From: Phoronis australis
Lineage: Eukaryota; Animalia; Phoronida
DNA: 64,000 nucleotides
NCBI GenBank assembly: GCA_002633005.1
Contig: NMRA01000117.1
Location: forward strand, 600,343-664,342
Direction of reading: 5' to 3'
The translations under genes and the position numbers were made by a program. Positions 1-64,000 of the stretch are shown piece by piece (the first letter of the stretch is position 1; every line of letters begins with the position of its first letter). The notes below the pieces were generated by a model. The model worked only from the letters and a program-made list of their open reading frames with translations, did no database searches and was not told where the DNA came from.

Positions 1-416
1 TTACTCTTCCAAAGCAAGAGCATCGTGTTTTATCATTTTATCAAGAACTGAAATTGGTTGCAAAACGCCTGAAATTGCTTTGACGACCATACTACACCGG
101 CGGCTGTAACAACCAGTCATGTCAAGCAAACTCAATGATCCTGATCTGAAACAGCACTTCTTTAGCTATAAATTATCTCTAATAGGAATAATAACAAGAT
201 GTGATCGATTTTATAGGAGTAAATGGCCTAGATGATTTTTTTCGCAAAAGTTGCGGAGCTCATTGTCCTTAATAGTGGTTAGTAGACCAGTAACGTTTGC
301 CAACACCCCCCCCCGCGTGCCAAAATTCTGGTTAAGGTAACTTCTTGAGCCAACCGGATAAGAATTCAAATTTCGTAAAACGTATCTAGTTCTATAGCAT
401 TTTAATATGCACGCAC

Positions 417-1000
417 TTTTTCTTTCCAGTAACACTGTTAATGTATTCGCCTCTGTAGAAACCTTCTATACCACGGAGAGTGCCAGTAAAATTCATCTCC
501 AGGATAACAGTCCTGGCTATAGCTATTGGTTGAAACAGTTCCACGACCCAGAACTGGTTGGGCGCGTATTCAAACGCTCGCTTTATTCCAACGTCCACTT
601 CTGTGTAGGCATGATAAAGTTTCGTCGATGTAATGTTCATCAATTTCACATGGACAAGCAAGAACGAGGTAATGTTTTTTACTTCAACTGTGATCCGGAC
701 GTTACCAGAAAACCGTAAATGATCGTTGTAAATATCAGGAAAAAGATAAAGATCATAATGGACTGGAACCACAGAGTCGGGCAGTCGTACATTCAGCCAA
801 GGTCTTTCCTCCGAGCTCTCTTCTTTCAGTTCAGCGGACGAACCATGAAAGTTTTGAACGACACATCGGCCACCGTACAAACCCACTAATACGCCAACAA
901 GAACAATGGTCGCTATTACTAATATGGCCGCTACGATGTACTTAGTCTTCCTACTTGGCGCGATCCGTGTAGAACTTAGGCCCAAGTCAGGATGTTCCAT
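417..1000 (-). CDS. M1-family zinc aminopeptidase (glutamyl aminopeptidase / aminopeptidase N-like), first coding exon; gene continues beyond the window start
   Basis: ATG at 1000, short cytoplasmic tail, type II TM anchor (YIVAAILVIATIVLVGVLVGLYG), then the typical M1 N-terminal motif PWLNVRLPDSVVPVHYDLYLFP...FSGNVRI...GFYRGEY. Donor gtgcgt at 416. The catalytic HExxH exon is not in the window. Confidence 0.88.
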
Positions 1001-1674
1001 TGTCGAATGGTCTCGTAAAGACGGTCAAGCTAATCCGTTTCATTTTATACAGACGTTTTGCTCCGACGAATACGTCGTGCCGTTAGTGTAGTCGAGTCAC
1101 CTTGAACTAATGGCTTCAGACGACCACATTTATATAATGTATGCTATAATTAATGTCTATCCAAAGATGTACCAGCCTTCAGACCTCTTCTGACTAGTGA
1201 ATCTAGGACATAGTCCGTACAAGACCTAAAACTGTCATGCCGACGGCGTTTTTTGGTCATATCTGTGGATGGTTGCGAATCATCTCAAGCTTCCAAATGA
1301 ACGATAGTCCATTGTTCTCACATGGGAACCTTTTTTAAAATGCATAGAAGCACGTGTAAAGCACGTGTAAAGAGATTGGAATTTAGGCCTAGGTGCCTTG
1401 AAACACGCAGATAATGGGCAACCACTCTGTTATTGTTCATAATCCTGTTCTTGTAAGACACTATTTTAAAACATGTTGTAAGTTCTCAACTCCATGAAAT
1501 TAACTTTCAGTACCCACACTGAAATATCACAACATGATAAAAAAGTCCAGCTCATTAGTTAAAAAACTTTATTACCTTAGGAGAAACACTAGCAACAGAG
1601 TTACATATAAAAATATCATGAATAACAGTCTGTCATATAAGTAGGTCTCAGCAACACCATTGCAGAGTGAACAG

Positions 1675-4600
1675 CTACTTTCTTTTCTTTCTTCGTTTTT
1701 CTTCTTTTAATTCCTTCTTACTTGGGCCTGAGTTACTAGACACTTTGTTGTAGAGATAATAGACACAGTACAAGACAAACGCAGGCAATGCTAAAAACTG
1801 TGCTAATTTTAAAAGATATCCCTCCACAGTTTTTTTCTTTAAACTCATTAGTTCAGTCTCAAACAGAAGGGTGGCACCACCTGCAACAAAACAGCATGAG
1901 TTCACCATTTGCCACAACAATTAATTATTTTCCCACGCTGCCCCCCAACACATTCATACTGACGTGTACATTTTAACTCAGTAAACGTGTTTATTTTGTG
2001 AAAGTAGAGGGCCTGTAGAACTTACGACTACGTGATTCCAGTAAAAATTACCAAAACAGTAAATGGATAGCAAAACAACAATTTTGTTTTACATAAATGT
2101 TCAGAAATCTAAATTATCATGTTGTTTTCGTTTGACACACTTTTGGATTATTTTTCATAAACACCATAAAAGTCCTATTATTGATAGCCCTCTTCAAAGT
2201 AGAATATTTTAAAAACAATTCCCAACAACATAACGAACAACAGCGCATAAACCATAGTATCTGACTTTTATATGAATCTTATCAGCCATTTCTGAAACAC
2301 GATGTTCCAAAGTTAGCAGCCAAATTTGCACGTTTTTCTAGTGTCCAACATAACCTTAAAGTGATACAGGATGTGCACAACTAACACAACAATTATCTTG
2401 GGACATTAAACAAATAATAAGTTTTGTTTACATTCGGCTGTTATCTATTTTTTTAACTAGTTTTAGTCATGAGATAATGCCACAAGTTTTAACAATTGTC
2501 GAAACACTTTTAGTTATCCATGATTGTACTAACTATTGTGGCTTGAAGCCCATGTATGACACAACTATCACTCTCAAAATTTCCAAATTATTACTTTTTA
2601 AAGCCCATACTTGGCCTAATGGCCAACACCAATTAAAACAAGCGGGATTTCTTCAAAAAAGCCCACACCATTGTGAACGCTAGTCTCACAAAAATTTTGA
2701 ATTCCAAAATGTATGCATCTTGCCCTATTGGGATGGGAAAATATGAACTCTATGAAGTGAAATAGTCCTTTTGGCTAATGAGCATTCTACTATCATGGTA
2801 CCAATGTGCAAAAATGGTGAAGGCTTTCGTTTAAGCAAATCAGCCCTCCCGGTTAATGCCAACCCCTGGCTTCTCAAAAGGACCAGTGCAGTAGAACTCA
2901 TAGCCAGACATTTGTTGCTCGTGAAACTATCTCTTGAAGTTCTGATCACCAAAGGTGCACTTGCTATTATTTTAATTGCATTTATAATTTTAAGTATAGC
3001 CTACCAGGTATCTGTGGTGGATGGCCCTGTTTACCATAAGCAAGATGGGGCGGAATTTTCAGTTTACGCTTCTCCCTGCAAGACAATTGACAACCTTCAA
3101 CTTACTTCAGGTGAGTCATCAATATTCTTCATCACATGCTGCGACTTTCACTCACCTTATATTGAATGCAACATGAAGTCGCTATCATAGGGTAACCACT
3201 CACCTTATACTGAAGGCAACATGAAGTTGCTATCATAGAGTAAGCACTCGCCCCAAATTTCTGTCCCACATTCCTCTCGCATATGAATTGCACTCACTGA
3301 GCAGAATGTAACCACGCAATCTATAACTGCTAGCTAAACAGCAATGACTAAGTAACATTTTTAATATTAAACCACACCCTCTTCAGCATCGTGATGAGTA
3401 TTCTTTAACAGTAAACAGATTACAAAAAGACATAAGAGGCCTTTTGATGCAACTTGTAACATTGTTCTCCTCTTGAAGTTAAAGAGTTAAGCCCCAGGTT
3501 CTACCTTTCACACTTACAAAAAGGCACACCATGTGGTGAAACAAACCCATAAGACATGGGTGCAACTATATGTATACCAGTCAATCAACAGGTACGTTTT
3601 GGCCCCACAATATATATATACAGGCACACGTACACACACACACATAGGGTGTCCAAAAATGTTGACCACCAGGGGAATAATGGTGTTTTTTTGATTCCAG
3701 AAATCTCAAAGTTGCATATTTGTTATGCACAGAAAAATGATGCTGCAGCAGACTCTTTCAACTAAAGAGAAACTATGCATGAATTTTTCAGTCTCCTCAG
3801 AGCTTTCTCATTAGAAGCCATGACATGGTCCAGAGAACGAGCTCTGGACCTCATTCAACTAAGGCATTACATGCTGCTCGAATGTCACATGGTCCAGAGA
3901 ATGAGCTCTGGACCTCGTTCAACTAAGGCATTACATGCTGCTTGGATGGCACATATTGCTACTCACGATCTGACCAATCAAGCGACTGAAACCATAAGAC
4001 CTCGACAGTGACAAAAAATTGGAGGAAAGACAAGGAAGTGGTTGTGTAACAAAGCAAATACAGACTGATCCCTTGGGAATATAGAGTCATGTGAGCTTTG
4101 AGCAACATTGTTCTCCCTTAGTCCTTATATGATATCACAATCAGGATCCGTCCTTCAAATAAAAGACAATGACAACTTTCGACACCATATTGCACATACA
4201 TATAGCAGAAGTGACACAGTTGTCTTTAAATAGACGTCAACTCAACAAAAATTTCTTACCACCTACCCTACACACATTCCTTTAATACCTTGTTCCCAGC
4301 CTGAAAATAGAAATATAAAGTATGTACATTATACATTATATATACCCTGTTCCCAGCCTGAAAATAGAAATATAAAGTATGTACATTATACATTATATAT
4401 ACCCTGTTCCCAGCCTGAAAATAGAAATATAAAGTATGTACATTATACATTATATATACCCTGTTCCCAGCCTGAAAATAGTGATATAAAGTATGTACAT
4501 TATACATTATATATACCCTGTTCCCAGCCTGAAAATAGTGATATAAAGTATGTACATTATACATTATATGTACCCTGTTCCCAGCCTGAAAATAGAAATA

Positions 4601-7600
4601 TACATTCATATCAACAATAATGAAAACAGCAAATGTTTAACAACTCTTTAATTTGTTCAAAAATGTCATGCCAGAGCCAGAGCATAGGACGAAGTACAAA
4701 TTAGTAACTTATGGCATCAATGAGACCAAACAATGTTACTGACAGCCACTTTCCCTACATACCAAGAATCACACGGCCTTGGCCTAGTTCAAACTCTAGA
4801 GGCTCCCGGCCCTGAGTTCTTGATGAGTCAAATAGCTTGCCATCTTCAAAGGTTCCCTGAAATGGTGTATTAGATTTACAAAACCATATGCAAGACAATT
4901 CAAGCTACTTGGAACAGTAGTATCAAGCACCATTCCAAGAAGTTGTGAGCATTACCTTAATGGTGTCTAACATTCTTAAAAGCTACCTGAACCTACAGGT
5001 GATAAGATCATGATACATATAAACAGGGCTCCTGATTGCCTGGGGCAATTAATTTCCAAGATGGGAAAGTATGACCTAGGAAACAGCTGCCTGACCTGGC
5101 AAGTGAAAATAATCATGTAAAAATTTTAAAATCCTTCGTCCTTTAATTATGATTTGCTCTAAGTCAATGTCTCTCACTCAATCTCACCCCTAAAAATAGA
5201 TAATTTGTATTGGCTAACTGAAGCAGGCCCATGTCAGGGAAACTCATAGCACTAAATATACAAAAATAATATTCAGTTATGAAATATATCTAGCAAATAA
5301 AGTTGTTTCTGAAAACAAATTTAACAAGTTCTATACATATTTTCGCAACTGAATATCTGGATTGTGAATCATGTATCTCAGGCACCTGTGGAGTGAATAG
5401 ACTATGAAATATCGACTATGATGTTGCACGATGGCAAAACAGCAAAAAGTACCCACTCGACCAAGGGGCTTCCCCACTAACAGGTGCCGCAGCACACAGT
5501 AACAAGTCATGTGGTACTTTGCCGAACACTAGGCTGTGATTCCGGGGGTGTAATTTGGCCACTCTTTGATCAAATAATAATGACAAATATGATAACAAAA
5601 TGGCAAAAGTTTCAGACTTTACTTTTGCTAAATGATCTTATAGTGCGATCATTGTAACAGTTTGTGGATATCAGAAATTATCATTATTCTATCTAAATTA
5701 GAATATGTCTAATCAGTACGAGAAGAGTCACCTAGGTCGAGTGAAAATCTTTTGTCAAAACATACATGACTTTCTTGTTTAATAAAAAATGATCTTTAAA
5801 AAGTCGAGTGACTATGAGAAATCAAAAAACGCTTATACAGCAAAGGAAATCAGGCTATCTATGAGACGTAAAAATGGAGGGATTCATTGTTTGTAAACAC
5901 TGCCCACTTTTCAAATCACACAGTTGCTTTGCAAAGATACCCTGGTGGCACACAATCGATAACAAACAGTTTTGCCTAGGTTATTGATTTTTGTTTAATA
6001 ATGAATTTCCTTGTTACTGAACTTTTCATTAAAGTTGTTTTAAAGTGACAGACATTTTATCTTAATGCAGCACAGTTTCATTCCTTTTGCTTTATAATTT
6101 AACATCAATAAAATTTCAAATTCCAGATTATGTGAATTTAGTGTTCGGAAAAGAAATTTTGAGTGGACTTGCCCTCATTTGCAAGTGGAAAAAAAAATTG
6201 TTTTGAGCCCTGATACATAAACCTGAAACTCTAAATAAGACCTGTAGAAATATTCCATACTCATAGTGTAATGTACAGACACTACATTTCCCGAGTCTGT
6301 TCGGACAAGAAAATTTTGAGTGGACTAATTTTTTCCACACTTGCAAGTGGAAGAAAAAATTAGTTTTGAGCCCTGATACATAAATCTGAAATTCTAAATA
6401 AGACCTGTAGAGATGTTGCATACTCACAGTGTAATGTACAGACACCACATCTCCAGAGTCTGCTGTCTCATAACAATCATCTGGCTTAACCTGAGAATAA
6501 AAAAAAACAATGACTGAAACAAAATGACATTAGAAAAGGCATGCCTTATTGAATCAATACACCGGCATGCAGTGCAAGTACTCAATGACACTTGGCTGTC
6601 TTGTCAAACTCCAGGGGTATGTGAATAGGCACTGATGTCCTGGCAATCCTTTCCATTGCATCCAGCAGTAATTTAAGGAGCTTTTATTAGTACATCTAAA
6701 AAGTTTCAAATTTCTCCAATTGATCGTTTGAATATGGCGTGCAGTGAAGTTAGTGATGAATGGTCAAAGTGGAGGAAAGAAATTTTAACCTTCAATGCAT
6801 ATGCCTGCATGGTTTTACTTGGCTATTGAAAAACAGTTTCAGCTTCTTAAATTCCTTAACAAAAGATGAAGGTCTGAGAGTGATGATATTGTACAGTACA
6901 GTGACGGATCTAGGATACCATAAGGGGGGGCCCAACATGTTGTCTCGGGGAATCGGGCAAAGCACGATTGTATGTGCAGCGCAGGCCCAAAGTTGCGGGA
7001 GCCGGGTATGTGGACATTCTGTTTGGAAAATCTACCGATGGAATAAAAAACGGCAACGCCGCGATCTGGGGCACCCCCTTCTCTGCGTCCTAGTTGCTTA
7101 CTCAATATTTCCTCACGCTTCACGCTGTTGCTGTTCCATTTTTGTTTACCCCCTAAATCCGCCTATGCATTAAAAAAACTAATTATGTATGCATTTTTAT
7201 CAAAAAAGTGTACACTCAGGATTTAATGAAGTTTGACATAAATATCATTAGCATCAGTCACGTTATAGCCACTTAGCAGCACAAAATTTGACAACCGGCA
7301 AAAGTCACAAAAACTGCTGGTGTGTTAACAATGAGTGAGTAGGCCTAATACATTAATATATTTTTTTTAATGGCTGCCGTATTTGTAGTGGATGTCTACA
7401 GAAAAAGGAAGGGCTAAATACTTCACTAATATTTGTTAAGTTTCATTTTTCATCAATCTGCGTGTTAATATAGATATGAACCTCTGAATATTTCCAAAAA
7501 TGGCAAAATTTAACACCAGCTGAATTTCCACCATGTTGCTTTGGCTTTGCCCTTGCTATTTACCAGGTAGATCCGAAGGGAAGGCCAGGTCCTTTCTAAA

Positions 7601-8024
7601 GCAGTAAAGCCTAAAGCCCTAAAGCCAAAGGTCTAAATGTGGTCTACCGGTTCCAATGTTTCATAGTTACGCAGAGTGTAGTGAGCTTGGAAGTCGTCGT
7701 AGGACTTTGCCGGAAAGCAATACTGTCTCACTTCTCAATGTGGTAGTAGCAGTAGTAGCATAGTACGTCTAGTGTAGTGAGTAGAAGTAAGCTTACGACC
7801 ACCGACACTGTGCCAGGCCGAGAACAAGGTGCGTGCGAAGTGCCAGGCCGGTCACACGTCCTTGCTCTCGCGGTACGGGGATTGGCACTTCGCCTAAGGG
7901 GTAACGATTCATTGTGCAAGTCTAAAACGAAACTGTATTTACTCACAACAACATCGACTTCCAGCTCTTTCTTTTTTGCACTCAAAGCAAATGAAACAAA
8001 ACAGAGAAGTACGATAGCCCTCAT
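1675..8024 (-). CDS. FKBP11: ER membrane FKBP-type peptidyl-prolyl isomerase FKBP11 (181 aa, 6 exons)
   Basis: Exons 7947-8024, 6428-6490, 4763-4856, 4267-4300, 3005-3075, 1675-1880, all GT-AG and phase-consistent (546 nt). Signal peptide MRAIVLLCFVSFALSA; FKBP domain (GDVVSVHYTGTFEDGKLFDSS...[26 protein letters not shown]); C-terminal TM helix and KKRK dilysine tail. AATAAA on the minus strand at 1568-1573. Confidence 0.93.
3149..3248. repeat. Two-copy tandem duplication, ~48-bp unit
   Basis: cactcaccttata.tgaa.gcaacatgaagt.gctatcatag.gtaa at 3149 and 3197. Confidence 0.8.
3823..3940. repeat. Two-copy tandem duplication, ~65-bp unit
   Basis: acatggtccagagaa.gagctctggacctc.ttcaactaaggcattacatgctgct occurs twice. 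Confidence 0.8.
4291..4602. repeat. 57-bp minisatellite (~5.5 copies) overlapping the FKBP11 exon-4 acceptor
   Basis: tgttcccagcctgaaaatag starts at 4291, 4348, 4405, 4462, 4519 and 4576. Confidence 0.95.
6143..6462. repeat. Diverged two-copy tandem duplication (~160 bp) including the 3' half and donor of FKBP11 exon 2
   Basis: gttcgg...ttttgagtggact...ttttgagccctgatacataaa...agtgtaatgtacagacac at ~6143 and ~6299. Confidence 0.85.
6899..7167. mobile_element. Putative non-autonomous TIR element (hAT-like MITE)
   Basis: Begins cagtgacggatctagg and ends aaatccgcctatg (imperfect TIR). GC-richer than its flanks. Similar termini occur near 12675-12690 and 31007-31175. Confidence 0.5.
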
Positions 8025-8382
8025 GTCGGCCAAGCATCGACCATCCGGATGTTAAAAAAGCCCACCACAGATGGCAGCAGCGTACAACAAACACGAACAC
8101 CAAAGTTCAGTAACGGGACCTCCCTAAAAATGCGATATTACGTGAGATAATGTAGTGTATTTTAAATGAAAACACGTGATTTTGGCTAGATTTTGGGGAG
8201 GTTTTAGCCTTACTGAACTCTGCCCAGCTTCGTCTCCAAGCCTCAATCTAGCGCTAGTCTCCTCCACAGATCCTCTGTATTGGAACGTACAACGTACAAA
8301 AAGTCATGTGACATGCTGCAAAGTTCAAGGTCATTGATGTTTGAGTCTGGTGCCGACTGACGACGGCTATAATTCTACCAAT
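8025..8382. promoter_or_regulatory. Bidirectional promoter region between FKBP11 and the MAO-like gene
   Basis: Start codons diverge 358 bp apart. CACGTG at 8173, palindrome GTCATGTGAC at 8303, TACGTG at 8139. Confidence 0.6.
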
Positions 8383-11300
8383 ATGACTACGAATACAGTG
8401 GAAGACGATCATAACACAGACGTAGTAGTTGTTGGGGCTGGTATCTCAGGGTTGTGTGCTGCATATCAACTGCTTTCAAAAGATCCTAGCATCAGCGTTG
8501 TTGTACTTGAAGCCAAGGGTACATTTCTTCTTCACATTGTTCGACTTGGGCACTGCCAGTGTTGTTGCAGCCCAAACTGTACTGTAGACAGTGACCACCG
8601 TTTCAAGCTAGCCAGTAGAGACGGTGCATACGCCAGAAGCTTTTTGGTGAATTATGTATCGCACTGATTAAAAGATCAAAGTCATGTTATTATTATTATT
8701 AAGTACCTTTTGCGTGAAGAGGGACACCTTAGGAGGCCGTCAATGTCTTTAATTCCTTCTTACTCAAACAAATACTCTCGTTATCAAACTTTTTCTTCCT
8801 GCAGTCCTTCGTTCAGTTCTCAAAATTGGAAACTGGCCATTTCTACACAGCGCACGCCAGGGAATATGACGTCATACCACCTGCTGCATGCAGTGTTAAA
8901 AATGGCCAGTTTCCAATTTTGGGAACTGAATGAAGGACTGGTCGAAGAAAAAGTTTGATGACAAGAGTTTTTGTTGAAGTTGTGTTGTGAAGCATGACTT
9001 CCAGTTGTGACGACGCATTCAGTCAGATAAAGCCTCTAAGTCGCTTGCCAAGCGGCAATTGCCCGTTGGCCAAATGGTTTATGCTTGACTGTCGCTCATG
9101 CAACTGGGGTTCAAGTCTCAGCGGAGACACTGAAATTTTCTACAGTTGGAAGGAACTAAAGATATTGACAGTCTCTTTATCCTCTATGCGCAAAAGGTAC
9201 TTAACGGGGTATAACAATGTAATTGATTTTTTAATCATTGTAGCCATAATTCATCGAAAACTTCCGGCGTATGAAGCGCCTGTAGAAGCTTCACCATCTG
9301 TATCAACTAGAGATGGTGGTCACTGTCTACCCAAACTGATGTCTGCATCAAACTGACTTGGTGCACTTCACTTTGGCATGGGTTGGTAAGCCAAACTGAT
9401 GCCTGCGCCAAACAGAAGCCACCATATATTCCCAAATTGCTGCCACCGGTTTATGGATTTTTTAACAGTTATTAGAACAGAAATTGACAGTGAGTACTCA
9501 TGTATGTGCAAGTCACAAGGAGTAATCACATTGGAGAAGTGTCCTGAGAAACTATTATTCTGCACTCGTAATTTTCGTCAATTTCGGTTCTGATAACCAT
9601 TAAAAAATATAAACCACTGGCAGTAATTGGGGAACTTACGGTAGCTTCATTTTGGCTCAGGGATCAGTTTGAGTTGCAACAAGGTCACCGTCTTTACTTT
9701 GCTTTAGAGCCGGTGATGCTCCCATGCCTTCATCTTGAAGCTTTTCGACAAAGTATGCCTCACACTGATTAAACCCTCAAAGTCACATTGTTATAAGTAC
9801 CTTTTGCACATAAAGAGACACCTTAGGAGGCTGTTGATGTCTTTAATTCCTTCCAATTCGAACAAATACTCTCGCAATCGAACTTTTTTCAAGCATTCCT
9901 TCGTTCAGTTGTCCAAAAAGGCAACTGGCCATTTTTAAACTGCTCGCGCCAGGGGTATGACATCATGTGCTGTCAGCATGGTGTTTTGTTGCATTGCAGC
10001 AGACCTTTGGGGCATTCTTGATGAAGATGTCCTACTTTGTCATTTTTGAATATTAGCACTTGTGTGTGTAATCATTATGGCAATAGGTGGCGCTCACTGA
10101 GTAGACTCATTCTGTTACTACTTCAGAGATGTGCCCTGGTTGGTTCAGTTTATATTGTTGACCACAAATGGAACATGAGTATAACTGAGTGTAGTTGGTC
10201 CACCGTCTGTGTCCTTCAAGGATTTTGAAAATAATAATGGTTTGGGTATACAAGCAATTGTCAAAATTATTTAATAAATTTGATCCTTGGTAATAAATGC
10301 AACCAATTATCTGAGCGCCATCTTAACAGGCATCTGAACTTTACGTTTTTCATATTTACGTCAACAGATTTACGCCTACTCATGCTGTTGGTCGTGGGGT
10401 GGGGTGGCATTCTACATGTAATGCATGAAAATTTGTTTTTACAGCCAGAGTTGGTGGCCGAACACTTTCACAAAACCTGAAGGCAGCTAATGGATCCAGA
10501 GATGCATGGGATTTGGGCGCACAGTGGGTTGGAACGTAAGAACACAGTTCATTCTTGGCCGTGCCAAAACCGTACAGATCACCTATAATAGTTTGAATCC
10601 ATGCATGATTTGTTGGGTCAAAATACCAAACTTGGCTCAACTCGAACCATTTGGTTTGTTTTCATAGCACAGTGTGTGGTTATGCTTATGAAGTCACAGA
10701 ATCGGCACCTTAGAATAATATTTACTGCATCCCAGTTTTGGGTTTACTCTCATAAAATGAATATAGTGTTGAAAACATTATTAACCACTAACATAATATA
10801 TTTTATTTAAAAACTCATTGTGCGGGAGGCAACAACAACTTGTTGTTTACCCTTTAGTTTATTCCATATTGATGACATCTTTTGGCCAGTTTCGTTGTTT
10901 AACATTTGTAAGTAACTTCAATGCGTACAGCAGTGTATATCATTCAAATTAGAAGCAGTAACTGAGTGCTGGAAAGCTAAGAGCCTAGTCATATGTTAAG
11001 TTTTAAAAGCATGCTTTCAGTAACGTTAAGGCTAAGCTTGTAGCGCAGCTACCATCAAACAACGTTTTGGAATTTTATGGGGATTCGCAACAGTGTTAGA
11101 AGTGTTTAAAAAATTAAAAAGAGCAAATTCCACAAGTACGGAATTGGTGAGATTTTTGCGTAAGTGTACCCATTGTATGGGATTTTACCATGTACAGCTG
11201 TATTTATTGATTATTACTTTTACTTGATTTCTAGTTGTCAGCCTCACATCATTCAACTCTTAGGGGAGCTTGGTCTTGAAACATACAAGCAATATGTCAC

Positions 11301-14300
11301 CGGCACAAAGTTCATGAGGTTTGGATCCAACAAGATCTCCAAGTTTCAAAGTGTGATTCCTCGATTGTCTCCCCTGGCTTTGCTGGACCTTCAACTTTGT
11401 TGGAGCAGGGTTTGTTTGTTTGTTTTTATTAAGAATATGATCTTAGTGATGTAACGTGCCTAGTATATCAACACCAGTTAGCGTATATGTACTAGAGTTT
11501 TCCGTTGACAATCCTGGGCTGTGCATTTGGAAAATGACATTTTCCGGACCAACAGTTAAATCCAAATATATGCCCAGGGGTAATGGCGGAGATGAATATA
11601 TGCTTGGGTGTAATATGTGTTAGCTATCACTCATTAAATGGACAATTCCTGGGACTTTCCGCTCAATAAAATAACAGAACAGGAACCTTTCTTTAATAAC
11701 AGAATCGTTTACTTTTGAAAATCTTAACTCCTACATCAACAGGTAGCACGCTAACTTTAAAGCTTACTGCTGTTGAAAAATTTGTAATTCATCTCAACTG
11801 GTCATGCCATATACTTGCCTATGGATACTGAGGTTGTTGTTCTGGAGAATCGTGTGGCTTTGACATTTACAGTTGGAACACATGAGAAAGCAGGTTCCTG
11901 TAGACAACCCGTATAGCTGTGAACATGCTGCCAAGTGGGATTCCATGTCTGTGGGGACGTTTCTACAGAAAACAGTCTGGACAACAGGTATGCGTGTGTG
12001 TGTGTTTGTTTGTTTGTGTATGTGTACGTGCGCGTGTGCATGTGTGATTGGAGCCCAAGAGTACTTGACTCTATTTTTGTTGACCCATTTAGAGAGTGGC
12101 CTTGAAAAAAGGGACTCGTCTGTAGGAAGTTCCTGTGGCAAAGTCACCTTTTGTAGAGATTTACTCCAGAACCATCCACTTTTGTTAGGGTTTCTTCCAT
12201 AAACCTAACATTTCATAGGAACCAGATTCTTTTAACCTTTTAACCTTTTAACCCTGAAGCAGTCCAACAAGATTGCCAAGTTTTTGAAAATGTGATACAG
12301 TATCTTTTTTACAACCAATGTTTGAAACTTTTTTTACATAATGTTAAAAATCTTCTGTAGATTTTTGTACTGAGTTGTGAGAGAAGCTCATTTGTAGAGT
12401 TTCCAACCACCAAGGTGACTCCCTTCAGAGGAAATTATGTTGGAAATGGCATCCTTTCCTAGGAAAATAAATTCCCATTTGAGAGCCTGATTCTCAAGCA
12501 ATGCGGTCATCTGAGAAATGCGTTTTTTTGTTTATGTTGGAATTTAATACCTACTGCATCCTGGCACCTCCCCCCTACAGTAACTACCAATTAAAAAAAT
12601 ATTGGCATGCCATTTTTAGGGGCTGATGTGGACTCTTTTCCCTTAAAAATTGTGGTTGCCCCTCTTGCAACATCCTAGATCCACCAGTGTGGGTTTCACT
12701 TAACATCTGTTCCTAGGAACTTATAATTTTTTGTTAAATGCTATGGACATTTACCTGGATGGATATGGATGCAGACACAAAGGTTAAATACTTACACAGA
12801 ACATAAACTGTGTGGCTAATGTTCCAGCATGTCAGGAGGCAATCAGTGCTGCATTTGGTACAGTGTTTGGTGTGGAAACCAGTCAACTATCCCTGCTGTT
12901 CTGTCTAATGTACATGAACGCGGCAGGAGGCATGGAACCACTATTGGAGGCTATGGAGAACTGCGGACAGGAGTCTAGAATTAAGGTGAGTTTGGGATCT
13001 CTGAGGCAATGGAGAACTGCAGGGAAGAGTATAGGGTTAAGGCAGTTTGGAATCTTGAAAGCAATGCCAATGGAGAACTGCATACAAGAAATAGCATAGT
13101 GGTCAATGGATACTGTGGGGAGTTTTTGGCTCCTATTGGCATTTATGGAGAACTGATTACAGGAAATTTGTATGAGCTTGCAGTAGATTGAACTAGCAAA
13201 AATGGAACATTAAGAGTTCTTATGTTCACATAAATGCATTAAATAAGAAGAATTATTTCCCCTTGATTCATTAGAAACTCAGCCCATTTAAATGCATTAA
13301 ATAAGAAGACTTCTTTCACCTTGATTCATTAGAAACTCAGCCCATTTAAATGCATTAAATAAGAGGAATTCTTTCACCTTGATTCATTAGAAACTCGGCC
13401 CATTTAAATGCATTAAATAAGAAGAATTCTTTCACCTTGATTCATTAGAAACTCAGCCCATTTCACAGGACCGTCTTCAATGGATTTGTACAATTTCTGC
13501 TGTCATCAAGAGGCCTGTTTATCAAGGAATCTAATCTAAGGTCCTATTGTAGAGAGAAATTCAATTACCGCTTTAGTGATGGGTTCATGGCAAGATAACG
13601 TTGGCTAAATTAAATTAGTATATTGTAGACTTGAAAAGGTGATTTTTTGACCTGTTTGGCTTAAGTTAAGTTAGGATACACAAAGAAGTGTGATAAAATT
13701 AGCCAAATTGGTTCTCTGGTACACATTTATGATTGTTTTTAGTAAGTCTTTAAACCATGGAAGATAATTGGCCAGCGAGGCTTTTGTAATGTGATACTTT
13801 CTTGCATTCAATGTAAAGTATCTGTTATGGTAATTTTATGTTGGTAGGATGCTAGAGACGTCAATTTTTTGAAGTAGTTAGGTTATTTAATGGTTGTGGC
13901 TGTTTTGGAACATCTGAGTGTTTGACACTGAAGTACTGGCAATGAAGTATTTAAAAACGTTTTTCCTTGCAGTGTTATTTATGCCAAGCAAATTGTAGAT
14001 TTAACTGCAGAGATTGCGTCAAGTGCAACCAACCAATCAATCAATCATTCAATCGATCAATAATCATCTATTTTAGTGACCTGTAGCAATTGCTACCCAA
14101 CCACAACTTGGGCCTATAAGTCACCATTTCCAAAGAGAACGTACAAAAAAATAGGCAACGCATACATGTATACAATGACAAAAAGAAAATCCGACCAACC
14201 TTCTCATTCATTATTAATTAAGTAGTAAAAAACAACATTTTTGCCAGAGAAATGCATTATAAATAAAACACTATGTGGTCTTAATCATCAAGAAAACAAA

Positions 14301-17300
14301 GTGGTTCTGAATTCCTAGCTCACCAAATGAGGGGCAGACCAACATAGTTCACCAAATGAGTGGCAGACCAACATAGCTCACCAAATGAGTGGCAGACCAA
14401 CATAGCTCACCAAATGAGTGGCAGACCAACATGACCTCTGTAAATAACAAGGTTCTGAGATCAGAGTTTGTACTAGCAAAAGAAATGTATTTTCTCCTCT
14501 ATGCATGAGGCAGTACAAAAATCACACACACGCTCCTCAACCGGAGTAAAAATACTGAAACGGCCAGTTTCTACATTCAGCAGCAAGCCTGCTTATCTAA
14601 ATTGAGAAAAGAGGGATGTCTTTTCTGTAGAAATGCTCATTTTTAGATAAACTTCCGATTGATAGCTAGTTTTAATTAATTTATAATTTTTTAGCTTGGG
14701 TTTGCTCAAAATTTCAGCCCTCCATTCAGACTTTGAAAGATCATCAGTTTCATTTTAGCATTTTCCAGTACATTAGTTAAACCAATGCAATTTGTTTAAT
14801 GACTGTCTTTGCTTGTATTTCTTCAGGGTGGGGCTCAACAGATCTCATTGAAATTGGTGGAGAAGATCAACAGTGATAAAGTCTGGTTAAACCAACCCGT
14901 CGTCAGTATCTCTCAGGTAGGTATTACTTCAGGGGTTTAAGCCCCTCAATAAAGGACCTCTGTGACTAAAAACTTTTATTTTTGCAACAAGATTGCAGAG
15001 TGAACTGCCAGTTGATAAAACCACAGATCCTTCACCAAAGTATCGCTCGAACGTTGTTTTAAACTTTTTGCAATAGCTCTGTAGAATTCCACCCTGTTGT
15101 TATTTTTACTCTTTTCAGGATGAAAGTTCAGTTAGTGTCCGCACAGCTACAGGGTCTACCATTCATTGTAGTCGAGTTATTTTAGCATTACCACCCTGTC
15201 AACTTGGTGAGTTGAGCGCTTCTGTAGTATGTGTACTTTATTGACCCTTGACCTTTTTACAGGTAATGTGAGAGGTCATATATGTAAAGTATTGAGTGGT
15301 ATCTGTTTTCAAAAGTAGTGTCTCTGGAGATCACTTTCTTTTAGTTAAATTTAAAAGCTGCCAGGAGTTTATCATAGACACGCGTATACAGGTGGCCTGA
15401 GTCCAATATCAACTGCCTGCTTATCGAACACACTTTTACCTACGTGTCCATTCCTCAATTCTGGATTTATTGACTGATGTCCTATAAATCTATTCATCAG
15501 TGTGGGGATCATTTTATCTGACATCAGCATTTTTAGAGTTCTAACTGTGATGGCTTACTAAAAAATGCCAATATCTTATAACTATCCTTGTTCCCTTACA
15601 TAAAATGCACAGAATGTCCCCTGACCTAATCAAAAAGGTTAATTCTTGCTGGCCATACCAGGAATTTCTAATTGCCAACCCCATGATCTTGTGCGTAGTG
15701 ACCCCATGACCTTGTGCATAGTGACCCCATGACCTTGTGCGTAGTGACCCCATGACCTTGTGCATAGTGACCCCATAACCTTGTGCATAGTGACCCCATG
15801 ACCTTGAAAGAAAGAGCATTAAATGTAGCTATGTAGCCGCCAGAAACTGAAAATTCTGATTCCAATATTTTTTTGCAAAATATCACAACTATATAATTGC
15901 ATTGAAGTATTGGTAATTCGGTTTTTGATTACTTTTTGTTGTTTCAGCCCACATGCATTTTCATCCTCATCTGCCTGTAGAAAAAGACTTGCTCATTGGC
16001 CGTATGCCTATTGGTCTAATTATAAAGTTCATTGTCACTTATGAAAAGGTAAACAACTGTTTGTGAGATTGCACTGCTCTGATAGGAATTTCAATTTTAA
16101 GCAAACTTGCTTAGCTTGTCTGAGTGACTGGAGATTGAGTTGTTACTGTAGCTGCAAGTATTGTCAGTTTTAAGTGCTTAAAATGACCAATTTCATCTAA
16201 AAAATAAAAAAACAACCCCACCAGTCGATCACTTTTCAAATTATGATAAGAACATCTGCGAACACTGACATTAGGTTAATTAGTTGATCTCAAGTTACGT
16301 GCATTTATTGGTCGATATATTCCGGTACTACATAGAATCATGACAACCAATCACACATTAGTCACCTTCTATTGTGTTAAGTGTGAAAAGTCATTGGATA
16401 TTGCTGATTGTTTTCCCATGGTTTATGAAAAATAAAGAATGTCGAGGCATTGCGTTTGTTGTAGTTGTGACAACGCAGCACGTGACCACACTGTGGCTTT
16501 TGTTACTTTCCCAACAGACATTGGAGAAGTGTGGATGTGGCACAAGTTTGTACAAGAAACTTGTGTGTTGGTGGACATGACACACTTTGTCTGAGTTCAT
16601 TCTTATGTCTCACTCATGTCCATGGTGCTAAGAAATTTTCAGTTAAAGTCTCTTTTCTTCTATTTTCGCTTTTTTGGGATATTAAATTCATGGTTATTAC
16701 TATAAAGAAAGATTTAATAATGTTGACGATGTAGCCATTCATCGAAACAAGGTAAATGGTGCTTTTAATAAGCACTTAAATGAAAAATGTTAATTTTGGG
16801 AATGCTTGCAAAACTCAAGTTTTAGTTACTCTTTGCATCACTAGTATGCTTTACTGTCATTTATTGTTGGTAGTGATTTGTTTCCAAAAAGTTGACGAAT
16901 GTCTTCGTTTTGAAAGTTCAACAAAATGTCAAATCAAATGTTTTGGCTGCATTTTTTTTAATTTTCAATTAATTTTCATCAACACTCTGCCATGGCTATA
17001 GCTATGAATTTGACAAAGCTAAACAAACATTTGACAAAAAACTTTTTGGAAAACTACTATATAGCGCATGAATTGTAGATGTTAGTGCTTATACTAATTT
17101 TTATATATTCCAGGCATTTTGGAGAGAAGCAGGTTGCTCTGGTGAAATTACATCTAATAGTCAGTGGTCTCATCAGTCACTTGGTTCCTCAACCAGATGC
17201 TGTCCTCTTAGTATTGTGTTTGATGCCACTACAGCGTACGACAATCCAGCACTGGTTGGTTTTATAGTCGGTGCTCAGTACATGGAGTGGAGTAACGTCT

Positions 17301-19558
17301 CGGTGAGATATTGTTCTAAAGTCTCATAAGGTTTGAGCTTTGGGATTCATGACCTGAAACTTTCATTGAAATTCATTCAATTTATTTCCCTTAAGCATTA
17401 TTGTGGTCAAATATGTAATTTTGGGACAAACAAAACTAGCGAGTCCTCAAGCAGTGTAAATCTTTGAGCAAATTGCTATGGCCAGACTCCATTTTAGATA
17501 CCCTTATTTCAATGTGCGGTGTGAATGGTCATATACCCGGCATTTGAAATCAGGTGTCACAAACCACAAGCTGTTTCTTGATTTGTCTTGAAATAAACTT
17601 CTAGTGAAGTCAGTGGCCATTAATGTGCATAGAAATTAGCTTTGGGGCTCTGCCCTCATCAATCCATGGAATTAATGGTCAGGCTGGCAACCAATACTGC
17701 TTCTTTATGGCTTTTCTCAGACCCTGTTGGTATTGTTCATTGGTGAAGCTGTGTTTCTCCCTATTTTACTGGCTGAATATGGAAAATTGACCGAGGCTTT
17801 ACGCTCTTGAAATCTATCTCTTGTTATTTGTGACCATGACAGGATCTATTTCCGTTGCCAAAAGAAACATCTGAACCATCAGCGACTCAAAAAGTGCTCA
17901 AGTTGGTAATGGAATTAGAATCCTATCACAGTAAGAAATATTATAGGACTGATTTTCTGAGTAAACAAGGTCCAAATCGATTTGTGTTTTATCCAGCTAT
18001 GGGGACAAAATGCAGGTTTAAAATGGGTACATTGTAGATTATTGAAAAATTTGCTTTTCTCATGTAGGAAAGTGAAAGACAACAAGCTGTAATTGATGCT
18101 TTGGCTGAGTTCTTTGGTCCTAATGCACTCAACTATTTAGAGTACGTTGACAAAGACTGGAGACTTGAAGACTATAACTGTGGAGGTCCTGTGAGTGTAG
18201 TCCAGCCTGGGGCTATGATGTATTTTGAGGAGGGAATCAGACAGCCTTATAACAGGTAAACTGAGGTCAAATAACCTCCTTCATTAACATTTGTCCTGCT
18301 AACAACATGCAATTTGTGGGCTGAGTGACAGATAGCATAGTAACGATACCAAACTCATGACCAGCAATGGAGTGTTATTCTTTGCGTAATACAAAACACC
18401 GCTACAAGAATCCAATCCAATCCATTTGGTACTCCATCTGTCTGTGTGCCAGACCTATGCTGTGACATCCAGATGATGAGAGATGATAAGTTGTATGTAA
18501 TTTGCTCAATATTTTGGATAGGAATGTCTTGATTGAATAACTGCAACTCCCAAAAAAAATTTATCCTGGTATAGATGACCCTCACTTGGTGATAAAGAAC
18601 TGTATCGTTGTCGGATGCAGCACATTTTGATTACTTTCGTAATGTTTTCTTAAATGAGACGAGAATGTGTACGGCAACTGAATTGGAGATGAGAAAGTGC
18701 ATCCGACTTAATTCTGCTTTTGGTGTTTTAGAGTGCATTTTGCTGGTACGGAGACGGCCACTGTGTGGTGTGGATTCATGAATGGTGCAGTGCAAGCTGG
18801 AAAGCGAGCAGCCAATGAGGTGAATATCAGCATCCACCTCACAGCAGGGTGTCCAAATGTCTTGTAGTTGCTGTATACGGTTTTTTACCAGTAACCTCAG
18901 GGAAATGTCAAAATAAACATCGTATTTCGGAAAAACGCTTTCTGACTGGTACTATTAGTGTTCAGTGTGCTGTTCTTCAAAACTTAATTATCAATTATCT
19001 TTAAAATGTTTCATGGTGGATTTTTATGATTGTTATGAAAAATAATCAACTTTCTTCGGCCTTTTGTTCTGTAGTCTTGCGGTGATGTAATTTGGCAGGA
19101 AAAGGCTACTTCAGGTGTCATTAGAAATGCACCCGCTTGAGTGATTAAACAATATTTTGTCATTAGAAATGCACCCGCTTGAGTGATTAAACAATATTTT
19201 GTCATTAGAAATGCACCCGCTTGAGTGATTAAACAATATTTTCCCCTGTTGCTTATATATTGCTGGGACTATCTGTATGGCCCAATATATCTATAACAAT
19301 TCAAGGAAGACTTTAATTAATTTGGAAAATGTTGACTTGTATGTAAAACACTTGTCATTGCAGGTGCTGTATCATTTACGCCCTCAAGCTTTAAGTACTA
19401 GCGAACTTGTGGAGACCGCGTATGGACCAAAGAAATCACAGAAACCAAAGAGGTCTAATGGGAAAAAGTTGGTGAAAATAACGGTACTTGTGGGATTAGC
19501 TGTTGCAGCTTGGGTAGTAGTAAAACGTGGATATGTAAGAAACGTGTTTTTAAGGTAG
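8383..19558 (+). CDS. Flavin-containing monoamine oxidase-like protein (537 aa, 12 exons)
   Basis: Exons 8383-8518, 10445-10535, 11235-11409, 11873-11987, 12828-12985, 14827-14916, 15119-15206, 15948-16048, 17114-17302, 18068-18255, 18732-18819, 19364-19558; phase-consistent (1614 nt). Motifs: [12 protein letters not shown] (FAD binding), [57 protein letters not shown], plus a C-terminal TM anchor. Confidence 0.93.
8615..9285. mobile_element. Long-TIR MITE (family A), with a ~160-bp insertion in its right arm
   Basis: 8767-8845 is inverted at 8899-8980. The outer left arm (catacgccagaagcttttt...aagtaccttttgcg) is inverted at 9144-9285. Related copies at 9738-9965 and 63354-64000. Confidence 0.8.
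9738..9965. mobile_element. Partial family-A MITE copy (left arm)
   Basis: aagcttttcg...caccttaggagg...tttaattccttcc...aacaaatactc matches 8637-8870 and 63377-63560. Confidence 0.8.
13232..13463. repeat. 57-bp minisatellite, 4 copies
   Basis: aaatgcattaaataagaagaattctttcaccttgattcattagaaactcagcccattt repeated. Confidence 0.95.
14316..14432. repeat. 29-bp minisatellite, 4 copies
   Basis: tagctcaccaaatgagtggcagaccaaca repeated. Confidence 0.95.
15678..15805. repeat. 23-bp minisatellite, ~5.5 copies
   Basis: accccatgaccttgtgc(a/g)tagtg repeated. Confidence 0.95.
19117..19242. repeat. 42-bp minisatellite, 3 copies
   Basis: gtcattagaaatgcacccgcttgagtgattaaacaatatttt repeated. Confidence 0.95.
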
Positions 19559-20806
19559 AGGCAAATTAATTACACGAGTGTATTGTCTAAAAAACAGTTC
19601 ACTAAGTAAGGTTGCCCTTACAATATTGTTTGTTTACCCAGCGCATCCCTCATTGGTCAGAAGTGGGGAGGTAGGTAAAGTATTTAATTTTCACGCTTTT
19701 GCTTATTAGACATTGGCCTCTTGTTTTTGTTGCAACAAATATGTTATATCTATGGCTGACAGAAATCATGTCAGATGTCAAATGAAATATTTTGAGTCAC
19801 GTTTGCACTAATATGTTACAGTCGGTAGTGTAATGCGAAAAAAATTAATTGAGTACGCCTATAATAATGTATATACTTACTTCCTTAATTGGACTTTCAG
19901 TGATGGTCGTAAATTCATTTTTCTTGTCTTCATAAATCACATCAGGAAACCAATTGTCTGAGCTCATGTTTAGTGCAAATGCCACATAAACTATGACTTG
20001 TGACCACAAATATAAAGTTTATGAGAGATTACTCGAAATGTTACCAGTCGCATCGCATGAAATTAAAGAGTTTAGTCGAAGTGTGACTAGTGATTGGTCA
20101 GTCTTTGAATTGAGTCTCAAGAAAAGGTTAATGATCACAATACCTAATGTTGCATCACTTATCATCGATTTGAATCTGTCTTCTGTTGACACAGCAGAAA
20201 AACCAAACACACAGTTTGTGGTGTGTATAATTTTAGAGGAATCTGGTCAAATGTTGGGATAGCATTTTACAAGTTTCCTATGACTTCAGCAGTCTATTAA
20301 CAGCCGCTTGCTATGTCAGAATTTCAGTGCGATTCAGTAGCATGTCAGTATAAAATATGAACCACTGGAGTACCAGTAGTAGCAAATATTTTGTTTGACG
20401 GTTACACATAACTAGTCTAGGATAGGTTGGGCAAATTAAAGCCATGCAAATCTAAACAATGTTAAGGTTTTCCTTGAATTGACAAAACTCGAGAGTGTAA
20501 ACTGCAAAAGATACCCATGTACAATACTTGGGAAAAGGGCCAAGGTAGCCAGATGTGAGATATACTTTCAATTCTCTCAACTCAGTATTCCACAACTGAT
20601 TAAAGGTCTTCCAAATTTGCAGCGCTAGTTGCAGAAATTATGTAATATGGGTGAGAAATCTAGGAATGTGCATCAAATTCAAATGATTTAGCGAATCATG
20701 CTCTACTGTTCATATATTATGGTGGCTATAAGCCCGTTTTCCATCTCAAAACAACTTCGACTTAGATGTCAGATTCATCTTTATTGTTCCTAGTCCAATT
20801 GGCTCT

Positions 20807-21047
20807 CAAGGCTTGGAATGACCAATGACAAAAAAGGAAAATTTTCCAGGTGATATATCATTCCACAAGTAAGTAGGCTGTCGTGATAGAAATATTTTTT
20901 GTCGTAAAATTGAACTGTAATGAACGTTTTTGCATGAATAATCAATAGTAAAAAAGAGACAAAAAAGAGGAAACTGTAAATCAAAAAACAGGAAATTGAA
21001 ACCAAAAAAGAGGAAATTCTCTATAAAGTGGAAAATTCCAAGCCCTG
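20807..21047. mobile_element. ~240-bp MITE (family B), hAT-like CAGGGCTTGGAAT...ATTCCAAGCCCTG termini
   Basis: Terminal inverted repeat; homologous copies at 33105-33352 and 46324-46567. Confidence 0.8.
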
Positions 21048-22863
21048 GGCTCTAGAGATTGACTTGTCACAGCAAGTCATTTTATGAGCTGAGCACGGTC
21101 TCGAGGAATAACGAAGACAGGTTGTTGCAAGTCCAGAAATCACCTTTCATCTGAGTGAGGAACAAACTGTGACCCATTTTAAAGCAGTAACAGGTTTAAC
21201 TAAAAATGCTTCTCCAGCTGTTTTAAATGAACATGTAGATCTTATTTATGCGTTATAGTGTGCCAAAACATTTCATGCTGAAAGATGTGTGAACTGTGCA
21301 TTGTAAGGATGACCTCTTTTCATTGTACAGTAAATTCTCACCAATTTAGGACAACATGGCGGCCAAGTGAGATTTCATTTCTCATTTTTTTCATGTTCAA
21401 TCTCTGTACCACAGCTACTGTCAGATGAGATTCAAAATTTTCAATATAGTGTTAGCAGCCTTTGAAAAATGTGTTAATTATTTTTGTTCAAAATTGGTGA
21501 GATTTTAAAATAGCTTTTAATCTGTCATACTTAGAACCAATGTGAAACAAAAACATGACATAAAGCAAACCAATAAATTTATTTCGTGCTTTATAGACTA
21601 ACTTTCTCAACCAAAATGATGCAAACAAGTAACAATAAAAAAAAAACAAAAATGATACAGCGACCTTTAAAATGAGATTTTACGTTTAAGTTAAAACACC
21701 TATGCCAATACAAACAGCCACACATAAGACAATCAGACGATGACTAAGACTGTGATACATAAATACTGACGCGAGAACTCCATGTTAAATCAGATTATTG
21801 AGTTAAGAAATATTACACAGGCTATATGTTACCAGATTTACAGTCACATTGCATTACAACAAATCCTAGAACCTGTCTCAAGCATTCGTTGTAACCCACG
21901 TTTGCTGTAACCAAATCAGAATTGGCTTGGAGCTTGTGGAATGGAACGAAAGTAAGCAAACCTAATAAACAAGGTTCATTGCCAAACATGCAGACTGTAC
22001 AAGATGAGTATGAATTATTAAACGCTCCAGTTGCACTCTAATTAAACTAAGCACTACTATAATAGTTAATATTATTAGTGAGGCCATCAGAGGCGATTAA
22101 TTGGAATTTCTACATTAATTCTAGGTTCACTACCATTTATATAATACAACGAATGCATACATACTCTAATAATCGTTACATAATTTACATACAACAAATG
22201 ACCTTATAACAAATCAACGCAAATATCACAAACTCAGCAGCACTTTAACATGAATAACCATATAACCAACAGGTGGCGTGCAAGAGATTACTAATGTTAG
22301 CTAACTACACGTGCAACACAACTTAGAAAATCCTAAATAATAGACACACAAACAGCTCGATTTGCATACTTCACAAGCAAGTTCACTTTCACACAAGATT
22401 TTGTCCTGCAACTACTTTTCAATTCTTTCCTGTGAGAATTGACAAGGTATGTTGGTGGTGTTTCTAGACTTTAAAATTCAGTTAACTGTCATGCAGTATA
22501 ACAAAAAGACCAACCACAAAAAGCATCCTGAGGATTATTTATTTTTATAAATTGACTGACTTACACATAATATTGCATGATATTAAATAAAAAGTTCTAG
22601 ATGGTATCTTTTTAAATCAAATATAATTCAGGTTATTTCGCCAATATTTCACCCAAAATAAAAGTTTTGACTTTTTGTCGGAGTAAAAATTTGTGCGTAA
22701 GCCTGTCAGTAACATAATTCAACAAAATCCTAGGTCAGTCATGATTGTTCCAGAGGCATAAGACTGTAGTGATCCATTTATATAACAACAGATACCCACA
22801 GTACAACGGTAATAAACAATTAGGCACACAAGACATCGTGATGGCTCTCTTCTCACTTCTAGA

Positions 22864-25800
22864 TTACGTTTTCTTCTGCTTAGCTCCCTTAACCAGGTCT
22901 TGGAACACCTTTAGAGCCATATTGGTATACTTCTGCATGATACCATGGTGACGGAGGCCAGGAGTTAAGACCAGGAGACAGACTGAAAGGAATAGAACTA
23001 GTATACTATAGGAGTCTCAGGCTCTGCTTTAGAATAGTCGTAATACAGGGAGCAGCAATCCCGATGAAGGGTTAGTGGAAGGCTATCCACAAATCTATTC
23101 AGGTATTTTGCCTGACTTAGTCTGACTTGAATGGTGGCTAGAGTTCCCCCACCAACACCTAGGTACAAAATATGCACACAACCTTAAGTTTCCCTCTTGA
23201 GATATCATGCCCACAACTGATAAGGGTTGTGTATGTGACGTTAAGATATATGATAAGATCTAGACGGATAAGAGAGTCAATCTCAGCCAAGAAAAGTGGA
23301 TCAATCATGAACAGGGACGATGAAGGTTATAAACTGTCCAAAGTTTGGAATAGCCTGATCACCATGCCACCTAGTGTCCAATAACATTGCAAGATGGCTG
23401 CTGATAGGAGCCGAAAATGTCAAAGGTTATTATGTTCTTACTGGCTGTGAAAAAAGAAATTACAATTCATGAACTCTACCAACATTATGAAACTATTTAG
23501 TAATACTTTTACCTGCTTCATATTAACGGGCAGTGGGGACAAAAACATTCATGACTATAATAAAGTAGCAGACAAAATAACCTACCAACAAGGTAAGTGA
23601 GCAACAAGTTGTCTATGAGGCTACCAATCCAGGCCATGGTGGCTAAGGTTGAAATCATGACACAGTAGTACTGAAAGAAGATAACAGATGGCAATAAGTG
23701 TGTTTGTTTAATGTGAATGAAAGTTGGGTATTGGCAAGAGTGGATTTAAGGTCACACTGGATTAATTAATACACATTTGCTGCGGAAAAATAAATATCAA
23801 AAATGATATTGCTGAACTACACTCTTGTCCTCAGTTTAATTGTGCAGATTCAAGAATGCTGACTTGTCCCATCAAAAAAAATTAAATAATTCCAGTTGGC
23901 TAGGGGATTTGATATTCACTAAAAGTAGAGTTAACGATGAGAGTTGCTTCTTTTCAACATCTGAATTAGATTGAGAGCACAGAGTCCTCCATCAGGTGCT
24001 GGATGATTACCTGATAGCAGGTATATCTGTGGATAGACGCCTTGCTGTGCTACACTAGCACCACCTAGTGACTTTAGAGTTACACATTGCAACAAGATAA
24101 CCTGATAAGTTTCTCTGCACATTGGGCAAATTTGGCATGTTATAGGTTTTACATATATACAGAAGATATATTGCATATAGCAACAGGTTTTAACACTTAT
24201 ATTGAGTTATATCTGCTGGCTAAAAATAGCCGACTTCAAAGTATTCTAGTATTCTAAGACAAAATAAGAATGAAGCAATATATTAAGCCCAAAGAAAACA
24301 CCTATGAGCTCTATTCTGATGACAAAATGAAAGAAGTGGTAATTTCACAACTTATTTTTTACGAGGACCACAAACTTGAAGTATTCAGCACACGTCATTG
24401 TGTGAAAAAGAAAGTCACAAGATAATATTCGTATTACCTAAACAGTAATCAGTATGACTAAAAAAGGGCTTAACAATGTGAAGCCCCATGTACATACACT
24501 ATAAAAGAGGCCACAGTTTTCAAAAGGCTTACATAATCTTTCACAGACGAAACATATTTTTGTTGTTTTATTCTGCACTGTAAGTGGCCAACATCAAGAT
24601 TGATTGTGAAATTTCTTGCTCTAATGTTGCACAGAAAACAAGTGACTGCACAATAACATACATTGTATAGTCAGGGTTGGTGTTCTCAAGATTATTTCAC
24701 CCAAGTCAAAGATGTGCTTTGCCAAGAGAACTGGCTGAATATGGATAATTTTAAGGACACGACAGGCTGATTATTTATGACACTTTGTATGTCCACCAAG
24801 CAAGCATTCGCTATCTAGAATTTTGCAGGATACTTCATTATCGACGGACAATTTTTCCTGGTCTAAAATGCAAAAAAAAATCATTGCATATTTGTAGCTA
24901 GTGTAACGATATTTTTTCAAAAATTTTCATGTCCATGGAAACTACAATAATCTCTGTGAAAAATCCCAACATTTTAGGAAAAAACATGGCCATGAGATTG
25001 TAAACACCCAGGCATTATATTTGTGGACATATTGTATTTCTTTGATTATCAAGGTGTTGACTTCACAAGCAGGAATTTAAAATTTAAAAAGAATAGACCC
25101 TTGCTTAATAAAAGCGTTTAATTGATAGTTCAAAGGCCATAGTCACAAAGATATAGAGGATCTTACAACTTTAGGCCGGGTTGACTTCATGTTTGAGAGA
25201 GATGCTTGCATATTGAAGACGTGGGTCTTGAGGTGAAGCAGGCGACCACAGATCTGTTCATACTGGCGCTCTTGGATGGCAGTCCTGAAATAACATCATA
25301 ACTATTATAATAACCTACAATAGAAACCAACCTAAGAAGTATTTTAATGTTATCTGGGCCATATTTTGGTTAGAACATACTTTTTCTGGATTGTGGCTGG
25401 TTATGGATTTGACAGCATGTCAACAACAGTGGCTGATCACAGGGAATACTAAAGGTAACAAGAGGTTACAAGAGTGTCGGTAAAAGTTTTGTGTGCCAAC
25501 TTAACAAGCCATAACTTCTCTAGTTGTATCTTTTGGTATACAACAGGTCTGTGACCTATGACTCCAGTGGACAAAAAATTCAGATAAATCAGTATGACAT
25601 CATGCTGCATTGGATGGTAAGGATGAAATTCCTCCAATGCTTTAAGTGAATGTAGTCCAGTTACGAAGCAGGGGCCATGCGTAGACTCTAGCGACATGTG
25701 CTGAAAACAGTTGAATTTTCTTATACAGAACTGGTGGCCTCAGTTCTGTATCAAAAGTTACTTCATTGTTGATGATCACACCACAGAGAATTCATTTATC

Positions 25801-28800
25801 TTTAAAACACTGCTATAAACACACAAAAATATAAAAAAGATTCACACGCTGATGCACACGTTGAGAGGAGGACCTCCCTCGAAAACTACGCCTGTGTTAC
25901 ATTGAACTGATACATACAATAAAATTCTACCATTTTCCAACAAAGCTGTCCTACTCACAGTATATTTTCTGCAGAATAAGATTGATGAACACACATAACT
26001 ACGTTGTGAATATTAGTGCATTGTTACACATCTCCCTATTAATGCATAAATCAATCACAATTTGTTTTTGGCCAAAACATGAGTACGAACTTTCAAATCA
26101 ACGTTGACTAATACAATGATTTTAAAGTTTGCATTGAATCAAATAATAACAAGTCCTCTTCCAAGTGGGTTTTCGTAATACTTGTAACAGATCCCATTGA
26201 TAACATATTAAATGTATTCAACTTACAATCACACATGCACTACAGACCTCTCACCAGGGTACTTTACCTTAACAGTATGTAAATGGTGCTCCTTCCTGAT
26301 AAAATTGTGAACAGAAAAAGCTACAAAAAGTAGACTTAATAAAACCAGAACCACAGAAGTCGAACTGTGTTGTTCAAACTAAAAAATATTCACTAATGGA
26401 AGAGCTTGAGTGAATCTCGTGGAACTTTACTGAACATTGTTGCGCGTTCAACAAATTTTGTCTAATGGAAAATTAATATGCAACTAACACCCATGAGTTG
26501 AATAGTTGTGCTGAGAACATTGCACTATTTACATACCAGATATCTGTACTGAATAGTTATTCTGAGAACATTGCACTATTTACATACCAGCTATCTGTAC
26601 TGAACAGTTTGACGACAATTGTCGGCACCAGATAATCAGCCAAACACAGCAACATGCCCAGAAGTGAGAACGTCGTTAGAACGGAGGGTTCAAAATACCA
26701 GATCATCCTGGGGGAAAACAGTAATATTGTTACGTTAACAAAACAGTCATAAGTGAAAATGAAACTCAAATACCTGTGAAGTGAATTTATTTCAAACATT
26801 CAACTTGTAAAGTAATATGGACAAATTGAGTAGTCAAACCGTGCTACGATAAAATCCAACCAATTTAGGACACAATATGGTAGCAAGTGAATTTTCATTT
26901 TTTGTTTTTTATAAACAGTAAGTAACACCAATATAATGCTTCACCATTTTAAAGAAATTTACTGCACTGTTGCTACCAACAGATGTTTTGTGAAATTGAA
27001 GTATTCAAAGTGTTAGAAACCTAAGAAAAATGAAAACAATGTTATTCTGACAATTACTTTTGTACACAATTGGCAAGAATTTCCTGGTTAATTTGTAATT
27101 TTTGCTCACTTAATAATTCTCTACACTGTACAAACACTGATTCGGTCAACAGCACCCCCTTTGACAACTGAATATGCTTGTATTAAGAACGATACACCTG
27201 TACCTGAACTAAGACATTTATCAAAGGAAATTTTTTCCTCAAGTGTGTTTCACATGTAGGTGCATATGCCCGTGCTTCATGTAAGAGTGCAGGAAGCTAT
27301 TCCTTTGCATTTGTGCATGTTTTAAACTGAGTGCTATTTGTAGGTTTTATTCCATACTTAACACTTTTCAGTTGATATTCCGAGTTAAATTGAATAGACG
27401 TCAACATTTACTCCTCTGTTTTACTCCAGCCTTTCACATAATTATGGACATAAGTGCAGATTGACTTATAGGGGTATGAGGCTAAATACACGCATATACA
27501 GTAATTAAGTATCAGTCCACCGATCCTCCGACCACTGTACAGCCAACAAGCGGCAAGGTCGGGGGTCAGCCATTCACAACCATGTTCAGTCCAATAAATC
27601 ACATTAGGGATGAGAGAAATTGGGTGAAGTATGACACCACAGAGTTCGGTGCTTAAGGAATTACAAGGGAAGACTTCTGGGGGGCACAATGAGGCAATTT
27701 CTTGATGCGGAATGAGTCATTTTTTACTACATTTTCTGCTGTAGTTTCTGCTTCAAACAGAATCGTTTCTGAATAATTTTGATATCACATGATAAGTTCA
27801 TGACCAGTGTAAGCAAAAATGGCATCGACACTAAAATATCGGTTACCATGGTAACACTGGAACTGTTTCCGTGGAGGTACTTTGCATGCTTGTTAAAAAT
27901 CAGCAGTAAGTTATACCCTAATAGCGAAGCCGACCCCACGAGGAAACTGGTCCTGGTTTTCAAATGGCGAACAGTTTCGCCTATATAACTAGAGCCACAT
28001 CCAGCACAGATAAATTTGTATACTACCTTGGACCGTAGAACCATAGAAATTTTGTCCTTAGGGTTAAATAAATTCGACAGTTTTAGAGACTTGAATGTTA
28101 ATACAACTCTTAAGTTCACACAGTAATCATTCACCAATTTGTTGAGTTTTCGTTGAGCAATTTTGGCGTAAAACCCAGCATAGGGTATTTTAAAGTACTC
28201 GCTTGTAGTTAGTTTCGTCAAGATACAAGATGAATATTATCAGGGTTACGTTGGAGTCTTGCTTTCCGTACCCTATTGACTAATTCTAGGGGATATCTAT
28301 TCTTTTTCAAATTCGTTGTAAGTTCTTTAATATTAGAATCAAATCTAGCCCAAGTGTTGTACATGTGATATACCCTGTCTATTACCGTAGCCATTTGAAA
28401 ACCAGGACCAAGGAACATCTAAATTCTGACAGAAATTCACATGTATATTCACCTACAGAGCTACAATCATTGTTTTCAGCAGTGCTCTTTCAATAACTTT
28501 GCAATAATAGACCAGGCAGTAACAACAAAGGAGCTTAAAATTTGTGCAACTTTACACATCAGTTGGTGCAAGCCCAATCTCAATAGGCAACTGACACATC
28601 ACAGGTTGTCATTGTTGGTCGAGTTCATTGTCATTCCCTGTAACTGACTGTATCTGTGCTTCATTACTTGTTGCTGGGCTTAGCTAGGTGGCCACTGTAT
28701 TATCACTTCTGAGGATGGTGTTGAACAAATGACACCGAAACATGTCAAGTCTTAAAACCGTTGTTGTTTTCTTGAATATATGTTGCTACTTGCGATGATG

Positions 28801-31800
28801 GAAATCTACAGGCACCACTTAACAATGCCAAGTGAATAATAACAGTTAAAATTGGACAGTTTTTACAGCGTAAAAACATGGCTGCGAAGCCGTGAAATGT
28901 GTTTGAGCCTATAACTTTGGTAGAATGTAATATTTTGGGGAAATATTTTACCACTGTTTATAGATCCCACAGGGCTACCTATGTGTCAAATTTGGTGAAA
29001 ATTGGCTGACCCCCACCTTGCCGATGGATGGCTGGTGCTTTTGTGGACAAGCACTTAACATAACAATGTGTTCTGTCAATGAACTATTAACTATAGAGGC
29101 AATTTGACAACACTTACATAGCAATGAGAAAAGGTTAGACACATCCACTGAGTGTGTGGGGATACATTATTAAGAATCTGGCACTTACCTTATTCTAATG
29201 AACTGTTTGGGAACAAACATTTACTATATAAGGTGTCATTTTATAACTTTGGGTTTCACTCCTAATAATTACAAGGCTAAAATATAGCACAATCAGTTCA
29301 GCTCTGGGCCCACTCATTTTGAAACCTGTTTAAGGAAAAAGGCTCAGTCTTAATCAATTTCAGATTGCACCAGGTGCCTCAGGGGAAAAATTCTAGTAAC
29401 TTCAGGTTAAGCTAGTCAAAATTAAAGTTCCCAGCCCATTTCAGATGGCATCAGGTGATTTTTCTTTTTGCAAATACAGAAAACTACAAAAATACCAAAT
29501 GAATTTAAAAAAACAGAACCAAATAAGCTATTTGCTTAGCCTAACAACTAACCTTTCAGTAAGCACGATTATTTTGTCCAGGATTCAAAACATATGGTGT
29601 GCCAAAGCAATACAGTGCAACAGTGAAGTTAGCTAACCTTTCAGTAAGCATGATTTTGTCCAGAACTCAAAACATATGGTGTGTCAAAGCAATATAGTGC
29701 AACAGTGAAGTTAGCATTTAACATAGCTAACTTGCTCGCTATGACTAACTAATAGTACATGTACTTACAAAAACAAGAATGTGATGGCAGTCACAATAAT
29801 GGCAGGGTGTTGAGGTTTGTCCCAGTGAAGGACCTTGTTGAGAGGCAGTAGAACCTCCCTCCAACCCTCAAGATCTCTCTTCAGCTGCTTCAGATCTTTA
29901 CTCTGTCAAAGTCAAAGTAATCTTGAACAAGCATTTTTCACCAAGCACACCTGTATACCAAAATTTGTTCTTGTCAGTAGCAGGTAGGATTCTGCCAGAA
30001 GTTTCAGAGTTTTTGTCAGCAGTCACAACAACATTAGATTTAGGAAAAATTCACTCATGTTGTTGGGGAGACGGAATTCATATTTTGGAAGAAATAACTT
30101 TACAAATCTCCATAAGGAGCGTTGATTTAAACATTTTAGAAAAAACAAAACCACAAGATCTTAAATATGCTTTTATTTGTATCGACTCACTTTTCAGCAC
30201 ATCTGAGAAAAGTGTGAAAAAAGGAACAAATAATAAAACAATGACTACTTGGCTCACATTTTCTCACAGAATTCTCAAAATGTCTCAAAATTTCAGGCAA
30301 GCAAGTTTTGTTACAGAATGTCACAAAGAATCCCATCTCGGGACTTTAAGACACCAAAATTACCAGGGATGCCAAATTGCGAAGAATTTACACAGAAAAA
30401 GCAACATGTTTCTCGCCTAGAGTGGAGTGTGAATATACAAACTGTTGGCAGGAATGAAAAAGAATTTGATATTGTTACACACGTGATTCTGAACTGTTTT
30501 CTCACAGTGGAGTGGTAGACCGATCAACTGTTAAAACGGAGTATATCGAAGATGACCGGACATCCATTTCCAGCTCATTTTCTCAAACAAAACAAATCTA
30601 TTTAGGGCCGATTGCTTGCCCGTTTTTTGCACGTTACGTGATGCTCTGAAAAAATTTCACTGCAAAACCATGGAGGCCGAGAATGCAGATGGCATTTTTT
30701 CACTCAGGGTGCATACTTTTGTTTCAGAAATGGCATTTAATGAAGTTTGCATTTTAGCCTCAATACTTCTTTTATTAGAATCAACATGGTATATAGAATA
30801 TCAGGTAAAATTTTTGAAGTATACTCATTTAGTTTTTGAGATTTGGACTGTTGAAATAACAAAAGTGTGGGTTATGGAGAATACATCATTGGTATTGTCA
30901 CATCCATTTTGGAAAAAAAATTAAATCTGGCTTGGGAACAAGAAAGTTTATTACTGGTAACTCATGTACTAAATCACTGAACATCAATATAAAAAACTAG
31001 ATTCACCAGAAGCTGATTTAAGGGGGGCCAAGGGGGCCATGCCCCCCCTCCCCCCTAAACTTCTCCCAGATTCTATTTGGCAGTTCGGAGGTGCGAATGT
31101 CTGGCGGGTACATTCCTGGCAAATACTCTGCCCTGGCCCCTTTGCCCAACTCAAAATCCTGGATTCTCCGCACCTGTTCACACCTGAGTATGCTTCACAA
31201 GGTGTGAGTATACAAATAAAATGTAGCGATTGTACTTAATCCTTAGACATACTCAGGACTTAACTATCATCAGAGTCACATCACTGTCAAAAGCAAAGCA
31301 TAATTCTATTAATTACCATCAAAGACATACAGGAAAACACGTTTCATTATCAGTAAACATTGTTTGCATAAATAAGTCTCACATAACACAGGTCAGTGAG
31401 GGGGCTACGGAGAATACAAAATGTGAAGGTACTATTTGTGGGTAGAAAAATACTGGAACAATACAATAGAATTCATTTACTCGTCAATACTACTATTTCT
31501 GAATTACAAAAAAGTTGTGTTTAGAAAAAGGAAGATAATACCATATCATTCTTCTTCACACTTGTGCAAATACAAATATATAAGGTAATGAAAAAACTTC
31601 ATCCTAAGACATACTCAGCTCTTAACTATCACCAGAGTCACATGACTATCAATGAGATGCCTATTTCCATCAACTACCATCAAAGAAATACAGGAAAGCA
31701 CTTTTCATCATCAGTAAACATTGTATGCATAAATCTCACATCACACAGATCATGGATGGGGCTACAGAGAATACAAAATATGCAGATACCTGTTTATGAG

Positions 31801-33624
31801 TGGATGAACAATCGAGCAATGCAGTAGCATTCATTTAATTGTTAATACCAACATGTCTGAATCACCAAAGAACATTCACGTTTTATTGATAATGAGTTTA
31901 AATGATATACAATACAATATATATAAATTGGGGTCTATGGAGAATACAGGGGCAACGGAGAATGTTGGCCTAATATTTTTTGTGGGCCAAAGATAGCTTC
32001 AAGATTCCCAATGTGCAGTATCAAATATCTTTTATTAATGGAAAATTTCAATGGAATTCTGACAGGGCTACGGAGAATACACAGTTTTTCTTAGGTGACA
32101 GTGCTATTATTTGGTTGAGGAATCCAATCACCAGGACATCTGGTACAAATATGCGGTTTCTAAATCAAATTCGATATACCATCAACCATTAAAGAACACA
32201 TTATTCAAAACACTAGTAATAATGCTTTTCTTTTTAGCCATGGCTGTAAGAGAAGGAGCACATGCAAATTTTAAGGTTTTGCATAACATTTTGCAAATGT
32301 GCCTGAAAATTGTGTTCTACTTTTCAGATCCCTGCAATCACTAGAAAAAAATAAGAAATACATGTTAAGATCATGAAAAAACATTAAAACTATGAGTATT
32401 AAAAACATGCAATGCATCAGTGAAACAAAATAATGATAGATTTCTGGCTATTTTCAGCTATATTAAGGATTCCTCTGGCCATAATTAACATTTTTTTGTA
32501 CTTTAAAATGTGTAAACTTCATAAGTACCAATACTAAAACAAGATCATCATACAAATATCTTCCAGAGGTGAAGGAATTCTGTCAACATGATTGCAAAAC
32601 ATAAAAAATCTAGATTTGCACCCTGAGTGAAAAAATACCTAGTCTAAAAAGATTTCAGCTGAAAGAATAATCATGAAATTAAGTTTCAATAATTTCATTT
32701 GAGTGTGTAATGAAGTGACTTGGTTATGTTGGCTGAAGTTTGAATAAAGAGATCATGCCTAGTTAACCTGACATACCAGTACAGGTGATGGCCCTGTAAG
32801 GAAGTTCTCAACCGATTTATTTTTTATTTATAAAGTATAGTAAACTAAACAATACATACACGCAAACAGGTACCTGTGAATAAGAGATTGGATATAAATA
32901 CACTGCTCAAATTGCAATTACTTGTCATTCAGTTTTGGTCCTAAGTAAGCAAATTACTGGTCACCTGACCAAAAGATATTGTGACCTTGATCAAAAAAAT
33001 TGTTAGCATTTAAACAGTAAATATTCACTCTGCCACAGAAACCTGGGGAAAATTCAGTTCCATGCACACGTCAAATTTGATGGTTTAGCAAGTGTTAGGC
33101 ACACCAGGGCTTGGAATGACCAAAGATAAAAACAGGAAATTTTTCCTGGTGACGTATCTTCCACAAATAAATAGGCTTAATTAAAATGATAGAAATATTT
33201 TTTGTGTTGTAAAAACTAAAACGAACGTTTTTGCATGAATAAAGTCAAAATAATGATAAAAAAGATGAAGAGAAGAAGAAACTGAAAATAAATAAGAGGA
33301 AACCGAAATCAAAAGGACGAAATCCTCTTAAAATAGGAAAATTTCAAGCGTGGCATACATAACCCTGCTGATAAAGCACCGTAATCGCGATAATCCAACA
33401 CAGTAATCGACAGTAAAAAGAGAATTCAGGGTGGGAGTGACCAGTGATTTGTGTCATTTGCTCGCTTCATATGAACACGATGTTGTACAAAATATACCTA
33501 CAAAAATAAAAACATATTGATCTATCTTGTTTTAATGACAGTCAACATCCTAACACCTTAAAAATACTACCTCTTTCGCATCATAAGCCAGGTCATTGAA
33601 ACGGTTTTCTCTCACTTCCGCCAT
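22864..33624 (-). CDS. ARL6IP1: ADP-ribosylation factor-like protein 6-interacting protein 1 (209 aa, 6 exons)
   Basis: Exons 33571-33624, 29769-29902, 26588-26707, 25167-25284, 23586-23670, 22864-22982 (630 nt, phase-consistent). Motifs LEGWREVLLPLNKVLHWDKP, EPSVLTTFS..MLLCLADYLVP, AWIGSLIDNLLLTYL..LTPGLRHHGI and a lysine-rich ER-retrieval tail. Confidence 0.93.
23240..23430 (+). mobile_element. Penelope-like element 3' remnant
   Basis: RRIRESISAKKSGSIMNRDDEGYKLSKVWNSL resembles the C-terminus of the Penelope GIY-YIG endonuclease (R.I.E.I...MNRD.G..L...W). It is followed by a degenerate hammerhead-like motif. Confidence 0.65.
27948..28781 (+). mobile_element. 5'-truncated, 5'-inverted Penelope-like retroelement (RT thumb and GIY-YIG endonuclease remnant)
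   Basis: Minus-strand 27948-28389 encodes LKKNRYPLELVNR and FKIPY...FNPKDKI...VVYKFICAGCGSSYIGETVRHLKTR. The plus strand from 28390 continues RHLKTRTKEHLNSDRNSHVYIHL...FAIIDQA...LHISWCKPNLNRQL. Confidence 0.88.
28705..28750 (+). ncRNA. Minimal type-I hammerhead ribozyme in the Penelope 3' terminal repeat
   Basis: ACTT-CTGAGGA-T-GGTGT-loop-ACACC-GAA-ACATGT-C-AAGT: conserved core CUGANGA/GAAA/GUC, helix I ACUU/AAGU, helix II GGUGU/ACACC, palindromic stem III ACAUGU. Confidence 0.8.
29548..29715. repeat. Two-copy tandem duplication (~85 bp)
   Basis: ctaacctttcagtaagca...ttttgtccag...caaaacatatggtgtg...gtgcaacagtgaagttagc occurs twice. Confidence 0.85.
30696..32636. mobile_element. Putative large non-autonomous DNA element with internal repeats
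   Basis: tttttcactcagggtgca (~30696) is inverted at ~32617-32636. Internal ~365-bp diverged tandem duplication (31240 vs 31602) and five gggctacggagaatac-like motifs. True termini not determined. Confidence 0.5.
33105..33352. mobile_element. MITE family B copy
   Basis: cagggcttggaatgacc...aaatttcaagcgtg, homologous to 20807-21047. Confidence 0.8.
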
Positions 33625-33929
33625 TTTAGTTTTGTTTTGATCACACAAATTCTCGAACACTTCAATTTTATAAAACGTGTTAAAATGAAAATTTATGTGC
33701 AAAAATAAGTCTATAAAACTTTAAAAAAAAATAAAATGCGTTTAACATACTTTTTGTGATGGATTTTTTAGAAAAATGCTTCAATTATACTCCGAGTAAA
33801 GACGGAAATTGCCGTTTAAATTTCTCAAACACGATTGGTCAGATTGAAATTCGAAGTTGTTGTGGAAAGCCAAGTGTTCGCAGCAGCTGTGCAAAATCGT
33901 AGTTTAGTGCATTTTAAACCTCATCTAGG
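33625..33929. promoter_or_regulatory. Bidirectional promoter between ARL6IP1 and UBE2S
   Basis: Divergent ATGs 305 bp apart. Inverted CCAAT (ATTGG) at ~33834. YY1-type CCGCCATTTT overlaps the ARL6IP1 ATG. Confidence 0.6.
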
Positions 33930-36900
33930 ATGTCTATGGTAAGATTCGCTTCGCTAGTTTTTCGATCTGTTGTTGAATTGATGTTTCAAGTGGGCATGTG
34001 TGAAAATAACAATAAAGCTGCCCGAGAGCCACAAATTTCCTCTTCCACTCGAATCCAAGACGAAGGTGACGACGACGTTTGACATCTAACTTTTCTATTC
34101 TCTGGAATCTCACCCTGTTTTCGAATTCATATCGGGAATTGACAGTAATCAGGTTACCGGCGAAAATAATCTGCTTATAAGCCATACTACTATTACTGTA
34201 ATACTGTGGAAAACTGTAGGATTTCCTGGTTCACGTCTACCAGTTACTGGTATTTCAATTTCAAGCCATCCAGCTGCTAACTACATGTACTGTAACGTTC
34301 ACAGTCAGATCAGCAAAATCCTTCAGACCACATCCCTCAAATGGATTACGGGGTCAGCTGACCAGGCTACTATTCCCTCAAAAATTTGTCTGAATATCAC
34401 TGACAGTCCAGTGATAACAGCGCGAGATATGCTTGGCTAAAATGCGTGACAAAAACGTTAGCAATTTCATTGGCATTTAGGCAGACAGCCAAGAAAGGAT
34501 AATTTTTGCTAACAAAGTAACAGTTAGTTTCCTCACCACTGAATTGTTTTTAAGCAAAACAGGTTCACTCTGAGCCATAAATTAATTAATTGATATGACG
34601 ATGGAACAAAGGCCTATCCCTGTGAAACAAAGAGCGGCATTTCTTCCCGTTAAGCTTTGTAAAAATGAAAACTGAATACCGTATTCGCCGTAATAACTGC
34701 CCATGCCCTTATAAGCGCCCCCCCCACGCGATTTCAGACTTTCTTAAAATAAGCGCTTAGTCCATGAACGTGTACGTGCGAAAAATGCCTTACCTACAGT
34801 CCTAAAATTCTGCAGTAATGTCTTCAATTTATCAATAATATCCGACAGTCCTGAAAAAAATCATTGTGCGCAGAATTTGTAGACCACGAGCCTCGCCGCT
34901 ATGTCAGTATTTAGCCGTGACTATACACTTCAAACTTGCGCCATGCCTCAAAACGAACACATAAAATCTGTTGATATTGCGAGGACCAATGGTCTGGCCT
35001 TTCAGAACAAAAGTAGTGTACTTGTCTACGGAATTGCACTGTAGATATTTCCCAGTTTCAACAGGAATCCAAATATCTTTGAAGGCCTACACATGAAAAC
35101 CGCGAATCGAAGACTAATAAAAAGCTTGGCCCATAGAATCACACTAAGATGTCTATGGCTTGGCCAGTGTTAAAAGCACGTGTCCAGGAAGCGGGCGAAA
35201 CATACATGAACCTGTCCTCAAAGGCATTAGTTGGGAACTATCCATTCATGAAACGGGTAGCATAGCATCGGCAAGAAATGAATATTGGCACTAATTTCCG
35301 ACAGTTTCTATAAAAAATGTTTACATTATTTTTAAAATGAATTGTTTGATTAACAATAATGGATGTTTTTAAGCCAAATATCCGATAAAATGACCACTGG
35401 CAGTGAATACTTACACACCCTTACACCGAAAAATAACTGTCAGATAGTCATGTACGCATCCAGCCACTCGGCGACTAATATGGCCTTACCGAGACACAAA
35501 TGTCGAACGTTTTTAGCACACGAGACCGACAAGTGCTGAATGGAACACGCTCTTGTTTAGGCCTACTGCTTGTGCAAATTTCTTTAGATGCAATGCACAT
35601 CTAGCTCGTTAGATTGCATGGCTCTCTGCTCTGGCAAATGAACTCTGGTGACACGCACGCACTCGCTTACTCACAAATGCAGACAACTTCAAAACAAATG
35701 TCACGTGACAACAGCATGTGTGTTCGTCCAGACATTTTTCTCATGTTGCCGTTCGTACATGAAGATGGCACGATGTAGCACAGATTGGTACTTAAACCTG
35801 CCGTGATCCCGACTCCACGGGAACTTAAAAATCTTAGGGACGCTACTTGGAAAACTTATTAAGGAGGATTTCAGGTAATTTGCTTGAGTCGAAACTGTAT
35901 TTTTATTCAAGCATTCAAGTCACCATATCGACGATTGCGAGGCAGGCAGTGGCGAGTTTTCGCTTTGGGATTTCAGCACAATTAGTCTCATTGCTGTGAT
36001 AGGATTTTATTTCCGTTAGCTACAAGAAAATCAACAGTGACTCTAGAACACAGTTCTGAGTTTATTTGGATTGACCAACCCTAAAATTGTAGGTATTGAA
36101 AAAGTCAGGATCTGAGGAACATGGTTGTTTTTAAATGCCAAGGTGCATCAGTTTAGAATTCAATATAAATGACTGCTAAACAGTTACAAAACGTTTTTCA
36201 CGTAAATAGCTGTACAGAATGTCAATTGTTTCACGAGATTTTACGTGCATCCCCGTTGAGTCGTCCACTTTACAGTACAAGTTTTGTGACAAGCAGTAAT
36301 GTCCAGCTACATGCATCGATTACTAGCGGTATTTTGACTGTCAATCTTGTTACAGGTGTTTAGCTAGCTAGTCTGACCCCTGCTCATGAAGACTGCTATG
36401 CACCTTTTTTGTCACGAGTCATGTCAAGCCCTGAGAAAATGCTTCAGAATTTATTGGGTCAACTAACCCTATAATTACAGATTTGAAAATGGCAAATGTA
36501 TGCATTGCCCGCTAATTGAGTTGCCGGCTCATTTGGTACCAATTAAAATCAGGTCAGTGTAGTAATGTGTTTAAACCCTTATAGCTCATGGGCTAAGGAC
36601 TTGACATTGACACCAAACCAGCTGCATTGTGCAGATTTAAGGCTTTCAACTTGTCATGATCTGAGATCTTATTTTGCAGGTTTCATGTTGCCTGTGTTAA
36701 CAACCACTCACCAAACTCAGAGCCATCTGTTGACATGAACCCTCTGTGCAGCCTTGAACGATAATTAGATCTCTTGTGAACACCTACTTTTTCCACCATC
36801 AAGGACCGTGCATTGGTGGGACATTCCAATAAAGCTTACCTAAGTGTTTATTGAAGTGGTCAAAGAAAATGCACTTGCCACTTACAGAGATGTGCGATTT

Positions 36901-39900
36901 CAAGAACCAGTTAGATGCCAGTGGAAGACACAGGCAGCAGTGTCCTTTTCCGCCATTATATAATTGTGTTCTCATCTCGATTGAGATGAAATAAGGTCTT
37001 GGTGATGTCCTTGGCAGTTGCTGTATTGTCAGGACTGGGTGTCTAAGAGTAGAGATTCCATTCGGTGTCCATACTGCTTCAAAGTCGGGGACATGCTGTT
37101 TTGGACTGATTTGTATTATCGTGTCATAATTAATGAATTGAATGATATTTTCAGAGCAACGTGGAAAACCTGTCCCCGCAAATCATCCGTCAAGTGGCTA
37201 AGGAATTGGCTGAGTTATCATCGGATCCACCTGAGGGCATTAAAGTTTTCTTCAATGAGACTGACATAACAGACATCCAGGCTGTGATAGAAGGTCCAGG
37301 TATGACAGCCATTGTTGATAATTTACCCCTATTACAAATTACATGTCTTAACTTTAAGCTATTTGAACAAGTACAGTTCTCGTAGGTATACTCTTCATTT
37401 GTAAATGGTTCAGTATAAAGTTTGTTGTTTTACCAAAAAGCTGATCTTGAAACAAAAACACACTTATGCAAACTTGAGCATAATGTTTTGAATGTTGTTT
37501 TACCGAACGTAATTGCAATGCTGTGTGTGAGATTTCTTTTAATTCCAACTGACTATTTTCTAAGTATCGCTTTTAACTGGGAATGTAAGTCGAACTATTT
37601 CTGTGATTGTCTTCTTTATCCTTTTATTTTGTTTGTATTGACAAATCTACACCTTTTTCTGAAGTTTGCCTGCACTTTGCTCAGTTCTTCTATTGAACCA
37701 ACTTTCTCTTGTAGCCGGGACGCCATACGCCGGAGGTGTCTTCAAAATGAAATTAGTGCTTGGCAAAAATTTTCCTACTGAGCCACCAAAGGGGTTCTTC
37801 ATTACTAAAATATTCCACCCAAATGTATCTGAGAATGGCGAGATCTGTGTCAACACCCTCAAGAAAGACTGGAAGGCCCAGCTAGGACTAAAGCACATAT
37901 TACTGGTAATTGCACTGCTGTCACCATCGGGAATTCATCCAGAATTTCAAAAATAGGGCATCCAGAATGAGATTCCCAGTTTTCTCAGGGAATTTGTCAC
38001 TAATGACACGACGTGACTGCTGTTGTGACCCCAATTGAAATTATTTTCATAGTGTGGTATGTTACCGGGGAATTGTGGGTTTTCAATGAAATCCATCATC
38101 TTACATCATATCTTGACTAACTTTTTACTCTGAACTGACCAGAGCGCTCTCAGAACTGCTTTTAACAAGTTGAATGAGACACCATTGCTTACTGTACATG
38201 GGCCTCCAAATACTGGACAGGGGGTCCAGATGTTGAAAAGGGTGTCCATTTGGATGCCCACTAGATGAAGGCCTGGTCGCAGTAATCATGATGAATGAAC
38301 TGGCTTGGAAAACATATGATGTATTTGCATGTGTTTCGCGCTAGTCCGTCCTTCCTCAATGCTACACAGAGACAAGGATGTCATGCCTATACCAGTGTAC
38401 TGTATTCTCTGTAGTTGAAGAATGTAGCTGTCTAACCGAATGCCATGCATGGCGGAATGTCTAGATGAATGTGTTATTCTTGATAATGGGCATTACATTG
38501 TGTCATCAGTCTTCGATTAGAATTGAGGAAGGGTAGTCTAGCTTGAAATGTTTGCAGATATTTTTATGCTGACCAAGATTTGTCTCTGTACTTGTGTCTG
38601 CAACTTAATGGTCAGTAAATTTATTAATTATCATCTTTGGTGTATTGTATGACAATACATTGCGCATATTATTCATCTTGCAAAAATCCTTATCCATTTT
38701 CCTTTTGTGTCATCCAGTCAGTGTTCCTATTCCTTGTGTAGATGAGCTTGCAGTGATTATGCAGAAGTGGTTAAGTTGATTTCACCCATTTGGTACGAGC
38801 ATTAGTGTTACTGGGGTATATACATTTATGTAGCAGTTTACCCGAGTGCATCATTGGTCTTCATTGTTCAACATGTAATGGTTTCTCTCAAGGTACAGTA
38901 ATTCTCCACTTATTTTGCACAAAATTATTGTCGAAATTGCCATGTTTCCATTTTTCAAATGTTGATTACTTTTCTGCAAGTTATGAAAAATTTACCAAAT
39001 TATTTTATGACATCTACACAGCAGAATCCATGCTAGCATGTTTAGAAATTTGATAAAATAGAATTCCATTTGTCGGCCACATTGTGTTTGTTAAATAAGT
39101 GAAGAATTGTCATGATAGAAGTCTTAGCCTGTTCATAAAGTTTTCTGTACGTAATCATGAGCTACCCGTTTGTTTGTAGACCGTCAAGTGCCTTCTCATT
39201 GTGCCTAACCCCGAGTCTGCACTGAATGAGGAAGCTGGCAAATTATTACTGGAGCAATATGACGACTACCGTGACAGGGCGGAGATGTTCACTGAAATTC
39301 ACGCTAAGCCTGCGAGGTTAGTAACACTGGTCTAGTGCTTTGAAACAGCCATTATTAAACACAATAGCAATGCAGATATTGATGTGCACCCAGAATGTGT
39401 AACACAAACAGGGAAGAAACATAATTTTTAACATTCCCATGAGAGGTGGCAGATAAATTTATTACATTTAAGATCGCCTCTTGCGGACACAACACCAGTT
39501 CACAAAGTGGCAGCGAAATCTTCTTGTTAATAAAATATAGCAAATGATAATCACAAACATCTCCAAAGTGACTTCGAAGGTACATTATTATAAAAGCCAT
39601 AAAATAGAGGGTATAGCATTAGGATGCTATTTTAATAAAAATCATATCCACTAATTTTCACATAGATCACAAATGGATTGGCAGAAATGTGGCACCAAAA
39701 TTAGGGCTCAATGCTAAGGCATAACGTTAACTCATTATTTCCTGCTGGATTTTTATCACAACATCATTGAAGCCTTGGGAATTGTGGACAAAATTTGCCA
39801 ATTTTTCGAAAACTATTGTCATACAAGTGTAAATATGTCTGGGGTAAAAATGGTGGATATTATGGGTTTATGACAAAATTGCTGTAATTTACATACGTTT

Positions 39901-40031
39901 TGAAATTTCTTTTCAGGACATCCTGTGATGACAGGTTATCCGAGGGGCCTGTTGCAAAAAAGCATGCGGGTGATAAAAAGTTGATAGATAAAAAGAAAAA
40001 AGACAAGAAAAAGACTCTTAAGCGATTATGA
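33930..40031 (+). CDS. UBE2S: Ubiquitin-conjugating enzyme E2 S (198 aa, 5 coding exons)
   Basis: Exons 33930-33938 (ATGTCTATG|gtaag), 37155-37299, 37715-37905, 39180-39316, 39917-40031 (597 nt). [37 protein letters not shown] (active-site Cys), [12 protein letters not shown] and the basic C-terminal [11 protein letters not shown]. The first micro-exon is inferred from phase and position. Confidence 0.95.
34679..34760. mobile_element. Left end of a Tc1/mariner-superfamily (CCGTA-terminus) DNA element
   Basis: TA + ccgtattcgccgtaataactgcccatgcccttataagcgccc resembles the termini at 51325 and 62635. Right end not found. Confidence 0.45.
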
Positions 40032-40448
40032 GTCTCATTTCAGTTTTAAATTTGCAATCAATGTTCATAATAAAAGGTATGCGACAACCATTATTAAAAT
40101 AATGCATTCATCGCATTTTAGAAAGTAACCTGAATAATAACGTTGTCCATTAGAATTTTCTGTCTTTTAGTAACTGTCCTCTTTTAGTCATCCTTCTGTA
40201 GCTATCATGACTTTGATAAGAGCATGTGAAGAGAATGCAATTGTGAAAGGAAAATTGATCTTTTATCTGTCAGTTCCAGTGCTTGACTTGTTGCCCAGGG
40301 TAGGGTGAAAAGTGTAATAATATAGTAAATGTATTTATTATTAATAACGATGTGCATGTGATGAATGGCCGTCTTTGTATCATAAAAAAATAAAATTAAT
40401 ATATTGATACTTTCCATTGTTTTTGTCCCAGTCGAACACGAGAAATAA

Positions 40449-40655
40449 CAGCTCCCTCTAACACATTGCTCTGTAACTACACAGGTACATAACCATTCAC
40501 AGCTCCCTCTAACACATTGCTCTGTAACTACACAGGTACATAACCATTCACAGCTCCCTCTAACACATTGCTCTGTAACTACACAGGTACATAACCATTC
40601 ACAGCTCCCTCTAACACATTACTTTGTAACTACACAGGTACATGACCATTCACAG
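40449..40655. repeat. 51-bp minisatellite, 4 copies
   Basis: cagctccctctaacacattgctctgtaactacacaggtacataaccattca repeated. Confidence 0.95.
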
Positions 40656-40746
40656 CCTATTGGTGTAATGAGTATATTGTTCTTTTCATACAGAACCATG
40701 TAATCATTCGGACACATTGGACTAAAGCACAAACAATAACGTCTGT

Positions 40747-43700
40747 TCACAAATACTTAATCAGTTTTCGTAGTGCCTTTTTGATGGCTTTCAACATATC
40801 GCATAAAACCAATAGATACGATAACAGTCCTTGGTAACGCATTTTTTCTCTAATCACCAATTTTGGCAAGTTAGGATGAGACAATCCAGAAAAATCATAT
40901 TTGCTATCGAGCATAATCTTCAATTCATCCATTACATCCAGCACTCTCATTCCATAATGATTCACAACACTGGTCTTGGTTTCACTTTCCAATTCCCCCT
41001 TGATGTTGGTATAAATATCTTCATCTAGTTTGTCGATTCTGTTTTTGAAACGCGCGTGTAAGTTCAGAAACTGTTGTACGAGGTCAGCTTGTATCTGAGC
41101 ATTATTAGACTGTTTACACAACTCGTGTAGTTCTCTCAGCTCATCCAAGTTATTTATAGTTAGCCTGTCTGTGGGTTGAACAAGATTCAGAGTGAGCAAG
41201 AAAGATGAACACGAGGATTGGAACAACGATATGCACCGGCTCATCTCACTCATGTACTCGGTCAAATTTCCTAGTCCATGAAATAGCTTCTGCACGAAAG
41301 GATCCTGGCAGTCTGAAATAAAAACAATTCATGGTTCTCATTTATCTAACACACCGCAGTTTATTTATTTGAAACAACAGGATTGTTCCCTTTGCTACCT
41401 AGGTGCTTTACATTTGTTTTGGAGTGGCATTAATATTGCAGCAGGAGGAGTTTAAGTAAAACGTGTACAGGGAACATTCAAAATACAAACCATCCGCACA
41501 GCGAGAGCAGGAAAGCATCTCCCACTTGACTCAATTTCTAATTCTGGAATTGACAGGGATGAAACAAATAACTTTCATTCATGGACATTTCTAGATGTTA
41601 AGCATTTTCATGTGAATCAGTTGATTATCCTACCACACAACAAAGGTAATTTGATGCCATGACAGTAACATCTATAAAAAAACGCTGGAAATTCTCAATT
41701 AGCAATGCACCAAGAGCGCAGAGTGCACTCGATCCATCAACTACTCTATCGCCACCCACCAATAAAGAGTTCTATTTCATTACGTCGGCTAGTAGACAAA
41801 GGAGTACTTTGAGTCTGTCTACTGCACACTACCCAGGGCCACAGGAGGTTGAGTGTCCGCGTCCTGGTCACAGAGTCACAGGTTTAATCCCACTGGACCC
41901 CCTTGCTAGACCCTTCAGTCAGGTCTCCAGCTCCTCAGCTCACTCTTAATTTGTGTATATGACTATGGTTTCAGATATTTGGTGCAATGGGCCCGACTAC
42001 CACACGAATCAGACCACCAGCACAATTTTTAGGGCCACAGGGATATGTCCTCAAAACTTTTACAATTCTAGTTTTGAATTATGCTGTGTATATAAAATGT
42101 CAGCAACAATGACCTGGCATTCCCCAACAGCTCTTGCCTTTTACAGGTCTAACACTTATCAAAATATTAAAAGGAATTAAATCTTCTCTGTGAAGATAAT
42201 GTTCATTCATTAAGAAAAATAATGATTCTAAGGAAGCTCACTCTCAGCCATTTGGTTTGCATTATAAACTTGGCCTGCTTCACAGCTGCTTGTACTTTGT
42301 CAATAGATTTGAAAAAGAAACGCTGTTATGAAGAGGCCCATTTATCAAGAACTCTGATCAAAGGTCATATTATGCAGAGTAGTCATAACTTCACAGCATT
42401 AAAACAATGGTAACAATAAGTTGACATATCATGGAGTAAAATCGGTGATTTTGAAGTGTTTGAACTTTGAAACTCAGGTTAAGGTAATTTTTACCCAAAA
42501 AATATAGTAAAAATAGCTGTGTTAGAATTGGGTTCTCTTGCAACCATTGAAGCATGGTTTTAGTAACTATATGAACCGTAGTAGATAATTGCTGCAAGTT
42601 GTGATGCCGGACAAAAGACTGTGAGAACACTCAAAATGGAGTAGACTAAGACCTGGATTTAGCCTAAGTTTAGGAACCATTGCTGTGTGGACTTGAAACG
42701 AAAAATACTTTTTTGTAATGAACTTAACTGAGTTTGAATAAAGGTACTTCTACAAGGCCCACCTTCTTGTTTAACATTTGGTTCAATAACGCTGTCACCA
42801 CAAGGTAAAGTTACATCACCCCCGGTGTCACTATGTTTGCCTGGGTCTCCAACCTTGGCAAATTCTGCCAATTCTTGCCGACATTCATCAAAGTTCTCTC
42901 TGTTGATATCAACAGTCAGTGATACTGCTTCTGCAGGGAACTGCTGTTTTATCTCTGGCATGAAAAGAGCGCTGGTCAGAATGATTTTCAGCTGCCCACT
43001 ATCGTATAGTGCCTGGAGATGTTCCATGTATGACAGGGTCAGCGGCGCAAGAACAATCACAACACTCCCCCTTCTGACGTCTGTGCAGACGATGCCGCGT
43101 AACTCCTTCAAATTGTTAAGAATATTCTTTGCCTCTTCGCCTCGTTGAATCATGGCATCCATGATTTTCGGTGCCATGTCAAGGAACACTTTCTCACCAT
43201 GAGAAGGGGACATGTTCACCTGCACATTGCAGTGGGCTTGAATTTCACCTGGAGTGACAAAATAATTATGCTTATAGTGAAACCCGATAAAATATAACAA
43301 AATAAAGAACTGAATGAATACAAAACAGAGATAGTAAATCAGATCTTCATCGGGACAATGTTAAACGATTAACATTAATCTTAACTTACAATAGAGCTTA
43401 AATTACGTTAAACATCATGTCCAAATTATCGACTCTTACGGTACTCAATTAAAAATACAGATCCAGCAAGTTTGACCTTATTTCTACATACCTGCCAAGC
43501 ATTATCAACACAAGGGTTGTGATTATCACAGAAACTGTCCCAATATCTTTCACACCTAACTTGTAAGTCCGTTTCACAACTAAGGTGATCAGCTGCCATG
43601 TTGGATACAAATTGGCAATCCTAATCAATTCTTGCTAAGAACAGTGCAGAAGTTTGCAAAGGACAATTAAAGATACAAGATATAACCAAACAGCATGCAG

Positions 43701-46700
43701 AGCATTAAGAAACTTACCTTTATGTCTGTATCTCATTGGCCTCAGTTTTGGTTTAGGTGGCACTATGGTTCTTTTTCTATTTCTTGTTTTAAGTGGGTTT
43801 TCATAGTTTTTCTCTTCTTCAAATAAAGCTGTAAAATAAATATTAATTGTTTGAACATACAACACAACATCAAACTGTATTATTACAAATCATGAAATCA
43901 TTGTAACAAAATCCAAATGAGAGGAGAGAACTAGGTACATTATTTCTTGCCAGTCACCCACATTTTTACTTTATTTTTTTAATCCAGAACCCATAATTTT
44001 TTTACAATGGAATGCGACCACAGATAATTTCCTACAGAAAATGCCTTGCCAATAAATTACTGATCAGAAATTTTGCAAATTAAGGAGACTGGTCTTTCCA
44101 ACCGAAACTTCAGGTTTAGATGCACAATTCCATTAATTTTTTCATGTAATGCAATTTTGCAATGTAGTCTCAGCTATGCACAGATTAACAATATAGAATA
44201 ACCTTGTTGAAATTCTATGGCTGGCGGGTTTGAAATCATTCAAACCTAACTTAAAGCCAAACTTCAAGGGAATTTTGTTATTTTAGGTCTATTGGTTAAC
44301 GAGATAGTCCTAGTAAAGCATTAGCAAAAATAAAAAAACGCGAGTTGATCACTCAAATGTAGGCCCATGAAATAATAGGTGAAGCTGTTTTTTTCGTGCC
44401 ATATTGCATCACCGCAAGATCCCAGCACAAACAACAAAAGGTTGAAAACAGTTGTATTGAATAGGGGTCAGAATAAAACACCATTGCATGTGGGTGTTAT
44501 TCGCAGCTGTTTGAATTTAAAGGTGATTCTAGCGGTGACAAAAACAAAAGCAAGCCAACAATTTGTAACATTTGTCAATTTATGACAGTGATGGGCTCAG
44601 AGCAATGCTCTTAACATACTGTAGGAATCAAATTTACAGGTGTAACCATTCAAGGTGTGCTTTAAGCCGCAATCTAAGAATTTTTTGTGACAGCGGGACT
44701 TAGTGCGAAATACACCCAACCAATGAGGAAGACAATCAACCTCAAACTATACTTACTGAAAGCTACTTCTTTTTTAGGAATGGAACATGTGAAATTTCCC
44801 ATCCGGTTTCTCTGTTTGTATTTCATCATATTGTTAGAGTTTATTTTGAACTTTTCAATGGTTTCTGAAACAAAATATCCAATATAAAACAATGCAAAAG
44901 TTAAACACTTTAATCAATTCACCTCAACGACTCGTATTAGTTAATTGGTAAAAAAACCTAAATTGGAGTTTTTGAACTTACATACTGTTGATGAAAATTA
45001 GAGACTCCCATAACAATCTAAATAATTTATTAAATTTCTTTCCTTTTATTAACAACAATTAATTCTCAGTTAAATTTGCCACCTGAGGTTTCAGTACATG
45101 TGGAATTAAAAAAATCAAACTGTTTTTGTTGGCATTCTCAAATAAAGGGAGAGAATTTTTTTCTGTAAACAAGGATCCCTCCAGTACTGTGCAGAACAGT
45201 TTAGAGTATACATGCCACTTGTTTCACTTATCAGCACATCTTCCGAAAATACAGCAAACAATACTGTAGTAATTTTTTCACTTGACCCCTTCTCATTAGT
45301 CTTGTGAAAAACCGGCAAAGCTGAACTGACAGGCTTGTCATTTTATGTATCAAAAGCAAGGCTGGCAATTGGCTGATTCTGAGGTCAAATGGTAGATGGA
45401 GTCACCATTTGGCATGTTGGCACTTAACTTCCATGGTTTTTACAAGGGTGGAGCCTGATTCTGTGTAAAATAAAGAATAAACAAAAAAGTCTCAGACAAA
45501 ATGAACTCACCACAAGATCAGAGCCCAAGATCCAATTATTCTGATCTCAGACTTGACTCAGACTCATAACTTAGCCAGTCACGTCAAATTATTCGAGAGC
45601 AAACTTAAAAGTTTACTCGAAGCCTGCCATGTAATTTATCAATTTTCGAATCCAGCTTCGAATACAGAAATGAGACCACCGGGCCTAGACTACAAACAGC
45701 TAATGTTGTTACCCAAAGCTTTCTTGATGTTCATCTTAGTCAACACCTCAGTCAGCTTGCTCTTGCTGGCCCGACCCTTATTGAGTCTTGCCCACTTTTC
45801 AAGCACTGTTGTGGCATACTTTGACGGTCGGTCAAATGGTATCACATGAACATCACTGATGTCTTCATCTGTCAGACCTAGCTCATAAGCCAGCTCCTTC
45901 CATCGGCTGTGTATATGGGGTGCAACATAGCGAAACAGTGACGACACACCTGTTTTATTAAGCAAAGCACAAATCTAAGTGAGACACATATCCAAATGTA
46001 GGACACAACAGAAATCAATAATAACTATGTGGTATTAAATTATTTTTGTTTTACGCTTCAAATAATAATTATTAGCAACTTTTAGTGACTAAGAGCATAG
46101 TTAGTACATCATTTCACATATATAACTAAACACTTGGAATGAGCTGCAATTATCATAATTAATATGTACTTGGTCAATACCAAGTACCCATTGTTTCCTA
46201 TCCGTAATGAACATGAACATGAACATAACATATAACAAGAGTAAGAGTAACATTGACATGTGTCCAAATGGCAGACACAACACTGGTGAAGTTCAAATTG
46301 AGTCATGCTCATCATAATAGGAACAGGTCTTGCAATGACCAGTGACAAAGAGGAATTTTTTCCAGGTGATGTATCGTTGCACAAACACATAGGCTTGTGG
46401 GACAGAAATATTGTTTGCGTTATAACACTTTATTGAAATAAACGATTTTGCATAAAATCAAAATGATGACAAAAAGAGATGAAAAAAGAGGAAAATGGAA
46501 ATCGAATAAGAGGAAATTTAAATCAAAAAGAGGCAATTCTCTTAAAAGATGAAAATTCCAATCCCTGTAGAAATGGAATGATGATTCTTCAAGGGATAGG
46601 CAGATAGAGACTGGGTAAATACGATAAGTGAACACTCGTAACATTGCCCTAGGCGGATACAAAAAATTATCAAAATGGCCACAAGGTACGCAGAACATGC

Positions 46701-49700
46701 CAAAAACGTACAAGTGGTGTTTTCTTCTTATACAAATACATCGTCAAACTTAACAAGTTCCATCAAAGCATTCGGTAGTTATAGACACAGATGCAAAAGG
46801 TAAATTGACAAGAGAGGGCATGGTAATTCTCATAAAGATTTATCGAGGACTTGGCAAATATAAAAGCAAATGCAAAAAATAAACTTGCCACCACATGACA
46901 TAACAATAGAAAAATTTGTCTGAAAGAAGTTTAGGAGACGCAGGTGTTGACAGCATGCAGCTGGACGTCAAGACTCATAATAATAATAATGCGTATTGAA
47001 GTGCATAAAACGCACAACAATTGCAAACTACAAAGAAGCATGAAGTCGACTTACTTGGAAGAGGAACCAGCTCTGCTTTAGAAAATGTCTTAAAACCATT
47101 TTCTTGTTTCACTGAAAGAAAAAGAACCAAACCATTACTCGTTAGTCATTGTGGCAGCAAACAATCTTTTACGAACATGAAACAATTACCAAAATACAAC
47201 TAACTTCCCACGAACAGAACCTGAAATATGAAATATAACCTGGACCAACTGGGCAGTTTAGACCACAGACCTCTGAACTGTATTTGCAGCACCCCTACAC
47301 AGACATCACAAGTCACATGACCTCCACGCTGCTACAGTGAGTAATACCTTTGTTTGCCTGAGTAAACCCAGAGTTGACTCTATCATTTGGTGTTCGCATA
47401 AACTGTGCTTTGGCTTCGGACCTAACTGATGAATTATGGGACATCTCCAATACATATTCTTCATCGCTCCCTTCTTCTTCCAGGTCTTCATAGACGTCAT
47501 CTTCAACAGCATTCTACAGATCATGAAATTCTTTAAACTTGAGCACTTGGTGAAAATCAAACAAGTAAATAATCTTAACAATGATAGGAAGACAGGAAGA
47601 ATACAACTAAGTTACAAGATTTTCATCATGTATGCATCATGGTCAAGTTTTCCACTGAGACCAGTCACCACAATTTGTGTGACCATCAGCCTAACTCGAC
47701 ATAACAGAAAGGAAATAACCTGGGAAGCCCACTTGTCCAAATTCAATGGACAAGAGGAATAGTCTTCACTGGAATACAGCTTGCCCAAGACCTAGCACTG
47801 CAGCCAGATCAAAATCCTATTGCCACACAATACACGTTTACTTAGAGTTAATCAACTGTTTTACCACACCGGCACTTGCGTAACGTTTTGCTGCCCTATA
47901 AGGTGAGCAACTACATGGTAAAGATCAGAGTTATAAGAGGAGATCCTTGCACGGATGTAATATGTTGTGTTTCTAATAGTTGTACAGTAAATAATACATT
48001 TCACCATCCACTGGCTGACAACTTCTATTAATATCCAGGTGAAATGCAGTCAAAATACTGTGACGAAAGTGGCACACCACGGAATGCAAAACTGTAGCAT
48101 GCCATGTATATTAGGCAGTGAGAATTGAGGAGTACTCGGGTTAGCACAAGTCAACAAGGGGGCTAATTTGCTATGGAGTACTTGTGTTATCTCGCATAGA
48201 ATATATACATTGAAAATCACAGTGAGATTTTGTTAAATTTCAAACTGCACAACATTAAATCGGATCTTTGCGGCTTGACCCAAGTGTATTCAATGTCAAT
48301 ACAGAGGCACAGGTGTACATTTCAACACTTCACAAGCCCTGAGTGAACTATTCTTGGACATCCTGCATTATATTTCCCAGTGAAACAAATGTCTTGAAAC
48401 CCAACCAACAGACTAATTAAAATTCATCAAGAGAGGTAATATAAGATACTTCAGTGTCAAAGCATGTCTTACTAACCAAGTACTGTTCTTCTGACAAGTT
48501 AACTTGTTCAACATCACTATCATCAGCCGATTCACTACTTGTGTCCGACTCCGATGACTCATCATCATCACTTTCCTCAGATGCTGTTTCCAAATCATTC
48601 ACCGACAGTTTCCTGGAAACTGGTTTACGAGCTGGGAACACATTTGGTAGACTGTTCGATTGTCTCAACCTTGCTCTGGGCCCTACGGAGAAATTCACAA
48701 GTTTGTAGAAACTTGCCAAGTAGAATAAATAAGTACAAAACGCTGTATCCACTATACAGTTGAGAACGAATATCGGACTAATGAGAAATATAAAAATAAT
48801 CGTTCAGCCTCAAACTGAGTACAACTAGGGTCTAGGTTTAACTTGATGTATCCAAAAACGAAACTAATATATGATATTTTCAGTTATACGAGCTCAAGAT
48901 AACAGACTGTTTTTCTAGGCCAGAGTTCATTCACCACGATTCATGCAGACAAGTGTCTAGCTAGTCCAAGTTGGTACCTGACCCTTAGATTTGAACTGCA
49001 ATGTTGAGTAAAAATTACAATTATGAGTTCTTACTCCTTAATGCTAAGGTTATCAAGAGAAAATTAAAATCATACAGCCATCAACCCAAACGGTATTTGA
49101 GCACAGAATAATAGACATTTATCTTGAGTTCCCACAAAAGTTGAACGGAAAATGGGTCAAAGGATTTAAATTTTGAGATATAACCATCTTAGTTGGTAGC
49201 TGTGAAACCTGCCAACAATATCAGCGATCTCAAAGGAGCCATTCGAATCAATCAGCCAAGACGTACCAAATGTGCCATGGCACACTCTCAGTGCTGACTT
49301 ATTTCAACTAGACGGCTGTGAATACCTTCTCATTGCAGACTACTCCACACGCTATCCTGTACTCCACAAGCTGGCAACCAACACGTCAAGCCATACCATC
49401 ACCAAACTAATGATCGAAACCCTTGGAATGTTTGGAATTCCAAATTCCATCATCACAGACAATGGCCCCCAGTTTATAGGCAAACCATTTAAAGAGCTCA
49501 TGGCCAGCTCATGGCCAGATATGGGATCAGCCACGTTACTTCCTCCCCACACCATCCACAGTCCCATGGCTTCATTGACAGGATGGTGGATGTCGTGAAA
49601 GCGCTGTTAAAAAATCACCAAACGACATAGACAATAACCTTCTTCAGTACCAAACAACTCCCCAAGGTGCAAACTCCCTATCACCTGCTGAACTACTTTT

Positions 49701-52700
49701 TGGATGCAAACTTGGCGGGAGCCTCCCCAAGTACACCAACCCGAACAGCCCAAGACCTCCAGCGGCTACCATTGGTGGACGAGAACTTCCAGAACTGTCA
49801 ACAAACCAACTCATCTACTATCAAGACGTAGCCAAGAAGGATTGGATCCCTGGCATCGTAACTGGAACTGGCCCAGAGCCAAGATCATATTCTATCCAAT
49901 GTAGTCCAACAGGTCGTTTCTTGCGAAGAAATCGTTGTCATCTAAGACCATGCCACAACATAGTCAGAGTAGATAACCCCACAACCAAGAACATTGAGCC
50001 TTGTCCAACCCTACCCGATGGAGCTCAATGTCCACCAACCACACCAAATCATCCCGTGTATACAGACAAACCAGATATCAACAAAAAGGCTTAGCCTCAG
50101 TCTCAGCCTCACACTCCAAGCAAAAGTAACCCAACTATCCAACCGGGAGTCTACGTGACGCGATCTGGTAGAGCCAGTCGACCACCTACTAAACTGAACT
50201 GTTAGATTTACATATTTAGCTATTTAGTACTTTTCTTCCAACTACATCATACAATAAGGCACAATAATCCTTGTATGATTGTAGAGGCAGTGATAGTCCA
50301 CCCACTCAGTGTCCAGGCAGTTAGCTGTTTGTAGATGGTGCCTCATTATATAACCATTAGTTAGTCATGACATCATTTTAATCGATCAACAAAGGTATCT
50401 GTTGCTGTACACTATTTCATCCAGTGGACCATTTTCACCTGAAATCCATCCGGCGACTATGGTCAGAGTTATACAGAAAGGGGGATGTCATAATATGGCA
50501 CTATCCTCTGTGGACTCTACCAGTGTCTATGGACTATAATGTTATATACCCTATGTTCAAACCATGTTTCCTGTACTAGAGAGCTCCTTCTCTCTCTTCT
50601 TCCGGTCTGAGCCATATTGGAATAAACCACATGGATACTGTTTCTAGTTAATCTATGTTTGTCTAATGTCTACTACAACCATCCATATAACACCTCCCCC
50701 CAGTCCTGAAGTAAAACCTCGGTGGCCTCAAGCTCAATGCAGCTGTTTTCCCAAATGAGTACAACATCACATACGCACGAGGGTCAAACAAACTGTGCTG
50801 GCTCAAAAACCAGTATCTTGACATGGAGACAAAAATACGCTCAGAAAACTGTTTGAAATGTACAAAGCATACCATCGTGTTCACTCAGTCAAAAAAGGTG
50901 CACCATTGGCTTATACAAGTTACAAACAACAGCTACTATAGAGTAATATTTTAGTTCCTGGCCTAACTGCATCAATAGCGTGTGTGTAATTTTACAGTTG
51001 CAGCTCTTCTCTTATTTTGCATGAATATTATCACGATATGGGAAAAACGTTACAGACCTTGCTACACCAAGACAAAGCTACGCGAGGTGCTTTTGCCTCT
51101 TACGAAATCAGAGGAGCTCTGTTGACAGCAACCTAATTAGCACCAACCAAGCAGCTAGTCAAGCTTATTCATAAAGACATGCCCGACATAATTGAGCGCA
51201 TCAATCTTTGCTAAAAAGTAATGTTCCAGTAATTATTTCCAACAGATTAGGTTTATTGTATTGGAAACACAAAAGGTATGGCAATGCACTGGTGATTGGG
51301 GGTGAGTAGGGTAAATACAACTTACCGTAATCGTTCGGGTTAACGCTCTGGGCGGTTAAATTGGCGAATCCAAAAAATCGGGGGAGGGCGGTTAACTGAG
51401 CATGGGCGTTAACCCGAACGATTACGGTATATGTCATGATTGTCAAAACTGCCATTTTATTTTTTTTTCAGAAGCTGATTACTTGAAATATTGGATATGT
51501 TAGAGTATGATCTCATATCCGAGTGAGTGCATGTGTAGGAGTAGTTCAGAGAATTAACCATTATGTAATACACCCCAAACATGAGGAATTGTAGTAAACA
51601 TGTTTGTTCAGTATATCCTGTTATGATTCATGTATGTCACTATATAAGTGTATGATCGCATGGAATGTAACAGACTCAGTAGTATCAGTAGAAGAGTATG
51701 TAATAAAACTATTATCCTCCTTCAGACTAGTATTATCCTTGGACCGCGTTCTCGCACTGTGTCGCGCATTCAACGTTCCTAACCGAAAAGAATGCCTTTC
51801 ACTGCTAGCACATCAACAGGTTATGGGCCCAGCACGGCCAGCAGTTCCAGCACTAGCGTGAGTAGAGGTTCAGGAAGACTGAGTCGGCTATGTTTTGATG
51901 GAGATGAAAGACGGTATGAACTGTGGGAAATTAAGTTTCTCGGACATTTGAAATCGCTAGATCTGAAAGCGACAATTGAATCCGACGCGGAAACCGTCGA
52001 TGATGAGAAGAATGAAGAAGCATTCTGTGAATTAGTTCAATACTTGGACGACAGAAGTTTGAACTTAATAATTCGAGATGCNTCAGCCTCACACTCCAAG
52101 CAAAAGTAACCCAACTATCCAACCGGGAGTCTACGTGACGCGATCTGGTAGAGCCAGTCGACCACCTACTAAACTGGACTGTTAGATTTACATATTCAGC
52201 CATTTAGTACTTTTCTTCCAACTACATCATACAATAAGGCAGAATAATCCTTGTATGATTGTAGAGGCAGTGATAGTCCACCCACTCAGTGTCCAGGCAG
52301 TTAGGTGTTTGTAGATGGTGCCTCATTATATAACCATTAGTTAGTCATGACATCATTTTAATCGATCAACAAAGGTATCTGTTGCTGTACACTATTTCAT
52401 CCAGTGGACTATTTTCACCTGAAATCCATCCGCCGACTATGGTCAAAGTTTTACAGGAAGGGGGATGTCATAATATTGCACTATCCTCTGTGGACTCTAT
52501 CAGTGTCTATGGACTATAATGTTATATACTCTATGTTCAAACCATGTTTCCTGTACTAGAGAGCTCCTTCTCTCTCTTCTTCCGGTCTGAGCTATATTGG
52601 AATAAACCACATGGATACTGTTCGTAGTTAATCTATGTTTATCTAATGTCTACTACAACCATCCATAATATAACACCTCCCCCCCGTCCTGAAGTAAAAC

Positions 52701-53953
52701 CTCGGTGGCCTCAAACTCAATGCAGCTGTTTTCCCAAATGTGTACAACACCACACACGCACGAGGGTCAAACAAACTGTGCTGGCTCAAAAACCAGTAGC
52801 TTGACATGGAGACAAAAATACGCTCAGAAAACTGTTTGAAATGTACAAAGCATACCATCGTGTTCACTCAGTCAAGAAAACTGCACCATTGGCTTATATA
52901 AGTTACAAACAACAGCTGCTATAGAGTAATATTTTAGTTCCTGGCCTAACTGCATCAATAGCGTGTAATTTTACAGTTGCAGCTCTTCACTTATTTTGCA
53001 CGAATATTATCATGATACGGGAAAAACGTTACAGGCCTTGCTACACCAAGACAAAGCTAGGCGAGGTGTTTTTGCCTCTTACGAAATCAGAGGAGCTCTG
53101 TTGATAGCAACCTAATTAGCACCAACCAAGCAGCTAGGCAAGCTTATTCATAAAGACATGCCCGACATAATTGAGCGCATCTATCTTTGCTAAAAAGTAA
53201 TGTTCCAGTAATTATTTCCAACAGATTAGGTTTATTGTATTGGAAACACAAAAGGTATGGCAATGCACTGGTGATCGGGGTGAGTAGGGTAAATACAACT
53301 TATATGTCATGATTGCCCTAGGACTATTACTCCCAGTGATTGCCAAAATTGCCATTTTTATTTTTTTTCAGAAGCTGATTACTTGAAATATTAGATACTT
53401 CACCAAATGTTATTATACACCATCTACAATACAAACTAAGTTAATAATGACCAAAATTATGTTAATACTTCAGTTACAAACTTAACTTGCCCGCTATGTT
53501 TTGTGCTGAATTGGTGAAGACTTAGTACATAGTTCCTCTCCTTTTATTTAACTTGCAATTATCTACTGGGAAGGAACAATGCATCATTCATGCTGTATTC
53601 CTGCATAATGTCATTTCAAACTTACGAATGGATTTGTTGGCATCATCTCTCTCCAGCTTCTTGACTAAATAGCTCTGACCAGAACCTTCTTTGATTGCCT
53701 TTAACAGGCAGTAAAACGCTGCATCACTTCTGGATTCCAGAATGTTCAGCAGATATGAATTCCTGGTCCTCCTGGTCGCTCTGCTCTCAAGCACTTCATC
53801 GTATATGGTAGGGCTAATGATTCCGTCCTGCAAGAGATAGTTACACACAACCTCTGGGTCGATGTCATCCGTCAACAACACCCTGTTCTGCCGCAACACT
53901 TCTCGATGGTGACTGCTCATAGCTTTGTCCTTGAGTTTTTCCAAATTATCCAT
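40747..53953 (-). CDS. Uncharacterised death-fold adaptor: CARD - acidic linker - Death domain - TRADD-N-like domain - helical C-terminal domain (~754 aa, 9 exons)
   Basis: Exons 53626-53953, 48477-48682, 47348-47513, 47055-47111, 45713-45949, 44757-44864, 43718-43828, 42763-43248, 40747-41312 join in frame with GT-AG sites (2265 nt). The exon-8 donor is uncertain. CARD: HREVLRQNRVLLTDDIDPEVVCNYLLQDGII...LLNILESRSDAAFYCL. Death domain: VAPHIHSRWKELAYELGLTDEDI...VLEKW...KLTEVL. TRADD-N-like: DVRRGSVVIVL...LYDSGQL...LTVDINRENFDEC. Confidence 0.78.
46324..46567. mobile_element. MITE family B copy
   Basis: caggtcttgcaatgacc...aaaattccaatccctg, homologous to 20807-21047. Confidence 0.8.
49195..50677 (+). 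mobile_element. Decayed Ty3/Gypsy LTR retrotransposon 3' part (integrase, PPT, 3' LTR)
   Basis: CETCQQYQ, PWHTLSADLFQLDGCEYLLIADY...FGIPNSIITDNGPQF, SPAELLFG and terminal YVTRSGRASRPP, with frameshifts. Polypurine tract agaaaggggga at 50475-50485. LTR TGTCA...TACA at 50486-50677 contains AATAAA. Confidence 0.88.
51325..51427. mobile_element. 103-bp Tc1/mariner-type MITE with TA target-site duplication
   Basis: TA-ccgtaatcgttcgggttaacgc...gcgttaacccgaacgattacgg-TA has a perfect 22-bp TIR. The empty site (single TA) is seen in the duplicate copy at 53301. Confidence 0.92.
51498..52081 (+). mobile_element. Ty1/Copia LTR retrotransposon 5' end (LTR, PBS, start of gag), truncated by the N
   Basis: LTR TGTTAG...CAACA at 51498-51818. 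PBS GGTTATGGGCCCAGCACG is complementary to the internal region of initiator tRNA-Met. Gag-like ORF RLCFDGDERRYELWEIKFLGHL...KNEEAFCELVQYLDDRSLNLIIRD. Confidence 0.9.
52083..52657 (+). mobile_element. Second copy of the Gypsy 3' end (PPT and LTR 52466-52657)
   Basis: Near-identical to 50103-50677. Confidence 0.85.
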
Positions 53954-56900
53954 GTTGATTCAAACAACCACTGCACGCTGCAAAATGACAACTATTGATC
54001 ACAGAGTATCTACATGGACAATCAACAGTCAACAAAAATGCCTCAGCATAAACAGGCTAGTTCAAAACTGGGTGCCCCTATACCGTTTTGAAAAATCACA
54101 CAACATATTTGCAACTTGTTCATAAAACATTTGGTAGTATGACTAACACGTTAAGCTGATGTTTGTGAGAATCCATGTGGAACAGCAGAGTCAAATTTTT
54201 CAACTGAAACAGGAAATCAATTCATTTTACAATAAAACCACTGCAGTACAAAAGTATCCAGACAAAATATCACTTCCCATGATCATGACAGCTAATTCTG
54301 TTAACAGCAGCAATGATTGGTAATCGTGGGAACAAAATTCTAATTAAGTCACTCAGTCATCTTACTAACTTTCCTGTTAACTCCATTTCATTCTCCGTCA
54401 TTAGAGAAAGCAACTCCGACAATGAAATTGACTTCCACTCAGACCCTCTAGATTTGTTGCAACTCATACAATATCAGTGACATCATTCTCTGAGCCCTGG
54501 GAACCAAGTTAGTTATTTTGTCTAATTACTTTTGGCTTGTACTGTTCGTTCAGCTTGACATACTTTCAGTAAATTTCCCACATTTATATACTGCAGGCTA
54601 CACCTTCATACAGTACTTTGCAACTGTATCTAAATATGGTACACAGGTCTGAGGTTGCATGTAACTCAAGATAAACAAAACAAAAATTGTCCCGTCTCAG
54701 AAAATAAGACTTGAACATAATAAGTAGGCTCATCATCACAATCATTTAGACAACAACCATCATTACCTGCAAGTCACCAACTGTAGCTTTAACCTTTCAT
54801 TTAACTACTTTCAATCATATGAGTCAGCATTTCAATCAGGTCAAGGATTAAGGTAAAAGAACCGTTAAACCTTGCATATGTGCTAGTCTATGTCACCGCA
54901 CTACTGCAAATCCCAGGCAATAAATCACCTCCATCCTCTTAAAAGCCAGACACTACTGCACAAAAATGCATGATCAGAGCTTTTTCTATAAGCGTGCAAA
55001 ACAAAAAAAAATGATTAATCAACTAAAATTCAACCCAAAAGAGCTTTTTACAAGAGATTGATGGTAGTTACGTACTTCTATTGATTATCGATCATAGTCA
55101 TAGGTCAATTGTCAATACACTTATCCAGGAGCAAATTGTGATTTGTTCAACATGGATCAATGACTCATAATAACGAAAAACAAAGAACTACAGTTGTCCA
55201 CAATTAGTTAGTCAATAGAAATAACTAGGCTGGTCAATATCTTGTAGGACAGCAGAGCAGCACAATTTGCAGCAAACCAAAACTAAGTCAAGATTGCCTT
55301 AGCAGTGGTTGAGCCAATATTCACCAGGAGGCGCTGAATGTAAAATGAATCTTCGTGACAGTGCGAACAAAAAGCTGTTCACAAGCATCACTGCTGTCAA
55401 TATATACGCATCCCAAGCTAACACCAAAGTGCATTCATGAAGAGCAAATAGGTTTGTGGTTTCCCTGAGCAGCATTTTCTCATTCAGTAAATTGTTGTGA
55501 AATATAGCACATACTTGAAGAAGAAAATATGGGTTGATACGATCCAAGAGAAGAGAATGTCTGAAATCAAAGTTGCTGCTAAAAGTAAACAAGCAATATT
55601 GAACCCCAACAATATTGTTTACAAAGAACTTTTTGTAGAATAAAACTTAAATTTTAAAACAAACATCACCCTACCATTGTTTTAATTCAAATGGATTTTT
55701 ACAAGCTCAAACTTTGAAAAAGCACCTTACCCAAACCCAAAAAAATACCAAAATTGTACAAAACATTTTATTTCAAAAGAATGATGCATAAAGAAACAAT
55801 ATTCAATACTCCTGACTCATTTCATGCCATGCCTACATCACAAACTTAAAACATCTAGCAGTCAGAAACTCAACAAATTGCAAACACTGAAACGAGTATC
55901 AAGACAATTTATAACTGAGTTCTGCTAATAGTAAAATAGGAACAAAACAATTCTACCCTTCAAAAATCTGGTCAACAGAACTCTCCTCGTACTGACAATA
56001 AAATGCACAAGAAGCTGTGCCATTGCTAAACCAGAAACTATTTGCTGAAACACAGCCAAAACATTCAACTCTGGAGGCCTTTTTTCCACCCATATTTTAA
56101 CAAACGTAGCTGACATACATTGACTGACATACATTGCCTGACATACATTGCCATCATTCTTGAATGGCAGTTATACTTCTAGGAATTGTTCAAATTGTAC
56201 AGCTCTTCAGAATTCTAGACACAGTTTGCCCATTTATAAAACTTTCTTAAACTTGCTCCATCGAGTAAACCCTCCGAGCATTCCCACCGACAGACCAAAG
56301 CACGACTCGAACACAGATCTTTACGCGTCGTCACTCTCTACAATACAAGTAAAGCAACAGCTAACATATGTTCTGCTCTTAAAGGGGAAAGCAACCGCTT
56401 TAGATAGTACTTTTAATAAATAGATTCCCTTTGTTATCCTGGTTCATTAATGTTCCCGTGATGTGTATTTACTATGCACAGAACATTAGAAAGTGAAGAA
56501 TCTTGGTTGTGCATCTACCTCCACTGAGCAAACACAGACTATGTTCAAAGCTAGTAGGACACCGTAACTGGCCAAAAGAAGAGAATGTAGAAGCAAGACC
56601 CTGGCCTTTTGCTACACTGTTTACATAAGATATGTATAACCAGGCACCTGCATTTTTACTAAAGGCACCATCAAAAACGGTTGCATTTCCTTTAAAATTA
56701 TGTCTCTCCAACCACTTTTCCTTTGCAAGTTGTCAATTGACCTTATTTTTACTGATAGCAAAATTCAATGTATATGCATCCCAGAGGTGTGTATATGACG
56801 TCTAAGTCCTTTTCAATACCAGCCCTTACTGCAGGAAACAATAAACTTCAAACCTAAGTCTAAATAACTTAGTATCCAAACAGACAAGCAAGTCAAAACC

Positions 56901-57147
56901 AGTGCACTCTAGTCAACATTGTTATACAAGGGACGGTAAGACACTGCTCGTTTGTCACTTGAAAAACAAGACAACCTGAGAGGAAGGGAATTTCTCATAG
57001 CTTAAGGACATGATTACGAATTAACAAGAATGAAATCTACAATTCTTCAATATCATGTAAAATAGCATCTTTAAGATATAGGAAATATCCTCTCAAAACG
57101 TTGAATTTATTGCGCTAGTCAAAAGTCTTTAAATACACTCCTCCCTT

Positions 57148-60100
57148 TCAGGAAGAGCTTGAACTCGACTTGGATCTACGGCCGCGTTTCTTGGCAGGGG
57201 ATGCTGACCTTGATTTTGACCTCTTGCGTGGAGGTGGAGAACGACTCCTTCGCCTTGGAGGGGAACGTCGTGCAGGTGACCTAAAATTGGAATGCAATAA
57301 ACTGTATCACTGGCATGACAATACAAGAATACAAACCTGTCCTACATGGTTCCCTCTCCGAATCCATTTTCCACCGATTTCCAGAATATAATTTTCATTT
57401 TTCATGAATTTTCCAGGTCATCCAAGAATTTTCAAGGATATAATTTAATCCATGCATATTTCCCACAAACAAACTGTCATACTGCAAATTTTTCTTGACT
57501 TTGCCAAGCATACAAATTATTTTAAATCATTTTCAGGTGTTCACGAGTGAAAAATACATCCAAGACAAAAACAGGACAAAGTCCAAGATCACTTCAAAGA
57601 ATAATCAAATTCTCAATTTGTCATACGAAAATTAACAGTATGAGTAAAACTGCCATTTAAAGCTTCATTACACCCTGTTCAGACAGCTAAAAAAATTGAA
57701 CAAGGCCTTTTGCTCGCATAAAACTGATCTTCCTCACTGTGATAGGATTCCATTTCCAAAACCAACTCAAGCCACAGACAATGCGTACATGTTTCATTTT
57801 CAAATTCACAATTTTATGGTTTGCCAACTCAAATAAACTCCTGAGGTGCTTCCTTGAGTCACTGGTGGTTTCAATGTTCTTGTTGGTAACATAAATAGAA
57901 TCCTTCAACTGTCACTTTCAAATGATCATGTTACTTCTTGTATGATTTTCTTGAGCTTGAATCATAACTTAAACAAAAGCCCAACGAATTTTGATTTAAT
58001 GGAAAATCATCAAAATTACTTTGAAAACTATGCTATAAAGCAACTCCTCAACAATCTCAAGACATCAACGCCATCATCAATCAAAATGGCGTACTTCAAA
58101 GGGTGATAGAAAAACACATAACAAATGGTTCAACATGCTGTCAGTAGCAGTGCAAACCATTACAGCGCTTACCTTCGCCTGTACCGAGGGGGTGACTGTC
58201 TGCCCCACCTTGGAGGCGGGCCTCGTCGTGGGGGACTTCTGCGTGGTGGAGGGCGAGTGGCTCTGGGGGCCAGTACAGGGGCTGCTGTGATCTCTTGACC
58301 ATCTATTTGCCCTGAAAACGTAAAGAAAGCACAGGTGACTCAAGTGTACCTTGGGACGATTTTCCACGCACATACAAATGACACGAACATACTTTCTACA
58401 GAAAGCATTGTTCTCTTCGTAACTGAAATTCTGAAGCTGCAATATCACGTATTACATTTTGAGAGAACAAATTTTTGTTGAGTAACATGTACCTGATTCT
58501 CTAACAGGTAACTGATGTTTGGGAAAGGACAATAGGTTACTGTCTGTCAATAGCGTCACTACCATCAGTACCAGAAAACTCCACTAATGTTCTGTTGGAA
58601 CTAAGACCCGGGCCCCTTTCAAGAAAACTGATTTAGCTAATACAAATCTTAAATTTACTTAAATTTTTTGATAAAACTTCAAATCCGCTCCAAGACAGTG
58701 ATCTAAGTTTGACTAAATTTTGTTTTAAGCTTGACTAACTCACCGCATGCGAAAGTTTCAAAGTTTGGAACTTGAGACAAATATAAGAATCCCAAGCAAA
58801 AAAATGAACTTAAGATTCTTGCAAAGGGCCGTGATTTGATGATAGTCCAACAATAAAAAACAATTGATATACAACTCTTTAGCATTGACAGAGCACAAAA
58901 GCGATTTCTGTTCAACCCAATTTTAAATTCTGGGCAGACGAAAAAACTTATTGCTTTCATTCATGGGCATTTAGTGTTGTTGGACATGGTTGATTGGTCG
59001 ACATAGTGAAAGCAAAGAATTAATGAATGCTGTGAAATACCACTATTTATCTCCATCCAAGTTACTAGTGAGCTAGAAATGGTTTTGCATGCTTACATAC
59101 AAAATATTCCCAACACCACCTAGCAACACAACAAATTTCACTGTGAAGCCGCTAAATCAGAAAATGAGTTATTAGAGAAAGCTTTCAGAATCTGAATAAA
59201 CAGGCACGAGTAGCTGTTATATGGTTAAGACATCTTAAACACGGATTATCAGGGATTTATGAGTTATTTTGCCTGAATATTATTCTTTAAATAAATTGTT
59301 TTGAGGCAGAAGCAACCTCAGAAACACCAACATGTCAGCATGTTTCCTAGCAATCCTGTCCAAACAATCTAACCACAGCAGTCTAACCCACCTCCATCCA
59401 TGTGTTTCACAGCCTTCTCTGCTTCCTCTGGCTTCTCGTATTCAACGTAAGCAAACCCTCGCGTGAACTGTGAGTGTAGCCGATCTATAGGCATGTCTAC
59501 ACTCTTCACTGTTCCGTAAACGGAGAATATTTCTGTGATATGATCTTTGTTGACATTTCTTGTCAGACGCCCAATGTGCACTTTGGTGGGTTTCGGGGAA
59601 GGAGACCTCTTCTTGGGTTTGTCTGCTTTCGACTTGGACCTGGCAAGAGCAGCAATTGCAAACATTAAGAACAAGTTACGAAGTTTGCCAATCTAACATC
59701 TACTATTTAAGTCACTGAATCCCTGGTTTTCAACGTTTTTGAGGAGTGTACCTTGAATCATATCAGGAATATGACGTTGTATACTATTTGGCTAACTATC
59801 AAATTTTTATTGATTTGAATTGCTTAGAAATGAAATCAGGCAAAATTTACAATAATGCTATAACAAAGTTTTGACTTTTTTCGTAAATAATGTATTTCCA
59901 ATGAATAAAATAGTTTTTTTTTTACGAAAGTAGGCAGTCTCATGACTATGGCTTTTCTTGGGGCACCAATTTTTTGGCAATTATTGTTACAAAACGCAAG
60001 AACACCCGATTTTGGGTATTTTGTAACAGGATTACGTCATAATTCATTTGGATGTATCACAAAAAATCTGCTAAATTGGAATTCTAACCGTCTCATTTGT

Positions 60101-61229
60101 CTAACTCCAGCAACTTTTATTCACAGCACCTGCTCAAGGCTAAGTATATGCTTTGTTAGGGTGACGTTGACTTCTATCATAACAGAATTATGAATGGCAT
60201 TGTTTTCGGAAAATGTTATGACACAAGAATGCAAGTTTTTTTGACATGAATTGGCTTGGGCAATTCATACACCAGCCTCAAAAACGGGGTGAAACGGACT
60301 ACACACTCCACAGAATTTTACAACTCGAAGGGACCAATGACTCGTGATAAGCTGTCCACTTGAAGACCTAATGACACGGCCTTAGAAAACATTCTGCACC
60401 AGTTCAATGAAGTAATCACTAAATAGCTCCTACCTGCGTGTGCCCCGACGTGTGGGTGACCTACTTCCTGAAGACGATGACCCACTACTGGAGCTGCGGG
60501 ACGAGTTGCTTCCGGAACTACTTCCAGAGCTGTCACTGCTGGAACTGCCCGATGAGCTAGACCGTGAGCTACTGCCAGAATCACTAAAAACAGACACCAT
60601 ATTAAATTTCTTCAATAGTAGGTTGAATGACATTGAACAGGTTACAAGAAACTACAACTTTAACAATATTTTCAGATATTCAGAAGGAACACACCAAAAA
60701 AAATTATGATTTGAGTCAGTCGTGGCTTACATCACAAGAGATTTCCTGGCTTCACCCAACACAAATGAGCTGCAGTTTCATTCACAGTGGTAACCAAATA
60801 TCCTGTCAACTCATTATCCGGGCACATCCAGTTCATACTATGAAGTGATCAGTTTTCATTGATTCAAAGGCTTTGTTACAATTCATGGAGTTGACTCACA
60901 AAAGTTTAAATGAAAATAAATAGATACACAATCTCTCACTGCAGAGGCAACAGAAACATTCCAATGTCACTACTAGAGAACAACATGATACACTGTATTT
61001 TGCACTACACTAAAGTATACAATCGTGTAGCGAAAACAAATGTGCCAAAATGCTCCAACTTGGGACCAATAAGACCAATTACAAACATCACAGCTATATT
61101 CTCCACAAACAATATAGTTCATACCTGCTACCACTAGAAGACCGTTTTCTCTTTTTGTCACGCCCTCTTTCTTTCGTTTGGTTCTCAGTTGCCTTCTTCT
61201 TCACTGGACTTTTGCTGCGGCTCCGAGTC
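57148..61229 (-). CDS. RNPS1: RNA-binding protein with serine-rich domain 1 (5'-partial; 5 exons found)
   Basis: Exons 61125-61229, 60434-60583, 59392-59639, 58173-58311, 57148-57280 are in frame. Basic N-terminus, poly-Ser tract, RRM (PKPTKVHIGRLTRNVNKDHITEIFSVYG...RGFAYVEY...AEKAVKHMDGGQIDGQEI) and RS/P tail. The start-codon exon was not identified. Confidence 0.94.
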
Positions 61230-61709
61230 CTGAAAATAACAGATATCGTCAATTCACAACCACCATACAGATACGCAGATAATATGCCCCACGACAAGTA
61301 GATGGAAGGAAGCAACTCACACACGTTTTTTTGCAGTCAAGAACTGAGTGGAGGCAGGTTCAATAATGCATCTGGGGATATCACATTCAGAACACCAGAT
61401 GACAATTCCGACTTGTCTGTTTGCCTCCTGTTGTAATTTAAACGTGGTGGCAAATGCATAGAAATCACAAAACAAACCGAACAATTATGAATCAAAAGTA
61501 ATAAATCTTGGAAAACTGTTAGCAAGTTTAAGTTTGAAGTCAACATGTCATGAACCTTGAAATGAATTTAGAGAGAAATATTGTCTGACTTTGATACTTG
61601 CAGTGGCGACCTCGAGGCAACTTGTAATTTTTCCCAGGTCACCAAACGCAATCTGATGAAGTCGCTAAAGCAACCTGCAGGTCACCAAATCGAGCGCTGT
61701 TTTAATATA

Positions 61710-62635
61710 CTATACTCGCGCGTTAACGTCCATGCCTGTGTAATCGCCCACCCCCGACTTTTGGTCAATTTTCAGTTTAAGCACCCACTGCTTGGGTAAT
61801 CGCCCATCCCCTAATTTGTGCTAATTTCCATGTAAGCGCCCACCTCTTGGGTAATCGCCTATCCCCAACATACCGCTTACAGAACTTGCACTTGAACTCG
61901 TGGTTTTGTTCACAGCTTTGCCTTGGGCTCAGACTTCTGTGTTTACGAAAACACGGCGTGCTTACACCTGCGTACAATTGTCTCGAAAAGTACGTTTTTC
62001 AGCAACCACATTTTTTAAACTTAACAACTGATATTTTGTTAAATTAATACAGGTCTACTCCGTAAATTTTTATAGAAGTGTCACGAGTCTACTAAGAGAT
62101 TAGGCATACGACGTCTTTCGTCACCGACGTAGATTTGTCTAGGTGACAAGTTTTCGAATTACCTAGTCTAAATTTTTTTCGTATCAGACACCATTTCTGA
62201 TGCTTTTTCGAGTTCAGTAGATGGGACTGGAAGGGTTCCAACTAAACACAGTCGTACGAACAACACTTACAATACAATGGCACTGGAAACGACATGTAGT
62301 CCTGTTCACTGATCTGAAATAGTGCTTGCTGATACGGTAAGTGGACTGCCGTTTGAGTTTCATAAAGCTCCGTGGTATGACATTTAGCAGCACGCTGTGG
62401 TTGTCGGGTCCCGCTGTTTGACCAAACTTACAAGTTCCGTGCTCGAATAACAACTTGCGAGCTTGCCCAGTTCGGCTAAAACTTGGACGTAAGCAGCCAC
62501 TGCTTGGGTAATTGGCCACCTCCAACTTTTTGCCAATTTTTCAGTTGAAGTGTCCACTACTTGGGTAATCGCCCACCCCCTTGTCTAAGGGTTTCCCAAT
62601 TTAAGCGCCCAGGGCGTTAACCCGCGAATTTACGG
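61710..62635. mobile_element. Non-autonomous Tc1/mariner-type element related to the 51325 MITE
   Basis: Right end gggcgttaacccgcgaatttacgg-TA and degenerate left end tactatactcgcgcgttaacgtccatg. Internal repeats of cttgggtaatcgccca(c/t)ccc. Confidence 0.65.
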
Positions 62636-63353
62636 TAATAAAGAGTGTATTGGGGAGGATCAGAAGCTAAAGACGCCTGTGCGTACAGAGGGCCTGGGAT
62701 GGCCACCATCTCTACTGCCAGTTGAGACGGTGGCACTGTCTACAAGGAGTGAACCGCAATAGATTTTTAAGGATATGTTTAAATTGTGTTGACTAAATAA
62801 ATTGTCTCAAGAGATTGTAGCCTTGGCGCAAGGCTGCATACTAAATATACAGCTTTGCGCTTATGTTGGTAAAAAATTGATCAGATAAAATCTGATCACA
62901 AAAGTGTCATTAAAAACTACACTCTTCCTTGAGTAAACTTAGTTATTTACCAGTGTTGGAAAAATTAGCGTTTTGCCATTATTCTGCTGCTAAAATTGTG
63001 GTGAGAACTTTTGCGTGAGTCACGACAATACTGGATTTCAAAATGAGGACATACTTTTCTTTGTTACAAAAGGCAGAGCATTAAGCAAGAAAATGATTTT
63101 TATAAAATTGTTTTTATTTTAACAACTGTAATGGGCAAGGATGGCTTGGCAAGGTGAGTGTCTGTTGACTCCCAGATTTTGTATGCACCCCGCCAGTAAT
63201 ATGTTGTTACAAGTTTCACGGCGAGGTGACAAGCAGAACTACCCGGGCTGTGTGCAATTTTGAAGGTCTGTAGGAGCTCAATATACACACTTCCACTGGT
63301 ACCTAGGCAATGACCATCGCCTCTGATGGCCCGAACCAGAGGCAATGCAGAGG

Positions 63354-64000
63354 CTATAGGCGCTCTGTACGCCGGAAGCTTTTCGGCGAATTATGCCTTG
63401 CACCGACTAAACTATCAAAGTCACGTCGTTATAAATACCTTTTGTGCATAGAGGAACACCTTAGGAGGTTGTCGATGTGTTTAATTCCTTCCAACTCGAA
63501 CAAATACTCCCATTATCAAACTTTTTCTTCGAGCAGTTCCTATTTCAGTTCCCAAAATCGTGAAATCAACATTTTCATTTTTTTAACCAGGCCGAAGGTC
63601 AGAATTTGCAGACCTACCGGCGAACTTTGAAAGCTGAAGTTCCCACCCTTCGCGTACGTGCTGCCGGGTGCCAACCGTGCGTTTGCCTTGTTGTTAAACA
63701 TTGAAATGTCAAATATGTGTCATATCATCAGCATTTATTTTTATCAAATACAAACAATAATTCATTGAAATACAATCAGTTTCAAGTAACGCCAATTAAA
63801 GACAAGTATAAGTGGTGGCATTTTGGAAACGAACATTTGACTGACAAGACCGCAATGGCTCACCTTTGGCCTATTTAAAGATTGAGGTCATGAAGTCACA
63901 TCACCTAGCGAGCGCGGTAAAAATTGGAGCGTGCGCAGTATAAAAATGGTGAGTTCACGATTTTGGGAACTGAAATAGGGACTGCTCGAAGAAAAAGTTT
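63354..64000. mobile_element. Family-A long-TIR MITE, running off the window end
   Basis: The left arm matches 8615-8830 and 9738. 63519-63564 is inverted at 63955-64000. Confidence 0.8.

What the first reader, a model, noticed from the sequence alone, without database searches (positions are those of the whole stretch)
40747..53953. Unnamed multidomain death-fold protein: CARD + Death domain + TRADD-N-like + unknown helical domain in one chain
Seen: nine exons with canonical splice sites join in one frame (~754 aa), though the ORF track shows only disconnected pieces. Established: CARD+DD is the RAIDD/CRADD architecture (caspase-2 recruitment), and TRADD-N+DD is the TRADD architecture (TRAF recruitment). 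Inference: this protein combines both in the order CARD-DD-TRADD-N and adds a ~190-aa C-terminal domain. It could be a single-chain scaffold coupling caspase activation, death-domain receptors and TRAF/NF-kB-type output in invertebrate immunity or cell death. I do not recognise a named gene with this architecture. Domain calls are by eye, and TRADD-N-like is the least certain.
Basis: partly seen in the sequence, partly recalled or inferred. Interest (0 to 1): 0.85.

Follow-up and report, generated by a model that had tools for sequence, protein, structure and literature searches.

The report
Conserved four-domain invertebrate death-fold adaptor
A transcribed, spliced invertebrate gene joins two cell-death docking domains (CARD and death domain) to a TRADD-type domain and, likely through a last splice not yet seen in RNA, to a predicted helical bundle of no known family; moss animals keep the same line-up, the first three domains in this order were already catalogued in sponge, coral and amphioxus, and the protein likely works as an immune or cell-death adaptor.

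Summary
The gene is real. RNA reads show 7 of 8 splice junctions, all GT-AG and in frame. The last junction, to the helical exon, was not listed. Its best donor gives 754 aa, with the same domain spacing as bryozoan relatives. CARD and death domain pass Pfam cut-offs. Exon 8 has no Pfam hit of its own, but profile, motif and Atlas evidence place it among TRADD-like N domains, nearer DEDD than TRADD. Watersipora and Bugula proteins carry the same four parts in the same order, though their CARD is only half length as annotated. Exon 9 is predicted (pLDDT 57) as a four-helix bundle of no assignable family. The order CARD+Death+TRADD-N is already listed 11 times in the supplement of Kaur et al. 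2021, so the architecture class is known. The same paper says TRAF is not a general partner, so the TRAF/NF-kB reading is unsupported. What is new is a conserved version ending in an undescribed bundle. Likely a non-enzymatic adaptor; function untested.

The parts
53626..53953 (-). Exon 1 coding part, aa 1-109: start codon and whole CARD
   Evidence: PF00619 E 2.8e-12; best PDB sequence hit RAIDD CARD 3crd, E 4e-4; junction in 8 reads
48683..53625 (-). Intron 1, 4943 nt, holding retrotransposon remnants and a 1.2-kb duplication
48477..48682 (-). Exon 2, aa 110-178: acidic, serine-rich linker
   Evidence: both junctions in RNA; no Pfam hit; poorly conserved
47348..47513 (-). Exon 3, aa 179-233: acidic linker; reads of X1 and X2 carry a 3-nt in-frame insertion at 47470
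47055..47111 (-). Exon 4, aa 234-252: linker before the death domain
45713..45949 (-). Exon 5, aa 253-331: death domain, the best conserved part
   Evidence: PF00531 E 6.2e-8; 42% identical to P0001; best PDB hits ankyrin death domains
44757..44864 (-). Exon 6, aa 332-367: basic linker
   Evidence: aa 332-404 are 27% K+R
43718..43828 (-). Exon 7, aa 368-404: basic linker
42763..43248 (-). Exon 8, aa 405-566: TRADD-like N domain (about aa 405-535, Gly-Ser motif at Ser466) and a short acidic linker; 3' boundary inferred
   Evidence: donor ranking
40747..41312 (-). Exon 9 coding part, aa 567-754 and stop: predicted four-helix bundle of no known family; join to exon 8 inferred
   Evidence: transcribed on the same strand; 26% identical over 155 aa to the end of P0001, E 5e-12 pairwise; model; fold searches
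40448..40656 (.). 51-bp tandem repeat, 4.1 copies, in the likely 3' untranslated region
   Evidence: read depth

Best explanation
This is a transcribed, spliced gene whose CARD, death domain and TRADD-like domain lie in one reading frame, likely followed by a predicted four-helix bundle, and its product likely works as a non-enzymatic cell-death or immune adaptor. Shown: seven junctions, the three domain assignments, and the same four parts in the same order in two bryozoan genera. From established knowledge of the death-fold superfamily: CARDs and death domains bind domains of their own kind. Inferred: the death domain, the most conserved part, docks the protein onto an upstream death-domain protein; the CARD, on a long acidic tether, can recruit a CARD caspase; the TRADD-like domain with its conserved Ser acts as the protein-binding switch between the constant death-fold part and the tail, as Kaur et al. 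propose for this class; the tail bundle has mostly hydrophobic conserved positions and no transmembrane stretch, so it likely binds a partner or sets location rather than catalysing anything. It belongs to the marine-invertebrate death-fold + TRADD-N class, but as a version conserved over a long evolutionary distance.
For: Junctions and frame. Pfam CARD and Death above cut-off. phmmer of exon 8 over 1.84 billion representatives gave 7 hits at E<=0.001; 3 of the 7 pass the PF20694 TRADD-like_N cut-off and a fourth scores below it. Profile comparison of exon 8 and bryozoan segments with segments of those four proteins: probability 99.0, E 2e-18; controls with the death domain and the tail gave E 0.33 and 0.78; a profile of the four scores the bryozoan proteins 54-57 bits against at most 8.1 for 200 shuffles of exon 8. 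Atlas on P0001 268-410: top feature hits TRADD-like_N at 0.94, structure TM 0.75 named, DED+TRADD-like clusters TM 0.72-0.73, classical TRADD 0.79 by features only. Gly-Ser invariant in the alignment, matching the uS motif. Collinear relatives P0001 (Watersipora, XP_067932908.1), P0008 and P0010 (Bugula): 27-30% identity over 438-536 aa, E about 1e-52. Tail vs relatives 50.8, 35.0 and 52.8 bits against shuffled maxima of 20-23 (60 shuffles each). Switch model and interior position of TRADD-N.
Against: Junction 8 is not listed in RNA, depth falls to 0-0.4 at the start of exon 9, one run has depth 1 beyond the inferred donor, and X3 covers exon 9 but not exons 7-8. Exon 8 itself has no PF20694 hit at E<=10, and the four Pfam-scored proteins were found with exon 8, so its own score against their profile is partly circular. 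All three bryozoan proteins begin in mid-CARD, which weakens caspase recruitment as the conserved job. No partner, location or induction was tested. The tail model is low confidence (pLDDT 57, 4 sequences). Expression is low (depth about 2-6 in about 1.7 billion letters per run).
Confidence: 0.55

Rival explanations
1. One reading: a TRADD+RAIDD hybrid that recruits a TRAF through the TRADD-N domain and drives NF-kB-type output while activating caspase-2.
For: The Ser that contacts TRAF2 in human TRADD is kept. The CARD's best PDB sequence hit is RAIDD. Molluscs, annelids and brachiopods lack APAF-1 and have CARD caspases thought to use CRADD (passages).
Against: The Ser is conserved across the superfamily, including bacteria without MATH domains, and the paper says MATH is not a universal partner. 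The domain is nearer DEDD-type than TRADD-type. The domain order is the reverse of TRADD. The RAIDD hit is weak (E 4e-4) and the death domain is nearest ankyrin.
Confidence: 0.13
2. DEDD-like scaffold: it brings a caspase to substrates at the cytoskeleton or in the nucleus, with the basic linker as an import signal and the tail as a targeting bundle.
For: DEDD-type TRADD-like domain. Basic linker before it. DEDD is described as a scaffold that directs caspase-3 to keratin filaments (abstract and passages). The best natural fold matches of the tail are vinculin tail (Z 14.3, rmsd 1.9, 126 aligned) and the p130Cas FAT-like domain (Z 13.5, rmsd 2.4, 128 aligned).
Against: Designed bundles score equally (Z 14.2, 13.9), so the match shows only a common arrangement. 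There is no DED. The basic clusters lie at different places in the relatives.
Confidence: 0.12
3. Brake rather than activator: a catalytically empty decoy that caps death-domain or CARD assemblies.
For: No enzyme domain. In Amphimedon the same three domains are followed by a caspase; here a bundle stands in that place. The CARD appears halved in bryozoans.
Against: The CARD here is whole. Empty adaptors such as RAIDD and TRADD activate (established knowledge). No functional data.
Confidence: 0.12
4. The tail is an effector, held inactive and released by a caspase cut in the acidic linker after the TRADD-like domain.
For: The position after TRADD-N is the variable effector slot in this class. 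All three linkers examined hold 4-6 Asp sites. The tail is a compact 187-residue unit on its own exon.
Against: No Asp site is conserved in sequence. Acidic linkers hold such sites by chance. No hydrophobic or charge feature is shared. Neither MLKL nor a natural cytokine appears among the 50 rows shown in any fold search, which is inconclusive.
Confidence: 0.08
5. In this species the gene is split or mostly ends after exon 8: a 600-aa read-through product ending at the stop at 42659, with exon 9 transcribed apart. This concerns the gene model and can combine with the readings above.
For: Junction 8 unlisted (chance 0.055 or 0.012); depth dips on both sides; about one read beyond the donor in X2; X3 covers exon 9 without exons 7-8.
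Against: Intact donor and acceptor, frame kept, spacing equal to three single-chain relatives. No AATAAA or ATTAAA on the minus strand between 42760 and 41890. Counts are small and only about a fifth of each run was read.
Confidence: 0.13

Closest known systems
Marine-invertebrate death-fold + TRADD-N proteins of Kaur et al. 2021 (PMC8195603), e.g. XP_019633519.1 CARD+Death+TRADDN-DEDD2 (Branchiostoma belcheri, 505 aa), XP_020622138.1 (Orbicella, + CARD), XP_019849060.1 (Amphimedon, NCOA6 clade, + caspase)
   Same: Same order CARD, death domain, TRADD-N; TRADD-N between a constant death-fold part and a tail; uS motif.
   Different: Those are mostly lineage-specific and variable. This one is collinear with bryozoan proteins at under 30% identity and ends in a bundle of no known family. 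Orthology to the listed proteins was not tested: their sequences were not on hand.
'Death+TRADDN-DEDD2+Coiled-coil' entries of the same supplement (Lingula, Ciona, Saccoglossus, Crassostrea, Mizuhopecten; 11 of 20 matching rows end there; 397-771 aa)
   Same: Death domain, DEDD2-clade TRADD-N, then a helical region; similar lengths in Saccoglossus (771) and Ciona (712).
   Different: No CARD listed. Whether their 'coiled coil' is this bundle is untested; none came up in the exon-8 search.
Uncharacterised bryozoan proteins XP_067932908.1 (Watersipora subatra) and KAF6028334.1 (Bugula neritina)
   Same: All four parts in the same order and spacing; likely orthologues.
   Different: They begin in mid-CARD as annotated and have a shorter CARD-DD linker; unnamed and unstudied in the searches run.
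RAIDD/CRADD
   Same: N-terminal CARD followed by a death domain; best PDB hit of the CARD.
   Different: RAIDD has only these two domains (recalled); here a long acidic linker and two more domains follow; the death domain is nearest ankyrin by sequence.
TRADD and DEDD/DEDD2
   Same: TRADD-N superfamily domain coupled to a death fold; as in DEDD2 the death fold comes first.
   Different: TRADD has the reverse order and is confined to vertebrates; DEDD2 has a DED and no tail bundle.

Membership tests
CARD (PF00619) | Profile score above the curated cut-off over the whole domain | tested here: met
   46.9 bits vs 23.9, profile 1-84 of 85
Death domain (PF00531) | Profile score above the curated cut-off | tested here: met
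   33.1 bits vs 22.6
TRADD-N superfamily (Kaur et al. 2021) | Sequence-profile homology to members | tested here: met
   Atlas on the bryozoan relative
TRADD-N superfamily (Kaur et al. 2021) | uS motif in the turn between strands 2 and 3 | tested here: met
   Gly-Ser invariant in 8 of 8 rows, between two predicted strands 52-56 and 61-65 (low-confidence model); definition
TRADD-N superfamily (Kaur et al. 2021) | RRM-like alpha+beta sandwich | tested here: inconclusive
   Own model pLDDT 36, fold search uninformative; the Atlas model of P0001 matches TRADD-like_N models at TM 0.75, both sides predicted
Pfam TRADD-like_N (PF20694), strict | Direct score above the cut-off of 23.7 | tested here: not met
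   No hit for exon 8 at E<=10; Bugula relatives 13.4-13.5 bits. A divergent member by indirect tests
TRADD (vertebrate) | TRADD-N first, death domain last | tested here: not met
   Order is reversed
TRADD (vertebrate) | Binds a TRAF MATH domain | not testable with these tools
   No TRAF of this organism on hand
DEDD/DEDD2 | N-terminal death effector domain | tested here: not met
   Pfam gives CARD and Death, no DED
DEDD2 clade of TRADD-N | Groups with DEDD2-clade domains in a tree | not tested
   No tree built; Atlas rows favour DED+TRADD-like clusters and list no NCOA6 family
RAIDD/CRADD | CARD then death domain | tested here: met
RAIDD/CRADD | Two-domain protein ending after the death domain (recalled) | tested here: not met
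   Spliced reads run on from exon 5 to exons 6, 7 and 8
RAIDD/CRADD | Binds caspase-2 and PIDD | not testable with these tools
   No partner sequences on hand
Tail domain: FAT/vinculin, PA28/PA26, MLKL/HeLo or helical cytokine | Sequence or fold match that stands above unrelated bundles | tested here: inconclusive
   No Foldseek match at E<=0.001; natural and designed bundles tie at Z 11-14; no Pfam, NCBIfam or PDB sequence hit

The most novel reading that the evidence does not exclude
An old, conserved gene of sessile marine invertebrates in which a CARD-death domain-TRADD-N sensor head controls a new class of four-helix effector, released or exposed on signalling; it would be a second CARD adaptor for caspase activation in animals that lack APAF-1, and the 'Death+TRADD-N+coiled-coil' genes of brachiopods, bivalves, hemichordates and tunicates would be its orthologues.
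Probability: 0.12. Interest if true: 0.75.

Novelty: new variant of a known kind. Interest (0 to 1): 0.38.

Why it matters
Invertebrate TRADD-N proteins are known from sequence surveys, and their architectures usually differ even between close species. A version whose four parts stay collinear at under 30% identity is a good candidate for a fixed pathway component and a tractable test of the TRADD-N switch model. It also defines a 187-residue helical domain that no library searched here names. The limits: the architecture class is in print, the last join is inferred, and no function is shown.

Tried and rejected
Run search: no indexed RNA holder was listed; three raw-read runs and one contig set came by species label; the contig set X4 covered no coding exon. 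Word-based searches with exon 8 and exon 9 for longer proteins found nothing among 246 and 681 candidates, although P0001 exists, so these blanks are weak. The search with P0001 130-622 scored only 7999 candidates and gave 2 proteins. No whole genome is held, so copy number outside the window is unknown; within the window there is no second copy. Single-sequence model of exon 8: pLDDT 36, best Z 2.8, meaningless. PDB sequence searches with exon 8 and its profile did not reach TRADD. Tail: Atlas gave no feature hit and TM under 0.5; viral library nothing at E<=0.001; metagenome scan 311 pattern matches, none confirmed. A helical-cytokine reading, suggested by the helix lengths, was dropped because the model matches up-down bundles and no natural cytokine is among the rows shown; low confidence leaves it open. 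PA26/PA28 cover most of the model (Z 10-12, rmsd 4.0-4.7, 154-166 aligned; Foldseek E 0.3) but there is no sequence support. Complex prediction of exon 8 with exon 9: no answer, score 0.00, alignments not used; no evidence either way. Fragment alignments A2 and A3 misplaced exons and were not used. Other donors for exon 8 fit the relatives' spacing less well or match the consensus less well. Paper searches for a described gene found only the survey paper; subscription journals are not covered, and its supplement file was cut when stored.
Full report
Observation. The region holds one minus-strand gene. All are GT..AG and keep one frame. Reads per joint, summed over X1-X3, are 8, 7, 8, 11, 9, 8 and 6; X3 gives only one of them. 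So CARD, death domain and the exon-8 domain are linked by a chain of spliced reads; no single read spans them all. An in-frame stop three codons upstream fixes the ATG at 53953 as the start.

The eighth joint was not listed, neither (7 rows hidden) nor in a second lay on 40200-44200 where nothing was hidden. Depth falls to 0.43, 0 and 0 in the bin that holds the start of exon 9. X2 has depth 1 in 42612-42745, beyond the inferred donor. X3 covers exon 9 but not exons 7-8. Under a Poisson model the chance of staying below the listing bar is 0.055 or 0.012, depending on whether the bar is per run or pooled. This is real but mild tension. Against it stand intact splice sites and homology: the donor at 42763 matches the consensus best (7 of 9; 18 GT sites examined), gives 754 aa with the acceptor at 41312, and leaves 78 residues between two anchors, against 74, 79 and 79 in three single-chain relatives. 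I put the join at about 0.85.

Domains. CARD and death domain pass Pfam's cut-offs. By sequence the CARD is nearest RAIDD among solved structures (E 4e-4) and the death domain nearest ankyrin-3 (E 1e-4); neither is strong enough for orthology. Exon 8 has no TRADD-like Pfam or PDB hit of its own, and its single-sequence model is unusable apart from a helix-strand pattern that fits. A full phmmer search gave 7 relatives; 3 pass the PF20694 cut-off and one scores below it. Profile-profile comparison gives probability 99.0 with negative controls, and a profile of the Pfam-scored proteins scores the bryozoan proteins 54-57 bits against at most 8.1 for shuffles. These proteins were found with exon 8, so its own score of 68 is partly circular; the bryozoan scores and the Atlas result are less so. 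On residues 268-410 of P0001 the Atlas returns TRADD-like_N by features (0.94) and by structure (TM 0.75), with DED-bearing clusters at TM 0.72-0.73 and classical TRADD lower. The Gly-Ser motif is invariant and matches the uS motif defined in PMC8195603.

Relatives. The top hit P0001 is XP_067932908.1 of the bryozoan Watersipora subatra. It carries part of a CARD, a death domain, the TRADD-like domain and a tail homologous to exon 9, in that order. Bugula neritina has the same (P0008, P0010). The window protein is 27-30% identical to them over 438-536 aa, whereas they are about 51% identical to each other. The tail similarity is well above shuffles. All three bryozoan proteins start at the same place in mid-CARD; this may be true shortening or shared mis-annotation. 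No relative outside bryozoans with this tail was found, but the searches were limited. I did not determine the window's organism; an earlier unchecked note calls it a marine invertebrate.

The tail. The model from a four-sequence alignment (pLDDT 57, pTM 0.45) has helices at 4-40, 55-65, 75-107, 114-134 and 148-186. Foldseek finds nothing at E<=0.001. VIA-align ties vinculin tail (Z 14.3), designed bundles (14.2, 13.9) and p130Cas (13.5), with PA26/PA28 at 10-12; that level is typical for helical bundles and names no family. Conserved positions are mostly hydrophobic, with two His and two short motifs in loops; there is no transmembrane stretch and no shared net charge.

What is known. Of PMC8195603 I read the abstract, sections 8, 11, 12 and 13 and searched passages, and I searched supplement file 4, which is cut in the stored copy. 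'CARD+Death+TRADDN' occurs 11 times: 8 in Amphimedon (6 followed by a caspase), 2 in Branchiostoma, 1 in Orbicella. 'Death+TRADDN-DEDD2+Coiled' occurs 20 times; 11 of these end there, in Lingula, Ciona, Saccoglossus and three bivalves. Bugula and Phoronis do not occur in the file as held. The paper says that TRADD-N usually lies between a constant and a variable part, proposes a switch role, and states that MATH is not a universal partner. Of PMC11463336 I saw passages only: no TRADD, PIDD or APAF-1 found in molluscs, annelids and brachiopods, CRADD present. Of PMC2173221 I saw the abstract and passages: DEDD as a scaffold for caspase-3. Five searches found no paper on this gene or on TRADD-N in bryozoans (listings only).

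Mechanism. The most likely reading is a non-enzymatic adaptor (0.55): the death domain docks upstream, the CARD on its acidic tether can recruit a caspase, the TRADD-like domain is the switch and the bundle binds or targets. Only the anatomy is shown; every binding step is inferred. Rivals are TRAF/NF-kB output (0.13), a DEDD-like targeting scaffold (0.12), a decoy (0.12) and a releasable effector (0.08); a split gene model (0.13) is a separate question.

Verdict. It is a new variant of a known kind: a catalogued domain order with an undescribed, conserved tail. Interest 0.38.

Noticed in passing
window 49206-50094 (+) and 51783-52081 (+), intron 1: Retrotransposon remnants: a broken integrase piece (Pfam rve E 4e-6, under the cut-off) and a gag-like open frame cut by the N (no Pfam hit; 'Copia-like' is recalled). 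PMC8195603 notes retrotransposons near DEDD2-clade TRADD-N genes, but such inserts are common in introns.
   Followed up: partly
window 50103-51324 and 52083-53302: A 1.2-kb direct duplication, 96% identical; the second copy starts right after the window's only N (52082), so it may be an assembly artefact or a pair of terminal repeats.
   Followed up: partly
P0001, P0008, P0010, first 50 residues: All three bryozoan proteins begin at the same Met in mid-CARD and keep only its second half.
   Followed up: no
P0003, P0005, P0009, P0011: These short database proteins stop aligning just after the Gly-Ser strand, which suggests an intron inside the TRADD-like domain that this gene lacks.
   Followed up: no
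window 39314-40330 (+): A convergent gene on the plus strand with a 600-nt intron (14, 12, 16 reads) ends close to or overlapping this gene's 3' end.
   Followed up: no
window 54852-60500 (-): An RRM gene (PF00076 E 2e-16; RNPS1-like, name recalled) lies just upstream on the same strand, stop near 57148. Reads at 54852-55435 occur in X1 and X2 but not X3, like this gene, and may be its 5' leader.
   Followed up: partly
window 392-1024 (-) and 8338-8667 (+): Exons of an M1 aminopeptidase and of an FAD-dependent amine-oxidase-like gene; no immune cluster is evident in the window.
   Followed up: no
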